Of a stretch of 64,000 nucleotides of DNA, positions 1 through 64,000 are shown one piece after another. This DNA is from Amphiscolops sp. MND2022 (lineage: Eukaryota). The notes beneath the pieces were generated by a model, which saw nothing but the letters and a program-made list of their open reading frames with translations, did not search any database and had not been told where the DNA came from. Position numbers and translations under genes: made by a program. Positions within the stretch are counted from its first letter, which is position 1; every line of letters starts with the position of its first letter. Location of the stretch: NCBI GenBank assembly GCA_964187785.1, contig OZ076417.1, forward strand, positions 36,828,001 to 36,892,000. Direction: 5' to 3'.

Positions 1-1523
1 GTGTTTCATATGAGTCACAACTCGTATTGAAACTCAGGAACACTGTATTCAATCAGTACCTTCAACTCACTCACATCAGGTGATGAAAAAAACTTATTTG
101 AAGGTTTTTAGCTGGTGTTTCTCGACTACTTGAAATTAACTTTTTTGTCAGCAAACGCTTCCACCCATCAGTACATGTCATAAGTGCAACAAGACAGGAA
201 ATTCTCAACTCGACGCTCTGGAAAGTTTTACCTTTGCTAAAATGCTTTTTCCAAAAGTTCAGAAAGATCTCACAGTGCCGTAAAAATCTTTTTTGCGCTT
301 CAAGTTTCATTTTTTTGATTGAAAATGCCAGAAAAGTGAACAGAATGACTATTTTTAGTGAGGTTGAAACAAGTTTTAAAAAGTGCCGCTCAGTAACAAA
401 AAGGGAATCCTTTGAGTTTGTAAGTTCTCGTTCTGCACACGAAAGGAAGAAAAACAATCCGGGGACTTTTTGGTGAGATAAAAAGCTGATAAAAAATCAC
501 GCGATGTCGAAAATACCCATACTATGTAGTTTCAAAGATCACGTGAAATTGTGATAACCCAAAGGGAGGGCCCTTTGACCCTTTTCAGTACTCTTCAGAT
601 CTTTGATTTAAAAATTGTAAGAAATTTGACCTTTCACAATTTTTGTCATCTTGCAAAAAAAACAAGGTGCTATTAAAATCTATGCTATGAAATTTATTTT
701 CGGCAAATAAACTTTGTAGAAATTATAAATGTCAATCATATTCGCTTCACTTAGTCGCAGAAATAAATGTCTTTCCTACGTGAGGACAAAAAGTCGCAAG
801 AGTTTTGTAGAAATATAAAACTTACAAAGGATTCTTCTTTCTTAGCCGGTACTTCGTGAAACAAAACGCAACTAATAGAGTGACTTCTCGACAGTATTTT
901 TTCCAACCTGGTCGAATTGACCAGCATTGCTCTTCATAAGTTCTACAAAACGCCTACGAATGACAACGCTGCATTAGAAGTTTTGGCATCGTTTATAAAA
1001 AAAATCACGGATGGCGTTTTTGTCTTGCTCGCACAGACTCTTCTTTATTGAGGAAAAGAAATTCGTAACAACGGAGAGTTAAACACCAACTTGGATTTTT
1101 TGAAAAATCTTCTATTTGTCTTGGGCGATTGAAAAACGTTTTCGAGTTTCTCGTTGGAAAATCCATTCAATCTGTTCGCCATTATATAAATCGGACGATA
1201 ACAAAGTGTAGTTGACAGGTGAGAAAAAGTTGCTCGAAAACCATTTTTTAATTTCAATTCCTTATTTCAACAATCTACTGATGGAAGTTTTTTCTTTTCT
1301 CGTTTCCGATAAATGGATTAGCTCAATTTTAAATTTAAGATCTTTTAAAGGATTATGAATAAACGATGGCGTCGAAATTGGAAAAAGACTTTGAAAATAC
1401 AACTCTTTGAAAATTGACGTGACATAAATATGAAAACTTTCACTGCGTAAACATCAAAATAATTTCCATACTTTATTGGACTTTTTTAAATTTCATTTTC
1501 ATTCCTTCCTGTATTTGTAACCT

Positions 1524-2180
1524 ATGCGGGTCTCGGTCATAGTATATAGTTTTATTTTGCTCGCTGTTTTTAAGAATACTTCCGGAGAAAAAGGTCATGA
1601 AAAAATAGAACGAAAAGTATTTTTTGGAGATTTGAGAGACGGAAAACGCTTCCGAGGTGAACGCTTGTTGTCCAAAAGTGTTGCATCTGGAACAATGTGC
1701 GCAATGAAATGTATCCGAAATCCCAAATGCCGATCTTTCAACTTTTGCAACAGCGGAATGGTTTGTGAACTAAATCGGCACGACTTGTTTTCCACCCAAT
1801 ATGGCGCCAAAATGTTGGACAGTGCACCAAACTGCTTGTATGCAGGGATGCGGAAAAGCTACATCCCAGAATGTTATTATAATGGCATGAAAAGTGATAT
1901 TTCCAACGATCAAGATCCAAATAATTGCGAAATAATTCACAAACGGGTGGATTTTGAATGGTCGGTTTGGGGAGAGCTCACGGTGGAAAATTCGGATACT
2001 CTGTTGAAGAAATATTACACGAGGGAAAAATTGATAGAAGCCGCTCATGGAGGGAAAACTGGTTCAACTCTTGAAGGAAGTGTGAAAGTTATCTATTGGT
2101 TGAATTTTGTTCATGAGTTGAAAACTTGGCAGAATGCTAAAAGGAGATGCACCGACATGGACGGAAAGCTGTTTTTCAAA
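1524..2180 (+). CDS. Secreted PAN/apple + C-type lectin protein, copy A, exon 1
   Basis: Hydrophobic signal peptide (MRVSVIVYSFILLAVF); PAN-like Cys pattern CAMKCIRNPKCRSFNFC...CELN; start of CTLD (KTWQNAKRRCTDMDGKLFFK). Phase-0 donor AAA|GTTAGT at 2181. The ORF track's continuation to 2399 is intron read-through. Confidence 0.85.
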
Positions 2181-2660
2181 GTTAGTCAAGTTCGAATAAT
2201 TGAGGAGCTTGTCAAAATACTCAATTGGAAATTGATCAATCAGTTAGTTTTTTCACCTTTGAAAAAGACAAGTTTCGTCTTCAAAACATTCTCTATAAAA
2301 TTTTATCGCTCGCTACCATGTACTACTTCAACGGCTCTTATGGCATTGTTTGGCACACCTTGTATTATGATAGACATGGTTCAAAATACATCTGGGTAGT
2401 GTGGGTATCTTTCTGCAATTTTACCACTGAGTGATTTTTGTTTTTTCCATTTTCTTTTTCGGTCTTTCATAACAGAACGATGAAAACTGCAATAGGTTGA
2501 GCGATGCTTTAAAATATTTGAACTGGCACAAAAAATCTCATTTTTATTTGAAAACTTAGAGGTAGTTTTTTTCATGAACGGCCCGTGACAGCTCATGACT
2601 GTTGAAGGTTGATGGCAGAATATTAGCAGAATTATATGAAGAGCGAATTACCTCTGTTGG

Positions 2661-3362
2661 TGTACCCCTGAATAGCATGAGGAAAATACAGAAACTCAAA
2701 AAACAACTTCTTTTATACAAACTCCTGGAAGCACAAATCACCATGTAAATGTATTATGATGAATTGATTACCGAACAGTGATAATAAACAAACGACAACC
2801 GGCCTAACCAGTTTTCAAATGCAGTTTACATATTTTACAGTTAACATTCCAATTCATTACATGTAAACATGACCGGAACACTCAGTTGTCAAACACATCT
2901 ACAACCGCTATGGTGTCTCTAAGGAGTGCTGTACCTGAATATCAACATTATAGCGACTGGAGTTAGCAGTCGTCAACGAGTACATATACCAATATCAATA
3001 GTTACTATTCCGTGTTGTTTGAATATACATGCAGTCATGACTGAAATCATCAGTCGTCAATGTCATTTTCATCAATTTTATGCTTAAAACCCAGTATTTA
3101 AACATATATCTCCACACGTAAGACTGGAAAACACAGTCATCTTTTTCATCCATTTAACATGACCATGTAGTTCATCAGATTTCAACATGTACACAATTGC
3201 TTCCTTACCAACACATTTAATAGTAGTATATGACTTTGAATGCAATTTTAAAGTAAAGTTACCTTTAATACCAAAATATACGATCGTTACTCTAATCCCG
3301 CAGTAGAAAGCAGGTGCTAAAGCCATTAAAGCATAAATAGTATTGAAATGACTAGTATGATA
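2661..3362 (+). repeat. 5' LTR (LTR-A) of the gypsy composite
   Basis: 2661-~3140 aligns with 12897-~13385 (about 90% by eye). The right end is inferred from GTATGATA (near inverted repeat of the TGTCATAC start) followed by AT-TGGTTGCTACG, a PBS-like sequence at 3365. Confidence 0.65.
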
Positions 3363-3615
3363 ATTGGTTGCTACGACGACCGGTACTCGCGGTCGTCTCT
3401 TCAGTTGAAGTTGTAATTGGTGCTCAATTAACACCAGCAATGTGCGAAGACGCTAAAAGGAGAAAGGCGTCTAATCCGAAAAGTAGCCATTACAACATCT
3501 TTTACCTTACTATACGGTTGCTACAAACTACTGAAATAACAAAGTATACAATGTTACTCAGTTTTAACTTTACTACTCAATAAAATCTTATAAACTCTCT
3601 ACTATCTTAACTTCT

Positions 3616-4980
3616 ATGGTAATTACGAGACTTCAGACTGGTAATAATAATCCATCAGAAAGTATAAGAATGAGTGATAACGAGAGTGATGTTAGTTTCC
3701 CTGAATTACTCACTAGAGGACAAATGACGGACTTTGATAGTAATGACATCTTGAATCGACAGAGCAACACTGAGAGAAACCTGATTGATCAACGGTTCTA
3801 CGAAATGAACAGACAGATCGGAGAACTAACTGACTTAGTATTAGCGCTTACCCAGCTAATTTCTTTTATGCCTAGAGAAGGGAATGAACTGAATGCAGTG
3901 ACTACCGGCACTGACAGTCGTTCCTACATGGTGACAGGAGTCCAGAACCCACATCCATCATGCTCACGAACAACTCCACCGATCGAGACACCCAGAAGTG
4001 ATGTCAGCGCCCCACAACTGAGTGACGTGATGACAGAAATCCATCACCTACGCTACTCCATGGGCGACACAATCACCCAACCAAAAATATTATAAACCCA
4101 AGTACCGCTGTTCCAAGGAATCGGAGTGAAGTGCAACGAGTTTGAGCATCTATTACTCAATCATCTGCGGCCGCATGCCCACAAACTGACAGAAGAACAA
4201 AAGCTCAACTATTTCCAGAGCCTTCTGAGCGATGAGGCCATTAATTCGGGCACACTGACAATCACAACGGAAACCACTCTGAAAGATATACTCGCGGCTT
4301 TCAAGAAAGAGTACGCAAAAGAAGAGCTCACAGAAGTCTCAAAATTCAATTTCGACCATCTACGATACGACCCAACCACAGATTCATTCAGCACTTTCCT
4401 CGCCATTTACAAGAAAGTAGCTGAAGAAGCCTACGGAGACAAGGCGCAGGAAATAGTTCAGACATTCCTAGTCGCCAAACTACCCATCCAGCGCCAGAAC
4501 GAGTTGGCAATTGCTGGTAAACATGACGCCAGTATCGATGAAATAAAAACATTTGTACAGAGAAGATGCCAATACGCCCAACTATTGCCCAATCAACAAC
4601 TCCTTTAACCATTCAACCAGGCCGTCCAAACACAAGAAGCCCCGAGCAAGCAAGTCACCCAGAAGCGAATTGAAGCTGACAGACCCCAAGCCAAGAAAAA
4701 GTTCGATGGAACCTGCAGTTATTGTGCAATCGACGGACACAAATGGGCTGAGTGCCAAAAACGACAACGAGACGCAGCAGCCGGCCACAATAATTCCCAA
4801 GCCCACATCAAACAAACTTTCAGACGGAATCGCATCGAAAATTATATGCAAAATTGGTATGCCAAATTTGTGGATACACCGGCCATTCCGCAAAAGATTG
4901 TCGACACCGCATTGCAAACACATCGGCATACGGAAGTGTACCCTACAACAGACAGCCCACATCGGAGAATACTGTTTAAC
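3616..4980 (+). pseudogene. gag: Gypsy gag, broken by stops and frameshifts
   Basis: ORFs 3616-4095 and 4126-4608 give a capsid-like segment (EEQKLNYFQSLL..EA). Zinc knuckles CSYCAIDGHKWAEC (~4712) and CQICGYTGHSAKDC (~4859). Confidence 0.8.
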
Positions 4981-4989
4981 GCATTGCAC

Positions 4990-5361
4990 GTTAAATTTGG
5001 AAACCCTTTACCCAAACCACGTAACACTACTGACGTAACGAGACTACTAGACAACATGAACAAGAAATTCCAGCAAACACACGACAACATAATTGAAGCC
5101 TTCCATAAATACAAAAATTACTACGACCGAAAAGCGCAAGCTTCGCCTCTGAAAGTAAACGACTTCACCTTTCTGCTGAACACAAGACTAGCCAACCAAT
5201 CTAAAAAAATTCCGTTCAAGGACTTCAAGTGGGAAGGACGTTACAAAGTCGTGAAAGTTTTATCAAACTCAAGTTACATTATACGTAAGATCGCTACCCT
5301 TCGTACTCAATGTGTTCACAGAATGAGGCTCAGCCTAATCACGCCCAACGCACCAATTTAA
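4990..5361 (+). pseudogene. pol: Integrase C-terminal (GPY/F-type) fragment; PR, RT, RH and IN core are absent
   Basis: KYKNYYDRKAQASPLKVNDF...FKWEGRYKVVKVLSNSSYIIR...CVHRMRL directly follows the end of gag, implying a large internal deletion. Confidence 0.75.
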
Positions 5362-6806
5362 GTTATCAACGAAGACTCATCACAATACTTCGAAGATCCT
5401 GACGCTCTCAAGGAACAGGACTTGTTCGACAGTCACATACCCACACCAGTCATTGAACAACCACAACCAACAATTGCTGTCCAATCAGAATTCGAAGAAC
5501 TGCATGCTTATCACGGCATCATTTACTATGAGAGACAAAGTATAGAGCCTTACCACACCAGTTCAATACCTGAAAGCCAAGCTGAGACACGGGAACAACA
5601 CCCGGACAACACCAGCATAACTAGCCATGAAACAACAACCAACGAATATTCCACAAATGAACGCCCCTCAGTACAATCACGACATACCATGTCACGTTAC
5701 GGACTGAGACACAATCCAAACACTACAACGTACCCTGTTTTCTGAGTGCATGAACTGCACGGTACGCCTGCACTTCAACAACTTCTACTGAAAAACAGAA
5801 ACCTTTGAAAAAAATTTTCTTTTGGAACTACATGTATTATTAACAAGCCAAACAAATTGACCTAGTAGAACGAAAACAAACAAAACGGAACCTATTTTTT
5901 TCTTTTTTCTTCTTCTTCTTGAAAGTTTAACCTGACACTAACGTTTGCTACCAACAGTCATCGTTAAAAGGTATACGCATTACAAAAGTAACTGCTCTGC
6001 AAATACGGCACACCCTACCAATTTCAATCCAATAACACAAAGCACTACTCCCAGTGCACCAACAATTACAAAGCTTTGTCTAACAAACAAACGATTTGCC
6101 GAAACATTGACCATTGCTTGCCGTCGTCCATACCTGCACAATCTAACTCACAGATGACTACTACCATCTGAAAATAACAAACCTGGCTGAACCGTCATAC
6201 AACAACTGCGAACACTAGTCATGACAGCGACTTATTGCGGAATCACACGCAACGCGAATGCGAGCGAAGAACAATTGCTTCATTTCACACCAAAATCCGC
6301 ATAGTAATCAGGGAAGAAAAGTACCCCGATTATGAAACGATCACAACAAATGTAACAAAATGTGAACGACAATTCCATTCCCAAACAATCTGCCGAACTA
6401 ACAGAAATGATCAGCTGCCTACCAAACGTCAGACTCACATAAACATGTCAGGAGTCGTGTGGGTGCGTCGTCAAAAGCGTGTCTGTGTGGCTGGTTATAT
6501 TCAGGTGAAGCTTGCTCTTTGGCAAGTGGATTCTGTGATAGTTTTGCATGGGTTTTTGTGACGACCAAAACATTTCACAATCAAAGAACAACTTAAATAA
6601 AAATCAACAAAAGTGGACCGACAAACAAACGTATTAAAACCCAAAGTCAAAATATCCAAGAATAAAGTAATTAAAAGTCGCCTAGAGCAAACGTCCGCCA
6701 AATTTCGAGATTACTCAACCCAAAAATCACTCCCTTGGTAGTTCGTAGGCTTCGACTCGTAACACGAGTAATGGCTGAAAACCACCAGAGTCTCTCCTTC
6801 TCTCAT

Positions 6807-6818
6807 AAAAGGGGGGAA
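6807..6818 (+). promoter_or_regulatory. Internal polypurine tract, followed by a different LTR-like sequence
   Basis: AAAAGGGGGGAA preceded by CTCTC, the same context as the PPT at 12884, but followed by CGCGAAATGCCC instead of LTR-A. Confidence 0.55.
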
Positions 6819-7989
6819 CGCGAAATGCCCACCGAAAATTAACGTAACGTAAAAACAAACGCAGCTACGAGACGTTCTGAGACACACATCACGAGTGATG
6901 ACTTTCTAGAACATACATCAGCGATGATGAGGTCGCTTAGACACACCGCCCTGAATAACACAGTAGAACACTATAGAGACATGTAGCTAAGTCCTTAAGC
7001 TTAACTGCATGCAGTCAAAAAATATTTACAACAGATGTGAGCACTCAGGCCCAAGGAGGCAGTCTTTGGAAGTTCAGTCATCGGAATGATCGAGTTGCTC
7101 ATTCACTCACTTTGCGCTGCGCTGCTAAGGTCTGCACAGACGTGGTCCATCTGTCTCGTTACCATTCTCGAGCTTCAAAGAAAGAAGTTAGGACTCGCCT
7201 CTAGCAAACCGTGCACAGCAAGGCTCTGTGAGTGAAAACTTTTTTACGCTGGTGGTCGCAACGGCAGCCACCATGCCTAGTCTGAACGATCGTAAAAGGG
7301 TTTGCACTAAACATAACGAATGATAGATAACTTTACATGCAACCTCAATGATGCATGGGTCACTTCATACATCGACCTTACGAGACCAAAATCACTTTAT
7401 TGTCATTGCGAAAACACACATCTGGAAAAACTGTCACAAACGGTTCCTAATACTCTCTGACCACAAAATCGGCAACCACAGTAAAACACCAACACTCAAC
7501 TATGTTAAGCTATTGGAACGGGATCCGACTCACGACAGGTACGTGCAGTTAACTGCCTAACACTCAAAAACTAACTCTATCCCTTACAGTATGGCTAATC
7601 TCACACAAAAGGAAAGAATGTGAAGCAACAATTCAGTAATAGATTGTTCAATTCGTGAAAAACTTGACCAGGAATCCCGCGCCTGTCACTGCTTCTGCAA
7701 CAATCAAGCAAATCAGTATACATAAAGTATCGCTCTAAAGTAACAATCCAAAACATCTATTACAAAAAACAAAACAAAAGCAGATGATCAAAGAATATTC
7801 ACCATCTACAATGATAAGTACATCGTTAACTATGAACTAAACTTCACAAACCTTCAGATAAAATGAAGTACAAATGCAAAAGTTCATTCCCAACAGTTAC
7901 TGACAAAGCAAAACAGCACTAAACATTCGAGGCGTCAAAACTCGTCTGACGGATCTGAACGGGCCCTTTGAGCCGGCGTCGTACTATCA

Positions 7990-10900
7990 GCGGCATCATT
8001 ATCAGCGTCTCCCTCCCTCTTTGCTCGATCCAGTTACACACTCAGCAATAAAACTAGGACGTGCGAATCTCTTTGACTTACTAGAGACACCTCCGGTACG
8101 TCGTCCAGTATTCCTTTTCGACTGCGTTGTCCGGACAGGTTGCTTGCGCTTCGAGAGGGCCTGCTCAGCATCACGACCGCTTATGTCCAACGACGTTTGA
8201 GTCCGAGGACCTCGCCCACCAGCTACTTTAACACTGCATTTTCGATCCGTTGACTTCTTCACAGGACTTTTGTCAACAACAGTACTAGCCTCCAACGTTC
8301 CTAACTGTTCACAAACTGTCGATCGGTACTCACCCACAACCGGCACTTCAGGGAGACCACTCGATTCTCCCAGCACAACAGAACATCGGTCGTGAAGTTC
8401 CTCGATTCCTACCTTCAATAATTGATCCCAGGGACACATCGCACACTATCCTGCAACCGCGAAGTTTGCATGTCGTTAGCCTGACAATGACGGGCAAAGC
8501 CAGTCACAGAACAACGCGACTGCCCCACGATTCCGATGGACATCCAACTTCGCTTGAGATGCAGGCTGGACAGCATTAATCCTTCGTCGATGACTGTCAC
8601 ACCAGGTCTCTGAAATCAGTTTCATAGCTTCCGTGCATCATCCTACTCAACACGACTTGAACCACTCCCAACAATGCTTGATATCTCGTCCAGTTAGGGT
8701 GAGACATCCACAGAGCGACAATGTCATCGATAATGGGCATTCCGCTGGTCCAACGTTGTTTAAAGTAATCCACGACGTCACGGTACTGCTGAGCGATGAT
8801 AACACCATCATCCTGACTACTCAGGTCGCTGAACCCTAACAAAGAAACAGTGGCGATCAAACGATCTACTAAGCGGTCCATTGATCCGTCGAAATCTAAA
8901 GTGGGGTCAAAACGCATCAGACTTAGAATCTCTGATGCGCCGCAATCACCTCCTCGAAAATTCAGCAAGCCTGGCACATCAAATTCGACAGGAAGATCAG
9001 CCGACCCATAGACTAAGAAACTTGCAGATCCAGAGAACTTGCAGAAACAAAGACAATTCTCGTTCCAAACAGAGAACTCGATCTCGTCCAGAACTGCACA
9101 ACCGAGGACATTGAGCGACGACTAGAACAAACAGAAACCAATTTAGCTTACGAACAATAGACCTACAATACCCTTCCAGCTTTAAAAACACACCATAGTA
9201 CTCTAGACCTACGAGAGTCTCACAGTTACAAAAGCACACCGGTATACCCTAGCAAAACCACAACGAAACTTGTGTGGAACACCCGACACTCACTTGTCTC
9301 GAGGATAAATTGGAGGACGGCGAAGCGCGGTCGTGTCATAGCATCGTTGAAAACCTGAGTTTCCATGGACGTCATGTTCCTCGTCTCTAGCCCACCGACC
9401 GCACGGTGCACACCAAAGTACACACCCAGGTCGTCCCAACGTTCAACAAGCTCGGCGCACAAACTAGCCACACCCGGGATGCGCGTCACTTCTCCAGCAA
9501 CAAACTAAAACATGCAGCAAAGACCTAGAGTACGCGGACACCCCACCACTACATGGCCTTCTCAAAGAAAACCGCCGTTACCAACCCGAAAAAAGACAAT
9601 AATAGATCAAGCTACCATGAAAAAAAAGTTAAAAAAGCGCAACTCACCTTTCTCTGCATCGGCATTCGGTCAAAGGCACTGTCTGATATTACTGCTGACA
9701 AACGGTAACGGAATTACTCCAGCATTCCAAAAGGCTCTAGCCCGCTGAACTCCTTCAAAAACTGCCGTGCGATGACGTCCCGCATCCAATCCAAGTCAAA
9801 GCGTTTGCCGACTATCGGTACCACCGGGTTTAACACGGTGGCCAAAGCTCTTCCAAGACGGATTTTGTCTGACACGCACACAAATGACAAGCCACCACGA
9901 GACGCGACACATGCCAGAACAGACAGGGCGTTCCGATGCAACTTCTGCTCCCAACCATGACACGTAGGAACCACGGCCAGAACGAAGAACTTGACTGTGA
10001 GCCCGACGAACACGTGGCAGTCCAAACGGCACAGACATCCATCGTTCCTTAGGTGCACACCAAAACGCGACAACATGACGTCAGGTTTCTCCACCACGTA
10101 GGATACACTCCGTAAAGCACCAGACTCTAAACAACACACATCAACAACATAGTCATACAACAAAAGACAACAGTTACGAAACAACCCCTCTCCAAATTAC
10201 CGCCCTTCATCATCCTTTACAAACAAATGCGAAAGCGAGCCTGCAGCAAAACGAATCTCGCCTCGAAGGCTATCCGCCCAACTCTCCATGAAGCCCACTA
10301 AGGATTTGAACCCAGTCATAGAAACAAAGCATTTTATGAAGTTGCATAGCCACAAGTACGCAGCGCTCGCATCATACAACTCACGCTTCTCGGCAGTCTC
10401 CGCTTCGACAACCTCAATGGCTATACGCTCGACCATGGTCAGTCCCAATGCCGACTCCAAATAGACGGGAAGCTCGAACATTCACTCCATTCTAATTCGT
10501 TGGTCTTCCTCTGTAGAAACAGGTCGACAGGACTGGTCTAATAATGGCTTGTTCATCATGATCGGGTACTTTTGTTCTAAGCAGGTATGCTCTCGCCCTC
10601 GCCAGTGGTCCCAAAAGTTATGCAATTCTTGTTCAGCAATACTGAGATCCACTTTACATAACAGGCATCGCGCGAAATCGTCGATGACTCTCTTATTTCT
10701 TGGGACTGCAACAAAATTCCCTACCACCCCAGACACGAAAAAGGATGGTTTTAAAGTCTTGATTGACCTCTTGCGCGCTGCAAACAACACAAGCAGACAC
10801 TATAAACAACATCTATCAAAAAAAGAAAAAATTAGGCGCGTAAAAACTAGAAGGCCCTAGGCTTAACAGATCACTTGATCGCCCCACTGTAAATAAAATC

Positions 10901-12015
10901 CCTCACATGATTATCTGAGATTCTTACCAGTTTTTAACGAAGACGAGGGAACCCCAAGGCCAGATGCCGACGGGTCCACACCACGACTCCCGAATTCAGA
11001 AGGCACCAATGACGACTCAGACAGACTCTGCTCGGAAACCCCAGCAATACTCTCTGCAACACCTTTCTTCTTTGACCCGACACGCAGGGATGGCAAGCTT
11101 GCATGGAGCCCAACTGACGGACGTCCTGACTGCTGTAACTCTTCCTTCAGTTTAGCCAAGAAGTCTTCAACCGCCACAGGACTTATTGCCCGATATGCCC
11201 CAACGTTGACTCAACGGCTGATTTGAACCAGTGATGCAGATCGCGCTCCACACGATTGAACAACTCTGAGAATTGTCCGACGACAACTTCAGCACGAACT
11301 CCAGCATCTACAAAATACAAATCAACTCTGCAACGTCATACCCATACAAACCCTAATTAGCCCAAATTTAACCCCCCCCCAATCCACAGGCCAGGACACA
11401 CAGACTAGGTTACTGCTACTCAGTCACAACCGGTTGCATCACGCAGTCACAACCGGTTGGAGGACAGAAAGGCATCCAATCTGCGGAACAGACCAGCGGA
11501 TCCGAGTCCTCCACTACTCTCACTCCTGGCCTTAACAGACCGACGAAACAGGCGCATGTGACTGACGAGCTCTGGCATGGGAACATCAGCTGAAAAAATG
11601 ATAGATTGTTTCAAATCACCCTCAATTACGAACGTCCACCCCGTGAAGGATACAGGATGTGCATATTGCTAACCAATACCGCACACCTCTCAAACTACAC
11701 TCCAATAACATGAGATCCACTAACGGACCAAACACCCGAATTAGTCAGGAATACGAAACGATATGGTTTTACATAACCAAAGTCCTGAGACAGCACGAGA
11801 TCCAGCAACTCGCCCAAACCAGTAACAGTGCTGGACGAAACTTGCGCGGACAGCTGACAACAGTGACTGGTTTCCAACATCAAAGCTGGCAGATTTAGAC
11901 CCGCACCAGTCTCCTCGAAAGCAGGACCACTGGCACCCGACATTTGGTTCGCCACTTCTGACACTAAGTCTGATAACGAGGCACCAAAGGCGAGAACATC
12001 TTCGCTCTCCGACAT
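7990..12015 (-). pseudogene. Spliced antisense gene encoding a decayed hAT-transposase-like protein inside the gypsy element
   Basis: Two GT-AG introns join ORF pieces in frame (10927-10778, phase 1; 9647-9505, phase 0); a third acceptor is at 11308. BED-like finger ARCLLCKVDLSIA...DHWRGREH, CxxH-like CRLDCHVF, TRIPGVASLCAELVERWDDLGVYF, and dimerisation-like WMSHPNWTRYQALL...SYETDF occur in hAT order. Confidence 0.6.
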
Positions 12016-12883
12016 AACGAAATAACAACAACAATGTGAAGTGGATAACAGGAATGATGAGAACTACAATAGTTCATTTCTCTATCACAATTTGAAGTAA
12101 ACTGATCAATTATTTCAAAACAAACGGGACCGGACACACTCCCTACCCAAACAGGACTACTCAAATTGTCTTGGACATTCGAAAACGACCTCACCTCAAA
12201 TTTGGTTCAATCTCTAAAATTCACTTAAACGTGCCGACCAAAATGTAGCCGATCTCCAGATCCTGTATTCCACCAACCAGCAAAAAATAACCTCTCGAAA
12301 CGCTAGAAAGCCCATTATTTCATCAAACCCTCATGCCACCTTATCCAACAATGGGAAAATATGCACCGGAAAAAACTGCAAAAAAAGTAGTATGTAGCGA
12401 AATGAGCAGAATAGTTACTTAGCAAAGGAGGTAATGTGAACAATACACGGTAATAACGATCAACGGAAACAGCAAACAGCTTACAATACAAAAACAACTC
12501 AACTGACTCTCAAGCTCAAGCAAACTACAATCATTTAACTGCCGATGAATGATACGACTCTGCCTCAGTAAACAAACACCTCAACGCGCACATTAGGATG
12601 ACGTGGCTATCCAACTGGTTAAACAAATAAACTACTATCCTTTACTCCTGTTTCTCCCGTCATTGAAGCTACCGACACTTGTTCACTCTTCCGAGAATTA
12701 CTGCTCTGCATAACTGTCAACACGAGCCAATACACAATTATCCTGCGCCTACCCTCAACCCAACAACCAAAATTCGCTGAAATCAATGCAGTACCTGCAC
12801 TACCACCCAGACCCACCGACTACAAAGAACACCCACGTGTTCCAGTCCTTCTATCTTCACAACCCTATAGCTTGCTCTCTCTC

Positions 12884-12896
12884 AAAAAGGGGGGAA
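12884..12896 (+). promoter_or_regulatory. Polypurine tract of the gypsy composite
   Basis: AAAAAGGGGGGAA immediately before TGTCATGCCC, the start of the 3' LTR. Confidence 0.8.
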
Positions 12897-13385
12897 TGTC
12901 ATGCCCAAATAGCATGAGGAAAATACAGAAACTCAAAACACTACTCTTTTTATGCAAACTCCTGACTGAAGGCACAAATCACCATGTAAATGTATTATGA
13001 TGAATTGATTACCGAACGGTGATATTAAACAAACGACAACCGGCCTAACCTTTTGTCAAAGGCAGTTTACATGTTTTAAAGTTAACATTCCAATTCATTA
13101 CATGTAAACATGACCTGAACACTCAGTTGTCCAACACGTTTACAACCGCTATGGTGTCTCTAAGGAGTGCTGTACCTGAATATCAACATTTTAACGACTG
13201 GAGTTAGCAGTCGTCAACGAGTACATATACCAATATCAAAAGATATTATTCCGTGTTGTTTGAATATACATGCAGTCATGACTGAAATAATCAGTCGTCA
13301 ATGTCATTTTTCATCAGTTTGATGCTTTAAACGCAGTATTTAAACATATATCTCCACACGTAGGACTGGAATAAACAGTCATCAT
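12897..13385 (+). repeat. 3' LTR (LTR-A), truncated
   Basis: Starts TGTCATG after the PPT and matches 2661-~3140, then switches abruptly to inverted gag sequence. Confidence 0.8.
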
Positions 13386-13658
13386 TGTCGGAACGACTGT
13401 CAGTGCCGGTAGTCACTGCATTCAGTTCATTCCCTTCTCTAGAATTAGAGGAAAATTGCAGGGTAAGCGCTAATACTAAGTCAGTTAGTTCTCCAATCTG
13501 TCTGTTCATTTCGTAGAACCGTTGATCAATCACGTTTCTCTCAGTGTTGTTCTGTCGATTCACGATGTCGTTACTATCAAAGTCCGTCATTTTATATTTG
13601 TATAAAAGGAGTAGTTTTTTGAGTTTCTGTATTTTTCTCATGCTATTCAGGTATGACA
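13386..13658 (-). repeat. Inverted fragment: first ~60 bp of LTR-A fused to ~200 bp of gag 5' end
   Basis: Reverse complement of 13597-13658 matches 2661-2721. Reverse complement of 13390-13590 matches ~3722-3925 (ATGACGGACTTTGATAGTAA...GACAGTCGTTCC). Confidence 0.9.
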
Positions 13659-13856
13659 GTTGGGTAAGCCTGGCGGGTGAATTAAAGTTTATTCAAATTT
13701 CTTCGAAGGGTTTTTACGATTTCAATCACTGTGGTGATTTTTGAATTTTTAAAAATGACAACGAAACAACAAAAACTGCAACAGGTTGATCGATGCTTAA
13801 AAATCGAATTGGGCTGAAAGATTTCCTACTGGACTAAAAACTTGGAGGTAGTTTTG

Positions 13857-14341
13857 AGTCGGCGTATTCAAAAGAAATTTACGCGAATTTTACGTGACAA
13901 GTTTTTTCTCTAGACTACAGAGCTCTCTCTGATTGGTCCACTTTTTGCTGAATTTACGCCGAAGATTTAAAGGGTACGCAAAGAGATCAAAAGGTACTGC
14001 CTTTGAAGTTGTCACAGTTTTATCGTATTCTCCAAGTTATTTGGGACCGAAGTGTCCATACTAAGGTTGTTTTTCCCCATTGTGCGACGTTTTGCCGTGA
14101 TTTGTTATGTCAGTTAGGGTGGTATGTTTTAAGCGCCTAAAGGGCCCTTCCCTTTCGGTTTTCCGACCCTGTGCTACTTGAAAAAAGTTCATTATATTTT
14201 GAGTTTAAAAAAATCTCTTTGCGAACACGAAAGGATCCCTTTTGGTATTTTTGGGCCTTTCTCTGTTTAAGTTCTAGTCCAAAACGCCTTGAATATATTT
14301 TCAAAATTGTGAGTGTTTTGAGCCTTTAGCGGGCGCCGACT
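13857..14341. mobile_element. Possible MITE in the lectin intron
   Basis: Short inverted ends AGTCGGCG / CGCCGACT. It interrupts intron sequence that is contiguous in the paralogous introns at 2560-2590 and 53815-53850. Confidence 0.45.
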
Positions 14342-14399
14342 ATATATGTTCTCATCTTGGTTTTCAAAAACCGCTCGTGATTGCTCATGACTGTTGAAG

Positions 14400-14669
14400 G
14401 TTGATGGTACGAAAGAACAATTGGAAGTTTTCACTGAGAAGATGGGTTACAAGTCTCACTGGTTGGGAATATTCACTGAGGATCACACATCGTGGAAATC
14501 AGTGGATGGCTCTGGGATCCCTAACAATATGCTTGTTTGGCAAGAGGGTGAGCCTAACAACGGCTATAACCGAGAAAAGTACGTCTTAAATGGATGGAAC
14601 GGAAACTGGGGTCTCAATGACGTTAAAGAAGAATTAACACACTACTTCATTTGCGATATGATTCCCTGA
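14400..14669 (+). CDS. C-type lectin last exon (rest of CTLD); the only complete last exon available to copy A
   Basis: Acceptor GACTGTTGAAG|GTTGATGG, phase 0, matching the donor at 2180. Translation VDGTKEQL...HWLGIFT...WQEGEPNN...LND...YFICDMIP*. Homologous to 53868-54137. Confidence 0.8.
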   Translation, partial: VDGTKEQLEVFTEKMGYKSHWLGIFTEDHTSWKSVDGSGIPNNMLVWQEGEPNNGYNREKYVLNGWNGNWGLNDVKEELTHYFICDMIP

Positions 14670-15699
14670 ATGGTCTATTCACTCCAGAGTCTGAACAGTT
14701 GGCTACAAGGCTTTCTTTTGAGGAAAATTCACTTCCTGATTAGTAAAAATAAAATAATAAAATCTGATCAATTCGTATTGCCTAAATTGTATTGTTCTAT
14801 GTAATCGGTTTTTGCTCATTGCAGAAATTTCATTCGTTTATTGAGGAAAACGTTTTTCCAGGAATCTGATGCTACTTTGTTTTGAGAAGTCGTCATGATC
14901 TCTCTTACTGTTGGGGCGCGCAGTTCAAAGCCAAAGTCGTTAATAATGTTGAACTTTTAGGTTCCCTGTGTCAACTCACCAGGTGTTTTCATGCTTAGGC
15001 CCTGATTCATAATTGTGCTGTTTTTCGCAAGAGTTCGCATGGTCAATGCATGTTCCATCTGGGCTCAAAAAGTCTCTTTCTTAACTCAAAACGTCAAACA
15101 AAAACCAAAAGGGGACGAAGCAATGGTCATAGGAATGGAAAAAAGTCACACATTCGTAGAAAAACCCAAAGGACCTTTTAATCTCTTCTAGTTTCCTAGA
15201 TAATTTGGAAAATGTGGAAAATTCAAAGGGAGAGTCCTTAGCCTTGATTAGATCTTGAGATCTTAGGCTAAAAGATTGTATAAAGTGGACATTTAATATT
15301 GAAAGTTGTCATCTGACAAGAAATAGAAAAAAAGTGCTGACTATCAATTGATAGTTTTTGATATTTTCTTCCGAGTTGACGAACATGTGTTTGGGTACGT
15401 AGGTTTTGGTCTCAAGTCTGCTGGAATAAAAAACTGAGAGAGTTTACAGAAGTTAAATCCTGAGCTGCTTTCTCAAATCTCTACCAGAATCAAAAAACTA
15501 ATAGAGAAACTTTTTAGCTCACACGCGTAAAAAGTAGTTGCGTAAGTGGAAAACTGTGTTGAAATAGTTGCTGATTGTGTGAATTCAGTGAAAAATTTCT
15601 ATGGAGTTGAACAATAAAGTACTTGGTTCATGTTATATTTGAATTAGATCGAGATAAATGATAATAGTGAGGTACTTCAAGAAGACTCTTACAGAGTTG

Positions 15700-16635
15700 C
15701 AGTGTAAGGCTTTTCAAAGAATCACTCGGAAGAAGACAACTTGAGATGAAGTATATATTTCCTTCTCTGAGAAAAATAATAATCAAAAGTGCTTTAAAAA
15801 TTAGTGTACGTTATGAATATAAGTTAGGATACATTAATATGCGATCCGAGTACACTGGTGTCTAGACAAATATACGGGTGACAAGATAATTATTACTATG
15901 AGTTAAAGAGTGTGAAATAAAAGACAGGTATATCATCCGACCGGTTTTTAAGAAGGGAAAAAGTATTTTGAAATCATTTGTGAAGAGTTAGTTTTTTTAC
16001 AGGAATGTTAAATATTAGGAAAGAATTGAAAAAAAGTCATTTGTTGGAGTTCGGCTTAAGCTTGAGAGAGTAAATAATTGCAGTTGGTTTAAAAATGTCG
16101 GGTTTCTTTCAAAAGTTTGAACATAGGTTGTTTTTCTTGTGTTGAATTGATGGACATAGGCACATACAGTTGTTTATTTTTTTCCTTATTTTGAGTTCGA
16201 GCAATATTCAAGATCATGGGAGAAACAGTCTAAAATAGATAGAGATAACGTCAATAGAGGCGGAGGTGGGATAGATTTTAAAATTAGTTAAAATTTAAAG
16301 TTACATGATCATTGAGTCATATTCGTTTGCATCATATTATCATAAGGTATCAAGTTCTTATTTTCATCAGGTTCGAGCTGTTTTTCAAATTCGTTGTGAG
16401 GAACGGGTGAGTTCAAAAAAACTTGGAAGAAGACAACCGGATTTGAAGAAAACATTTCGTTCTCTGAGTACAGTACTAATCAAAAGTGCTTCACAGTTCC
16501 GTTTACGATGACTATAAACTAAGATACATTAACATGGGATACGTGTTCACTGGTGTCTGTTGTCTCAACAAACATACGGGTGACGGGGATGGGTAAGATT
16601 ATGAGTAACCGACTATGAAATAAAGACAGGTAAAC
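15700..16635 (+). repeat. Two diverged direct repeats (~15700-15930 and ~16400-16635), possibly old LTR relics
   Basis: Shared blocks GGAAGAAGACAAC, TTCTCTGAG, AATCAAAAGTGCTT, GATACATTAA, CACTGGTGTCT, ATACGGGTGAC, AAAGACAGGTA occur in the same order. Confidence 0.5.
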
Positions 16636-16669
16636 AGTACAAAGGCTAAACGTCTCAAAGTATGGACCA

Positions 16670-18170
16670 ATGTGAAGCATATTTTAAACGCGAAAAAATC
16701 CGAATGTGCTCAATCTGATCATTGTTATCGCCGTCATGATAGAACTGATTACCATCGTGAAACTATGGAACGCCGTGGTACATCAGATCCTAGTGAATAT
16801 AAACATGCAATTCGTCACCTCAAGGAAACTAATAATCCTCAACTCATTGCCTTTGATTATCGGTGAAGAGATTGAAATTACTTATGATGACAAAGAAGAC
16901 AAAGTATTTTATAACGGACACACTTCACCCTGTCTTGATGATTACGGTTTTGGTGAATCAACTATTATACCATTGTATGATTTCCTGAAAACTTATGTCT
17001 CTTATTTTCACTACACTCCTTAATTGGATGAATGTCAAAATTTAATAACCGACACTGGCTTATTACGGAACACTTCTTCACTTCTTTAACCAATCGTACT
17101 ATTCACACGAAACTCTTTATCATGACTCTAAATCTCCCACTCGCCTATCAAGATTTGAAGTTTTTTCCGAACAAAAGATGTTTTGTAACAAACTCACACT
17201 TTTGTACTCAACTCATAACCCGGATCTCATTATGAACTATAGGGAAGGTTTTAATAGGCACACTGGTAAACGCAACCCCCTTCGCGTTTCTGAAGATGAA
17301 CAGTATGACCTTTTTCAACTCAACCTATTATTGGAGAACGCATTAAAATTGAGGATGAAAAACGTCTCCAAACTGCATTAATTTCTTCAACCATCTTGGC
17401 AACTAGTGATTATGAAGCACAAATAAATACTAAAATTGATTGTTCAAATAACCACGTCTTTAGAACGATGGCTGTTGTAATACTCAATGCACTGCACACT
17501 CTCTGCGAAGTAGAAAAAACCCATCTCCTAACAAAACTGGGTATGTCTGTAAAAAAATCCAAAAGAGCTGGTTTTTTCCTGATTCAAAATTGTAGTACCT
17601 TTCTCCATGTCGAAGGCTCCATCGCCTGGCTTTATGTTTGCCCTCATCTCCGCTCGCAATATACATAGATGAACAAGACTTCGATAAAATTCCAGTAATT
17701 CATCTTGACATTGTAATGTATGTTGAACCAATCACTCGAAAAACTTTCGAACACGCCAACCAAGTTCCTTTTGAAAACATACCTCAAATTGTTATTGCTC
17801 TTTACACAGACATCGACCAGTATTATGTTTTTACTCCTGATCCTATTAAAAAAGATCCACCTCAACTTTCTGATCCAAACATTTTCATAGTGCGATTAAC
17901 CCAAACACCTTCACTGACCCAGAAGCAGGCATTTATTCACAAAAAGAACCTAAATATCTTCGAAAACGTGTTCTTACCCATTAGCATCTTCTGGGAAAAG
18001 CGATAAGTTATGAATTCATGAGTGAAAAAGTTTCAAGATAATACCCACAAATTACTACGAATGGATTTTCATGACTACATGTTAAACGTAACTCATTTTT
18101 TCTACACCTGAATAGTTCGCTGATGCGTTTATTAGGTATTATGATTACGCACATTATATAATATCTTGAG
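16670..18170 (+). pseudogene. env: Decayed env relic paralogous to the env at 29540-31627
   Basis: DYEAQINTKIDCSNNHVFRTM...LCEVEKTHLL...FLHVEGSIAWLYVCPH and MYVEPITRKTF align with DYDAHINTKIDYTNNQVFRTM, FLYVEGSTAWLYDCPH and MYVDPITRQTY. Confidence 0.75.
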
Positions 18171-18177
18171 GTGGCCT

Positions 18178-18360
18178 AAACCACCTGCACTCTTCAACAA
18201 TTTCTTTTAGAGAGACTCCTCGGTATGCACAAATCATTCAATGCAGAAGGAATTGTCAGAAGATTATCTAAACCTCCACTGCACTCTTCATCAATTTCTT
18301 TTAGAGAGACTCCTCGGTATTCACAAATCATTCAATGCAGAAGGAATTGTCAGAAGACAA
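18178..18360 (+). repeat. Tandem duplication, about 94-bp unit x2
   Basis: CTGCACTCTTCA...GAATTGTCAGAAGA is repeated at 18185 and 18279. Confidence 0.85.
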
Positions 18361-21300
18361 ATAACACTTTACTCCGCTTTTAACCATGGTTTTACGGAAT
18401 CATAATCAGAACAATGTCACAAACAGATGACTCAGATTCTGATAATGATCCAGATTTCTCACAACTCCTAAACCCACTCAAAGGGCACTGAACATGAATC
18501 TGACTTTGAAAACCCACGACCAAAATTCAAACACAAAAATCACATGCAACGCTCTCCTCTACTTTTTACATCAATCTCTCTCAAAAGTATTTCTCTGGCA
18601 TATCCACCTTTAACTACACCACATTCAACTGGAAACATTTTAATTCGTCATCCGGTTTATAATGTCTCTAATAATTTTTCTCCCAGTCGCTCACAATTAC
18701 TGAAATTAAAATCACCTCCGTACCTACATAACTCCATTGCCAATGAGATGACGCACTAATTTTCCCGTTCACAATTTATGGCAATCAATTAAATTACATT
18801 CCGCTGCTCCACCAACACTTACAGATGTTTTTTATATCATTAACATATGTCAACGCCAAATTGAATCATTTTCTCGAAAGTCCAGCGAAAACTTACTCTT
18901 TATGTCAATTTCCGTCTGGAAAAGTTTACCAATTATTCTCCTGTTGTTACCTTCGTTGCAAATATTACTCTTCACCATGCCTTTCATCACTTCTTCTGAA
19001 TCCCCATCACCTTGCAAGACATACACATTGCATACACAACTATTGAGTACCCCATGCACTTCTGATGCTGCATCGATAACATCACCACCCTTCTTTGCAG
19101 ATCCCGAGTTTCCACCTGTTTCTAGTTTTGCCACTCGTCCTCACAATTGCGAATCTTTCAAGTAGATCTTCCACTTTTAACACCCGTTTGACAAAATTCA
19201 TCTTCCACTGCTTCCTCAAGATGCCGAAGCCACCAATTCTCAACACTAAAATTGCTCTGCAGTCCGCAAACTCACTGCACAACTTCAATCTGAAAAGCGA
19301 CGACATCCAAAACGCTAGCAACTTCCCCCGATGAAGGTGGTTCTGTCACTCAAAGAATAGTTCACTCCGTTATCTACGAACATAAACTCAACAACTACAA
19401 TGAAGCGGTAAAAACATGCAAAATATTTACATTCTCTTAGCAAATATCTTCAATAGAAGTGACCACCGGCATTCCGATTCCCCTCATCGCTCGGTACTGT
19501 AAACATTTAAAGATGTAGACGTTCCTGCTAACATTTTTGGACATAACTCTCATTTTACTCATAACCCTTATCCAATGTCACTTAAAGTATGCCATTCTTC
19601 CCAGCCACAAAATGAGTCAAATAATTACACCCAATCTCAAAATTATCAATTTGCACAAAGTCCTAATCCAACTGCTGATCGTGTTAAACCTCTTTATCCC
19701 CTTTTACTTTTCCTCCATCCCAGTCTCCGGCTTCTATGCCCTGCTTAAAATCCTTTTAATTTTAGACCCCCCAATGTGTAATGCTTTTAACTCTCTAAAA
19801 TCTCTCTGAACAACTCTTTAGAAAATATCGAGAAATTCTAACTCCTTTGAACTAAGATGTCAATTATTTCTAACTCTTATGCGCATTCTTTCCACACATC
19901 CTGAGCACATTTTCTCATAAGTGTTCTCTGTACAATACTTACCGCAAAAACTTCGAAAAGCCAAAAAGTTATTTGGTGCTCTTGCTCTATCATGTACATT
20001 TTCACTCTGAAGTCATATAAAACTCCAATCATTCAGGCTGCTGTAAAAATGTTACTGAAATCTTGATTTTTGCTATATGCTTTTACATTCAAATTATTCA
20101 AAACCTTTTTCCTTATACACTTGTATCAGTCAATGGAGATATTATCAAGAGAAATGAAACTAAGTGGGTCACAAGAGCTAAATTCAATAATCAGTGTGAT
20201 TCATGGTCAAACAAATAAAACTATTTTAACTCTGCAATGAATGAGAGGGTTATCCCATATATTCAAAAGATTGCTATTAATTTGCCTTTGAGAGAAGAAC
20301 AAATTAAGACCGAAATGTTTACTTGCGTTGATGAGAATAATCGGAAAAGACTCCAAAAAAGTCAAAAAAGTTAGTATATAGTCCTAATGATTGAGGAAAC
20401 CATAATATTTCACTTAGTGGAAAGGCACCAAAATTATATTTTCAACATAAGCGGAAGGTAAACCCCGACAAATCTTTCTCCGACGGAAGCAAAATCTGCG
20501 GGAAAGATAACTCCAGAAGTTTCCGAAAAAATGCGACAATTGGGACTATTTTTATGATATGTCAGTGAAATCGTAGTGCCGTTAAATCAATTTTAGGGCA
20601 CCGAAGTTTCATTTGCTCAACTCAAAATATCAGACCACCAACAAGAGTACTCTTTCGACTGAACTGAAACAATACCAAAAATGTCGAATACCAGAAAAAG
20701 GATTCATTGCGATCGCAGTGGCTCCTGCAAAAAAAAAAACAAATCGGTAAACGTCGGATGCAAAAGTGCCGAAATCACCCGAAGAAAAACCCTTTGGTTT
20801 TGTGATTTCATAGGTCGTGTAAAATTATAAAAATCCAAAGTGTGTCAAAAAGAAAAAAAAGATTTATTCAATAATTCTTCAAATAAATCACAAATAAACA
20901 TCGAAAAAATCTAACAAATCCTAATTGACTACATTCGAAAGTGAAATCTTGTCAAACTAAAACCGGATTAAACCAGATCGTTTGTTTTACAGGAAAACTA
21001 ATTTGAAAAGATGTAGAAAACAGTGAAAGTTAGACACTGATTGATTTTTCATTTGAACGTCACGTCCAGTCAAACCGTCGAGACTTGTACCTGAATAAAG
21101 TGTAAAATACTCATTTTCCGTCTCCGTGTTTGAAGTGGAAGCCAGTCAAACTGCGTAAATGTAGATAGTTTAAAGTAGTCACTCACTCCAAACCACACAG
21201 GGCAACAAGCACAACATGTAACGTGTAATAATTCGCTCATGCGTTTTAAACCTATGCGTTAAAATATTAAACCGTTTTTATTGTCTGTTAATTCACCTAC

Positions 21301-21747
21301 CATGACCCTGCTAGTTCGTTGCGGAATATGTATCCTAATGAACAAGATCTTTTCAGACTGCAAATAGATGTCTTGAAAACACTCGTGTCGGAGAAAATCG
21401 TAATCATCAGGTTCTTTATCTGACAAAAAAGCGTCAAGAAAAAATGAGGTGGTTTGAAAACCCATGAACGAAATACGTTGTCTCCAAAAAACTTTGTTGG
21501 TATTAAAAATAAAAGTTTAAATTCATTGAGTAGGTATGAAAACACAAACAGTATTTATACAAAGAAACGGTATATAAGGACATCGAAGAATCATAGAGAG
21601 GCTCTTCTATTCTACGCCCAGTAAAACCATGGTAATGTCAAATGAACTGTAACCAAGGAGAAGATTTTTAGAGGTTTTCATTTCCCTGATCAGATACATA
21701 TATAACTTCCAAAGTTTGATTGTTGTCCGCTATCTAGAGAGATGTTA

Positions 21748-22289
21748 TGTACTGCTTAAGAGTTGTATTGGTTAAGGTTAGGGTTAGGTTAGATGTTACT
21801 ATAAGAAGCTACTTTCATCCTAAGCAGAAGCCGCTGTAGATGTTATAAGAAATCTCTTTCAATACTAGATGCTTAGGTAAGTCTTCGAGGAAAACCTTTC
21901 TGTTTCTTTCACTAGTTATATACTGAGAGAAAACCTATCTATTGAGAGATATAGTAAACTCTGAGTAGTTATTTTTCAGGACATACATCAATAACTTATC
22001 TGTCATCAAAAACTGTCTAAATGAAGAAGCATCGCTACATCGATTATAGATTAGTGGGCTAGTATCTCAACGATGGAGCATTCACTAAATAGATTAGAGA
22101 TTCGTGGGTTACCATATCAAATTACTGAGAGTATTTATTAAACAGTTTAGTGGTAATAGTATCTGGATGGTAAGAGCATTCACTAAATAGATTAAGTTAA
22201 CTTCAAGTTGTCATGTGTCAATTTGTCAAAGAGAAAAAGTTCTAGAAAGTTCTATAAGAAAGTTTTGAGTCATGTATGATGGTATCACA
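21748..22289 (-). repeat. 3' LTR of the env-carrying gypsy
   Basis: Matches 47662-48204 at roughly 92-94% by eye; reads TGTGATACC...AAGCAGTACA on the minus strand. Confidence 0.9.
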
Positions 22290-22731
22290 ATCAACCGGGT
22301 TCTTCAAAAAAGTTTCAAGCATAATATTTGTAGGAGTGAATTTTTGTTCTAGAATGTTTTGTATCTTGTTGTTTTTCAGGTGTTATGTAAAGTGTGTTGT
22401 ATGTGTGAGGAGTGTTTTATACTTACGGAGTGAGAGTTTTCTGAAGCGGTTTGGTTAACTTCTTATAGTGCGGTTCATTTCACTTTGGTGCGAATTTTGA
22501 AAGTCAAAAAGTCAAGTAAGCAGGTTTGACTGACAGTTCGGTTCTAGTTATTGTTTGACAACAGGTTTCATGTATTTGGATTCGAATTTATTCAAGTATC
22601 CATTCATCGGCCTCTTGTAAAATATATCAAAGTAGTCAGTGAAAGTCGTGTGAAGTGAACAACTGCTGAAATCTGAAAACTTTTTATGTATTATGGAAGA
22701 CGTTGCCTATGAGTTGTGAACCAACATTGGC

Positions 22732-25700
22732 GGGTAGTGAACGAAAGTGAAAGAAGTCATTTTGCTCAAAAAGAATTCAGAAGATGTTGAGAAATGTTTC
22801 AAACTTCGAAATGTATCATATTGTTCTAGAAGTAAGAATCTTGTTTTGTAGAAAAAAAGATAGGGAGGAATGTATTGATAGAGATTTGTAATATAAAGTA
22901 TCATGCATAATTTAGCACTAAAACTAATTTCTGAAATATTTAGATTAATAGACTATAGCTTAAGAATATAGTGAAATATGATGAATACACGATTATGAGA
23001 CTACATCTAAAGTATATTAAGGTTATAGAAGATGAATAAAAAAGGTCTATATCTAATGGTTGATTATAAGGTTAGTTTGAAACAGTTTGAAGTTTGAATG
23101 TCAAAGAGTTCATGTTGAGAGAACTGCAAAGAAGTTGAAAGAGCTCAGGAAGGTCAGCGACGAAAATGAAGCTGCGGAGAAAACCAGCAAGAAGATGAAG
23201 GGAACTGCGAAGAAAGTCTGCGAAGTTGAAAGAACTGCGAAGAAAGTCTGCGAGGATGAATGACGACTACAAAAAGCCAGGTAGGAAGTTTTGAGTATGG
23301 GTGGCAGGGTTGGGTTGTGTAGGGTAATTTGACGGATCGTAAGGAGCCAGTCCCTGGGAAGAATCCAAAATCCTTGAGGACCTCGTTAAAATCGTCGACA
23401 ACTTCTTGCACAGCGTGTAAGAATTAGAAATTATTCTGATCAAATGACGTATGGGTTGAAAGAAAGACGTTGTTAGATTTTGTTTCACAGATAGCAATGT
23501 TGGGTCCCGGAAGGTGGAGTCGATAACACTGTTCAAATGAGATCTTTTTTGACGAAAGTAAGAAGATATTATACATTATCTTGAACAAAGCACGGAGGGT
23601 TGAAGGTGCAATTGTACTGTTGTTCAATTCATTGCCAACTTTTAATGCAAGTGTTTTAAAGATAGCAGCTTTCAAAGAATGTGCATTGTATGAAGGAACA
23701 GTGTTGTTTGATTGAGAAGAAGCTGATTTCATGATTGTTTCAGAAGTCATTGCCGCTCTGGAGGAGAAGGAAACGAAACAATTGAAGGAAATGACTGATG
23801 GGGCTGGACTGAAAGGTTGAGGACTAAAGAAGGTCCTGGAGAAGAGATGACTGAAGGAGGTTGGTTGGACAACTGAGAGGGAGGATGCGACGAGAAAAGA
23901 AGAAGGGAAGTGGCATGAATAGAAGTTTATAAAACAACAAAAATGTTTAAAAGTGAACCAAATATGGAGCTAATTTTGTATCAAAATTTTGGTGCTTTAT
24001 CATGTTATAATATCAGCGAAAGTTTTGGTTTGATATTGAAGTTAAAAGTTGTATCATACTTCAAGATATCTGAGGGTGAAAGATTTGAAAAACTGGCAAA
24101 ATTAAAGGGCCAGTGGTCAACAAGTTTTATATCAGAAAAATTGTATCAAACAAAGTCAAAATTCAAGGTCCCACTAATTGGAGAAGCGTATGAATAGGAG
24201 TTAGAAACGTTTCAAAAAGGTTACAAAAAGGTCAAAGATTTTACTTGTATTAGGTTTGGAGTGTACCATAAAAAGAAAGTGAGATTTACCTGAGAGGCGT
24301 TATATAGGATTAGAAAAAACAATATTCAAATTTTCAAGTGTTGTTCGTATTGCTTTCGATGATTGAGTAATTCGTTGTGAGTCAATGTCTAAAAATTGTA
24401 ACATTTTGAGAGGGTGGTCAAAGCATTCAAGATTGTGTGTGAGTGTTGTAAGTGGAGAATCCGTAGAATTCTTTTTGTACGGGTCGAGTTTGTAAGTGAC
24501 ATCACGAAGCGTTCGTGATGTAAGAACATTGTTGAGTTTGTCAGTAGTAGTTGTTGGTTGTTTTGGAGTGTATTGTTCAGGAGTAGTGTATTGTGTCACA
24601 GATTTAGCTTTTTCTGCCTTAACCATGAAGGCGATGACTTTTGCAGAGATGAACAATAGTTCGTTATATGAGTATGATTGTTCCGATAACGCTGTATAAT
24701 AAGATTTCTCTTCGTCGGTGAGAGGTGTAGAAACAAGATGTTTAATGACAGTGAGGGGTTTTGCTATGATAGTAGGAGCGTTACATGGCAAGAGAAAGTC
24801 GTCAAAGTGTATCAGATATTCTTGAGGAACAATGATAGGTCTTGATGTATCGTTATACGGCAAGAGACAAAAGTATTGTTTTATAGGATCATAGTTCCGT
24901 AAATAACCCGTTATACGAGAGTGGTCAATGGTGTACAAGTGTTTCATAGTTTATTTGTGTGGTGATGTATATTTGTAAATTACGAAAATGTAATTTTTTG
25001 GTTTTTGATGTTTGAGAAATGTAGTGTATGTGTTATGATGAGTTTTTTTTGCGAAGATGAAAGAAAGGAAGGGTCATCTTCATCAGTTTTGAGGTCGTAT
25101 ATTGACGATCTGAGAAAGTTGAACTGAAATGAGAAAATTTTAACATTATTGTCAAGCCAAAAATGATATGGTGTCAATTTTTTCGAGGCAAAAGAAGTGA
25201 AGAAGTCTTGGTTTTTGTCATATAATTTGAAAGTGTAGTCAGTTGGGTGCTTATATAGAGAAGTGAGTTGAGATTTGAATGTGAAAGTTTCGGTCGATTA
25301 AAAAGGTATGAGATAATCATCTATTTGTGTTGAAAATGAATCTTTTGGAGAGATGACTGGTGGATATACAGAAGAAGTGAGAAAGATAGGATCTTTCATT
25401 ATATCATATTTCTTTTTCGATGATTGAGTTGTTGATATAGATTCTTCAGGATGTTTTTCATCAGTATCAGAAGGTTTAGAAGTGATGTAACTAGCGTCCA
25501 TTTGTCCTGGTTGATTATTTGTAGGTTCAATAGGACTTTGAAACAAAATCGGTGAAGTGTTGCACAAAGGTGTGGTTGATGGGTTTGAGATGTTTGAAAT
25601 GTTTTGTGAATCCAGTTGTGATGGAAGATCAATATGAGCTTGAGTCATTTTGAAATCTACTAGCGAGTAGCTTTATTTTGTTTTGAAGGAGCGGTTTGAG

Positions 25701-28700
25701 GCTGAGATAAAATACGAACTTTGATTGTGGGTTGATTTGAACGTACTATAGAGAGTTCGATTGAGGAATCATTTTTGTTAGAGTTTACGAAGTGATATTT
25801 GATAGAAAGAAATGAAGAAAGGTGTTTTGTAGATATTTATTTTTCAACTGGAGAAAGGCGTTCTGTAGATATTTCTTTTTCAAGTCAGAGTGGTAGTCAA
25901 CTGGTGGGTAGTGAACGAAAGTGAAAGAAGTCATTTTGCTCAAAAAGAATTCAGAAGATGTTGAGAAATGTTTCAAACTTCGAAATCTATCATATTAATC
26001 AAGAAGTAAGAATCTTGTTTTGTAGAAAAAAAGATAGGGAGGAATGTATTGATAGAGATTTGTAATATAAAGTATCATGCATAATTTAGCACTAAAACTA
26101 ATTTCTGAAATATTTAGATTAATAGACTATAGCTTAAGAATATAGTGAAATATGATGAATACACGATTATGAGACTACATCTAAAGTATATTAAGGATAT
26201 AGATGATGATTAAAAAAGGTCTATATCTAATGGTTGATTATAAGGTTAGTTTGAAACAGTTTGAAGTTTGAATGTCAAAGAGTTCATGTTGAGAGAACTG
26301 CAAAGAAGTTGAAAGAGCTCAGGAAGGTCAGCGACGAAAATGAAGCTGCGGAGAAAACCAGCAAGAAGTTGAAAGAACTGCGAAGAAAGTCTGCGAGGAT
26401 GAATGACGACTACAAAAAGCCAGGTAGGAAGTTTTGAGTATGGGTGGCAGGGTTGGGTTATGTAGGGTAATTTGACGGATCGTAAAGAACCAGTCCCTGG
26501 GAAGAATCCAAAATCCTTGAGGACCTCGTTAAAAGCGTCGACAACTTCTTGCACAGCGTGTAAGAATTAGAAATTATTCTGATCAAATGACGTATGGGTT
26601 GAAACAAAGACGTTGTTAGATTTTTTTCCACAGATAGCAATGTTGGGTCCCGGAAGGTGGAGTCGATAACACTGTTCAAATGGGATCTTTTTTGACGAAA
26701 GTAAGAAGACATTATACATTATCTTGAACAAAGCACGGAGGGTTGAAGGTGCAATTGTACCGTTGTTCAATTCATTGCCAACTTTTAATGCAAGTGTTTT
26801 AAAGACAGCAGCTTTCAAAGAATGTGCATTGTATGAAGGAACAGTGTTGTTTGTTTGAGAAGAAGCTGATTTCATGACTGTTTCAGAAGTCATTGCTGCC
26901 CTGGAGGAGGAAGAAACGAAACAATTGAAGGAAATGACTGATGGGGCTGGACTGAAATGTCGAGGACTAAAGAAGGTCCTGGAGAAGAGATGACTGAAGG
27001 AGGTTGGTTGGACAACTGAGAGGGAGGATGCGACGAGAAAAGAAGAAGGGAAATGGCATGAATAGAAGTTTACAAAACAACGAAAATGTTTAAAAGTGAA
27101 CCAAATGTGGAGCTAATTTTGTATCAAAATTTTGGTGCTTTCTCATGTTATAATATCAGCGAAAGTTTTGGTTTGATATTGAAGTTAAAATTTGTATCAT
27201 ACTTCAAGATATCTGAGGGTGAAAGATTTGAAAAACTGGCAAAATTAAACGGCCAGTGGTCAACAAGTTTTATATCAGAAAAATTGTATCAAACAAAGTC
27301 AAAATTCAAGGTCCCACTAATTGGAGAAGCGTATGAATAGGAGTTAGAAACGTTTCAAAAAGGTTACAAAAAGGTCAAAGATTTTACCTGTATTAGGTTT
27401 GGAGTGTACCATAAAAAGAAAGTGAGATTTACCTGAGAGGCGTTATATAGGATTAGAAAAAACAATATTCAAATTTTCAAGTGTTGTTCGTATTGCTTTT
27501 GATGATTGAGTAATTCGTTGTGAGTCAATGTCTAAAAATTGTAACATTTTGAAAGGGTGGTCAAAGCATTCAAGATTGTGTGTGAGTGTTGTAAGTGGAG
27601 AATCCGTAGAATTCTTTTTGTACGGGTCGAGTTTGTAAGTGACATCACGAAGAGTTCGTGATGTAAGAACATTGTTGAGTTTGTCAGTAGTAGTTGTTGG
27701 TTGTTTTGGAGTGTATTGTTCAGGAGTAGTGTATTGTGTCACAGATTTAGCTTTTTCTGCATTAACCATGAAGGCCATGACTTTTGCAGAGATGAACAAT
27801 AGTTCGTTATATGGATATGATTGTTCCGATAACGCTGTATAATAAGATTTCTCTTCGTCGGTGAGAGGTGTAGAAACAAGATGTTTAATGACAGTGAGGG
27901 GTTTTGCTATGATAGTAGGAACGTTACATGGCAAGAGGAAGTCGTCAAAGTGTATCAGATATTCTTGAGGAACAATGATAGGTCTTGATGTATCGTTATA
28001 CGGCAAGAGACAAAAGTATTGTTTTACAGGATCATAGTTCCGTAAATAACCCGTTATACGAGAGTGGTCAATGGTGTACAAGTGTGTCATAGTTTATTTG
28101 TGTGGTGATGTATATTTGTAATTTACGAAAATGTAATTTTTTGGTTTTTGATGTTTGAGAAATGTAGTGTATGTATTATGATGAGTTTTTTTGCGAAGAT
28201 GAAAAAAAGGAAGGGTCATCTTCATCAGTTTTGAGGTCGTATATTGACGGTGTGAGAAAGTTGAACTGAAATGAGAAACTTTTAACATTATTGTCAAGCC
28301 AAAAATGATATGGTGTCAATTTTTTCGAGGCAAAAGAAGTGAAGAAGTCTTGGTTTTTGTCAAATATTTTGAAAGTGTAGTCAGTTGGGTGCTTATTTAG
28401 AGAAGTGAGTTGAGATTTGAATGTGAAAGTTTCGGTCGATTGAAAAGGTATGAGATAATCATCTATTTGTGTTGAAAATGAATCTTTTGGAGAGATGACT
28501 GGTGGATAAACAGAAGAAGTGAGAAAGATAGGATCTTTCATTATATCATATTTCTTTTTCGATGATGGAGTTGTTGATATAGATTCTTCAGGATGTTTTT
28601 CATCAGTATCAGAAGGTTTAGAAGTGATGTAACTAGCGTCCATTTGTCCTGGTTGATTATTTGTAGGTTCAATAGGACTTTGAAACATAATCGGTGAAGT

Positions 28701-29048
28701 GTTGCACAAAGGTGTGGTTGATGGGTTTGAGATGTTTGAAATGTTTTGTGAATCCAGTTGTGATGGAAGATCAATATGAGCTTGAGTCATTTTGAAATCT
28801 ACTAACGAGTAGCTTTATCTTGTTTTGAAGGAGCGGTTTGAGGCTGAGATAAAATACGAACTTTGATTGTGGGTTGATTTGAACGTACTATAGAGATTTC
28901 GATCGAGGAACCATTTTTGTTAGAGTTTACGAAGTGATATTTGATAGAAAGAAGTGAAGAAAGGTGTTTTGTAGATATTTATTTTTCAACTGGAGAAAGA
29001 CGTTCTGTAGATATTTATTTTTCAAGTCAGAGTGGTAGTCAACTGGTG
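22732..29048. repeat. Internal tandem duplication, ~3.15 kb x2 (22732-25906 and 25906-29048)
   Basis: ORF pairs are offset by 3143 bp (23424/26567, 23943/27086, 24300/27443) with near-identical translations; junction at CTGGTG|GGTAGTG. Confidence 0.95.
27443..28090 (-). CDS. Accessory ORF of unknown function downstream of env (215 aa; duplicate at 24300-24947)
   Basis: Open in both duplicated copies, ATG start, non-repetitive composition (HLYTIDHSRITGYLRNYDP.KQYFCLLPY). No family recognised. Confidence 0.45.
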   Translation of the reverse strand: MTHLYTIDHSRITGYLRNYDPVKQYFCLLPYNDTSRPIIVPQEYLIHFDDFLLPCNVPTIIAKPLTVIKHLVSTPLTDEEKSYYTALSEQSYPYNELLFISAKVMAFMVNAEKAKSVTQYTTPEQYTPKQPTTTTDKLNNVLTSRTLRDVTYKLDPYKKNSTDSPLTTLTHNLECFDHPFKMLQFLDIDSQRITQSSKAIRTTLENLNIVFSNPI

Positions 29049-29539
29049 TCATGTGAAGAAAATAGCTGAATGACCGATGTTAAAGAGATGGTGGAAACGA
29101 ATAATTCGTTTTTGAATAAATCTTGACAGGAGTTTCCGTTTCAGTGTTGTCAGATTTGGAAGTGACAGTTGTAAAATGGGGTAATGAAGAATGAGTCATA
29201 GATTATGTTACTTTTGAGTTGTCAATAGTGATTGTTTTGTAGGATTTACGTTTTGGAAGTTATTTCAGTTTTGACATTTTGGGTAATTTACGTGTAGGAC
29301 GTTTAGTATAAAGCGGAGGTGGTGGAGATATAATCCCGTTTAAGTTTTTTGAATTGTTATTTCAAATTGGGAAGAGTTGAAGATTATCAGAAGGATAATT
29401 TGAATTGATGCGTGTTCGGTCCAATGGGTTTTCAGTAATGGTTGACTGAGAAAATTTTGAAGAAGTTTTGTTCGGACCTAATGCCCTTTTTTGGAAGGAG
29501 CATCTTTTAGGTCATTGATCATTTCAGATGTAAGAATGT

Positions 29540-31627
29540 TAAAAAAACCAAGTGCAAAATAAACTGAAAATGGTTATAATTTGTTCCAGATTATATTTGA
29601 TAGAAATTGTTCTGCAAACTTTGATAAGGAGTGTTAGAAGTGTTTGTATAAAAAGGTATGTAGAGAAATATATTCCACATTTTGTAAGAATGTAGCATGG
29701 ATAACCAAATAGAGTTATGAATGCATCAGCAAACCATGATGGTGTAAAAAGAGGAGTAAGATTTAAGAGTTTGTCATGTAGTCCAATACGACGTGTTTTT
29801 ATTTGGATTTGTTTGAGAAATGTGTGCATCAGAGTAGTCTGGAGTATTGGAAGAAATGAATGAATAACTAAGAGCTTTTCCAAGTAATTGAAGTGTTGTA
29901 TCAGAATGTTTTGAAAAAAGAATTCTGTTCCAAAATTGATTTAGTTCTGCATTCGAGTATATCCCAGCGTCTTGAGCTGTAAATGCTTTTGGGCGTATTG
30001 TAGTTTTGATTTGATTATGTGTAAACATAAGAGGAGGTTTGCGTTTTATAGGTTCTGGGCGGAGCTATAGAAATCTTGGTCATCAATATCAGGGTCAAGT
30101 TCTATAATGTTTCGTGGATTTTTATCACAAGGTATAGGAGTAACATAGTCATATGTTTGTCTTGTAATGGGATCTACGTACATGAAAGTATCTTTGTAAT
30201 GTATAGGAATTATTCCAAAGCAACAATCAGCCTTGTATAAAGGGGATAAAAAATGGGGACAGTCATATAGCCAAGCTGTAGAGCCTTCTACATATAAGAA
30301 ATTACTTCGATTACCAGTTAAGAGGAATCCTGCAGGTTGAGGGTTTTGTACAGACATAGCAAGTATTGTAAGGAGTTGATTACGTTCTAATTCTTAGATA
30401 GTATGAACTATATTTATTTCTCGTACAGTCATAGTGCGAAAGACTTGGTTATTAGTATAATCTATTTTAGTATTAATATGAGCATCATAGTCAATGATTG
30501 TAACGTTGTTAAATACATTTAATGCTGGAAAAACATAGTGTTTTGTTTTAGAGTCTAATACTATTTTACCAGAAATATGTTCGTTTATTATAGGTTGAGG
30601 ATTAGGTTGTCCTGTATGCATGTTGAAACCTTCTTGAGAAGTAACAAAAAGATCTGAATATTGTGTTGTATAAAGAGGTTCAGGTTTGCCACAAAATGCT
30701 TGAGTGTGTGGAAAGAGTTCAAAACATGAGAGGCTTCGGTTAAGTGGGTTTTGTGTATGGGGTGCACGAAAGTACGGAAAAGAAGTGCCTTTTATTCTAG
30801 AAGAAGTATCAGCCTTATTTAGTAATGAAGAGTGAACGAAGGACTCTGTTTCCATCCAATATCTATCATCTATTTCAGTCATTCTTCCAACAAAGTCTTG
30901 TAGTGTGAAGATTAAACAAAAATCGTCACTAAACCAGACAAATGTAAAGGAGTTTCAGTAGTGGGTTTACAAAAACCATCGGCAAAGTAACATGGAAGAG
31001 CGTGAGCATCTATTGCCATTAGGTTTTTGTATCATCATATGTAAGTTCTACTTCTGAGACGGAGAGTCTCCAACTAAGTAGATTCACTTCAAACTGATGA
31101 TGTGCTGGACAATTGTGAAAAGGGTTGTTTTTTGGGTCATAAATCCAAGTTTTATCTGCTGGCATGAATGTGAATGTACCAGTATACATTGTATTAAAGT
31201 TATAAACTGTAAAAAGAGTTTAATATTGTTCAAGTTTTTCTTGGAAAAAATGATCTTCTAAGAGTGTAAAAGTACGGTTATAATTAAAGTTGTTTAATAT
31301 TTTATTATTTGTACCATTAAGGTGTCTAATAACGTTTTTACATTCTAATAGATCAAGAGTGATCGGAAAAGGTAATGTATTGTGGTTCCATACGGTTCGA
31401 TCAATACGTCTATATTTAGTTGAGCCTTGAAAACAGATCTTCCTTTCTTTCTTAGCATAAGCTTCACGTTTGAAAATTTTAACGTGTTTAGCTTTAGCTC
31501 GAACAAAAACTCGGGTTGGAACTTTAGCATGTTGAATGTTTGAAGGGGCTTCAGTACATGGTTTTACATTTAATGAATTGAATTGTCCCAATTTTTGTTG
31601 TTTTTCACAATCATAGTGAGAAACCAT
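29540..31627 (-). pseudogene. env: env: chuvirus-glycoprotein/herpes-gB-like (class III) fusion protein, fragmented
   Basis: Lies between IN and the 3' LTR. Motifs VSHYDCE...SLNVKPC, LERNQLLTILAMSVQNPQPAGFLL, EGSTAWLYDC, YVDPITRQ...IPC, AGIYSNAELNQFWNRILF, then a hydrophobic C-terminal segment. Confidence 0.65.
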
Positions 31628-33409
31628 AAGATTTGTAATATTTGGATCATCTGGAGAAAGATAATTATCTGTATCTGTAAGTTCAATAGGTATTGTATCA
31701 GAAAAAAATGTTACAAAGAAGGGTGTAAAATATTATTTGTGAACATATGTGTTTTAGAATGATGTAGTGTATTTGAGGCCTGAATAAGGGTTGTAAAACA
31801 TGATTTTGCCATAAGTTAAATCTGGGAGTGTAGGATCTCTATTGAAATCTACGTATGTGACAATGAAAGGAGCAGGTGTAGTTTGATGTTCTAGTTTTGC
31901 TACTTGAAACACTGGGTGAGGATTTAATCCTTGAAATCTAATATTTACTTCAAACTTCAATTCTAGGTTTGGATCTTGGAGTCTTTTAAGTTCAAGTTCT
32001 TTACGTTTTCCAGAAAGTGTATCGTTAATATGTATAAAACGTTCTGCAAGAAGTGTAAAACGAGGATCAAATCTAGGTTCCTACATAGTGATTGCGTCAA
32101 CACGTAATGGATAGTTAGCAAAAGTAGGAGTAGCTGGTCTAGAGTTATCAGCAGTGAATTATTCTGGAAGGCGTACTGTAGGTTGTACAGGAGTAGGTAC
32201 TAAAACTTCGGAGAACAGGTTACCAGATAAACATTCAGTTTGTTCGTCAGATGATATTAAAGATGCAGTGTCAATACCAGATGTAAAATAGGAATGTGGA
32301 GCAAGTTCAGAAGAGTGTGTTTCAGAAGATTGTGGTTTAGCGTGTTGTCTTAAAAGTCGAGAAGCTGAACTACTAGATAGTGCAGAAAAATTGAGAGTTT
32401 ATGTATCAGTACTGAGTCTTCGATTAGGTAGAGGATGAAGATTATATCGATGTTGAGGTATATATATTGTACTATTTGAGTCTTGTGAGGGTTTAAATCC
32501 TTGTGTTGAATCGTCGTCTAATAAATTTGGTAGTAATGTAGAAAGTTTTTTTAAGTGATTTGAGAGTAGGATGTCTTTATGATTTTGTACTTGATTCAAG
32601 ATCTGTAATATCAGTTGTTTTTGGTATTTGTACTATATCTAGTTAAGGTGGAAGTAGTCTAGCTGTTTTGATAGCTTTTCCAAATTTTTGTGGTTTATAA
32701 TCTTTGTCATTTTTAACAGAATCTAGATTTGGTATATGAACCAGAGGAGTCTGGAGGGGTGATGAATGGGAGTGAGATGGTGGAGTTAAAGGTATTTCAC
32801 GTATAGGAGGTCGGTTTGTACCAAAAGATGTACTAGAACTTTTGGTTGAAGATGTATCAAAACTGTTAGAAATTGGTCTTGTAAGTTGTGTAGTTACATT
32901 ACGCGGATGAGTTGTTAGAACTGTTTGAGAAGTGGAAATAGTTATACTTGGTGCAGACGGAGATGTATCGGAAGACGAATCCAGGTTGTCACAATTTTTA
33001 TATCTACTGTTTTTCCGCTTTTTGATTTCTATTGAGGGTTTTATTCTTCAGAGCTGCGCCTGATGAGGTGTTACTCTTTTAGAGTTTCTAAAAGTTATGA
33101 GTGATTAGTGGTTCAAAATTTTGGAGGGTGAATGGAAAAGTTTTAATCCTTTCGTGGTTGTTGTCCTAATTTATAATGAGATTTAAGATGTCTATTTTGA
33201 GATGTATCATTGGATGAAGGAGGAGAAGAGCTGTCAGTAGGGTGACGAATACGTGTATGAGATGGATTAGTGTCAGGAGTTTCGTTAATTGTATTATATG
33301 ATGAAGTGTCATATAAAGGATTATCAGGATTATAGGGATGAGTGGCATTATAGGATTCATCATCGGATGATGAAGTGTCAGAAAGAAATGAAGATGAATC
33401 AATATTTGC

Positions 33410-36400
33410 TCATTTAATAGGTTTAGGAATGTCTGTAGTAATGGAGTCTGAAAATCTCATAAAATTGTGAAGATGTGAGTATACGAGAGATTCTTTTCGA
33501 TAAAAATGTATCGAATGGTTTCGATGAATGTGAAATGTACCATCTTGTGATAAAAGTTCATACGTTACGTCTGAAAGTCGATCCAATATTTTGTAAGGAC
33601 CAATACGGAGAGGTTTAAGTTTGTCTGAAAAGTGAACATGAGTGAAATTACGTTTCAAAACGAAGGTACCAAGTGGAAGAGGTTTACCTTCATGATAAAT
33701 TTTTGTTATGTATGCTTGCGAATTGAGTTTTTTCAGAGTATAGTTACGTACGATTGAATAAATTCGTAACATTGCAGTTTCAACTGCAAGGAACCATTGT
33801 GGAATAGGTTTCGAGAGTGTTTTGTAAAAAAAATGGGTTTAGGTCAGTTTTGTCAAAGTGAGAATGTTCTGTTAGTTGGGAGCGATATTGTGTTATACAT
33901 GTGTTATTTTTGTTACGATCAATATTCAAGTCGAATGTTAGAGGAATTCGAGATCTTATATGACTTCATGAGGTGAATCATTGAGTGTTAAAAGGGGTTG
34001 TGAGTTGTGTGCAAAAGCGTACATATGAATTTGATGCGCCCAATCCTTGGGAGTGTTTTGTAAAAACATACGAATATGTGTACCAAGGTTTTTGATCTGA
34101 ACTTCAACGAGTCTTTTAGTCCAAGGGGAGTGAGATGTCATAGGAGAGTGTCTGATACCCATAAGTGTACAAAGATGTGCCATATCATTGTTGATATTTT
34201 CTGATCCACGATCAGTAACAAGGTATTTAGGTGGACCAAATTTGACAATCTAGTGATGTAAAAGGGTTTTAACTGCTTTTTTTTGCATTGTTAGATTTAA
34301 TAGGTACTGTAACGACAAAGTGACTAAAAGCATCAACAATGACGTGTATATTGGATTTGTTCTTTGAAGAAGGAGTAATAGAACCTTTGGTAACCTTTGA
34401 TATACGATAGTTGAAAGAAGGAGCATGTTCTGAAAAAGATTGTAAAGGAGCAGTATTAATTTTCATATTAAAGTGTTTATTGCGTTGACAATCAAGACGT
34501 TGACAATGTATGAAAATGGATAACCATTTTTCAAGGAGTGGAAAATAATAGTATTGTGAAAATGTATTGTAAGTAATTTTAGTGCCAGAATGACAATGAG
34601 CGTGAAGTTTTTTGAAAGCTGTTTTAAAACGTCTAAAAGGAAGGCAAATCCTGACATTACCAGAAACTAAGTGTGAAGTTGTATTTGATAGTATCAGAAA
34701 AGGATTTGTTTTTTAAATATAAACTTATGAGGTTAGTGCCATCGTCAATAAAAAGTTGAGAAAAGATTTTGTAGTATGCGCGTAGAAAAGGAGAACCATG
34801 TATTAAAGGTGTAGGATATTCAGGTTCAGTATTGTGACGTACCCAGTGATTTACTGTTTTTAAAACAGGATCTTGGGTTTGTTGAAGTTGTAATGTGTGT
34901 AGGTCAAGTGAAAAGTCATCTGGTAGAAAGAAACCTTGAAAATAGTTTTTGTATTGAAAAAAGGAAGGATCATAGAAGGGTAATATTTGAGACGTATGTG
35001 TAGAAAGTTTGATAGGTTCAGTTGTATCAATGACAGAAGTTGATAAAAAAGATGTTTATGTTTTTGTGATGGTAGAAGAACTGTTTGAACGTGTGAGAGT
35101 GGGTGTTTGATATGTATCATTGGTTTGATTATTAGATGAGAATGTAACAGACTTCGGAATAATGACATCAGTATCGTTAAGGAGTAAAGATTGTTGATGT
35201 AGGGATTTGTTGTTTTTTTTTGCAAGTGCTTTAAATTTGTTTTAGGACGGAAATATAGATTTGAAAGAAAATGAGTCTAAAGGTTTGACAATAATGTCAT
35301 TGCCATTGTCATTTATACGGATAGAGAATTGATCTGTTCCATAATCAGCAAGGATAGGGTGAGAATTATGTTTTTGATGTGATAGGATTTCTTCGTGTTG
35401 TACCAAGTAATGAACAGGCGTTAAAGAGTTGTTTTGTAATATTGCAAGATCTATTTGAGATGGTAGTTGTTTGTGTTTGAGTTGATTCAATTGGGGTTCA
35501 GTTTTTATAAAAGTATGACTAAACATGTCTGCAACACACAAATTTTTACCTGGAGTGTGAATAAGTTTTAATTTGGAAGATTTTGTGAATTGCATTTGAG
35601 CACGATAAAAACGTGGACTGAGGTTTCCTTTTTTGTAAAACAATGTATTAGAGGTTTATGATTGGTGAATATGTGGATTGGATGTGGCGATCCAATTATA
35701 AGGAATTCATAAATTTGAAGAGCATGTTCTATACCAAGGAGTTCACGATCTAATGTAGAGAGTTCCTAATCTTATGGATAAAGTATTGGGGAGTTGTAAG
35801 AAACAACTTTCATTTTTTTTTTGTCATTAATTTGGAAACAGACAGTTCCTAGTCCGATCAATGAAGCATCAACTGTAATGAAGAAAGGACGTTTTGTATT
35901 AGGTATTGTAAGTTCGATATCAGAAGTAAGAGCGTTTTTTAATTTGTGAAATAGGGTTTCATGTTCAGTAGTCCAAGACCACGGAGTATTTGCATGTAGT
36001 AAGTCCTAAATACGTTTAAGATTAATGTGGAGTTTTTCATTGAATTTGGTATAAAAGTTAAGTGCACCTATAAAACTCATACGGGCAACTTTACTAGTAG
36101 GAGAGGGAATTTTATGAATTGCCTTACCTTTGGAGTGTATAGGTTTGATTGTATTATAACCAATTTCATGTCCAAGAATTTAAACTTTGAGTAACATAAA
36201 AAATGATTTTTCAGGAGCTAGTTTTGAATTATGTTTTGTACTTATAAGGTGAAGTTATTCAAAAAGTTGGAACATATGTTCTTTAGAGTTAGAATAGAAT
36301 GTCATCAATATAGACGAGGGCGAAGCCTTGTTCTATAGGATTTTTTAAAAAGGAAGACATTTGTTTTGTAAAGAAAACTGGGAGTCCCTTTAAGTCCATA

Positions 36401-37929
36401 AAAACCTCTAATGAATGCAAAAAGTTTACCAACTGAGGAAGAACTAGTAAATTTTATGGTTTCTTCATCCAAAGGAGAGTGAGCATATGCATACAATAAG
36501 TCTATACCTTTTTTTTATTTTTTATTTACACGCACTTATTGCGAAGCAAGTGATTCTATAGGCCAAGGTTCATCGGATTGTTCTGTATCAGAATTCAAGT
36601 GTCTGGCGTCTAAAACACATTAGATAGAGTCACCTTTGGGTATAATAATGAAGGGGTTTAGATAAGTTGTAAAATAGTTAGGTTTTTCTTCAAGAGAAGA
36701 GCCAATTTGTTTAATAATGTTATGTTTTTCGAAGTCTTTAAGTAAGTCATTGAGTTTTTCTCGGTAATGAATAGGTCCTTTAGAAGGACGTTGTGTAAGA
36801 AGTTGAGCATATGGTTTTAATCGTATTCTAAAAGGAGTAGCAATTTTCCCCAACATCATTTTGATGTGTAGCATAGCACTTTTTGTGTTTAACTAATAGG
36901 TTACACAATGTAACATATTTAGTATCAATAGGATCAGAAAACTGGAAGGTAAATTTCTTTATAAACATACGATTGTCTTTTGCATACGGTAACGTAGGAA
37001 AAGTGCAAGACTTTGGTGTGTCAGAAGTGGGTTGAACGTTGTATATAATGGAATGAGGTGTATCATGTAATGTAGGAGATGTCTTGTAAATTTGATGTAG
37101 AGAAAAATTTTTTGATGAAGAGGGTATATCTTGTGTAGGCGTAATGTAATTAGATAATGGAATTGGTTCAGGTATATCCGAGTGATAAGTTTAGGCTACA
37201 TTGTGTACAAGAGAGTTTATGTCATTAACTTGATAGTATTTGGGTTGATCATTTGTGATTGGTACTTCAATATAACCAATATGTCCTTTTGGGAGTGTTG
37301 CAATATGGTTTGTATAGTTTTGAATAATTGTAGAAGCAATATAAGGTTTGTCGTCAGTGAAAACTTCAGTGAAATTGAAAGTTGCACGAAATTTAGAGGA
37401 GAAATAAGTATGTGGTATTGTTGGAAAGAATTGTTTCTTGGGAGTTGTAGCAAAGTGAAGGTTGTAATAGTTCTTTAAGGGAAAGTGAGCAATTTTTGAA
37501 AAGTTTGGATTTAAACGAATTTGTGTTTTAGAATTGATACTGAAAATGTACGAGAAATATGGATAGTCTTTGGGAAGTATAGAATTTAGCGGTATTTCGT
37601 TGATCTTTGGGTTGTTCTTTGAATTGTATTGTAAAATCTTGAATATTGATGTTCTGTATGTATTCTTCAAAGAATGGTGTTCCAAGAATGTTATATTTAA
37701 TGTCTGCAACAGCAAGTGCGATAATACACTGTCTAGAGGTTTGTTCAATAGACGTATTCAAAGTATCAGTTATATGATGTAATATAGGAACTTCAGTTTG
37801 ATTTGCATCAGTCAATGTTTTTGATGTATGATTTGTTTTTTTGTTAAATGTGATATTGTGGAGTTTTTTTTCAATTGTAAGATAGGTAAGGTAGTTGAGT
37901 ACTGAAATGGAAGCACCACTGTCTAACAA
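33410..37929 (-). pseudogene. pol: Gypsy pol (PR-RT-RH-IN), with many frameshifts and stops
   Basis: PR MLDSGASISVL (37929); RT LVYIDDI (~36310); RH ...ADMFSH; IN VIVDAFSHF, VTDRGS, VEVQIKNL; C-terminal IGPYKILDRLSDVTYEL. Confidence 0.9.
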
Positions 37930-37999
37930 AAATGAGATTTCTAATCTTGAAGGATGATCATTATCATTATGTTTTTCAGGAATGTGTAAATATAGAGAA

Positions 38000-39490
38000 T
38001 AAAACCAACTAGTAGGTGTTAAAGCATTAGCCAGTTCTGTAGGATATTACATATGGATTTCAAAGTTATTAGGTGAATTTGATTGTTCTGTTTGAATGTT
38101 GTTAGTTTTATTTCTTGTTTCAGAACCTGATCTAGATTTAAAAAGCCTAGACTGTCGTGGTTGAGAAGGTGGTCTATACGAGGAAGTGTATTGTGGAAAT
38201 TGTCTATCTCGAGAGTAAGAACGTGATTTTTATCTATGGCATGAATCTTGTCTATATGGTGATGTGTATGAAGATCTGTATGGTGAACGACGGGAACGTG
38301 AATCTCGTCTATAGTTGTTATATCTTGATCTGTTAAATTGTGGAGGAGTAGTAGTTCTGTCACATCTGTATCGGTCTCTAGAGTGAGAGCGATATCGATT
38401 TTGTGATGAAATATTGCGATCTGTATTACTATGACGTGATGTACTTCTACTACGGTATCTATCATAAGATTCGGTAGGTTTGTTATTTGTTCTGTAGGAG
38501 TTATTGTCACGAGAAAAAGAACGGAAGTATTGGACAAATGATTTTTGAGGAGATTTAGATCTAGCATATGCGTCTCTTTTGTCTTCATCATCTCGTTGTT
38601 TCTTGAAACAAGCCGAGATGGAGTGATTTGTTCTATGACAATATGAACAATATGTTTCAATGCAGGTTTGTGTTTGTTGTTTTGGTCTCTGTGTTGTTGA
38701 AACATAAGGTGTTCAGATTGTTGTGTTTCTAATTTTTGTGATTGTAATTGATTTGTTATAGATTTTACTTCAAGAGTAAGATCATGAGTGCGTATTTTAT
38801 CATTTGCTACATCTTCAGCGTCTACCAGTTTTACAAGTGTATGGAATGGTACTGAAGGTTCTAGAACAGTTGAAGTGTGTCTTACTTATCTTTTGTTCGC
38901 GAAGTCTTAAAGGTTTTTAGGAAGACCTTTTGTAAAAATTTCATTACATTTTAAGTTGATAGTAGAAGCATTTTCATTAAACCAGCCTTTTTCAACTAGT
39001 TGTTGAACTCTAAAGGCAAAGTGGCGTACCGTTTCATTATCCTTTTTGACAAGGGTTAGGGCTTCAACTTGTGCATAGTAAGCATTTTTTTGAGAAGAAA
39101 ATTGTTTCCTAAAAACTTGTACAAAAGCAGACCAGTCTTGTTTGTAAGTGTCATTTAAGCGATTGTACCAGCTGAGAGCTGTACCAGTAAGAGAGCATTG
39201 TATAAAAGCCCTTCGTCTAGCGTGCCGAAATTTATATTCATGAGAGGTTGGAAGTTGTAGTCCTGAAGAAAATGTAACACGAGCTTCAATGTGTTGTAAA
39301 TATTCTTCTGGTGTATATTTATGATCAAGACTATCAAACGGTTTGATTGGTTCTGAAATAGAAGTGGAAGAGATGATATATGTAGGATTTGAAACAGTTG
39401 CGGATGGTTGAGCATAAGGATGTGTTATATGAAAGTTTGAATGTTAGGTATTTGTTTGTAGATTATTAGTGTTTGTTGGAATTTGTGATG
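38000..39490 (-). pseudogene. gag: Gypsy gag core
   Basis: Reverse translation gives ...IQCSLTGTALSWYNRLNDTYKQDWSAFVQVFRKQF...LVKKDNETVRHFAFRVQQLV..., a retrotransposon capsid-like pattern, followed by an Arg/Ser-rich region. Confidence 0.75.
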
Positions 39491-39726
39491 TAGGTGTCTT
39501 GATTTCCAAAACGTTGTTTTGTTCTGAGAAGTGAACTGATTTTTGATGAAAGTCAACAAAGAATGATACAAAAGTTTACAGTGAAGTAGTCATCAATTAT
39601 TTGGCGCCAAAGCAAAGAAGAGATGTTTCATGAGTTGTTCATACACTTATTGAAAGCAGAAATCTCGATAAAAAGTAGAAGATATACATGCTGTGACTTC
39701 TAGCTCAAGAAAATAAGTACTTGATA

Positions 39727-39738
39727 CTCCCCCTTTTC
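39727..39738 (-). promoter_or_regulatory. Copia polypurine tract
   Basis: GAAAAGGGGGAG on the minus strand directly abuts the 3' LTR start TATCAAG. Confidence 0.85.
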
Positions 39739-39763
39739 ATGAGCTGTAAATAGGAACTCATGT

Positions 39764-42700
39764 CTAACGATTAAAGTTACTATTCTCTCTCTGGGTTGTT
39801 ATACCACCAGCTATTTCCTTGCTGAACCTCTGAAACATGACCCTCCCTAAGGCTTTAGTCAAAATGTCCGCTGTCATATTTTCGGTTGGACAGAAATTAA
39901 CTTCTAAAACCTTCTCGTCTATTTTCTCTTGCAAGAAATGTAGCTTGACGGCGAAGTGCTCAACTTTTTGGGAATTGACAGCGTTTTTAGTCATTGCTAT
40001 ACAAGCCTGATTGTCAACGAAGACAGAACTCGGTAATGATTTGCACACACCAAGCTCTGCACCTAGCTCTCTCAGAAAAACCAATTCTTGTGTTGCTGCA
40101 AAAAGAGCAGCAGCTTCAGTTTCGGCAGTGGTCGTTGCTACTGTTGATTGCAGCTTTGAGTGCCAACTAGCAGCACCTGAAGTCTCGTTTAGAAAAAAAC
40201 AGTAGCCACTAGTTGATTTTCTTGAATCTATTTTACATGCCCAGTCAGCATCGCTATAGCCTATAATTCTCATTTGGTCAGCTTTTTCGTAAATCAACTT
40301 TCTATTCTTCGTAGCCTTCAAATATCGCAAAACGTGCTTAGCTTGATTCCAATGCAGCCGTCCAGGATTTTGAACAAACCTACTCAGAGATCTTACGACA
40401 AAAGTTATGTCTGGCCTTGAAGTGTTGGCTAAGTAGTTGAGACTACCAATTAAACCTCTGTAGTTACAACACTTCATTACTTTTTCTTCTTTACTGCCCT
40501 TTGAAGGACAATCAACACTGCTGATAGGGACTTTTTCTAAAGCTGGTGTAAAAGCGGTTTTCGCGTCGGTCATGCCAAAGTTCTCTAGAAGTTTTTCTAT
40601 GTAACTTTCTTGTGAGATTTCAATTTTGTTAGCATCTCTTTTGATTTGCATACCTAGAAACCAATTCAGATCACTAACGTCGCTTACCAAAAACTTTTTG
40701 CGAAGCGCTACTTCGAATTCCTCGTAAAACTTTTCATCTCTGCTACAGTAAACCAGATCGTCAACTCAACACGCAACATAATCAGTGACACCCTTACGAT
40801 GTCTCAAAAAGAGGCAAGGATCACTTTTGCTCCCCTTGAATCCAATGCTTGTCAAAAAACCTCTTAGGGTAAAGAACCAATTTCGACCCGATTGTTTTAG
40901 CCCGTACAACGATTTTTTCAATTTGCAAACCAAATTCTCGCCGTCTTTCAACACTTCGAAGCCTAACGGTTGTTGAACAAAGATTTCTTCGTCTAACTCT
41001 GCGTTGAGATAAGCTGTCTTCACATCTAATTGCTTCAACTTCATGTCTCGTTGTACCGCAAAACTCAGTAAAAATCCAAGAGTCACCATTTTCACTGTGG
41101 GACTATAAGTTTCTTCGAAATCTACGCCCTGTTTTTGATTGAAGCCTCGGGCGACATATCATGCCTTGTATTTTATAATTTTGCCGTTTCCATCTCGTTT
41201 TAAGGTGAAATGCCATTTTCCGCTAACTAAATTTTTGTTCTTAGGAAGTTTGGTTAACTCCCAAACTTTGTTTTTCTCAAGTGACTGAAACTCGTCCTTC
41301 ATAGTTCCATACCATTCTGGAATGGATAACGCTTCTTCAACGGTTTTCGGTACTTCGGGGTCGACGAAACTTGTGTGAAACGACAGTTGATTTTCGAGTT
41401 CAGACGAAAAATTTTGATTAGCTGTCTCACTAGTACCTGGTTCGTATCTCTCAGGTGGTCTCACGTGCCTTCCGTATCTGGTTCTAACCTCATTTTCTGC
41501 TGATTCTGTCAACACATTTCCAACTTTTCTGTTCTCAGCTATCTCACGCCCCCTTTCGTCTATCTCGAAAATAATGTCTTCGTCGTTCGTAAGACTGCGC
41601 CTATGAAAACTTTCCGATCCTGGAAAAACTCTCTCGTTAAACGTTACATTTAGGGTTTGCAATGTCTCCAAAATTCCATTCTCAAAACTACCAATCAGAA
41701 AAGTTTTTGAATTGCTACTATAACCTAGCAAAATACCTGCTTCTGCTCGACTGTCGAACGTTTTTCGTTTCTCTTTCTCTACGAAAGCAACTGCTTTGCA
41801 GCCGAAAACCTTCAGATGGTTTAGATCTGGCGGTTTTCCAGAGAACTTCTCGAATGGTGTCTTACCATGTGAGGAGTGAACGCACCTGTTTTTTATGTGG
41901 AAGGCTGCCCTAATTGCAAAAGACCAAAACGTTTCTACTAAGTTCGCAGTTTTTAACATACATCTCACCATCGCGCCGTTGGTACTCCATACTCTTTCAA
42001 CTTTCCCATTTTCTTCGGGAGTGTTCGTAGCGGTAAACTCTTGACGAATATGGTTTCTCAAACAAACATCTGCAAACTTACCAAACTTGAATTCTTTCGC
42101 GTTATCGCTCACGATTCTACGTGGCTTCCCTAACTCAGCGAGAAAAAGTTCTAGTTTCGGTGCAACTTCGTCTTTACTTTTCAGCAAATAGACAGCACCT
42201 AACCGACTAAAACTATCAACAAAGGCCAAAGCGTATTTGAATCCGTCGACTGATTCAATTGGCTCGGGCGAAATGTCAACATGAACTATTTCTAGAGGTT
42301 TCGATGCTCGTGTTCTACAGTTTTACATATAGGACTACGTCTCGCTTTTTGAGTGTTACAGACATCACACTCGTCGTCTCTGTCCAGAAATTTCAAACTA
42401 TCAGTCTGTTTTGATAGTTTACGAATGTCTATATTATTGTTATGGCCTAAACGTTCATGCCATAACTGCAGTGTATCTTCAGCAGTGTTGCTTATTTCGA
42501 TTTTTGTAGCGCGCAAAAAGAACAGATTGTTCCGACTTTCTAAAGAAAAACAATCGTTTTCAATCTCAATCCTGGGTTTCTCATGAAATCTTACTTTCGC
42601 CTCCGCGACGTTCAGTCTTTTGATTGAGATTAGGTTTTTTGAATACTGGGGGATATGCAGAGCATTTTCGAGAGCTACTTTTTGTAATATTCCGCGACTG

Positions 42701-43817
42701 TTTTTGGCGAAAAACTCTATTTTACCTCTACCTTCAACGACAGACTCAGTGCCGTTAGCACAAGATACTTTTTCTTTCTGGGACGTTTCTAGATAACTGA
42801 ATAGTTCTATGTCTTTTATCATGTGACTTGTGCAGCCTTTGTCTATCAAAAGTTCGAATTGAGAGCCGTCTTCTCGTTGATCGGACGCGTGAAAAGAAAA
42901 TCCGTCCGTATCGTTGAGTTCAGTTGTCAAGTTGCCTTCGTTCCGTTTCGTAAGAAACCTCTTTTGTGTTTCCTTATTACGCTTATCAAATGGCTTCTTT
43001 TGAGCTTTGGGACACGCATTAGCCTTGTGACCTTTCTCACCACATTCGTAACAAACGATCGCAACAGTTTTCGACCGACATTGCGCTTGCTTATGACCGA
43101 ACTTGCCGCATTTGAAACACTTCACATCTTTACTGAAATGTGAACTAGAACCTTGATCCGTACCTTTCAGGTTGCTCTTGCTATCAAAGTTGAGTAAATC
43201 TCTCTTTAAATCTAAATCTAGGAAAGACTTTAGCTCGTGCGAAAACTTGAAAACAGTGACAAAGTTCGCGAACTGTTGTGGAAGGCCTTTCAAAACTACC
43301 GAACAAAGCATTTGGTCACTTACGGTTTCGTTCACTTCGCTCAAATTCAGCTGAAGTTCCTCAGCTCTGACTAAGTAGTCACGAATACTTTCAATTGAAT
43401 CGAGTTTCAAGTTTGTCAACTTGTTCAAACGTTGGTGAATGCGCGGTCTTTCTTTGCTCTTAAAATAATTTTGGAGTTCACGCCAAGCTGCAGTGCCATT
43501 CGGTGTTAGGCACTTTATAAGACTTAACGTCTTCTTATCTAAACATTGAACCAATTCGCACATACTTCGAACTGCTTTTCTTTCAGTTTTTCACTCTCAG
43601 CGGCAAAGTTTTCGGCTTCTGTTGCCGGCAAAGTTTCCATATCCAACAACACACTTCTTAGCTTGAGCAAATGAAGCCGAGCTTCAAATCGTTCCGCGAA
43701 ATATTCAAAATCTTCATCCTTACCAGAAAACATTAAAGTTTCGAGTTTAGAATGCACTGTCCTGGTCGAAGTGGCCATCTTAGCGGTAGTTTTCTCAACG
43801 TAACGTGAATTTTTCAA
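39764..43817 (-). pseudogene. Copia gag-pol polyprotein, broken into five ORF pieces
   Basis: Knuckles CFKCGKFGHKQAQC and CYECGEKGHKANAC; PR LLIDKGCTSHM; WHERLGH..CDVC; IN FVDSFSR / IVSDNAKEF / ENGKVER; RT QLDVKTAYLN, YGLKQSGR; RH GYSDADWA..RKSTSGY, NMTADILTK. Confidence 0.92.
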
Positions 43818-44610
43818 GATTTTTTTACACTGATTTCTATACTCACTATTTAGTCCTTTTCGCTAAACACCTGAACCTTGTGAATCCTGAACCTCGTGAA
43901 TTGTGTTCTAGTGGAATTGTTTCTAAATACGCGCTGCAATCACGCAAAAAACCTTATCCGAAAAATGCAATTGACAGACCTCCTGAAACCTTTTTCAGAA
44001 TCAACTCATTCCAATACTGACTGTTGGCCAAGCAGTGCTTTAGCTACAGCAGTTATGTGTGGAGTACATAACTTTCAAGGGCAAAGCATCCTCACAAAAA
44101 AGGAATCAAACTGTCTGTCAGTAAATTATGGACTAAAGAAATTTTTCTGAGACGGTCCTACTAACTGGATCTTAAATCCCCCCAAAATTTCTTACTTTGA
44201 AAACTTGCTGTGTTGTCTCTCAACTCAACTCCACTCTAACTTGACTCAGACTAGCAAAAACAGTAGCTATAAATAAGAGCACCAAAAAAAGAAAGAGAAG
44301 AAAAGAGGAGTTTGAGTTCAAGTTTTCAGAGCTACTTGTAACACTCGCAAAATTGCTTCCTCGAGGACTGTTAACTTCTGCTGCAAACTGACACTGCTCA
44401 AAAAAACGTCGTAGCCATGCTGAACCCTCACTGGCACTCCACTTCTAGTCCATCGCAAATCCATCTTCGTCCCACTTCAACATCTAGTGGTCATCGCTGT
44501 TCATCAAAAGTTGCAAATCGTCTATGTTGTTGGTCTCAGAGCGCACAAACATCCAACTTCTTCGGCAAAGAAGTCTTAGTTATTTTTGTTGCAAGAAGCG
44601 TGACAGTTTT

Positions 44611-44618
44611 CCATAACC
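44611..44618 (-). promoter_or_regulatory. Copia PBS-like motif GGTTATGG
   Basis: Directly abuts the 5' LTR end; matches the first 8 nt of the Drosophila copia-type PBS (GGTTATGGGCCC). Confidence 0.6.
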
Positions 44619-44853
44619 TCTTGATTTCCAAAACGTTGTTTTGTTCTGAGAAGTGAACTGATTTTTGATGAAAGTCAACAAAGAATGATACAAAAGTTTA
44701 CAGTGAAGTAGTCATCAATTATTTGGCGCCAAAGCAAAGAAGAGATATTTCATGAGTTGTTCATACACTTATTAAAAGCAGAAATCTCGATAAAAAGTAG
44801 GAGATATACATGCTGTGACTTCTAGCTCAAGAAAAAAAGTACTTGATAAGGTG

Positions 44854-46600
44854 TAAAATATGGAATGGTTCTAATAGAGGAATTATTTGAGCATTTCGTT
44901 CTGGGGAATGTATAGAGTGTTGTGTATTATGTGTATTTGTACTAGAGAAGTTTGTAATGGATTGGTAGAAATTGTTTGTAATGGAGGTCTAGAAAGTGTT
45001 CTGGAATTAACAATATTAGGCTGAGGGTTTGTATGTTTCATGTTAATGTTAAAGGTGGTTGGTATATTTGGATCAGAAGTATTTTGTGCTTGGGGATATG
45101 GATGTGTTGTAACAGACGTTCTTTCAGGAGTAGAAGAGATTGAAATGTATATCGTGGGCGTGTGTTACTTATAAGACCATTGATATTGTTATTAGAGGAA
45201 CTTGGCTGTTGGGATGTAAAAGAGGAAGTGTATGTATCAGATTCAGGTAGGGGTGGTGGATCATAATATCTAGATATTGGTATTGTGGTATAGTGGTAGT
45301 AGTAGATAAGGTCGAAGAACCTTGAATTAAAAATTGTAGATCTTGTTCTGTATTATCTGGTAAATCTTGTTCTTCAATAGGTCGTATAGGTACCACTAAA
45401 GCATATGAATTGACTGTGAGATCTGTACTTTGAGTATCAAGTGTAGGATTTGGGTTTTGAAGTTCATCTTGGTTATTATCATTATTTTGATGTTCATCGA
45501 TTTGGAGTGACAAATTTTCAAAATGTGCAATAGGTGGTTGTTGTGTTATTGGTTGTGTTCTTTGTGGACTTTGTTGTGGGTGTTGTAGTTGTGATTCAGA
45601 GGCATCAGAGAGAAGTTCATTGGATTCTTGGATTTGAATGTTAGTGTTATGAGGTGTTGTATGGATTTCGGTTGTAGATGTAGTAATATATGGTCGATTA
45701 TCTGACGTTTCAGAACGTTCCACAATGAAATTATTGTCGAAAGCAATAATTTCAAAATAAGGTATCTGAAGTTGTAAAGGATTTGTGTATCGTGGATGTT
45801 TATAATCATCTCTTATAATAAAAGGTAATAAATCTATTTCATCAAAAGTTTGGGGAAAGTTAGTATATGCAGATTGATCTTGCTGTACCCATATTAGTTG
45901 ATAATTGAATCGAAAGAACTTTAGAAGGAATCTTCCAAAGATTTGAATTTATGGTACAGTGTCGTCATTAAGTGTGAGAATTTGGAAGAAGTTATACTGA
46001 AAATGCGTACTTTGTAATATATCTTGTTGTAACCAGTAATGAGGGTTATTTTGCCTCTTTATTTGGGAGTCAATATCTGGGACTTCAAAATATTGATGTT
46101 TTTGTTGAAGATCTTCTAATATGGGAGGGCGGTGTATAGGTGTATCTAAATTTTCAATGAATTCAATTAGTTCGTTCAAATAGTTATTGAAGATGTCTTG
46201 TAATGTTAGTTGTATATTTTGTGGGTAAATTGTTCTGTAGTATATTCCTGTATAAACATTTTCAACAGAGTCAAAAACGACTTAGAATTGTGTCTACGAT
46301 AAAGTAATTTCATCAGTTTTATATCGAATCTAATAAAGGTAAGAATCTAGATGTTCTCTAAGTAGAGGTTTGGTATGTATAGAGTGAGGTTCAGTTTCAA
46401 AAGGTAATGGATTTGTGTATTGAAAGATGAGATTTCGTAGAAAAGGGTTAATATCCTGAGTAATTGATCGTACATTACAAGTTGGTGCAGTAATACATTG
46501 GAAAGGAGTAGGAAGCATGTTGAAAATTGTGTTTGTTCTATATTGAGGTTTCTATAAAATCATAGCTTAAAGTGGTTAAATGTTTTTGTAATATAGTGAC
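44854..46600 (-). pseudogene. N-terminal gag extension / upstream ORF of the env-carrying gypsy (Pro/Gln/Thr-rich)
   Basis: Fragments 45949-46179 and 45169-45723 lie between the leader and the copia insertion site, and are contiguous with 39491 once the copia is removed. Confidence 0.5.
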
Positions 46601-47254
46601 AACTATATTTTTTGTATGAAAATGTGTACAATATGGAAAAAATTGATCAATCAAAAGAACTTGGAAGAAGATGGTTAAACTGATAGTGAGAATGAGTATG
46701 TATATATTCGGTAAATATATGTTATAGAAACGAGATGTGTGATATATGCCAAAGAGTCCCAGGAAAAAGAATAAAATGTTGAGAACCTTTAATTGTTTAG
46801 GGTTTAGAATTTTGGACTAAAGGGTATGAGAAATTGATCAAATGTTATGGCAATTATGGCAACAAAAGCAAGAAAAAACCAAATCAATTAAATAACACCA
46901 ACAAAACCGTCAACAGTAAACATTTGAAAGTATTTTGTATTGTGTATAGAAGTATGTTATCTAAATGTATCAATAAATATGTTATAGGTGTATCATATAT
47001 GATTATGTATATTGTGTTCTGGTTATGATCTGTGTTAGTGTCTAGTGTGTCTGTCCCTGGGATTGTTATAGAAGTGTTATATTTGTGATATATTAAGAGG
47101 TTCTGTAGTGTTATGGAAAAGTTGAAAAGATGTTTCAAAAAATTGATGAAGAAGAAGGTAAGGTGTAAAAAGGGGTGCCAACTCAAGGAGTTGATCCAGA
47201 CGGCTAGATCCGAAGATACTAGCAGGAATCGTCGGATAGCACTTTAGAGAAAAA

Positions 47255-47515
47255 CCAACACGTATCGCACGTCTGCGGTTGGAACCAAAAGAATGGCCAA
47301 CACTTAACACCTTTGACGGTGGCTGGAACGAAGAATTATTTTTACCATTACGTATCAATATAGAAGTGGTTGGAACGGAAGTTAGTTGACCAACACGTAT
47401 CACCTTTTGTGCGGTTGAAACGGAGTAGAAGTTAACTGACAAGAATTACGTTTTATACGTAGTCAGAACCATGCCAACACGTATAAATGTTCTGTGAAAA
47501 TTGGTTGGAACGAAA
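47255..47515. repeat. Degenerate 42-48-bp tandem array in the gypsy 5' leader
   Basis: CCAACACGTAT-like starts at 47255, 47297, 47345, 47390 and 47474, each followed 15-25 nt later by GGTTGGAAC-like sequence. Confidence 0.7.
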
Positions 47516-47661
47516 GGTTAAAATGTGTAGATGAGTCCAAGAGGAGAAGAACCATTGTGTCTGACAAAAAGATATTGAATGAGGAAGTTGAAGAAACGTG
47601 TACAATAAGAAAGGAGGAGTGAAAAGGAAAGTCGGTAGAAAATTTTCTTGATCGCACCAAT

Positions 47662-48204
47662 TGTACTGCTTAAGAGTTGTATTGGTTAAGGTTAGTGTTA
47701 GGTTAGATGTTACTGTAAGAAACTACTTTCATCCTAAGCAGAAGCCGCTGTAGATGTTATTAGAGATCTCTTTCAATACTAGATGCTTAGCTAAGTCTTC
47801 GCGAGGAACACCTTTCTGTTTCTTTCACTAGTTATATACTTACAGAAAACCTATCTATTGAGAGATATAGTAAACTGAGTAGTTATTTATCAGGACATAC
47901 ATCAATAATTTATCTGTCATCAATAACTGTCTAAATGAAGAAGCATCGCTAAATCTATTATAGATTAGTGGGCTAGTATCTCAATGATGGAGCATTCACT
48001 AATTAGATTAGAGATTTGTGGGTTACCATATCAAATTACTGAGAGCATTTTTTAAACAGATTAGTGGTAATAATATCTGGATGGTAAGATCATTCACTAA
48101 ATAGATTAAGTTATTTCTAAGATGTCACGTGTCAATTTGTCAAAGAGAAAAAACTCTAGAAAGTTCTATAGGAAACTTTTGAGCTCATGTATCATGGTAT
48201 CACA
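47662..48204 (-). repeat. 5' LTR of the env-carrying gypsy
   Basis: Paired with 21748-22289; followed on the minus strand by AT-TGGTGCG (PBS-like, ~47650-47659). Confidence 0.9.
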
Positions 48205-50877
48205 GTTACTTTTGACATAACTTGTTTAATTTGAAGAAGAGACATTTTTCGAGAGTGAAGAAACAATAAGGAACGGTTATTCCCCCAACTTTTGGCTTTC
48301 GAAGACAATTAGTGAACGAGTTATCAGTAACAGGTCTAGTGTACGTTGGAGCAAACAAGTTTTTGTTTTGCAACCTTGTAGGAAAAATGGGATCTTAATA
48401 TTGATTTGGTTACACGAGATATTGCGGTGATTCAAACTTCAGTTGAGGAAACCTCACGATAATTCGACGAGGTGGAGTCCAAACACAGTCACAATTCCGT
48501 TTTGAGCAAACAAATTTTCGAATGACTCAATGAAAGAGACTGCGGCAGGTGGGAATGTATTTTGCACAGCGTCAACTTTAAGCAACTTTGTTTTGTAAGT
48601 TGTATCGTATATTGCAAACGAATTATAGCCCAAAAAGTGTGTTTTCTTGGTTACAAACGTCACTCAAAAATTGAAAAGCAGAATTTGTTTTCCAACTTAG
48701 CAATGCCAATGTTGTCCGAAAGTCCAGTTTCTATAAAAATATAAACGGACGCGAAATACTCTATCAGATGAATTTTTGTAACTGAGTTCTTTTTACACTA
48801 AGCCCAAGATAGGAGGTTCTCTGCAGCCAAAAAACACTGCCTCGCAACCATCAATTTTGCTAGTCAACTCTTGCCAAATTCAAACCATATAGATAGAGCT
48901 AAAATTTCTATTTTGGTGTATGTTTCAGTTGGATTTTCGGCAGATACACCTGTTGTGTCATCGGCAAAAGTTATCATGTGACTCGATTTGGAGACATTTG
49001 GTAAGTCAGTATTGAAACAAAGAAACAAAAAACCCAACTACCGATTCATGAGGTCCACAAGTGCAGATTTTCGGCTTTGCTGTGCTTAAACTGTTTACAC
49101 TAACGTATTACAATCTATCAGTTATTTCATTGAACGTAACTAATAATGGCTTTCCGGAGATCCAAGGAGCAAGCTTTGGGCAATTTATTAAAATCAATTA
49201 TTGCAGCGGTCGCATCAGTGCAAGACAATTTGTCTCTGAAACAATTTTTCTTTGAAATACCAAGTTCGTTAATTTGACGGAGATTCAGCATTCGGCTATG
49301 TATAGCGCTCTCGAAATGTTTGCTGAATGAATTGAATCGACTGATTGCTCTATATCATTGGAATTATTCTTTGTCTGCTTTTTTGTACAAGGAATGAACC
49401 TTTCTGTTTTTAGGCAATCTGGGAAAGTGCATTTTGAGGTACGTTCGGTAAAGTGTTTGACGATGAAAGTTTCATTTTTCTATTATTTAGTAACTGGTTC
49501 CATCATGTTCACTCGGTATTTTGTATTTGAACCACAAATAATTGACGAACTTGGATGACAGTTTGTTTTTCAATTGATAAAAAGTGGTTATTCAAGACAT
49601 TCAAGTAGGGTTCTCGTTCGAATGCTTGGAGACGTATTTTGAAATGGTCATGATGGAATGCCGAGGAGCTTTTAATTTGGCTTAGTACATCGACTTCTTT
49701 TTACTGGCTTCGAACCTGGCTGATATCTTTTCGCAAGAAACAGAAACTAGATAAAACAAAGGACGAAACGTCGATTTACTGAATCAGTGAATACTTGTTT
49801 GTTTCAACTAATTCCGTTTGTTCATCAAAACTTATACTTGTTTGGAATTTCTTAGCTTTTCCATTCCCGTCGTTGATAAGAGATTCCACTAAATCGCGTA
49901 ATTGTCCTTTGACTCCTAAAACAGCTTTCAATTTTTCATACAGTGAAAAATAAGTAATTGGCGAACTCTATTTGATTAGTCTTTTGCCATTTATAGTAGC
50001 TGGTTTTATGTCGATACTCTTTTGACAGAGAAGATTCAATAACTGGTTTCATTGATGATTTTTCGGTATTATTTGCAACTCATGGGTCCTTGCAAGTTCA
50101 ATAGAACGTCCTCGTCAGGAAGCTAATGGTTTCAGCAATTTGTTATTACCACAGTTGTTTCAAACTGAGGCTAGCGTTTGTTAATTCTTTTTTGAATTCC
50201 CATCTTTGTTTGCAATAATGTCAAGTTTTTGATCTCTTTTAGTTAGTCTCTTCGTTAAATCCACAGCGTAACAAAAAGGATTTTGAAAAACCCTCTCGAA
50301 AGGTTTCCTCCCTACTTACGGTCTTTTATTCTGAAATGAATAGACTTTGCTATTATTGCAGGTGGTTGGGTTGGGGTTGGGTTCACCACAGGCAGCGCAT
50401 GACATGGTTTTTGGTCTCATCTGGACATCAAGTTACTTGTTGATAAAGGTTGCCACATCCTCCATAATTGATCGTCCAGATAGTAATGACAAATTCCGGA
50501 AGTTTATGCATCCGTGCTCGAATACTGCACAATATCATTCTCGTTTTTAGCCGAACAAGTAAGTTGATTTTTGAGGTCGATATTTTCAGCGTTTTTCAGT
50601 TTGAGGTTTTCTATAATGCGACTAAGAACGTGCGCTTCGATTCATCGATTTGTGTGTTTCGTAGCAAGAGAGATACTTCATCAGTTGATCTGGCAATTCT
50701 GCAGCTTTGACCTGATCTCAATGTTTTTAAACGCAGGAAAGTTGAAGCGAACTGTCTGACTCTAGCTTTACATGTCTAGTCTCTTGACTATACGTTACAA
50801 GTATCAAATTTCAATTCTCTTCGCTTCAAAAAGACGAAGAAGCGTTCGTTTCCAAATGTATCCAAACGAATTTAAGG

Positions 50878-51420
50878 GTTGGGCGACAATTCGTCCCAAG
50901 CGACAATTCGTCCCAAGCGACAATTCGTCCCAAATTCCAAAAAGCGACAATTCGTCCCAAGCGTCAATTAGTCCCATTTTGAAAAGGCGACAATTCGTCC
51001 CATTTGTAAAAAGAGACAATTCGTCCCAAATTGTTTAATTGATCAGCTAATTACCAACCTTTTGAAGGTTGAAACGAAAGAAATAATCAAACCAACTACA
51101 AATGAATTCATTCAACCACGTGACAAAAATTAGAAAATGTTGCATTTTAACGTACTAGTAGTGGAATGTTGAAATTAATTGTTGGCACCTGCCTCTAATT
51201 GTAATCTTTCCGGATTCTTTATTACCAAGGTCTTTATTGGCAATTAAATTGAGGACAAATTGCAGCTTTTGATAATTGGGACGAATTGTCGCCTTTTCAA
51301 AATGGGACGAATTGTCGCTTTTTGGAATTTGGGACGAATTGTCGCTTGGGACGAATTGTCGCTTGGGACGAATTGTCGCTTGGGACGAATTGTCGCTTGG
51401 GACGAATTGTCGCTTTACGG
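50878..51420. mobile_element. Foldback / MULE-like MITE with arms made of 17-bp repeats
   Basis: About 7 copies of GCGACAATTCGTCCCAA (50883-51030) face about 7 inverted copies (51277-51413). Flanked by direct repeat AATTTAAGG (50869-50877, 51421-51429). Confidence 0.8.
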
Positions 51421-51999
51421 AATTTAAGGACTTGAAAACATCGATTTTTTTAGTTGATTCTATATAAAATAAAATGCCACTATTACAGAAGCGTCGTCTC
51501 GTTGGGTGTGTTTCAACCTGTTCGAAGTGACCAACAAAATGTTTAAAAAATTCTACCATAAACCTATGATCTAAAAAGGACCAAACAGGATTGAAGGTTT
51601 CAACGTTTTATTTCCTGAAATTCGTTTTGTTTTACACTTGCAATTGTACTTTCGGCAGTGTGCAAATTTGCTCCGAAAAAAGTTTCAATTCTAGAAAAGA
51701 GTATTCGTGTTTTTCTATTCTCCAAGTTGGGAACTTGCATGTTTTGTGTCTGCGCCCGCATAAGGTTCAAAAACAGAGGAATTTTATATCAATCAATCAC
51801 ACAGTGCCAAGATGACCAAATGATGCAACCTTCAGACAGGAAGAACATTTTGCTAACTAGAAAACTTTTGAAAAATTCAAATTTGAGGTGTAAAATTTCC
51901 CGAAGTTGTCTTTGAAACAAAAGTCACATAGTCAAAAACATTCCAGAGGGAGACTTTTTGAGCTCGTCGTCTAATTTGGCGAACAAGAACAATCTTTAG

Positions 52000-52078
52000 A
52001 CCAGCGCGGGATTCAAACCTTCAAACCCACGAACTCCTGCTCCCCAGCCATACACGCCAAGCACTGCGTCAAGTGACA
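52000..52078 (-). mobile_element. Degenerate tRNA-derived SINE head
   Basis: Minus strand has A-box-like TGACGCAGTGCTTGG and B-box-like GGTTTGAATCCC with plausible spacing; no intact cloverleaf. Confidence 0.4.
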
Positions 52079-52759
52079 GACCAGGCGTCGTGAATCGGTA
52101 GACATGCAGTGATTTTTATCAATGGAAGTTTCAGGATGAGTTGAAAAGAACTAGTCACTGTAAAATTATGACCGTATTCTCCAGAAAAGAACTACTAAAA
52201 ATATGGGTCTCTACCCAACATCCTGAATATCTTGAAATAACGTGTGGATTATTTATGTTTTCAATGCTAATCGCCCAGAATCTTCTGTACGAAGAAAAGT
52301 TTTTAACATGTGACAAAAAGATATCACAAAATCTTCGGCCTAAACGTTTAAGACAGTTTCTAGAAGACTGGCACACTTTCTTAGCTGGAAAATAACAGTT
52401 TCCATTGAATATAGTTCCCCATCATATATAATAGACAATGAAAAAATGTAGTTGACAGGTGAGAAAAAGTTGCTCGAAAACCAATTTTTAATTTCAATTC
52501 CTGATTTCATCAATCTACTGATGGTACCTTTTTCTTTTCTCGTTTCCGATAAATGGGTTACCTCAATTTCAAATTTAGGATCTTTTAAAGAATTATGAAT
52601 AAACGATGGCATCGAAATTGGATGACGACTCTGGAAATGCAACTTTTTGAAAATTGACGTGACATAAATATGAAATTTTTCACAGCAAAAACGTTAAGAT
52701 AATTTCCATACTTTATAAGCTTTTTCTTTCATATTTATTTTTTCCTGTATTTCTAAGCT

Positions 52760-54137
52760 ATGTCGTTCCGAATATTTTGTTTTGTTTTGCTTGCTGTTTT
52801 TATGAATACCTCCGGAGAAAAACGTCATGAAAAAACTGTGCGAAAAGTATTTTTCGGAGATCTGAGAGGCGGAAAACGCTTCCGAGGTGAACGCTTGTTG
52901 TCCAAAAGTGTTGCATCTGGAACAATGTGCGCAATGAAATGTATCCGAAATCCCAAATGCCGATCTTTCAACTTTTGCAACAGCGGAATGGTTTGTGAAC
53001 TAAATCGGCACGACTTGTTTTCCACCCAATATGGCGCCAAAATGTTGGACAGTGCACCAAACTGCTTGTATGCAGGGATGCGGAAAAGCTACATCCCAGA
53101 ATGTTATACCAATGGAGTCAGAAGTGATGTTTCCAACGATCAAGATCCAAATAGTTGTGCAATAATTCACAAACGGGTGGATTTTGAATGGTCGGATTGG
53201 GGGGATCTCATGGTGGAAAATTCGAATACCGTGTGGAAGAAATTTTAAACGAGGGAAAGATTGATAGAAGCCGCACATGGAGGGAAACTGGTTCAACTCT
53301 TGAAGGAAGTGTGAAAGTTATCTATTGGTTGAATTTTGTTCACGATTTGAAAACTTGGCAGAATGCTAAAAGGAGATGCACCGACATGGGCGGAAAGCTG
53401 TTTTTCAAAGTTAGTCAAGTTCGAATAATTGAGGAGCTTGTCAAAATACTCGATTGGAGAATGATCAATCAGTTAGTTCTTTCACCTTTGAAAAAGACAA
53501 ATTTTGTCTTCAAAACATTCTCTATAAAATTTTATCGCTCGCTACCATGTGTTTCAACGGCTCTTATGGCATTGTTTGGCACACCTTGTATTATGAGAGA
53601 CATCGCTCAAAATACATCTGGGTAGTGTGGGTATCACGGAAAATGATTTTATCAAAAAAGACGGAACGATTTCTGCGATTTTAGCACTGAGTCACTTTTG
53701 TTTTTTCCATTTTCTTTTTCGGTCTTTCATAACAGAACGATGAAAACTGCAATAGGTTGATCGATGCTTTAAAATATTTGAACTGGCACAAAAAATCTCA
53801 TTTTTATTTAAAAACTTAGAGGTAGTTTTTTTCATGAACGGCCCGTGACTGCTCATGACTGTTGAAGGTTGATGGATCTAGACAACAGTTGGAAGTTTTC
53901 AATGAAAAGATGGGTTACGAGCCTCACTGGTTGGGAATATTCACTGAGGATCACACATCGTGGATATCTGTGGATGGCCCTGTTATACCTGGAAATCTGC
54001 TTCTTTGGCAAGAGAATGAGCCCAACGACGCTTTTGACCAAGAAGATTACGTCATGAATGGATTAGACGGAAAGTGGGGCCTCAATGACGCCAAAGAAGA
54101 AAGCAAAAATTCTTTCATATGCGATATGATTACCTGA
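52760..54137 (+). pseudogene. PAN/apple + C-type lectin copy B (exons 52760-53409 and 53868-54137)
   Basis: Close paralogue of copy A. TAC>TAA at 53246-53248; GGGAAAACT>GGGAAACT 1-bp deletion at ~53286; splice sites AAA|GTTAGT and GAAG|GTTGATGG are intact. Confidence 0.88.
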
Positions 54138-54779
54138 TTGGCCTATTCACTCCACAGTGTAAAATCCACTTTCTGATTAGTATTCTGTTGTGGAAAAATT
54201 CTGTATAATCAGTTTTTGTAGTTGGCAGAAACTCAATTGATGTACTTGGGACATTTTCATTACAAAATTTGTTCACTTTGTTTTTCAAAAAGTCTATATA
54301 ATCGTTTTCTTTAGTTGACAATAACTCCACTGGTTTATTCAGGAAAACTTTAAATACGAAATCTGATTGTTTTGGATTGCCTAAATTCTATGCTATCCGT
54401 TTTAGCTGTAACCAGAAACTCCATTGGTTATTTAGGAACTTTTTTTTACAAAATCTGATTATTTTGTATTGCCAAAATTCTATGTAATCGGTGTTTGCAG
54501 TTAGCAGAAACTCCATTGATCTATTAAGGAAAACTTATTCCGAAAAATGTGGTTACTACTTTGTTTTGCGAAAAGTTTCACAATTTTTCTTACAGGGACG
54601 AGTAGTTCATATCATGAAACTCAAGGTCACGATTAATGTTGAATTTTTGGGTCCTTCCATGTGTTAACGAACCATGTGCTCCCATGTATAGTCTATGAAA
54701 ATTTCATGCAAGAACTCTGTAAATGACTATGGTGTTTTTCTTCATATTTTTTCATCAGACAGATGATAGTTTATGCTTT

Positions 54780-55752
54780 CCCGGGTTGACCCTCTTACTA
54801 GCATCTTGGCTATCTTATCACGATGGACAAAATTTTAAGATTATAAAAAAACACTATACCTTCGGTACAAACAGCCGAGACTCAATCTAAAGGCTCATTT
54901 CACCCAACAACGACTATTTCTACTCGTTTTCATAATCAAAATGCTTAAACCTGCTGAAAAAATTTTGCATAAAAAATGCGTGAAAAATTACGATAACGTA
55001 GTCTGGCTTCCAAAATTTTGACGAGAATCCTAATAACTGCTCACCTGTTTAGGACTCAGAAATGCGAATGTATCAAATGAAAGGTAATTTCAAGGGCTTT
55101 CCAAAACTTGTAATTTATCACTCCTGTCGATTCCAGAGGCGGAGAAATATGCTCTCAAACGTCCAGACCACTATCGGAAAGTTACAAAGGAAAGACATTA
55201 AAATCCTGAAATTTTTGTAAAAATCATATTGCCAGCTTTCTTAGAGCCTGTTTCAGCAGCCTTATTACTGCTAGAAACGGCGGTCATTGCTCTAATTTGG
55301 GTAATGATTTATCTCAAGGCTTTTCTGACGCCGTTGTTGGTGACAGTTTTGCAATTGAAAGTACAATATCGATATCGAAATGGTTGTAAAAATCATTCAG
55401 TAATTTTGTTTTGAGTGATGTCCAGATTATTTTTCCATAACTCTTAATTTAATGGTTTTCTGATTGTACTTTTTCTCGATATCGAGCAATTCGTAGCAAT
55501 TTTTTTCTTGCCATATTCGACTTCTTAGTAAGATTTTTCTTGCCATATTGGGCTTCTCAGTAAGATTTTTCTTGCCATATTGGGCTTCTTAGTAAGATTT
55601 CTCTTGGAAACATGGCTCTCTTGATAATATCTTACCATGGCATCTTACAATTCTTGGCAATATCTTGTCACGATCTTAGCTAAGATTTTTCCAAGATCTT
55701 GGCAAGATCTTGCCAAGATCTTACTAAGATATCCATGGAGGGTTGACCCGGG
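54780..55752. mobile_element. Non-autonomous TIR element with subterminal tandem repeats
   Basis: Imperfect 15-bp TIRs CCCGGGTTGACCCTC / GAGGGTTGACCCGGG (13/15); internal ~30-bp TAAGATTTTTCTTGCCATATTGGGCTTCT and AAGATCTT repeats at 55480-55730. Confidence 0.55.
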
Positions 55753-58700
55753 TTTGCCTTAGTCCACATCAAAAGCCCCTCTGTGGGTTTGAAAAAAGTT
55801 TCGGGGAAAATCTATGCATACTGGAAATGTAGTATATTGTTGATTTATAGACTTCATTTTATCATTTCAAATTTACATAGAACAAAAACGAAAATCTTTT
55901 ACCTAAGTCCTACAGCTTTTTCATAAGCTTCCAACAGTTTTTCAATTCTTGTTCTCCCGTTGGAAAAATTTCGTGAGAACAGTGACACTTTGCAAGATGA
56001 ACCTTTTATGAAGTCATATTCTGTCTCATTTCGTTGCCTTATACAATTGTATCAATAGTCGATTTGATGAGTAATCATCCGTAATCCACGGATATTCCAT
56101 GACATCCATTTCAAGGTCAATGACATGGAACAAGGCTTGTTGAACTCAACGCTGATTATCTCAACCTGCTTTTACAGGCTCGAGCAAAGCGAAATGCTCA
56201 ATGGTGACCTTTCAGCTTTTAAAATATTTTGTTTGTATCTTCGCGGCTTAAACTTCGCTCAATTTTTTTCTTCGAGAGCACACCATGAAATTACACGAAA
56301 GTCATAACATCAATCGTCGATGCGAAAGAATAACGAAGACTCTTAACGTCTTTCTAAAAAAAACTACTGATTCATACGTTGCCACTGATTCATACAACAG
56401 TTGCCACACCTGCGCTCAGAAAATCGACTCTCTTCGCAGCTTTAATTCCCTCAGAATGATAGCAATTGATAGAAATCCGGGAGTTACACCAATTGGAATA
56501 GAAAAAGCGCATCATCAATAGGAATGTTGAGTTGTATATGAAAACTGATTCGAAACACCTTTGTTATGATCCTCAAATGGGAATTGGTCAAAAATGCTGT
56601 TTTGATCGCACGATACCTTCGTTACGTGAAACTATGAAACTATCTGATGGTCAAAATATTTTCATCCCATATTGAGCCCTCCCTGGGAAAGTGAACAGAT
56701 TCTGCTTTGAAAATGAAATTAGTTGATGAAAAGTGCTCTGCAAGACGCCTAGTTGAAGTTTTGGAAAGCAATTTCTGTGCGAATCTTAATATTAAATCTT
56801 AACAATTGATTGTGCGGCAATTGGTATCCTGCAAACAGAATCATTGCCAGAATTATATGTGCGAAAAGACACCGTTTTAAGTTTTCTTACAAAGATCGAA
56901 TGTTCCCTTAGTGATTTGAATCAAAACTTTTGTATGTTTTGAAAATGAGTTTGCCAGAGTACCCAGACGCGGTCCATCGCTGATGTGATGAAATGCAGTT
57001 TCAAAGACGGTTTTTGTCTTTGCTCTGCTTCAACTTTAGTGAATTTGTTTTTTAATTTTTTGATATAGTATATTCATTGTTCAATAGTAAAGTTTTCAAA
57101 TTTCAGATTTTTTAAAACAGAGTTTTTTAGATCTCCGCCAATAATGTGAAGAGGAGATTTATAAATATTTATAATTTTGAGTGCACTGTTCTGAAATTGC
57201 TAAAATACTTTGTAAAGTAGTTTAAGAAGCGCGAAGAATCAGTACATTGTTTCGCTGAAAGCTCTGAAAAAAATTGAAAAATCCGTACAGAAATCCTAGA
57301 ACACCTGTGAAGATCCTTGCAGATCTGCCGTTGTCCTTACGTAGCAGTGGCACGACCTTTACAGATCCTCAAGGAAAAAAAGGCAAACATCTGAACATCT
57401 CTACAAATTCTCAAGGAAAGCTCAACAAGGGATTTCCTTGAATGGCAGGCTCGCAATTGATAACAGTCGAAACTTTTGTCCTTTTCTTTTACACTGACAT
57501 ATGAAAATGATACAGAACAAAAGTTAAAGTTTTCACCGTTAAACGAAGACTGCCACTGATTGAATTTGCATCACGTAAAAACGTTCATCATAAAATGTAC
57601 GCGGATAATGAAAATACTGTTCTGAACATACACACCTTTTCCTTTAGAAATTTTAGAACTACTGAAAAAAATTGATGGAAAATGCTTGAATGTCAGATGT
57701 ATGAGCTCCGAGACAAAACTGGAAAGCTGTTAAACCAGGTTTTCTCCAGATCGATTGAATTAAAGAGTTTTTGAAAAGCGATCTTGTGAATTGGAAGAAA
57801 AGCGTTCACATGTATGAAATTCAGTTAATTCATTTACAAATATTGGGTAAGACAGTTTCAACTCAAAGATTTTCTCTAAGTGTTTCCGTTGCTCTATTCA
57901 TGACCAGACACAATATAATTAAATACGGAACCAACGTCAAAATTTCGCATAAAATGTTGATTATTTTGGCCAAAGGTCTCTGTTTTTCTGTAAAATACAA
58001 CTGCAACTGTTTTCTGATTTCATTTATCTCAGTCTTTGTGTCAAAAGTCAACATTTTTGCGCGGGTTTGAGGCCATTTCCGGAGCATCATTTGTCTACAA
58101 TGAAAGCAAAACATCAAATCCGGCACCATTCAAATGTTTAATAAATTTGTTATCTGACGGATAAACCTTCGTTGAAAGCCAGAATTGATAAATTTCAAGA
58201 AAGTCAATTGTTCAATGGGGCAGTTTTCGAAATTTTGATTTTGAAGAAAAAATTAATACCAAAAATTTTGAGTAATCTTCAATTTCAGAGAAAACGTTTC
58301 CCTTGGTCTAAAAAGGTAGAAGAAAAATGGTCTTTTAGGGTAAATCAAGAGAACTTCAAAACAATGAAATAAATTATTGCGAACCGGGGTGCGTATATTG
58401 GATCTCCAGTCAGATGCGTCTGCTCAAAGTTAGTTGAAAACAACACGCTAAACACAACTAGTCGGAAACAGCTCGTCCAAATAAATAGGCAGAAGTGTGG
58501 TCGAAACCTAAATTGTCCATTATTAATATCAGATGCAAATTCGTCCAAAGATTCTGTCAAAAATTTAAAAAAATGGAAAAAAGCGCCCACAAGAGCCTTG
58601 CAGGTATGTTTTTCGTCAAAAAAGACTGCGAACAACCTTTGACGTCACCAATTCTTGTGTCGAAATATCATCTTAATTTCCGAATCTCTTCACAATCACC

Positions 58701-59008
58701 TCTTAACAATGTTCAAGTTTTCGAGAAAAAACAGTGCAAAAATTTTTTTTTCGAGAAGTTAAAAAACTTCCAAGACGTGTTTGCTACTTCCCTTCGAAAG
58801 AAAACGTTTTTCATTGACATGAAATGAACTGATTGGTTAGAAGTTACTTTATCTATTCATTCGTTTTGAATTTGGAGAATTTTACATGAGAAAATTTGAA
58901 TGATTTTCTGGGAAGGAGTTTAAGAGGAATTGTTGTTCAATTAATTTCAAACTTTCGAAAGTTTCTTTTATTCTTTGCCTTTCGGTAGTGGCGCTACACT
59001 GCGTTGAA

Positions 59009-60076
59009 TCACTTGTTCCGTTTGCTGCATTGGGTTATCTTTTGAAACAGTTTTTTGACAGGTTTCTGAAAGTCCCTGCACACAAAGACAAGTATAACGG
59101 GGTTTATCATGGAATACAAGAAAAACATTTCGCTATCGAAGGATTGAAGAATCACATATGCAACAATCTCTGGCTTGTTGTACTCTACTTGGCAATCCAT
59201 GCGATTGCCAGGGCAAAATGCATCAATCAGCCTGGATGCTTCTTCTGGGAACCAGAGAATGATCCAGAGGACACAGGACGTCAAAAACGCAATGGTAATG
59301 TCTCTGGTCCGATCTCGGTTCGCTCGAGTCTTTCGTAGTCGCACAGCAACGAAAGTGTATAGAATAGTTGTCAGAATTGCTGGGGCTACAAAAAAGAACA
59401 GCGACTTGAATAATTCTTCCGATCTGTATTCATCAAAACAAGCAAAGTCCATTTTATGGTACCATGACGAAGACCACATATTGAGAATATATGAACAGTA
59501 GAAACTCCGGATCACATACCCCAGGAGAAATAATGTAAGAATTATGCAGGTAATAACACGTGAGGTCTTTGTTATGATCTGTTTCGCTCGGAAGGGGTGA
59601 CAGACCATGATGTATCTCTCAATTGCAATGACCAAGACACAATAGCCCGTTGTAATCAAATTTACATCTGTGTATATAAAGCCTAAAATTTCGTTTGCTC
59701 TGTATACATGTTCATAAAGAAAGTCCGCCTTTTTGTATTGGAAAGATCGCAAAAAATTTGCAACTTTTCCATCATACCTGTTCACCCATTCATTTTCTTC
59801 GTTTATGGAATACCTCATCAAAAGCATACCCAGACTGTGATCGAAGACATTGTAGCCAATCAGAATGTCAAAGAACGCTTGCAGACCAACAGGATAAAAC
59901 TTGATAGATCTCAATTCCTTTTGATAGAAGATGGCGAACATTATGTAAATGTTGAAAACAAACGTGAGCGCTCCCGTGGAGGCCTTTAAACACAGAAATT
60001 TGACAGTAATTGAAAACTTGGAGCATGCGTTCAATCCCCCCTTCCCCAAGCGGGCGCTGGGGGAAATAAGACACAA
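59009..60076 (-). CDS. Intronless class A (rhodopsin-like) GPCR, orphan
   Basis: 355-aa ORF with seven hydrophobic segments; TM3 IAIERYIMVCHP (DRY variant), TM5 FFFVAPAILTTILY, TM6 CVLWIILWFP, TM7 YSMINPVI plus helix 8. The true start codon is uncertain. Confidence 0.9.
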   Translation of the reverse strand: MCLISPSARLGKGGLNACSKFSITVKFLCLKASTGALTFVFNIYIMFAIFYQKELRSIKFYPVGLQAFFDILIGYNVFDHSLGMLLMRYSINEENEWVNRYDGKVANFLRSFQYKKADFLYEHVYRANEILGFIYTDVNLITTGYCVLVIAIERYIMVCHPFRAKQIITKTSRVITCIILTLFLLGYVIRSFYCSYILNMWSSSWYHKMDFACFDEYRSEELFKSLFFFVAPAILTTILYTFVAVRLRKTRANRDRTRDITIAFLTSCVLWIILWFPEEASRLIDAFCPGNRMDCQVEYNKPEIVAYVILQSFDSEMFFLYSMINPVILVFVCRDFQKPVKKLFQKITQCSKRNK

Positions 60077-62439
60077 GGTTCAAATACTGATACGTCGACA
60101 TCGTTATCGTTGGATTTTTGGTCGAATAATACTTGATGTCGACATAATCCTATCCATTACGTTGACTGCCAGTTAAAAGTTGCTCATTGGATTTTATCTC
60201 GGAGAAACTTTGCGTTGAAATAGGGGCCTTTTTATACAATTTTAGCTTGTTCCAAGCGTGAATTTCTGCTCTTTTGGACAATATAATCAAGAAAATTAGG
60301 CATTGTTTTTGCCTGAAGCGTCAAAATAGTTGTAGAGACAATCCTCTAAGTATTTACATTCATATAATGTTATCTAGTTAGTGAAATATTTTTATCCACA
60401 AACAAAATGTGCTTTCGCGTTGGGGGAAGGGAGGAATTCGCAACAAGGTGTACATGGGGGTGTGAATTGAATAAATGGTCCGAACACATGACAGAAAATT
60501 ACAAACCGTGTTATTGGAGTTCAAACAAACTGTACTGTAACAACATGCAAAATCATGAGTATGTCCTTTTCTTGTTATTTTTTATTTCACAGCTGGGATA
60601 ATTGAAACATGGTACTTAAACATCCGATGTAATTCACCAAAAACATTATGACCAGTTTTTCTACGGAGTATGAATCAAAAGAAAAAGAATCTACCAAAAT
60701 CAAATGACACGAAATTACGAGCCGATCGATCTAGGAAGCTTTCGATACTGAGAACCATGTTTCAAATGAAACAAATAATTTTACTTTCATTACAACGATG
60801 ATATTGAAAGTTGACGATAACGCCAAACTACAGATGCAAAACAAGCTCAATTTTCTCAATTAGCAAATTGTTTCTTTTTACTTGATTTTCCGATAGTGAG
60901 GTCCCATGCTACCAATACATTCCTTCCAATATGTAGTTCAGTGCAATTGGAGCGATAGTAATGTTGATAGAGAGTAATATTTTGAAAGTAGATTGATGGC
61001 AAAAGATGAAATGAGTTCTTGTGTCAAGACTGTACTGTTATCAATGAGAACAACTAGTGCTTCAATGAACAGGTGGATGTCGAATTTTGTTCCTATGAAT
61101 CAGTAGGAGTTTTTGTCCAACTATGCTTTTACCCGAAGCACAAACAACTTCCTCTGTGAAAAACACAACAGGGAAGTCTCATGGACCTTATCAGGAACCA
61201 GCGCATACTTGCGCTCTCAAAGAGCCGAATGACAGCTCCAGTGCAAAACAGGCAGTCAAATGAATAAAGGCAAGATACAAGCCGTGGTGCTAGTGCCCAC
61301 AAGTGTGGGTTTTGTTGATGCAGTGTTTCAGTTTATTCCGGTTATATCTAGCGTCATGTTGATAATTAGCGATAATTAAGTCTCTCACGTTATCAAACGA
61401 TGTATTCCCTCTCATTTGTTCAAATAAATAATGGAATGTTTTCGAGAAGACATCTCATGCACTGTCAAAATGTTCTTGTCGCTATACATTTTTTATAAAG
61501 AGGTTGTTTTCCTTAAAGAAAGTAGCCCTAGTAAGTTGGCTTTGCGTATCACAATTTCATCGAGTTTTTTGTCGCATTGCCTGTGTTTACAACCGAAAAA
61601 GCTGGATATGCTACCTAGGTGGTCCACCTGTGGGACTTGGGAGTTGTATCATAGGTGACCACCGGCTGACTGCGATTGATTGCCAACAGGGGTTAATTTA
61701 ATTATCTAAACATCCAAAGGATACGAAACGAGCTTTTGGATTTTTTTTGGAAATTTTAAGTATGATAGTTGCCGACTTCAGTTGAAGAAACAGCTCCAAT
61801 TTAAAACTATTCCTGTATATGCGGCCAACATTTAAAACATTTGTGAGCACCTGACGCTTTTTTGTGAATAGCATAAAAATTAACGCGCCTTGAAATTTTT
61901 TGTCTGCGAAAGCAATATCTCTTAATGATTAGTGGACCCACACAAAGCACACTTGCGTGTAAGAAAAGAAAGGTCAGGATAATGAACGAAACGATGCTCT
62001 TACTTGCACGTGGTCTGAATATTGCTGTAATGGGTACGCTATGGACTCATGTAACTTCAGAATGTACGGCTTCTCTGGAAGAGGTGCAAACGTGTTCATT
62101 GCAATGGCTATGACGTCAGCTGAAACACTCATCAATCAATCTCGCTTTCCGAAGTTACTGAGTTACTGGTGATTTGATACTGTTCGTTTTGAGCGAAAAC
62201 GCTGTGGGAATTAAAAATCCAAAAAATTGTTTTCCTAGTTTGGCTTCACATTTCAGATTTGAGAATGAGTAATGTTTAACTTAAAAGAACAATATTTAAG
62301 ATTTATATTTTTATCATTTGAGTTACTAGTTCACCAGTTATTTCCATAGTTTCCCCTCCATACAAAAAACACATGCATCAAAAATGATATTTTTCTAGAC
62401 ATGGGCACAGTCGTCCAAGAAGTTACAAAAATGCTCGAA

Positions 62440-63900
62440 TCTTAAATTTTCAGATACCTTACTGAGAGAAAAACGAACACTACTGAGGATGCGGAGAGAG
62501 ATCCCGAACAAGAACTCTCATTGACTTTCTCCGCGAAGGAGCGTACAGCCACAACAGTAGAACAGACAAGTGAACATCAGTGTAAAAATCTGATGGAAGC
62601 TCTTTACACAGTCTTACACATGACCATGACCTCACCGAGATGAAGAAAAAATTGAAATCCCTTCCTCGGCAGCTACAAACGGAGCTAAGACATCTTCGTG
62701 TGGGCTTTTGTGCAATTGGTCATAAGTAAGATGATAAAAACGATGAGGTTTATTGAACCGATAACAGTTCGAGTACAGTGGTTACCTTGTTTATTCTGAT
62801 AAATTTCCCAACGGAAAAGAACAAATACCGTAGCTGAACGGGCTTTTTCTGGAGACAACGCGTCCCAAGCGAATCAGCAGCAGATGTCTTGAAAAACTTT
62901 TCGGAATGTGTAGAAGCCCTGTGAATTTGGAACCATAACACTGGCAGAAGTACTAGTGTCATAGTGTCTCGAACGAATTTCAACCGATGGTTTCGACCTA
63001 AAGAAACGCGTCAACAAAAACGGTATGACACTTGAATCAATCACATATGCTTCACTTGGGTCTATGTACGCAATGAGCGAAACGAGCGAAGATGATTTGT
63101 CTTAAAATAAAATACACAATGTTAATCAAACACGCATGATGCTTCTATCGCCGTGCAAACGTAGATTTTTTTCTAAATTGGTTCTTTTTCATTTGGATTC
63201 GTGGAACTTTCTCCTTATGGGAAATTTTGTTCTTCAGTTTTTACCGTGCTTGGGTTTTGTCTCTTCATCATTTGTGGACCCATTTAGTTTCTCGGACATG
63301 TACTCACGTGTGTTATGTGTGAATGATACTGGCACTATGAATCCGGTGTTATCCTTCCGAATTTACAGTGTTTTTCCACATCCAGTAGTTTTTCCAAACA
63401 TCCGCGGCTGAAGAGTCGGTGTCGAGTTGTACCTCGAAGAAGTCCACTCTGCTATGGTAATTGATTCCTCCTGTGTATATTGTAAGCGGAATGAAGATGA
63501 AGCTGGTGTAACGGAAGTTTTGTCGATTTATTCATGATTGCCGTTGGTCGCATCTCAGTTAAAGTTGGTTGCCCAATGGCCCATACGAAATTATCATTTA
63601 TTTGCTTTTCAAGCTGCCGCCGAAAGATTTCCGATGATTCGTTGTCGGGTTCTACCTCCGTCAGGTCAAGATCATGTGCTACTTTTACATGGTGTGTAAA
63701 CCGCTTTCCATCAGATTTTGCACTGTTGCTTGCTTGTCTGTTCTACTGTTGTGGCTGTAAAGTTCTTGGCTGAGAAAGTCAAGGTGTTGAGCTGTTAAAA
63801 ATGTAGATGTTTGTAGTTCTTATTTGTTTTATGGAGCACATAGGAAGTCTAGGATTCTTAACAGCAAATTCGTCTAAGGTACCAAGTTTAATGACTAGCT
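62440..63900. mobile_element. Two oppositely oriented, heavily decayed gag-like relics (~62440-62720 plus; ~63150-63900 minus)
   Basis: 27-bp exact inverted match between 62544-62570 and 63733-63759 with further similarity beside it. Minus-strand fragments HSRVDFFE and EKLLDVEKHCKF resemble gypsy gag by eye. Confidence 0.4.
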
Positions 63901-64000
63901 AGCTATTTCCAATATCTCTGAGATCTCAGTTAAGTCCCTTTTTCAGATAGAAACCGTTTTTCAGTTAATACTCTAAATTTCTCCAAGTAGATATATTCTA

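Follow-up and report, generated by a model that had tools for sequence, protein, structure and literature searches.

Dezordi et al. reportedly described, in 2020, a BEL/Pao retrotransposon, Anakin, that carries a chuvirus glycoprotein. Like the element presented here, Anakin is an LTR retrotransposon that amplifies a chuvirus-like glycoprotein (as cited in PMC13524379 and PMC10084718), whereas in the present case the backbone is Ty3/gypsy, the host is not an insect and the envelope protein (Env) is very distant from the sampled chuvirus glycoproteins (G). Envelope genes of the gB type have been described on gypsy elements in many animal phyla (Chary & Hayashi, eLife 2026, PMC13524379), together with arthropod gypsy elements bearing a chuvirus-like glycoprotein; another study reports no clear gypsy capture in arthropods (PMC10084718). 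Since gB-type env on gypsy elements is published as widespread, the fusogen class found here is not new. The HSV/gB-type errantiviruses (PMC13524379) resemble the present element in having, downstream of a gypsy gag-pol, a class III env with a signal peptide, cysteine bridges and a transmembrane helix, in a furin site that is not constant, and in their multicopy occurrence in non-insect animals. The combination that distinguishes them, an intact gag, pol and gB-type env within LTRs in multiple copies, is found in sister copies of the element, the copy in the window (the whole stretch of 64,000 nucleotides that was analysed) being decayed.

Several traits set the present family apart from these relatives. 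The parts of PMC13524379 that were available mention neither a length of 18-19 kb, nor a single 2,734-aa gag-pol frame, nor three accessory ORFs, and acoels are named neither in its main text nor in its seven supplementary files in the form available. Its prefilter demanded a POL-ENV distance of <=1 kb outside insects, and the gap is at least 1.3 kb here owing to ORF-X, which suggests that surveys using a short pol-env gap filter can miss elements with an extra ORF at this place. The Tor elements of Oikopleura (PMC4402516) are likewise marine-invertebrate gypsy elements with env, a pol-env gap and, in some groups, an env RNA from an internal promoter; their Env has a predicted furin cleavage, no ORF-X-like gene is described in the available parts of that paper, and Tor4b groups with F-type elements (PMC13524379). 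The CG...CG ends and 3-bp target duplication of Troyka elements (PMC12440569) are not found here. A search of the literature on acoel env elements, on accessory ORFs combined with a class III env and on non-AUG bicistronic env, with most subscription journals and Repbase outside its range, found no description of the family. The likely acoel host, the high-copy 18-19 kb family, the accessory ORFs and the proposed CUG design of ORF-X are unreported in the literature searched, which is not proof of novelty.

We regard it as very probable that the window holds a broken env within one old 18-kb Ty3/gypsy copy, and that intact kin of this copy encode a predicted class III fusogen, likely for entry into adjacent cells, probably of the germline, in what is likely an acoel host.

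The element in the window

The element is bounded by two LTRs (Table 1), with a 4-bp target duplication that is identical on both flanks. The Ty1/copia-type element nested in it is fairly intact, with the order gag, protease, integrase, RT read from its ORFs. The possibility that a 3.1-kb tandem repeat 3' of env is the 3' LTR was dismissed, because the true LTRs have TG...CA ends, a primer-binding site (PBS) and the target duplication; the repeat contains ORF-Y and ORF-Z.

Table 1. Features of the gypsy element, in its 5' to 3' order (positions are those of the window)
Feature	Position	Strand	Remarks
5' LTR, TG...CA	47662-48204	minus	93% identical to 3' LTR, K2P 0.064
Primer-binding site, adjoining 5' LTR	47650-47659	minus	
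N-terminal extension of gag-pol ORF, decayed	44943-46443	minus	tblastn 55-57% to natural young copy
Nested Ty1/copia-type element interrupting gag, foreign to gypsy	39497-44848	minus	230-nt direct repeats, 98%
gag, protease, RT, RNase H, integrase, in pieces	33116-39443	minus	
ORF-X, putative accessory ORF between pol and env, AUG-poor	31754-32984	minus	CTG in Kozak-like context at 32984-32982
env, predicted class III (gB/chuvirus-type) fusogen gene, broken copy	about 31812-29080	minus	Pfam, natural-copy comparison, model of open copy
ORF-Y, putative accessory ORF 3' of env, first copy, broken	27443-28790	minus	
Open frame with ORF-Z homology, first copy	26567-27112	minus	46% aa over 116 codons to young copy
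Tandem duplicate of ORF-Y/ORF-Z block	22728-25906	minus	Partner 25902-29048, 96.9%
3' LTR, purine-rich tract before it	21748-22289	minus	

A sequence-only reading of this DNA had placed a cysteine-patterned ectodomain and a hydrophobic segment at 29540-31627, between integrase (IN) and the 3' LTR. Both are present there, on the minus strand, and the location was right, but the gene is longer, starting from the ATG at 31812, within the end of ORF-X, and ending near 29083, according to the comparison with natural copies. The order was also correct, but the neighbours are not direct: ORF-X (1.2 kb) precedes env, and about 7 kb containing ORF-Y, ORF-Z and the tandem duplication follows it. The motifs quoted in that reading can be recognized in a looser form than given: HYDC...SLNVKPC near 31.6 kb, LERNQLLTIL at 30390-30361, GIYSNAE at 29965-29945, and VDPITR...IPC at 30177-30127 with a gap of 8 residues, not 4.

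The window copy of env carries some six frameshifts and no fewer than three in-frame stops. Two of its six scanned pieces match the Pfam family PF24664 (Monjiviricetes_fusion) in collinear order, with E 2.4e-6 (profile 339-429) and E 0.0078 (profile 445-522), both under the curated cutoff, and the other four gave no PF24664 match. Twelve of the 14 cysteines conserved in the family are still readable in the pieces, as is a PPxY motif at 29319-29308. The 40 nearest scored env copies of the window subfamily are 84-91% identical, which places the window copy in an older, decayed branch.

Other remnants and genes are found in the same window. A second, more decayed env remnant at 16642-18684 (plus strand) gives a weak PF24664 match and is nearer to family 2 (60-66% aa identity in pieces, 69-72% nt) than to family 1, both described below. 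The region 3568-12063 contains remnants of another LTR-type element, with gag- and integrase-like frames and a higher GC content, between 94% identical repeats near 2725 and 12966; it lies inside a host gene, the paralogue of which is at 52.4-53.9 kb. Finally, an intronless 356-aa frame at 59009-60079 (minus strand) gives the impression, from its ORF, of a seven-transmembrane receptor.

Predicted Env fold and its partnership with pol

A natural open env from the same genome encodes 901 aa from its Met, with hydropathy peaks near residues 27-45 (signal segment) and 715-735 (transmembrane), and matches PF24664 with 83.8 bits (E 9.4e-24), above the cutoff of 27. Searching 1.84 billion representatives with env gave 2101 matches at E<=0.001, and each of the 14 ectodomain cysteines is retained in 16-18 of 18 distant full-length relatives. 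The furin site R-x-K/R-R was found neither in the natural open env nor in any of 22 relatives, and sequence and profile searches of env against the PDB returned nothing at E<=10. The cytoplasmic tail carries a PPxY motif in both families and in the window copy (P0004, P0005, P0028). Such motifs may bring in Nedd4-type ligases, and that of Env could recruit them for sorting or budding.

The structure was predicted with AF2 from a 67-row alignment, for the natural open copy and not for the broken gene of the window. The model has a mean pLDDT of 74.2 and a pTM of 0.54, with pLDDT <50 at 141 of 701 residues; a single-sequence AF2 prediction of env P0005 (pLDDT 32.5) was discarded. The model from the alignment agrees with a gB/G-like fold, as defined by an elongated beta fusion domain, a PH-like domain, a long central helix and a beta crown; its central helix has 45 residues (400-444), and the likely first fusion loop falls in the low-confidence stretch 89-100. 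The PDB matches listed by Foldseek are herpes gB throughout (best E 8.8e-14), and its top BFVD matches are the G of xinmo-, chu- and qin-related viruses (E 1e-26 to 1e-23, TM 0.35-0.43; 11-15% identity). Herpes gB appears in the BFVD list from E 1e-14. VIA-align superposed the model on varicella gB with Z 11.9 and rmsd 14.9 over 444 aligned residues. A search independent of Foldseek, covering 48,161 chains, gave nine at Z>=5, all of them gB or rhabdovirus G, the best with Z 9.0 and rmsd 14.0 over 432 aligned residues. Whole-chain TM-scores are low (0.25-0.43) and rmsd values high (13-18 Å or more), and the class assignment therefore rests on the agreement of the searches; the ranking of chuvirus over gB as the closer match rests on Foldseek and Pfam. 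Paramyxo-, pneumo- and baculovirus F and GP64 are absent among the structural matches listed, which is not by itself an exclusion of those folds.

Taken together with the Monjiviricetes glycoproteins (PF24664; xinmo-, chu- and qin-related) and herpes gB, Env shares the predicted fold and the domain III-IV profile, and it differs from them in its 10-15% identity, in being encoded by a retroelement and in its long S/T/P-rich tail with PPxY. The assignment of Env in this family as a predicted class III fusogen is thus supported. The sequence-only reading had proposed such a protein, chuvirus G/gB-like, on a Ty3/gypsy backbone, and Pfam, Foldseek, VIA-align, the domain order and the RT neighbours all favour it; the AlphaFold and Foldseek comparison that it had suggested, carried out on the natural open env, returned class III proteins at the top of the matches listed.

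Regarding the backbone, the Pfam domains and the RT neighbours are of gypsy type, and not of the BEL/Pao type that characterizes Anakin. The order gag, RT, RNase H, IN, with a C-terminal SH3, is that of gypsy elements. Likewise, the order protease-RT-RNase H-IN with gag upstream, and the TG...CA LTRs, PBS and 4-bp duplication (in the window and in seven of the eight family 1 copies), are those of Ty3/gypsy elements (Metaviridae), which have target duplications of 4-6 bp. The best PDB match of the RT is the Ty3 RT (4OL8, E 8e-24), followed, among non-Ty3 entries, by 8r0s (E 3e-22), which we take to be caulimoviral.

A metagenome scan yielded seven loci from 14 pattern matches, with env relatives at 26-29% identity. 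One of them, L042, the sole contig long enough, is a gag-pol-IN-env gypsy element with two post-env ORFs; compared with family 1, its pol is 35-36% and its env 27% identical. The remaining loci examined either have no pol or are too short. A recent capture of env from a chuvirus-like RNA virus of the host lineage, comparable to mosquito Anakin, would agree with the Monjiviricetes glycoproteins standing at the top of both the Pfam and the BFVD matches. We consider it highly improbable, however, in view of the low identity to these glycoproteins, of the distant relative in L042 that is already part of a gag-pol-env gypsy element, and of two viral-contig scans in which no env relative was found. 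Since Env is only 11-15% identical to viral G, yet env and pol co-occur in L042 at 27% and 35-36%, an old env-pol partnership would fit better than a recent capture.

The post-env ORFs L042:9651-12092, L043:2541-3137 and L044:2318-4060 have in common a small conserved domain with a coiled coil after it, and those of the metagenome elements match no Pfam family above cutoff; accessory genes 3' of env seem to be common in the clade. A link of ORF-Y or ORF-X to these ORFs was considered and is unsupported (hhalign probability 0.6 and 0.1). In L046:1-6081 a related env is flanked by three ORFs, with no RT within 6 kb; it may represent either a fragment of a virus or a different type of element.

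Copies, selection and host

A first look with a 115-aa env piece as query gave 6282 candidates in the 1.07-Gb genome, and 81 of the 150 scored env candidates have an open frame of 900 aa or longer. The full-length copies of family 1 (n=8) span 18.0-18.1 kb. LTR identity of 99.8-100% and an open env are common to all eight, seven have the 4-bp target duplication, six have the single 2,734-aa gag-pol frame and three have all five ORFs open, fractions that are biased upward because the copies were picked as best matches. A nested, partial copy among the first three was omitted from the counts, and four extra stretches without an LTR pair were used only for the dN/dS and start-codon checks. Family 2 (n=3 copies) is 18.7-18.8 kb long, with LTRs 99.7-100% identical in all three copies and ending in TG...TA, and shows the same X-env-Y order; compared with family 1, its env is 50-53%, its ORF-X 35% and its ORF-Y 36-43% identical. 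The search for intact copies that the sequence-only reading had called for thus found both open env genes and full-length copies, and, to judge from the assembled copies, the family is high-copy, 18-19 kb long and recently mobile. Ahead of the capsid domain, the gag-pol frame has an N-terminal extension of some 600 aa (Table 1; L015:4711-6270), the first 250 aa of which are 39-41% identical between the families and have no Pfam match.

Selection was assessed by pairing one young copy with single open stretches from other copies and computing Nei-Gojobori dN/dS for each pair. Env gave 0.05-0.20, ORF-X 0.08-0.24, ORF-Y 0.07-0.29, ORF-Z 0.09-0.40 (with saturation in one pair) and gag-pol 0.06-0.27, and env and the accessory ORFs are therefore constrained about as strongly as pol. 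Such purifying selection marks Env as useful to the element and is not proof of its mediating infection. We envisage that Env trimers on budding particles would fuse membranes without furin cleavage, and that the particles would enter neighbouring cells, likely of the germline; the element may once have been infectious, as the sequence-only reading had proposed. Selection and open frames do not tell the possible roles of Env apart, and the transmission mechanism of most such elements is described as unknown in PMC13524379, so a class III protein kept for intracellular budding, for anchoring particles to membranes or for interference against related elements has to be weighed. This appears quite unlikely, as a complete five-domain-like ectodomain and all 14 cysteines are kept down to about 27% identity, beyond what an anchor needs.

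The host was assessed with a motif taken from the spliced leader (SL) described for an acoel (PMC9911081). Allowing 2 mismatches at most, this motif occurs 2,466 times in the genome, versus 0 for the reversed control, and the host is thus likely an acoel, in agreement with the non-insect host that had been proposed. The spliced-leader places (about 2,500 genome-wide, including L038-L041) are dispersed and far exceed a single SL RNA cluster; they are possibly SL-carrying mobile elements or retroposed mRNAs.

ORF-X and the expression of env

Three conserved ORFs (X, Y and Z), accessory by their position and constraint and without Pfam match, flank env. For ORF-X and ORF-Y no Pfam family was found (0 of 23 members; 1 of 24 members at E 0.009), and neither has a PDB match. 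ORF-X has 418-477 codons and no in-frame Met in copies of both families. Counting all frames, 3, 1 and 0 ATGs were observed versus 11.4, 9.6 and 9.5 expected from base shuffling, and ATG is not depleted in the other ORFs of the element. With codon shuffling, the off-frame deficit is weak in family 1 (3 versus 6.6, P 0.07) and strong in family 2 (P<=0.002), where the other two frames contain 0 and 1 ATG versus about 6.5-7. Of the three family 1 ATGs, one serves as the start of env and the remaining two begin upstream frames of 1 and 2 codons.

Near the 5' end of ORF-X both families have A-x-x-CTG-GAT in common, within flanks that are unrelated, and CTG accounts for 0-3% of the Leu codons of these ORFs. 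In the window subfamily the CTG is present in 22 of 30 copies and the A at -3 in 30 of 30, and the motif is found in 28 of 30 loci of further lineages; the subfamily copies are not independent, and the support for CTG therefore amounts to about five lineages. An ATG at the CTG position (two of the 30 copies) was not counted as support, since it may be random decay. An ORF-X without Met, poor in AUG and keeping A-x-x-CTG-GAT in five lineages suggests that it starts at CUG and that leaky scanning reaches env. A subgenomic RNA would carry ORF-X and env; a minority of ribosomes would initiate ORF-X at the CUG, and the remaining ones would continue scanning across the AUG-poor ORF-X until they reach the AUG of env. 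The accessory proteins ORF-Y and ORF-Z would each be expressed from a separate RNA. For the putative subgenomic RNA, neither a promoter nor a splice site was identified. This arrangement is comparable to that of rice tungro bacilliform virus (PMC5902531), in which an upstream ORF with a non-AUG start, free of internal AUGs for about 900 nt, allows ribosomes to get to the genes downstream (ORFs I, II and III). That virus is a plant pararetrovirus in which initiation at AUU after a shunt has been demonstrated, whereas here a CUG with env downstream is proposed for an animal LTR element from its sequence.

The main rival to CUG initiation is splicing: ORF-X might be a second exon that receives its AUG from upstream by splicing or trans-splicing, and CTG-GAT a conserved DNA or RNA signal. 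Spliced env RNAs and internal env promoters are known from the Tor elements of Oikopleura (PMC4402516), and trans-splicing occurs in acoels (PMC9911081). Splicing would leave the AUG deficit in the other two frames of family 2 unexplained, however; the two families share no AG acceptor upstream of the CTG, and the conserved bases are exactly the purine at -3, the CTG and the G at +4. We therefore judge it unlikely, and initiation at the CUG remains the preferred reading. A broader proposal, that acoels host expanding 18-19 kb endogenous metaviruses with a class III fusogen, three accessory proteins of no known family, a bicistronic env expressed by CUG initiation and leaky scanning, and infectious spread from the soma to germline or stem cells, is advanced tentatively, as a possibility on which we remain rather doubtful.

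Xenacoelomorpha are a key early-branching bilaterian group. With the present family they would join the hosts of gB-type env retrotransposons, which bears on the proposed Pre-Cambrian origin of the envelope. LTR elements make up about half of an acoel genome (PMC9911081); a family that carries env and has thousands of candidate loci may be one of the main drivers of this content. The expression of env, if it proceeds as suggested, would be a pararetrovirus-like strategy of which the literature searched, within the range given above, holds no report for an animal LTR element. The conserved CUG start followed by an AUG-free coding leader of 1.2 kb would then provide a model for how an element balances Env against an accessory protein.
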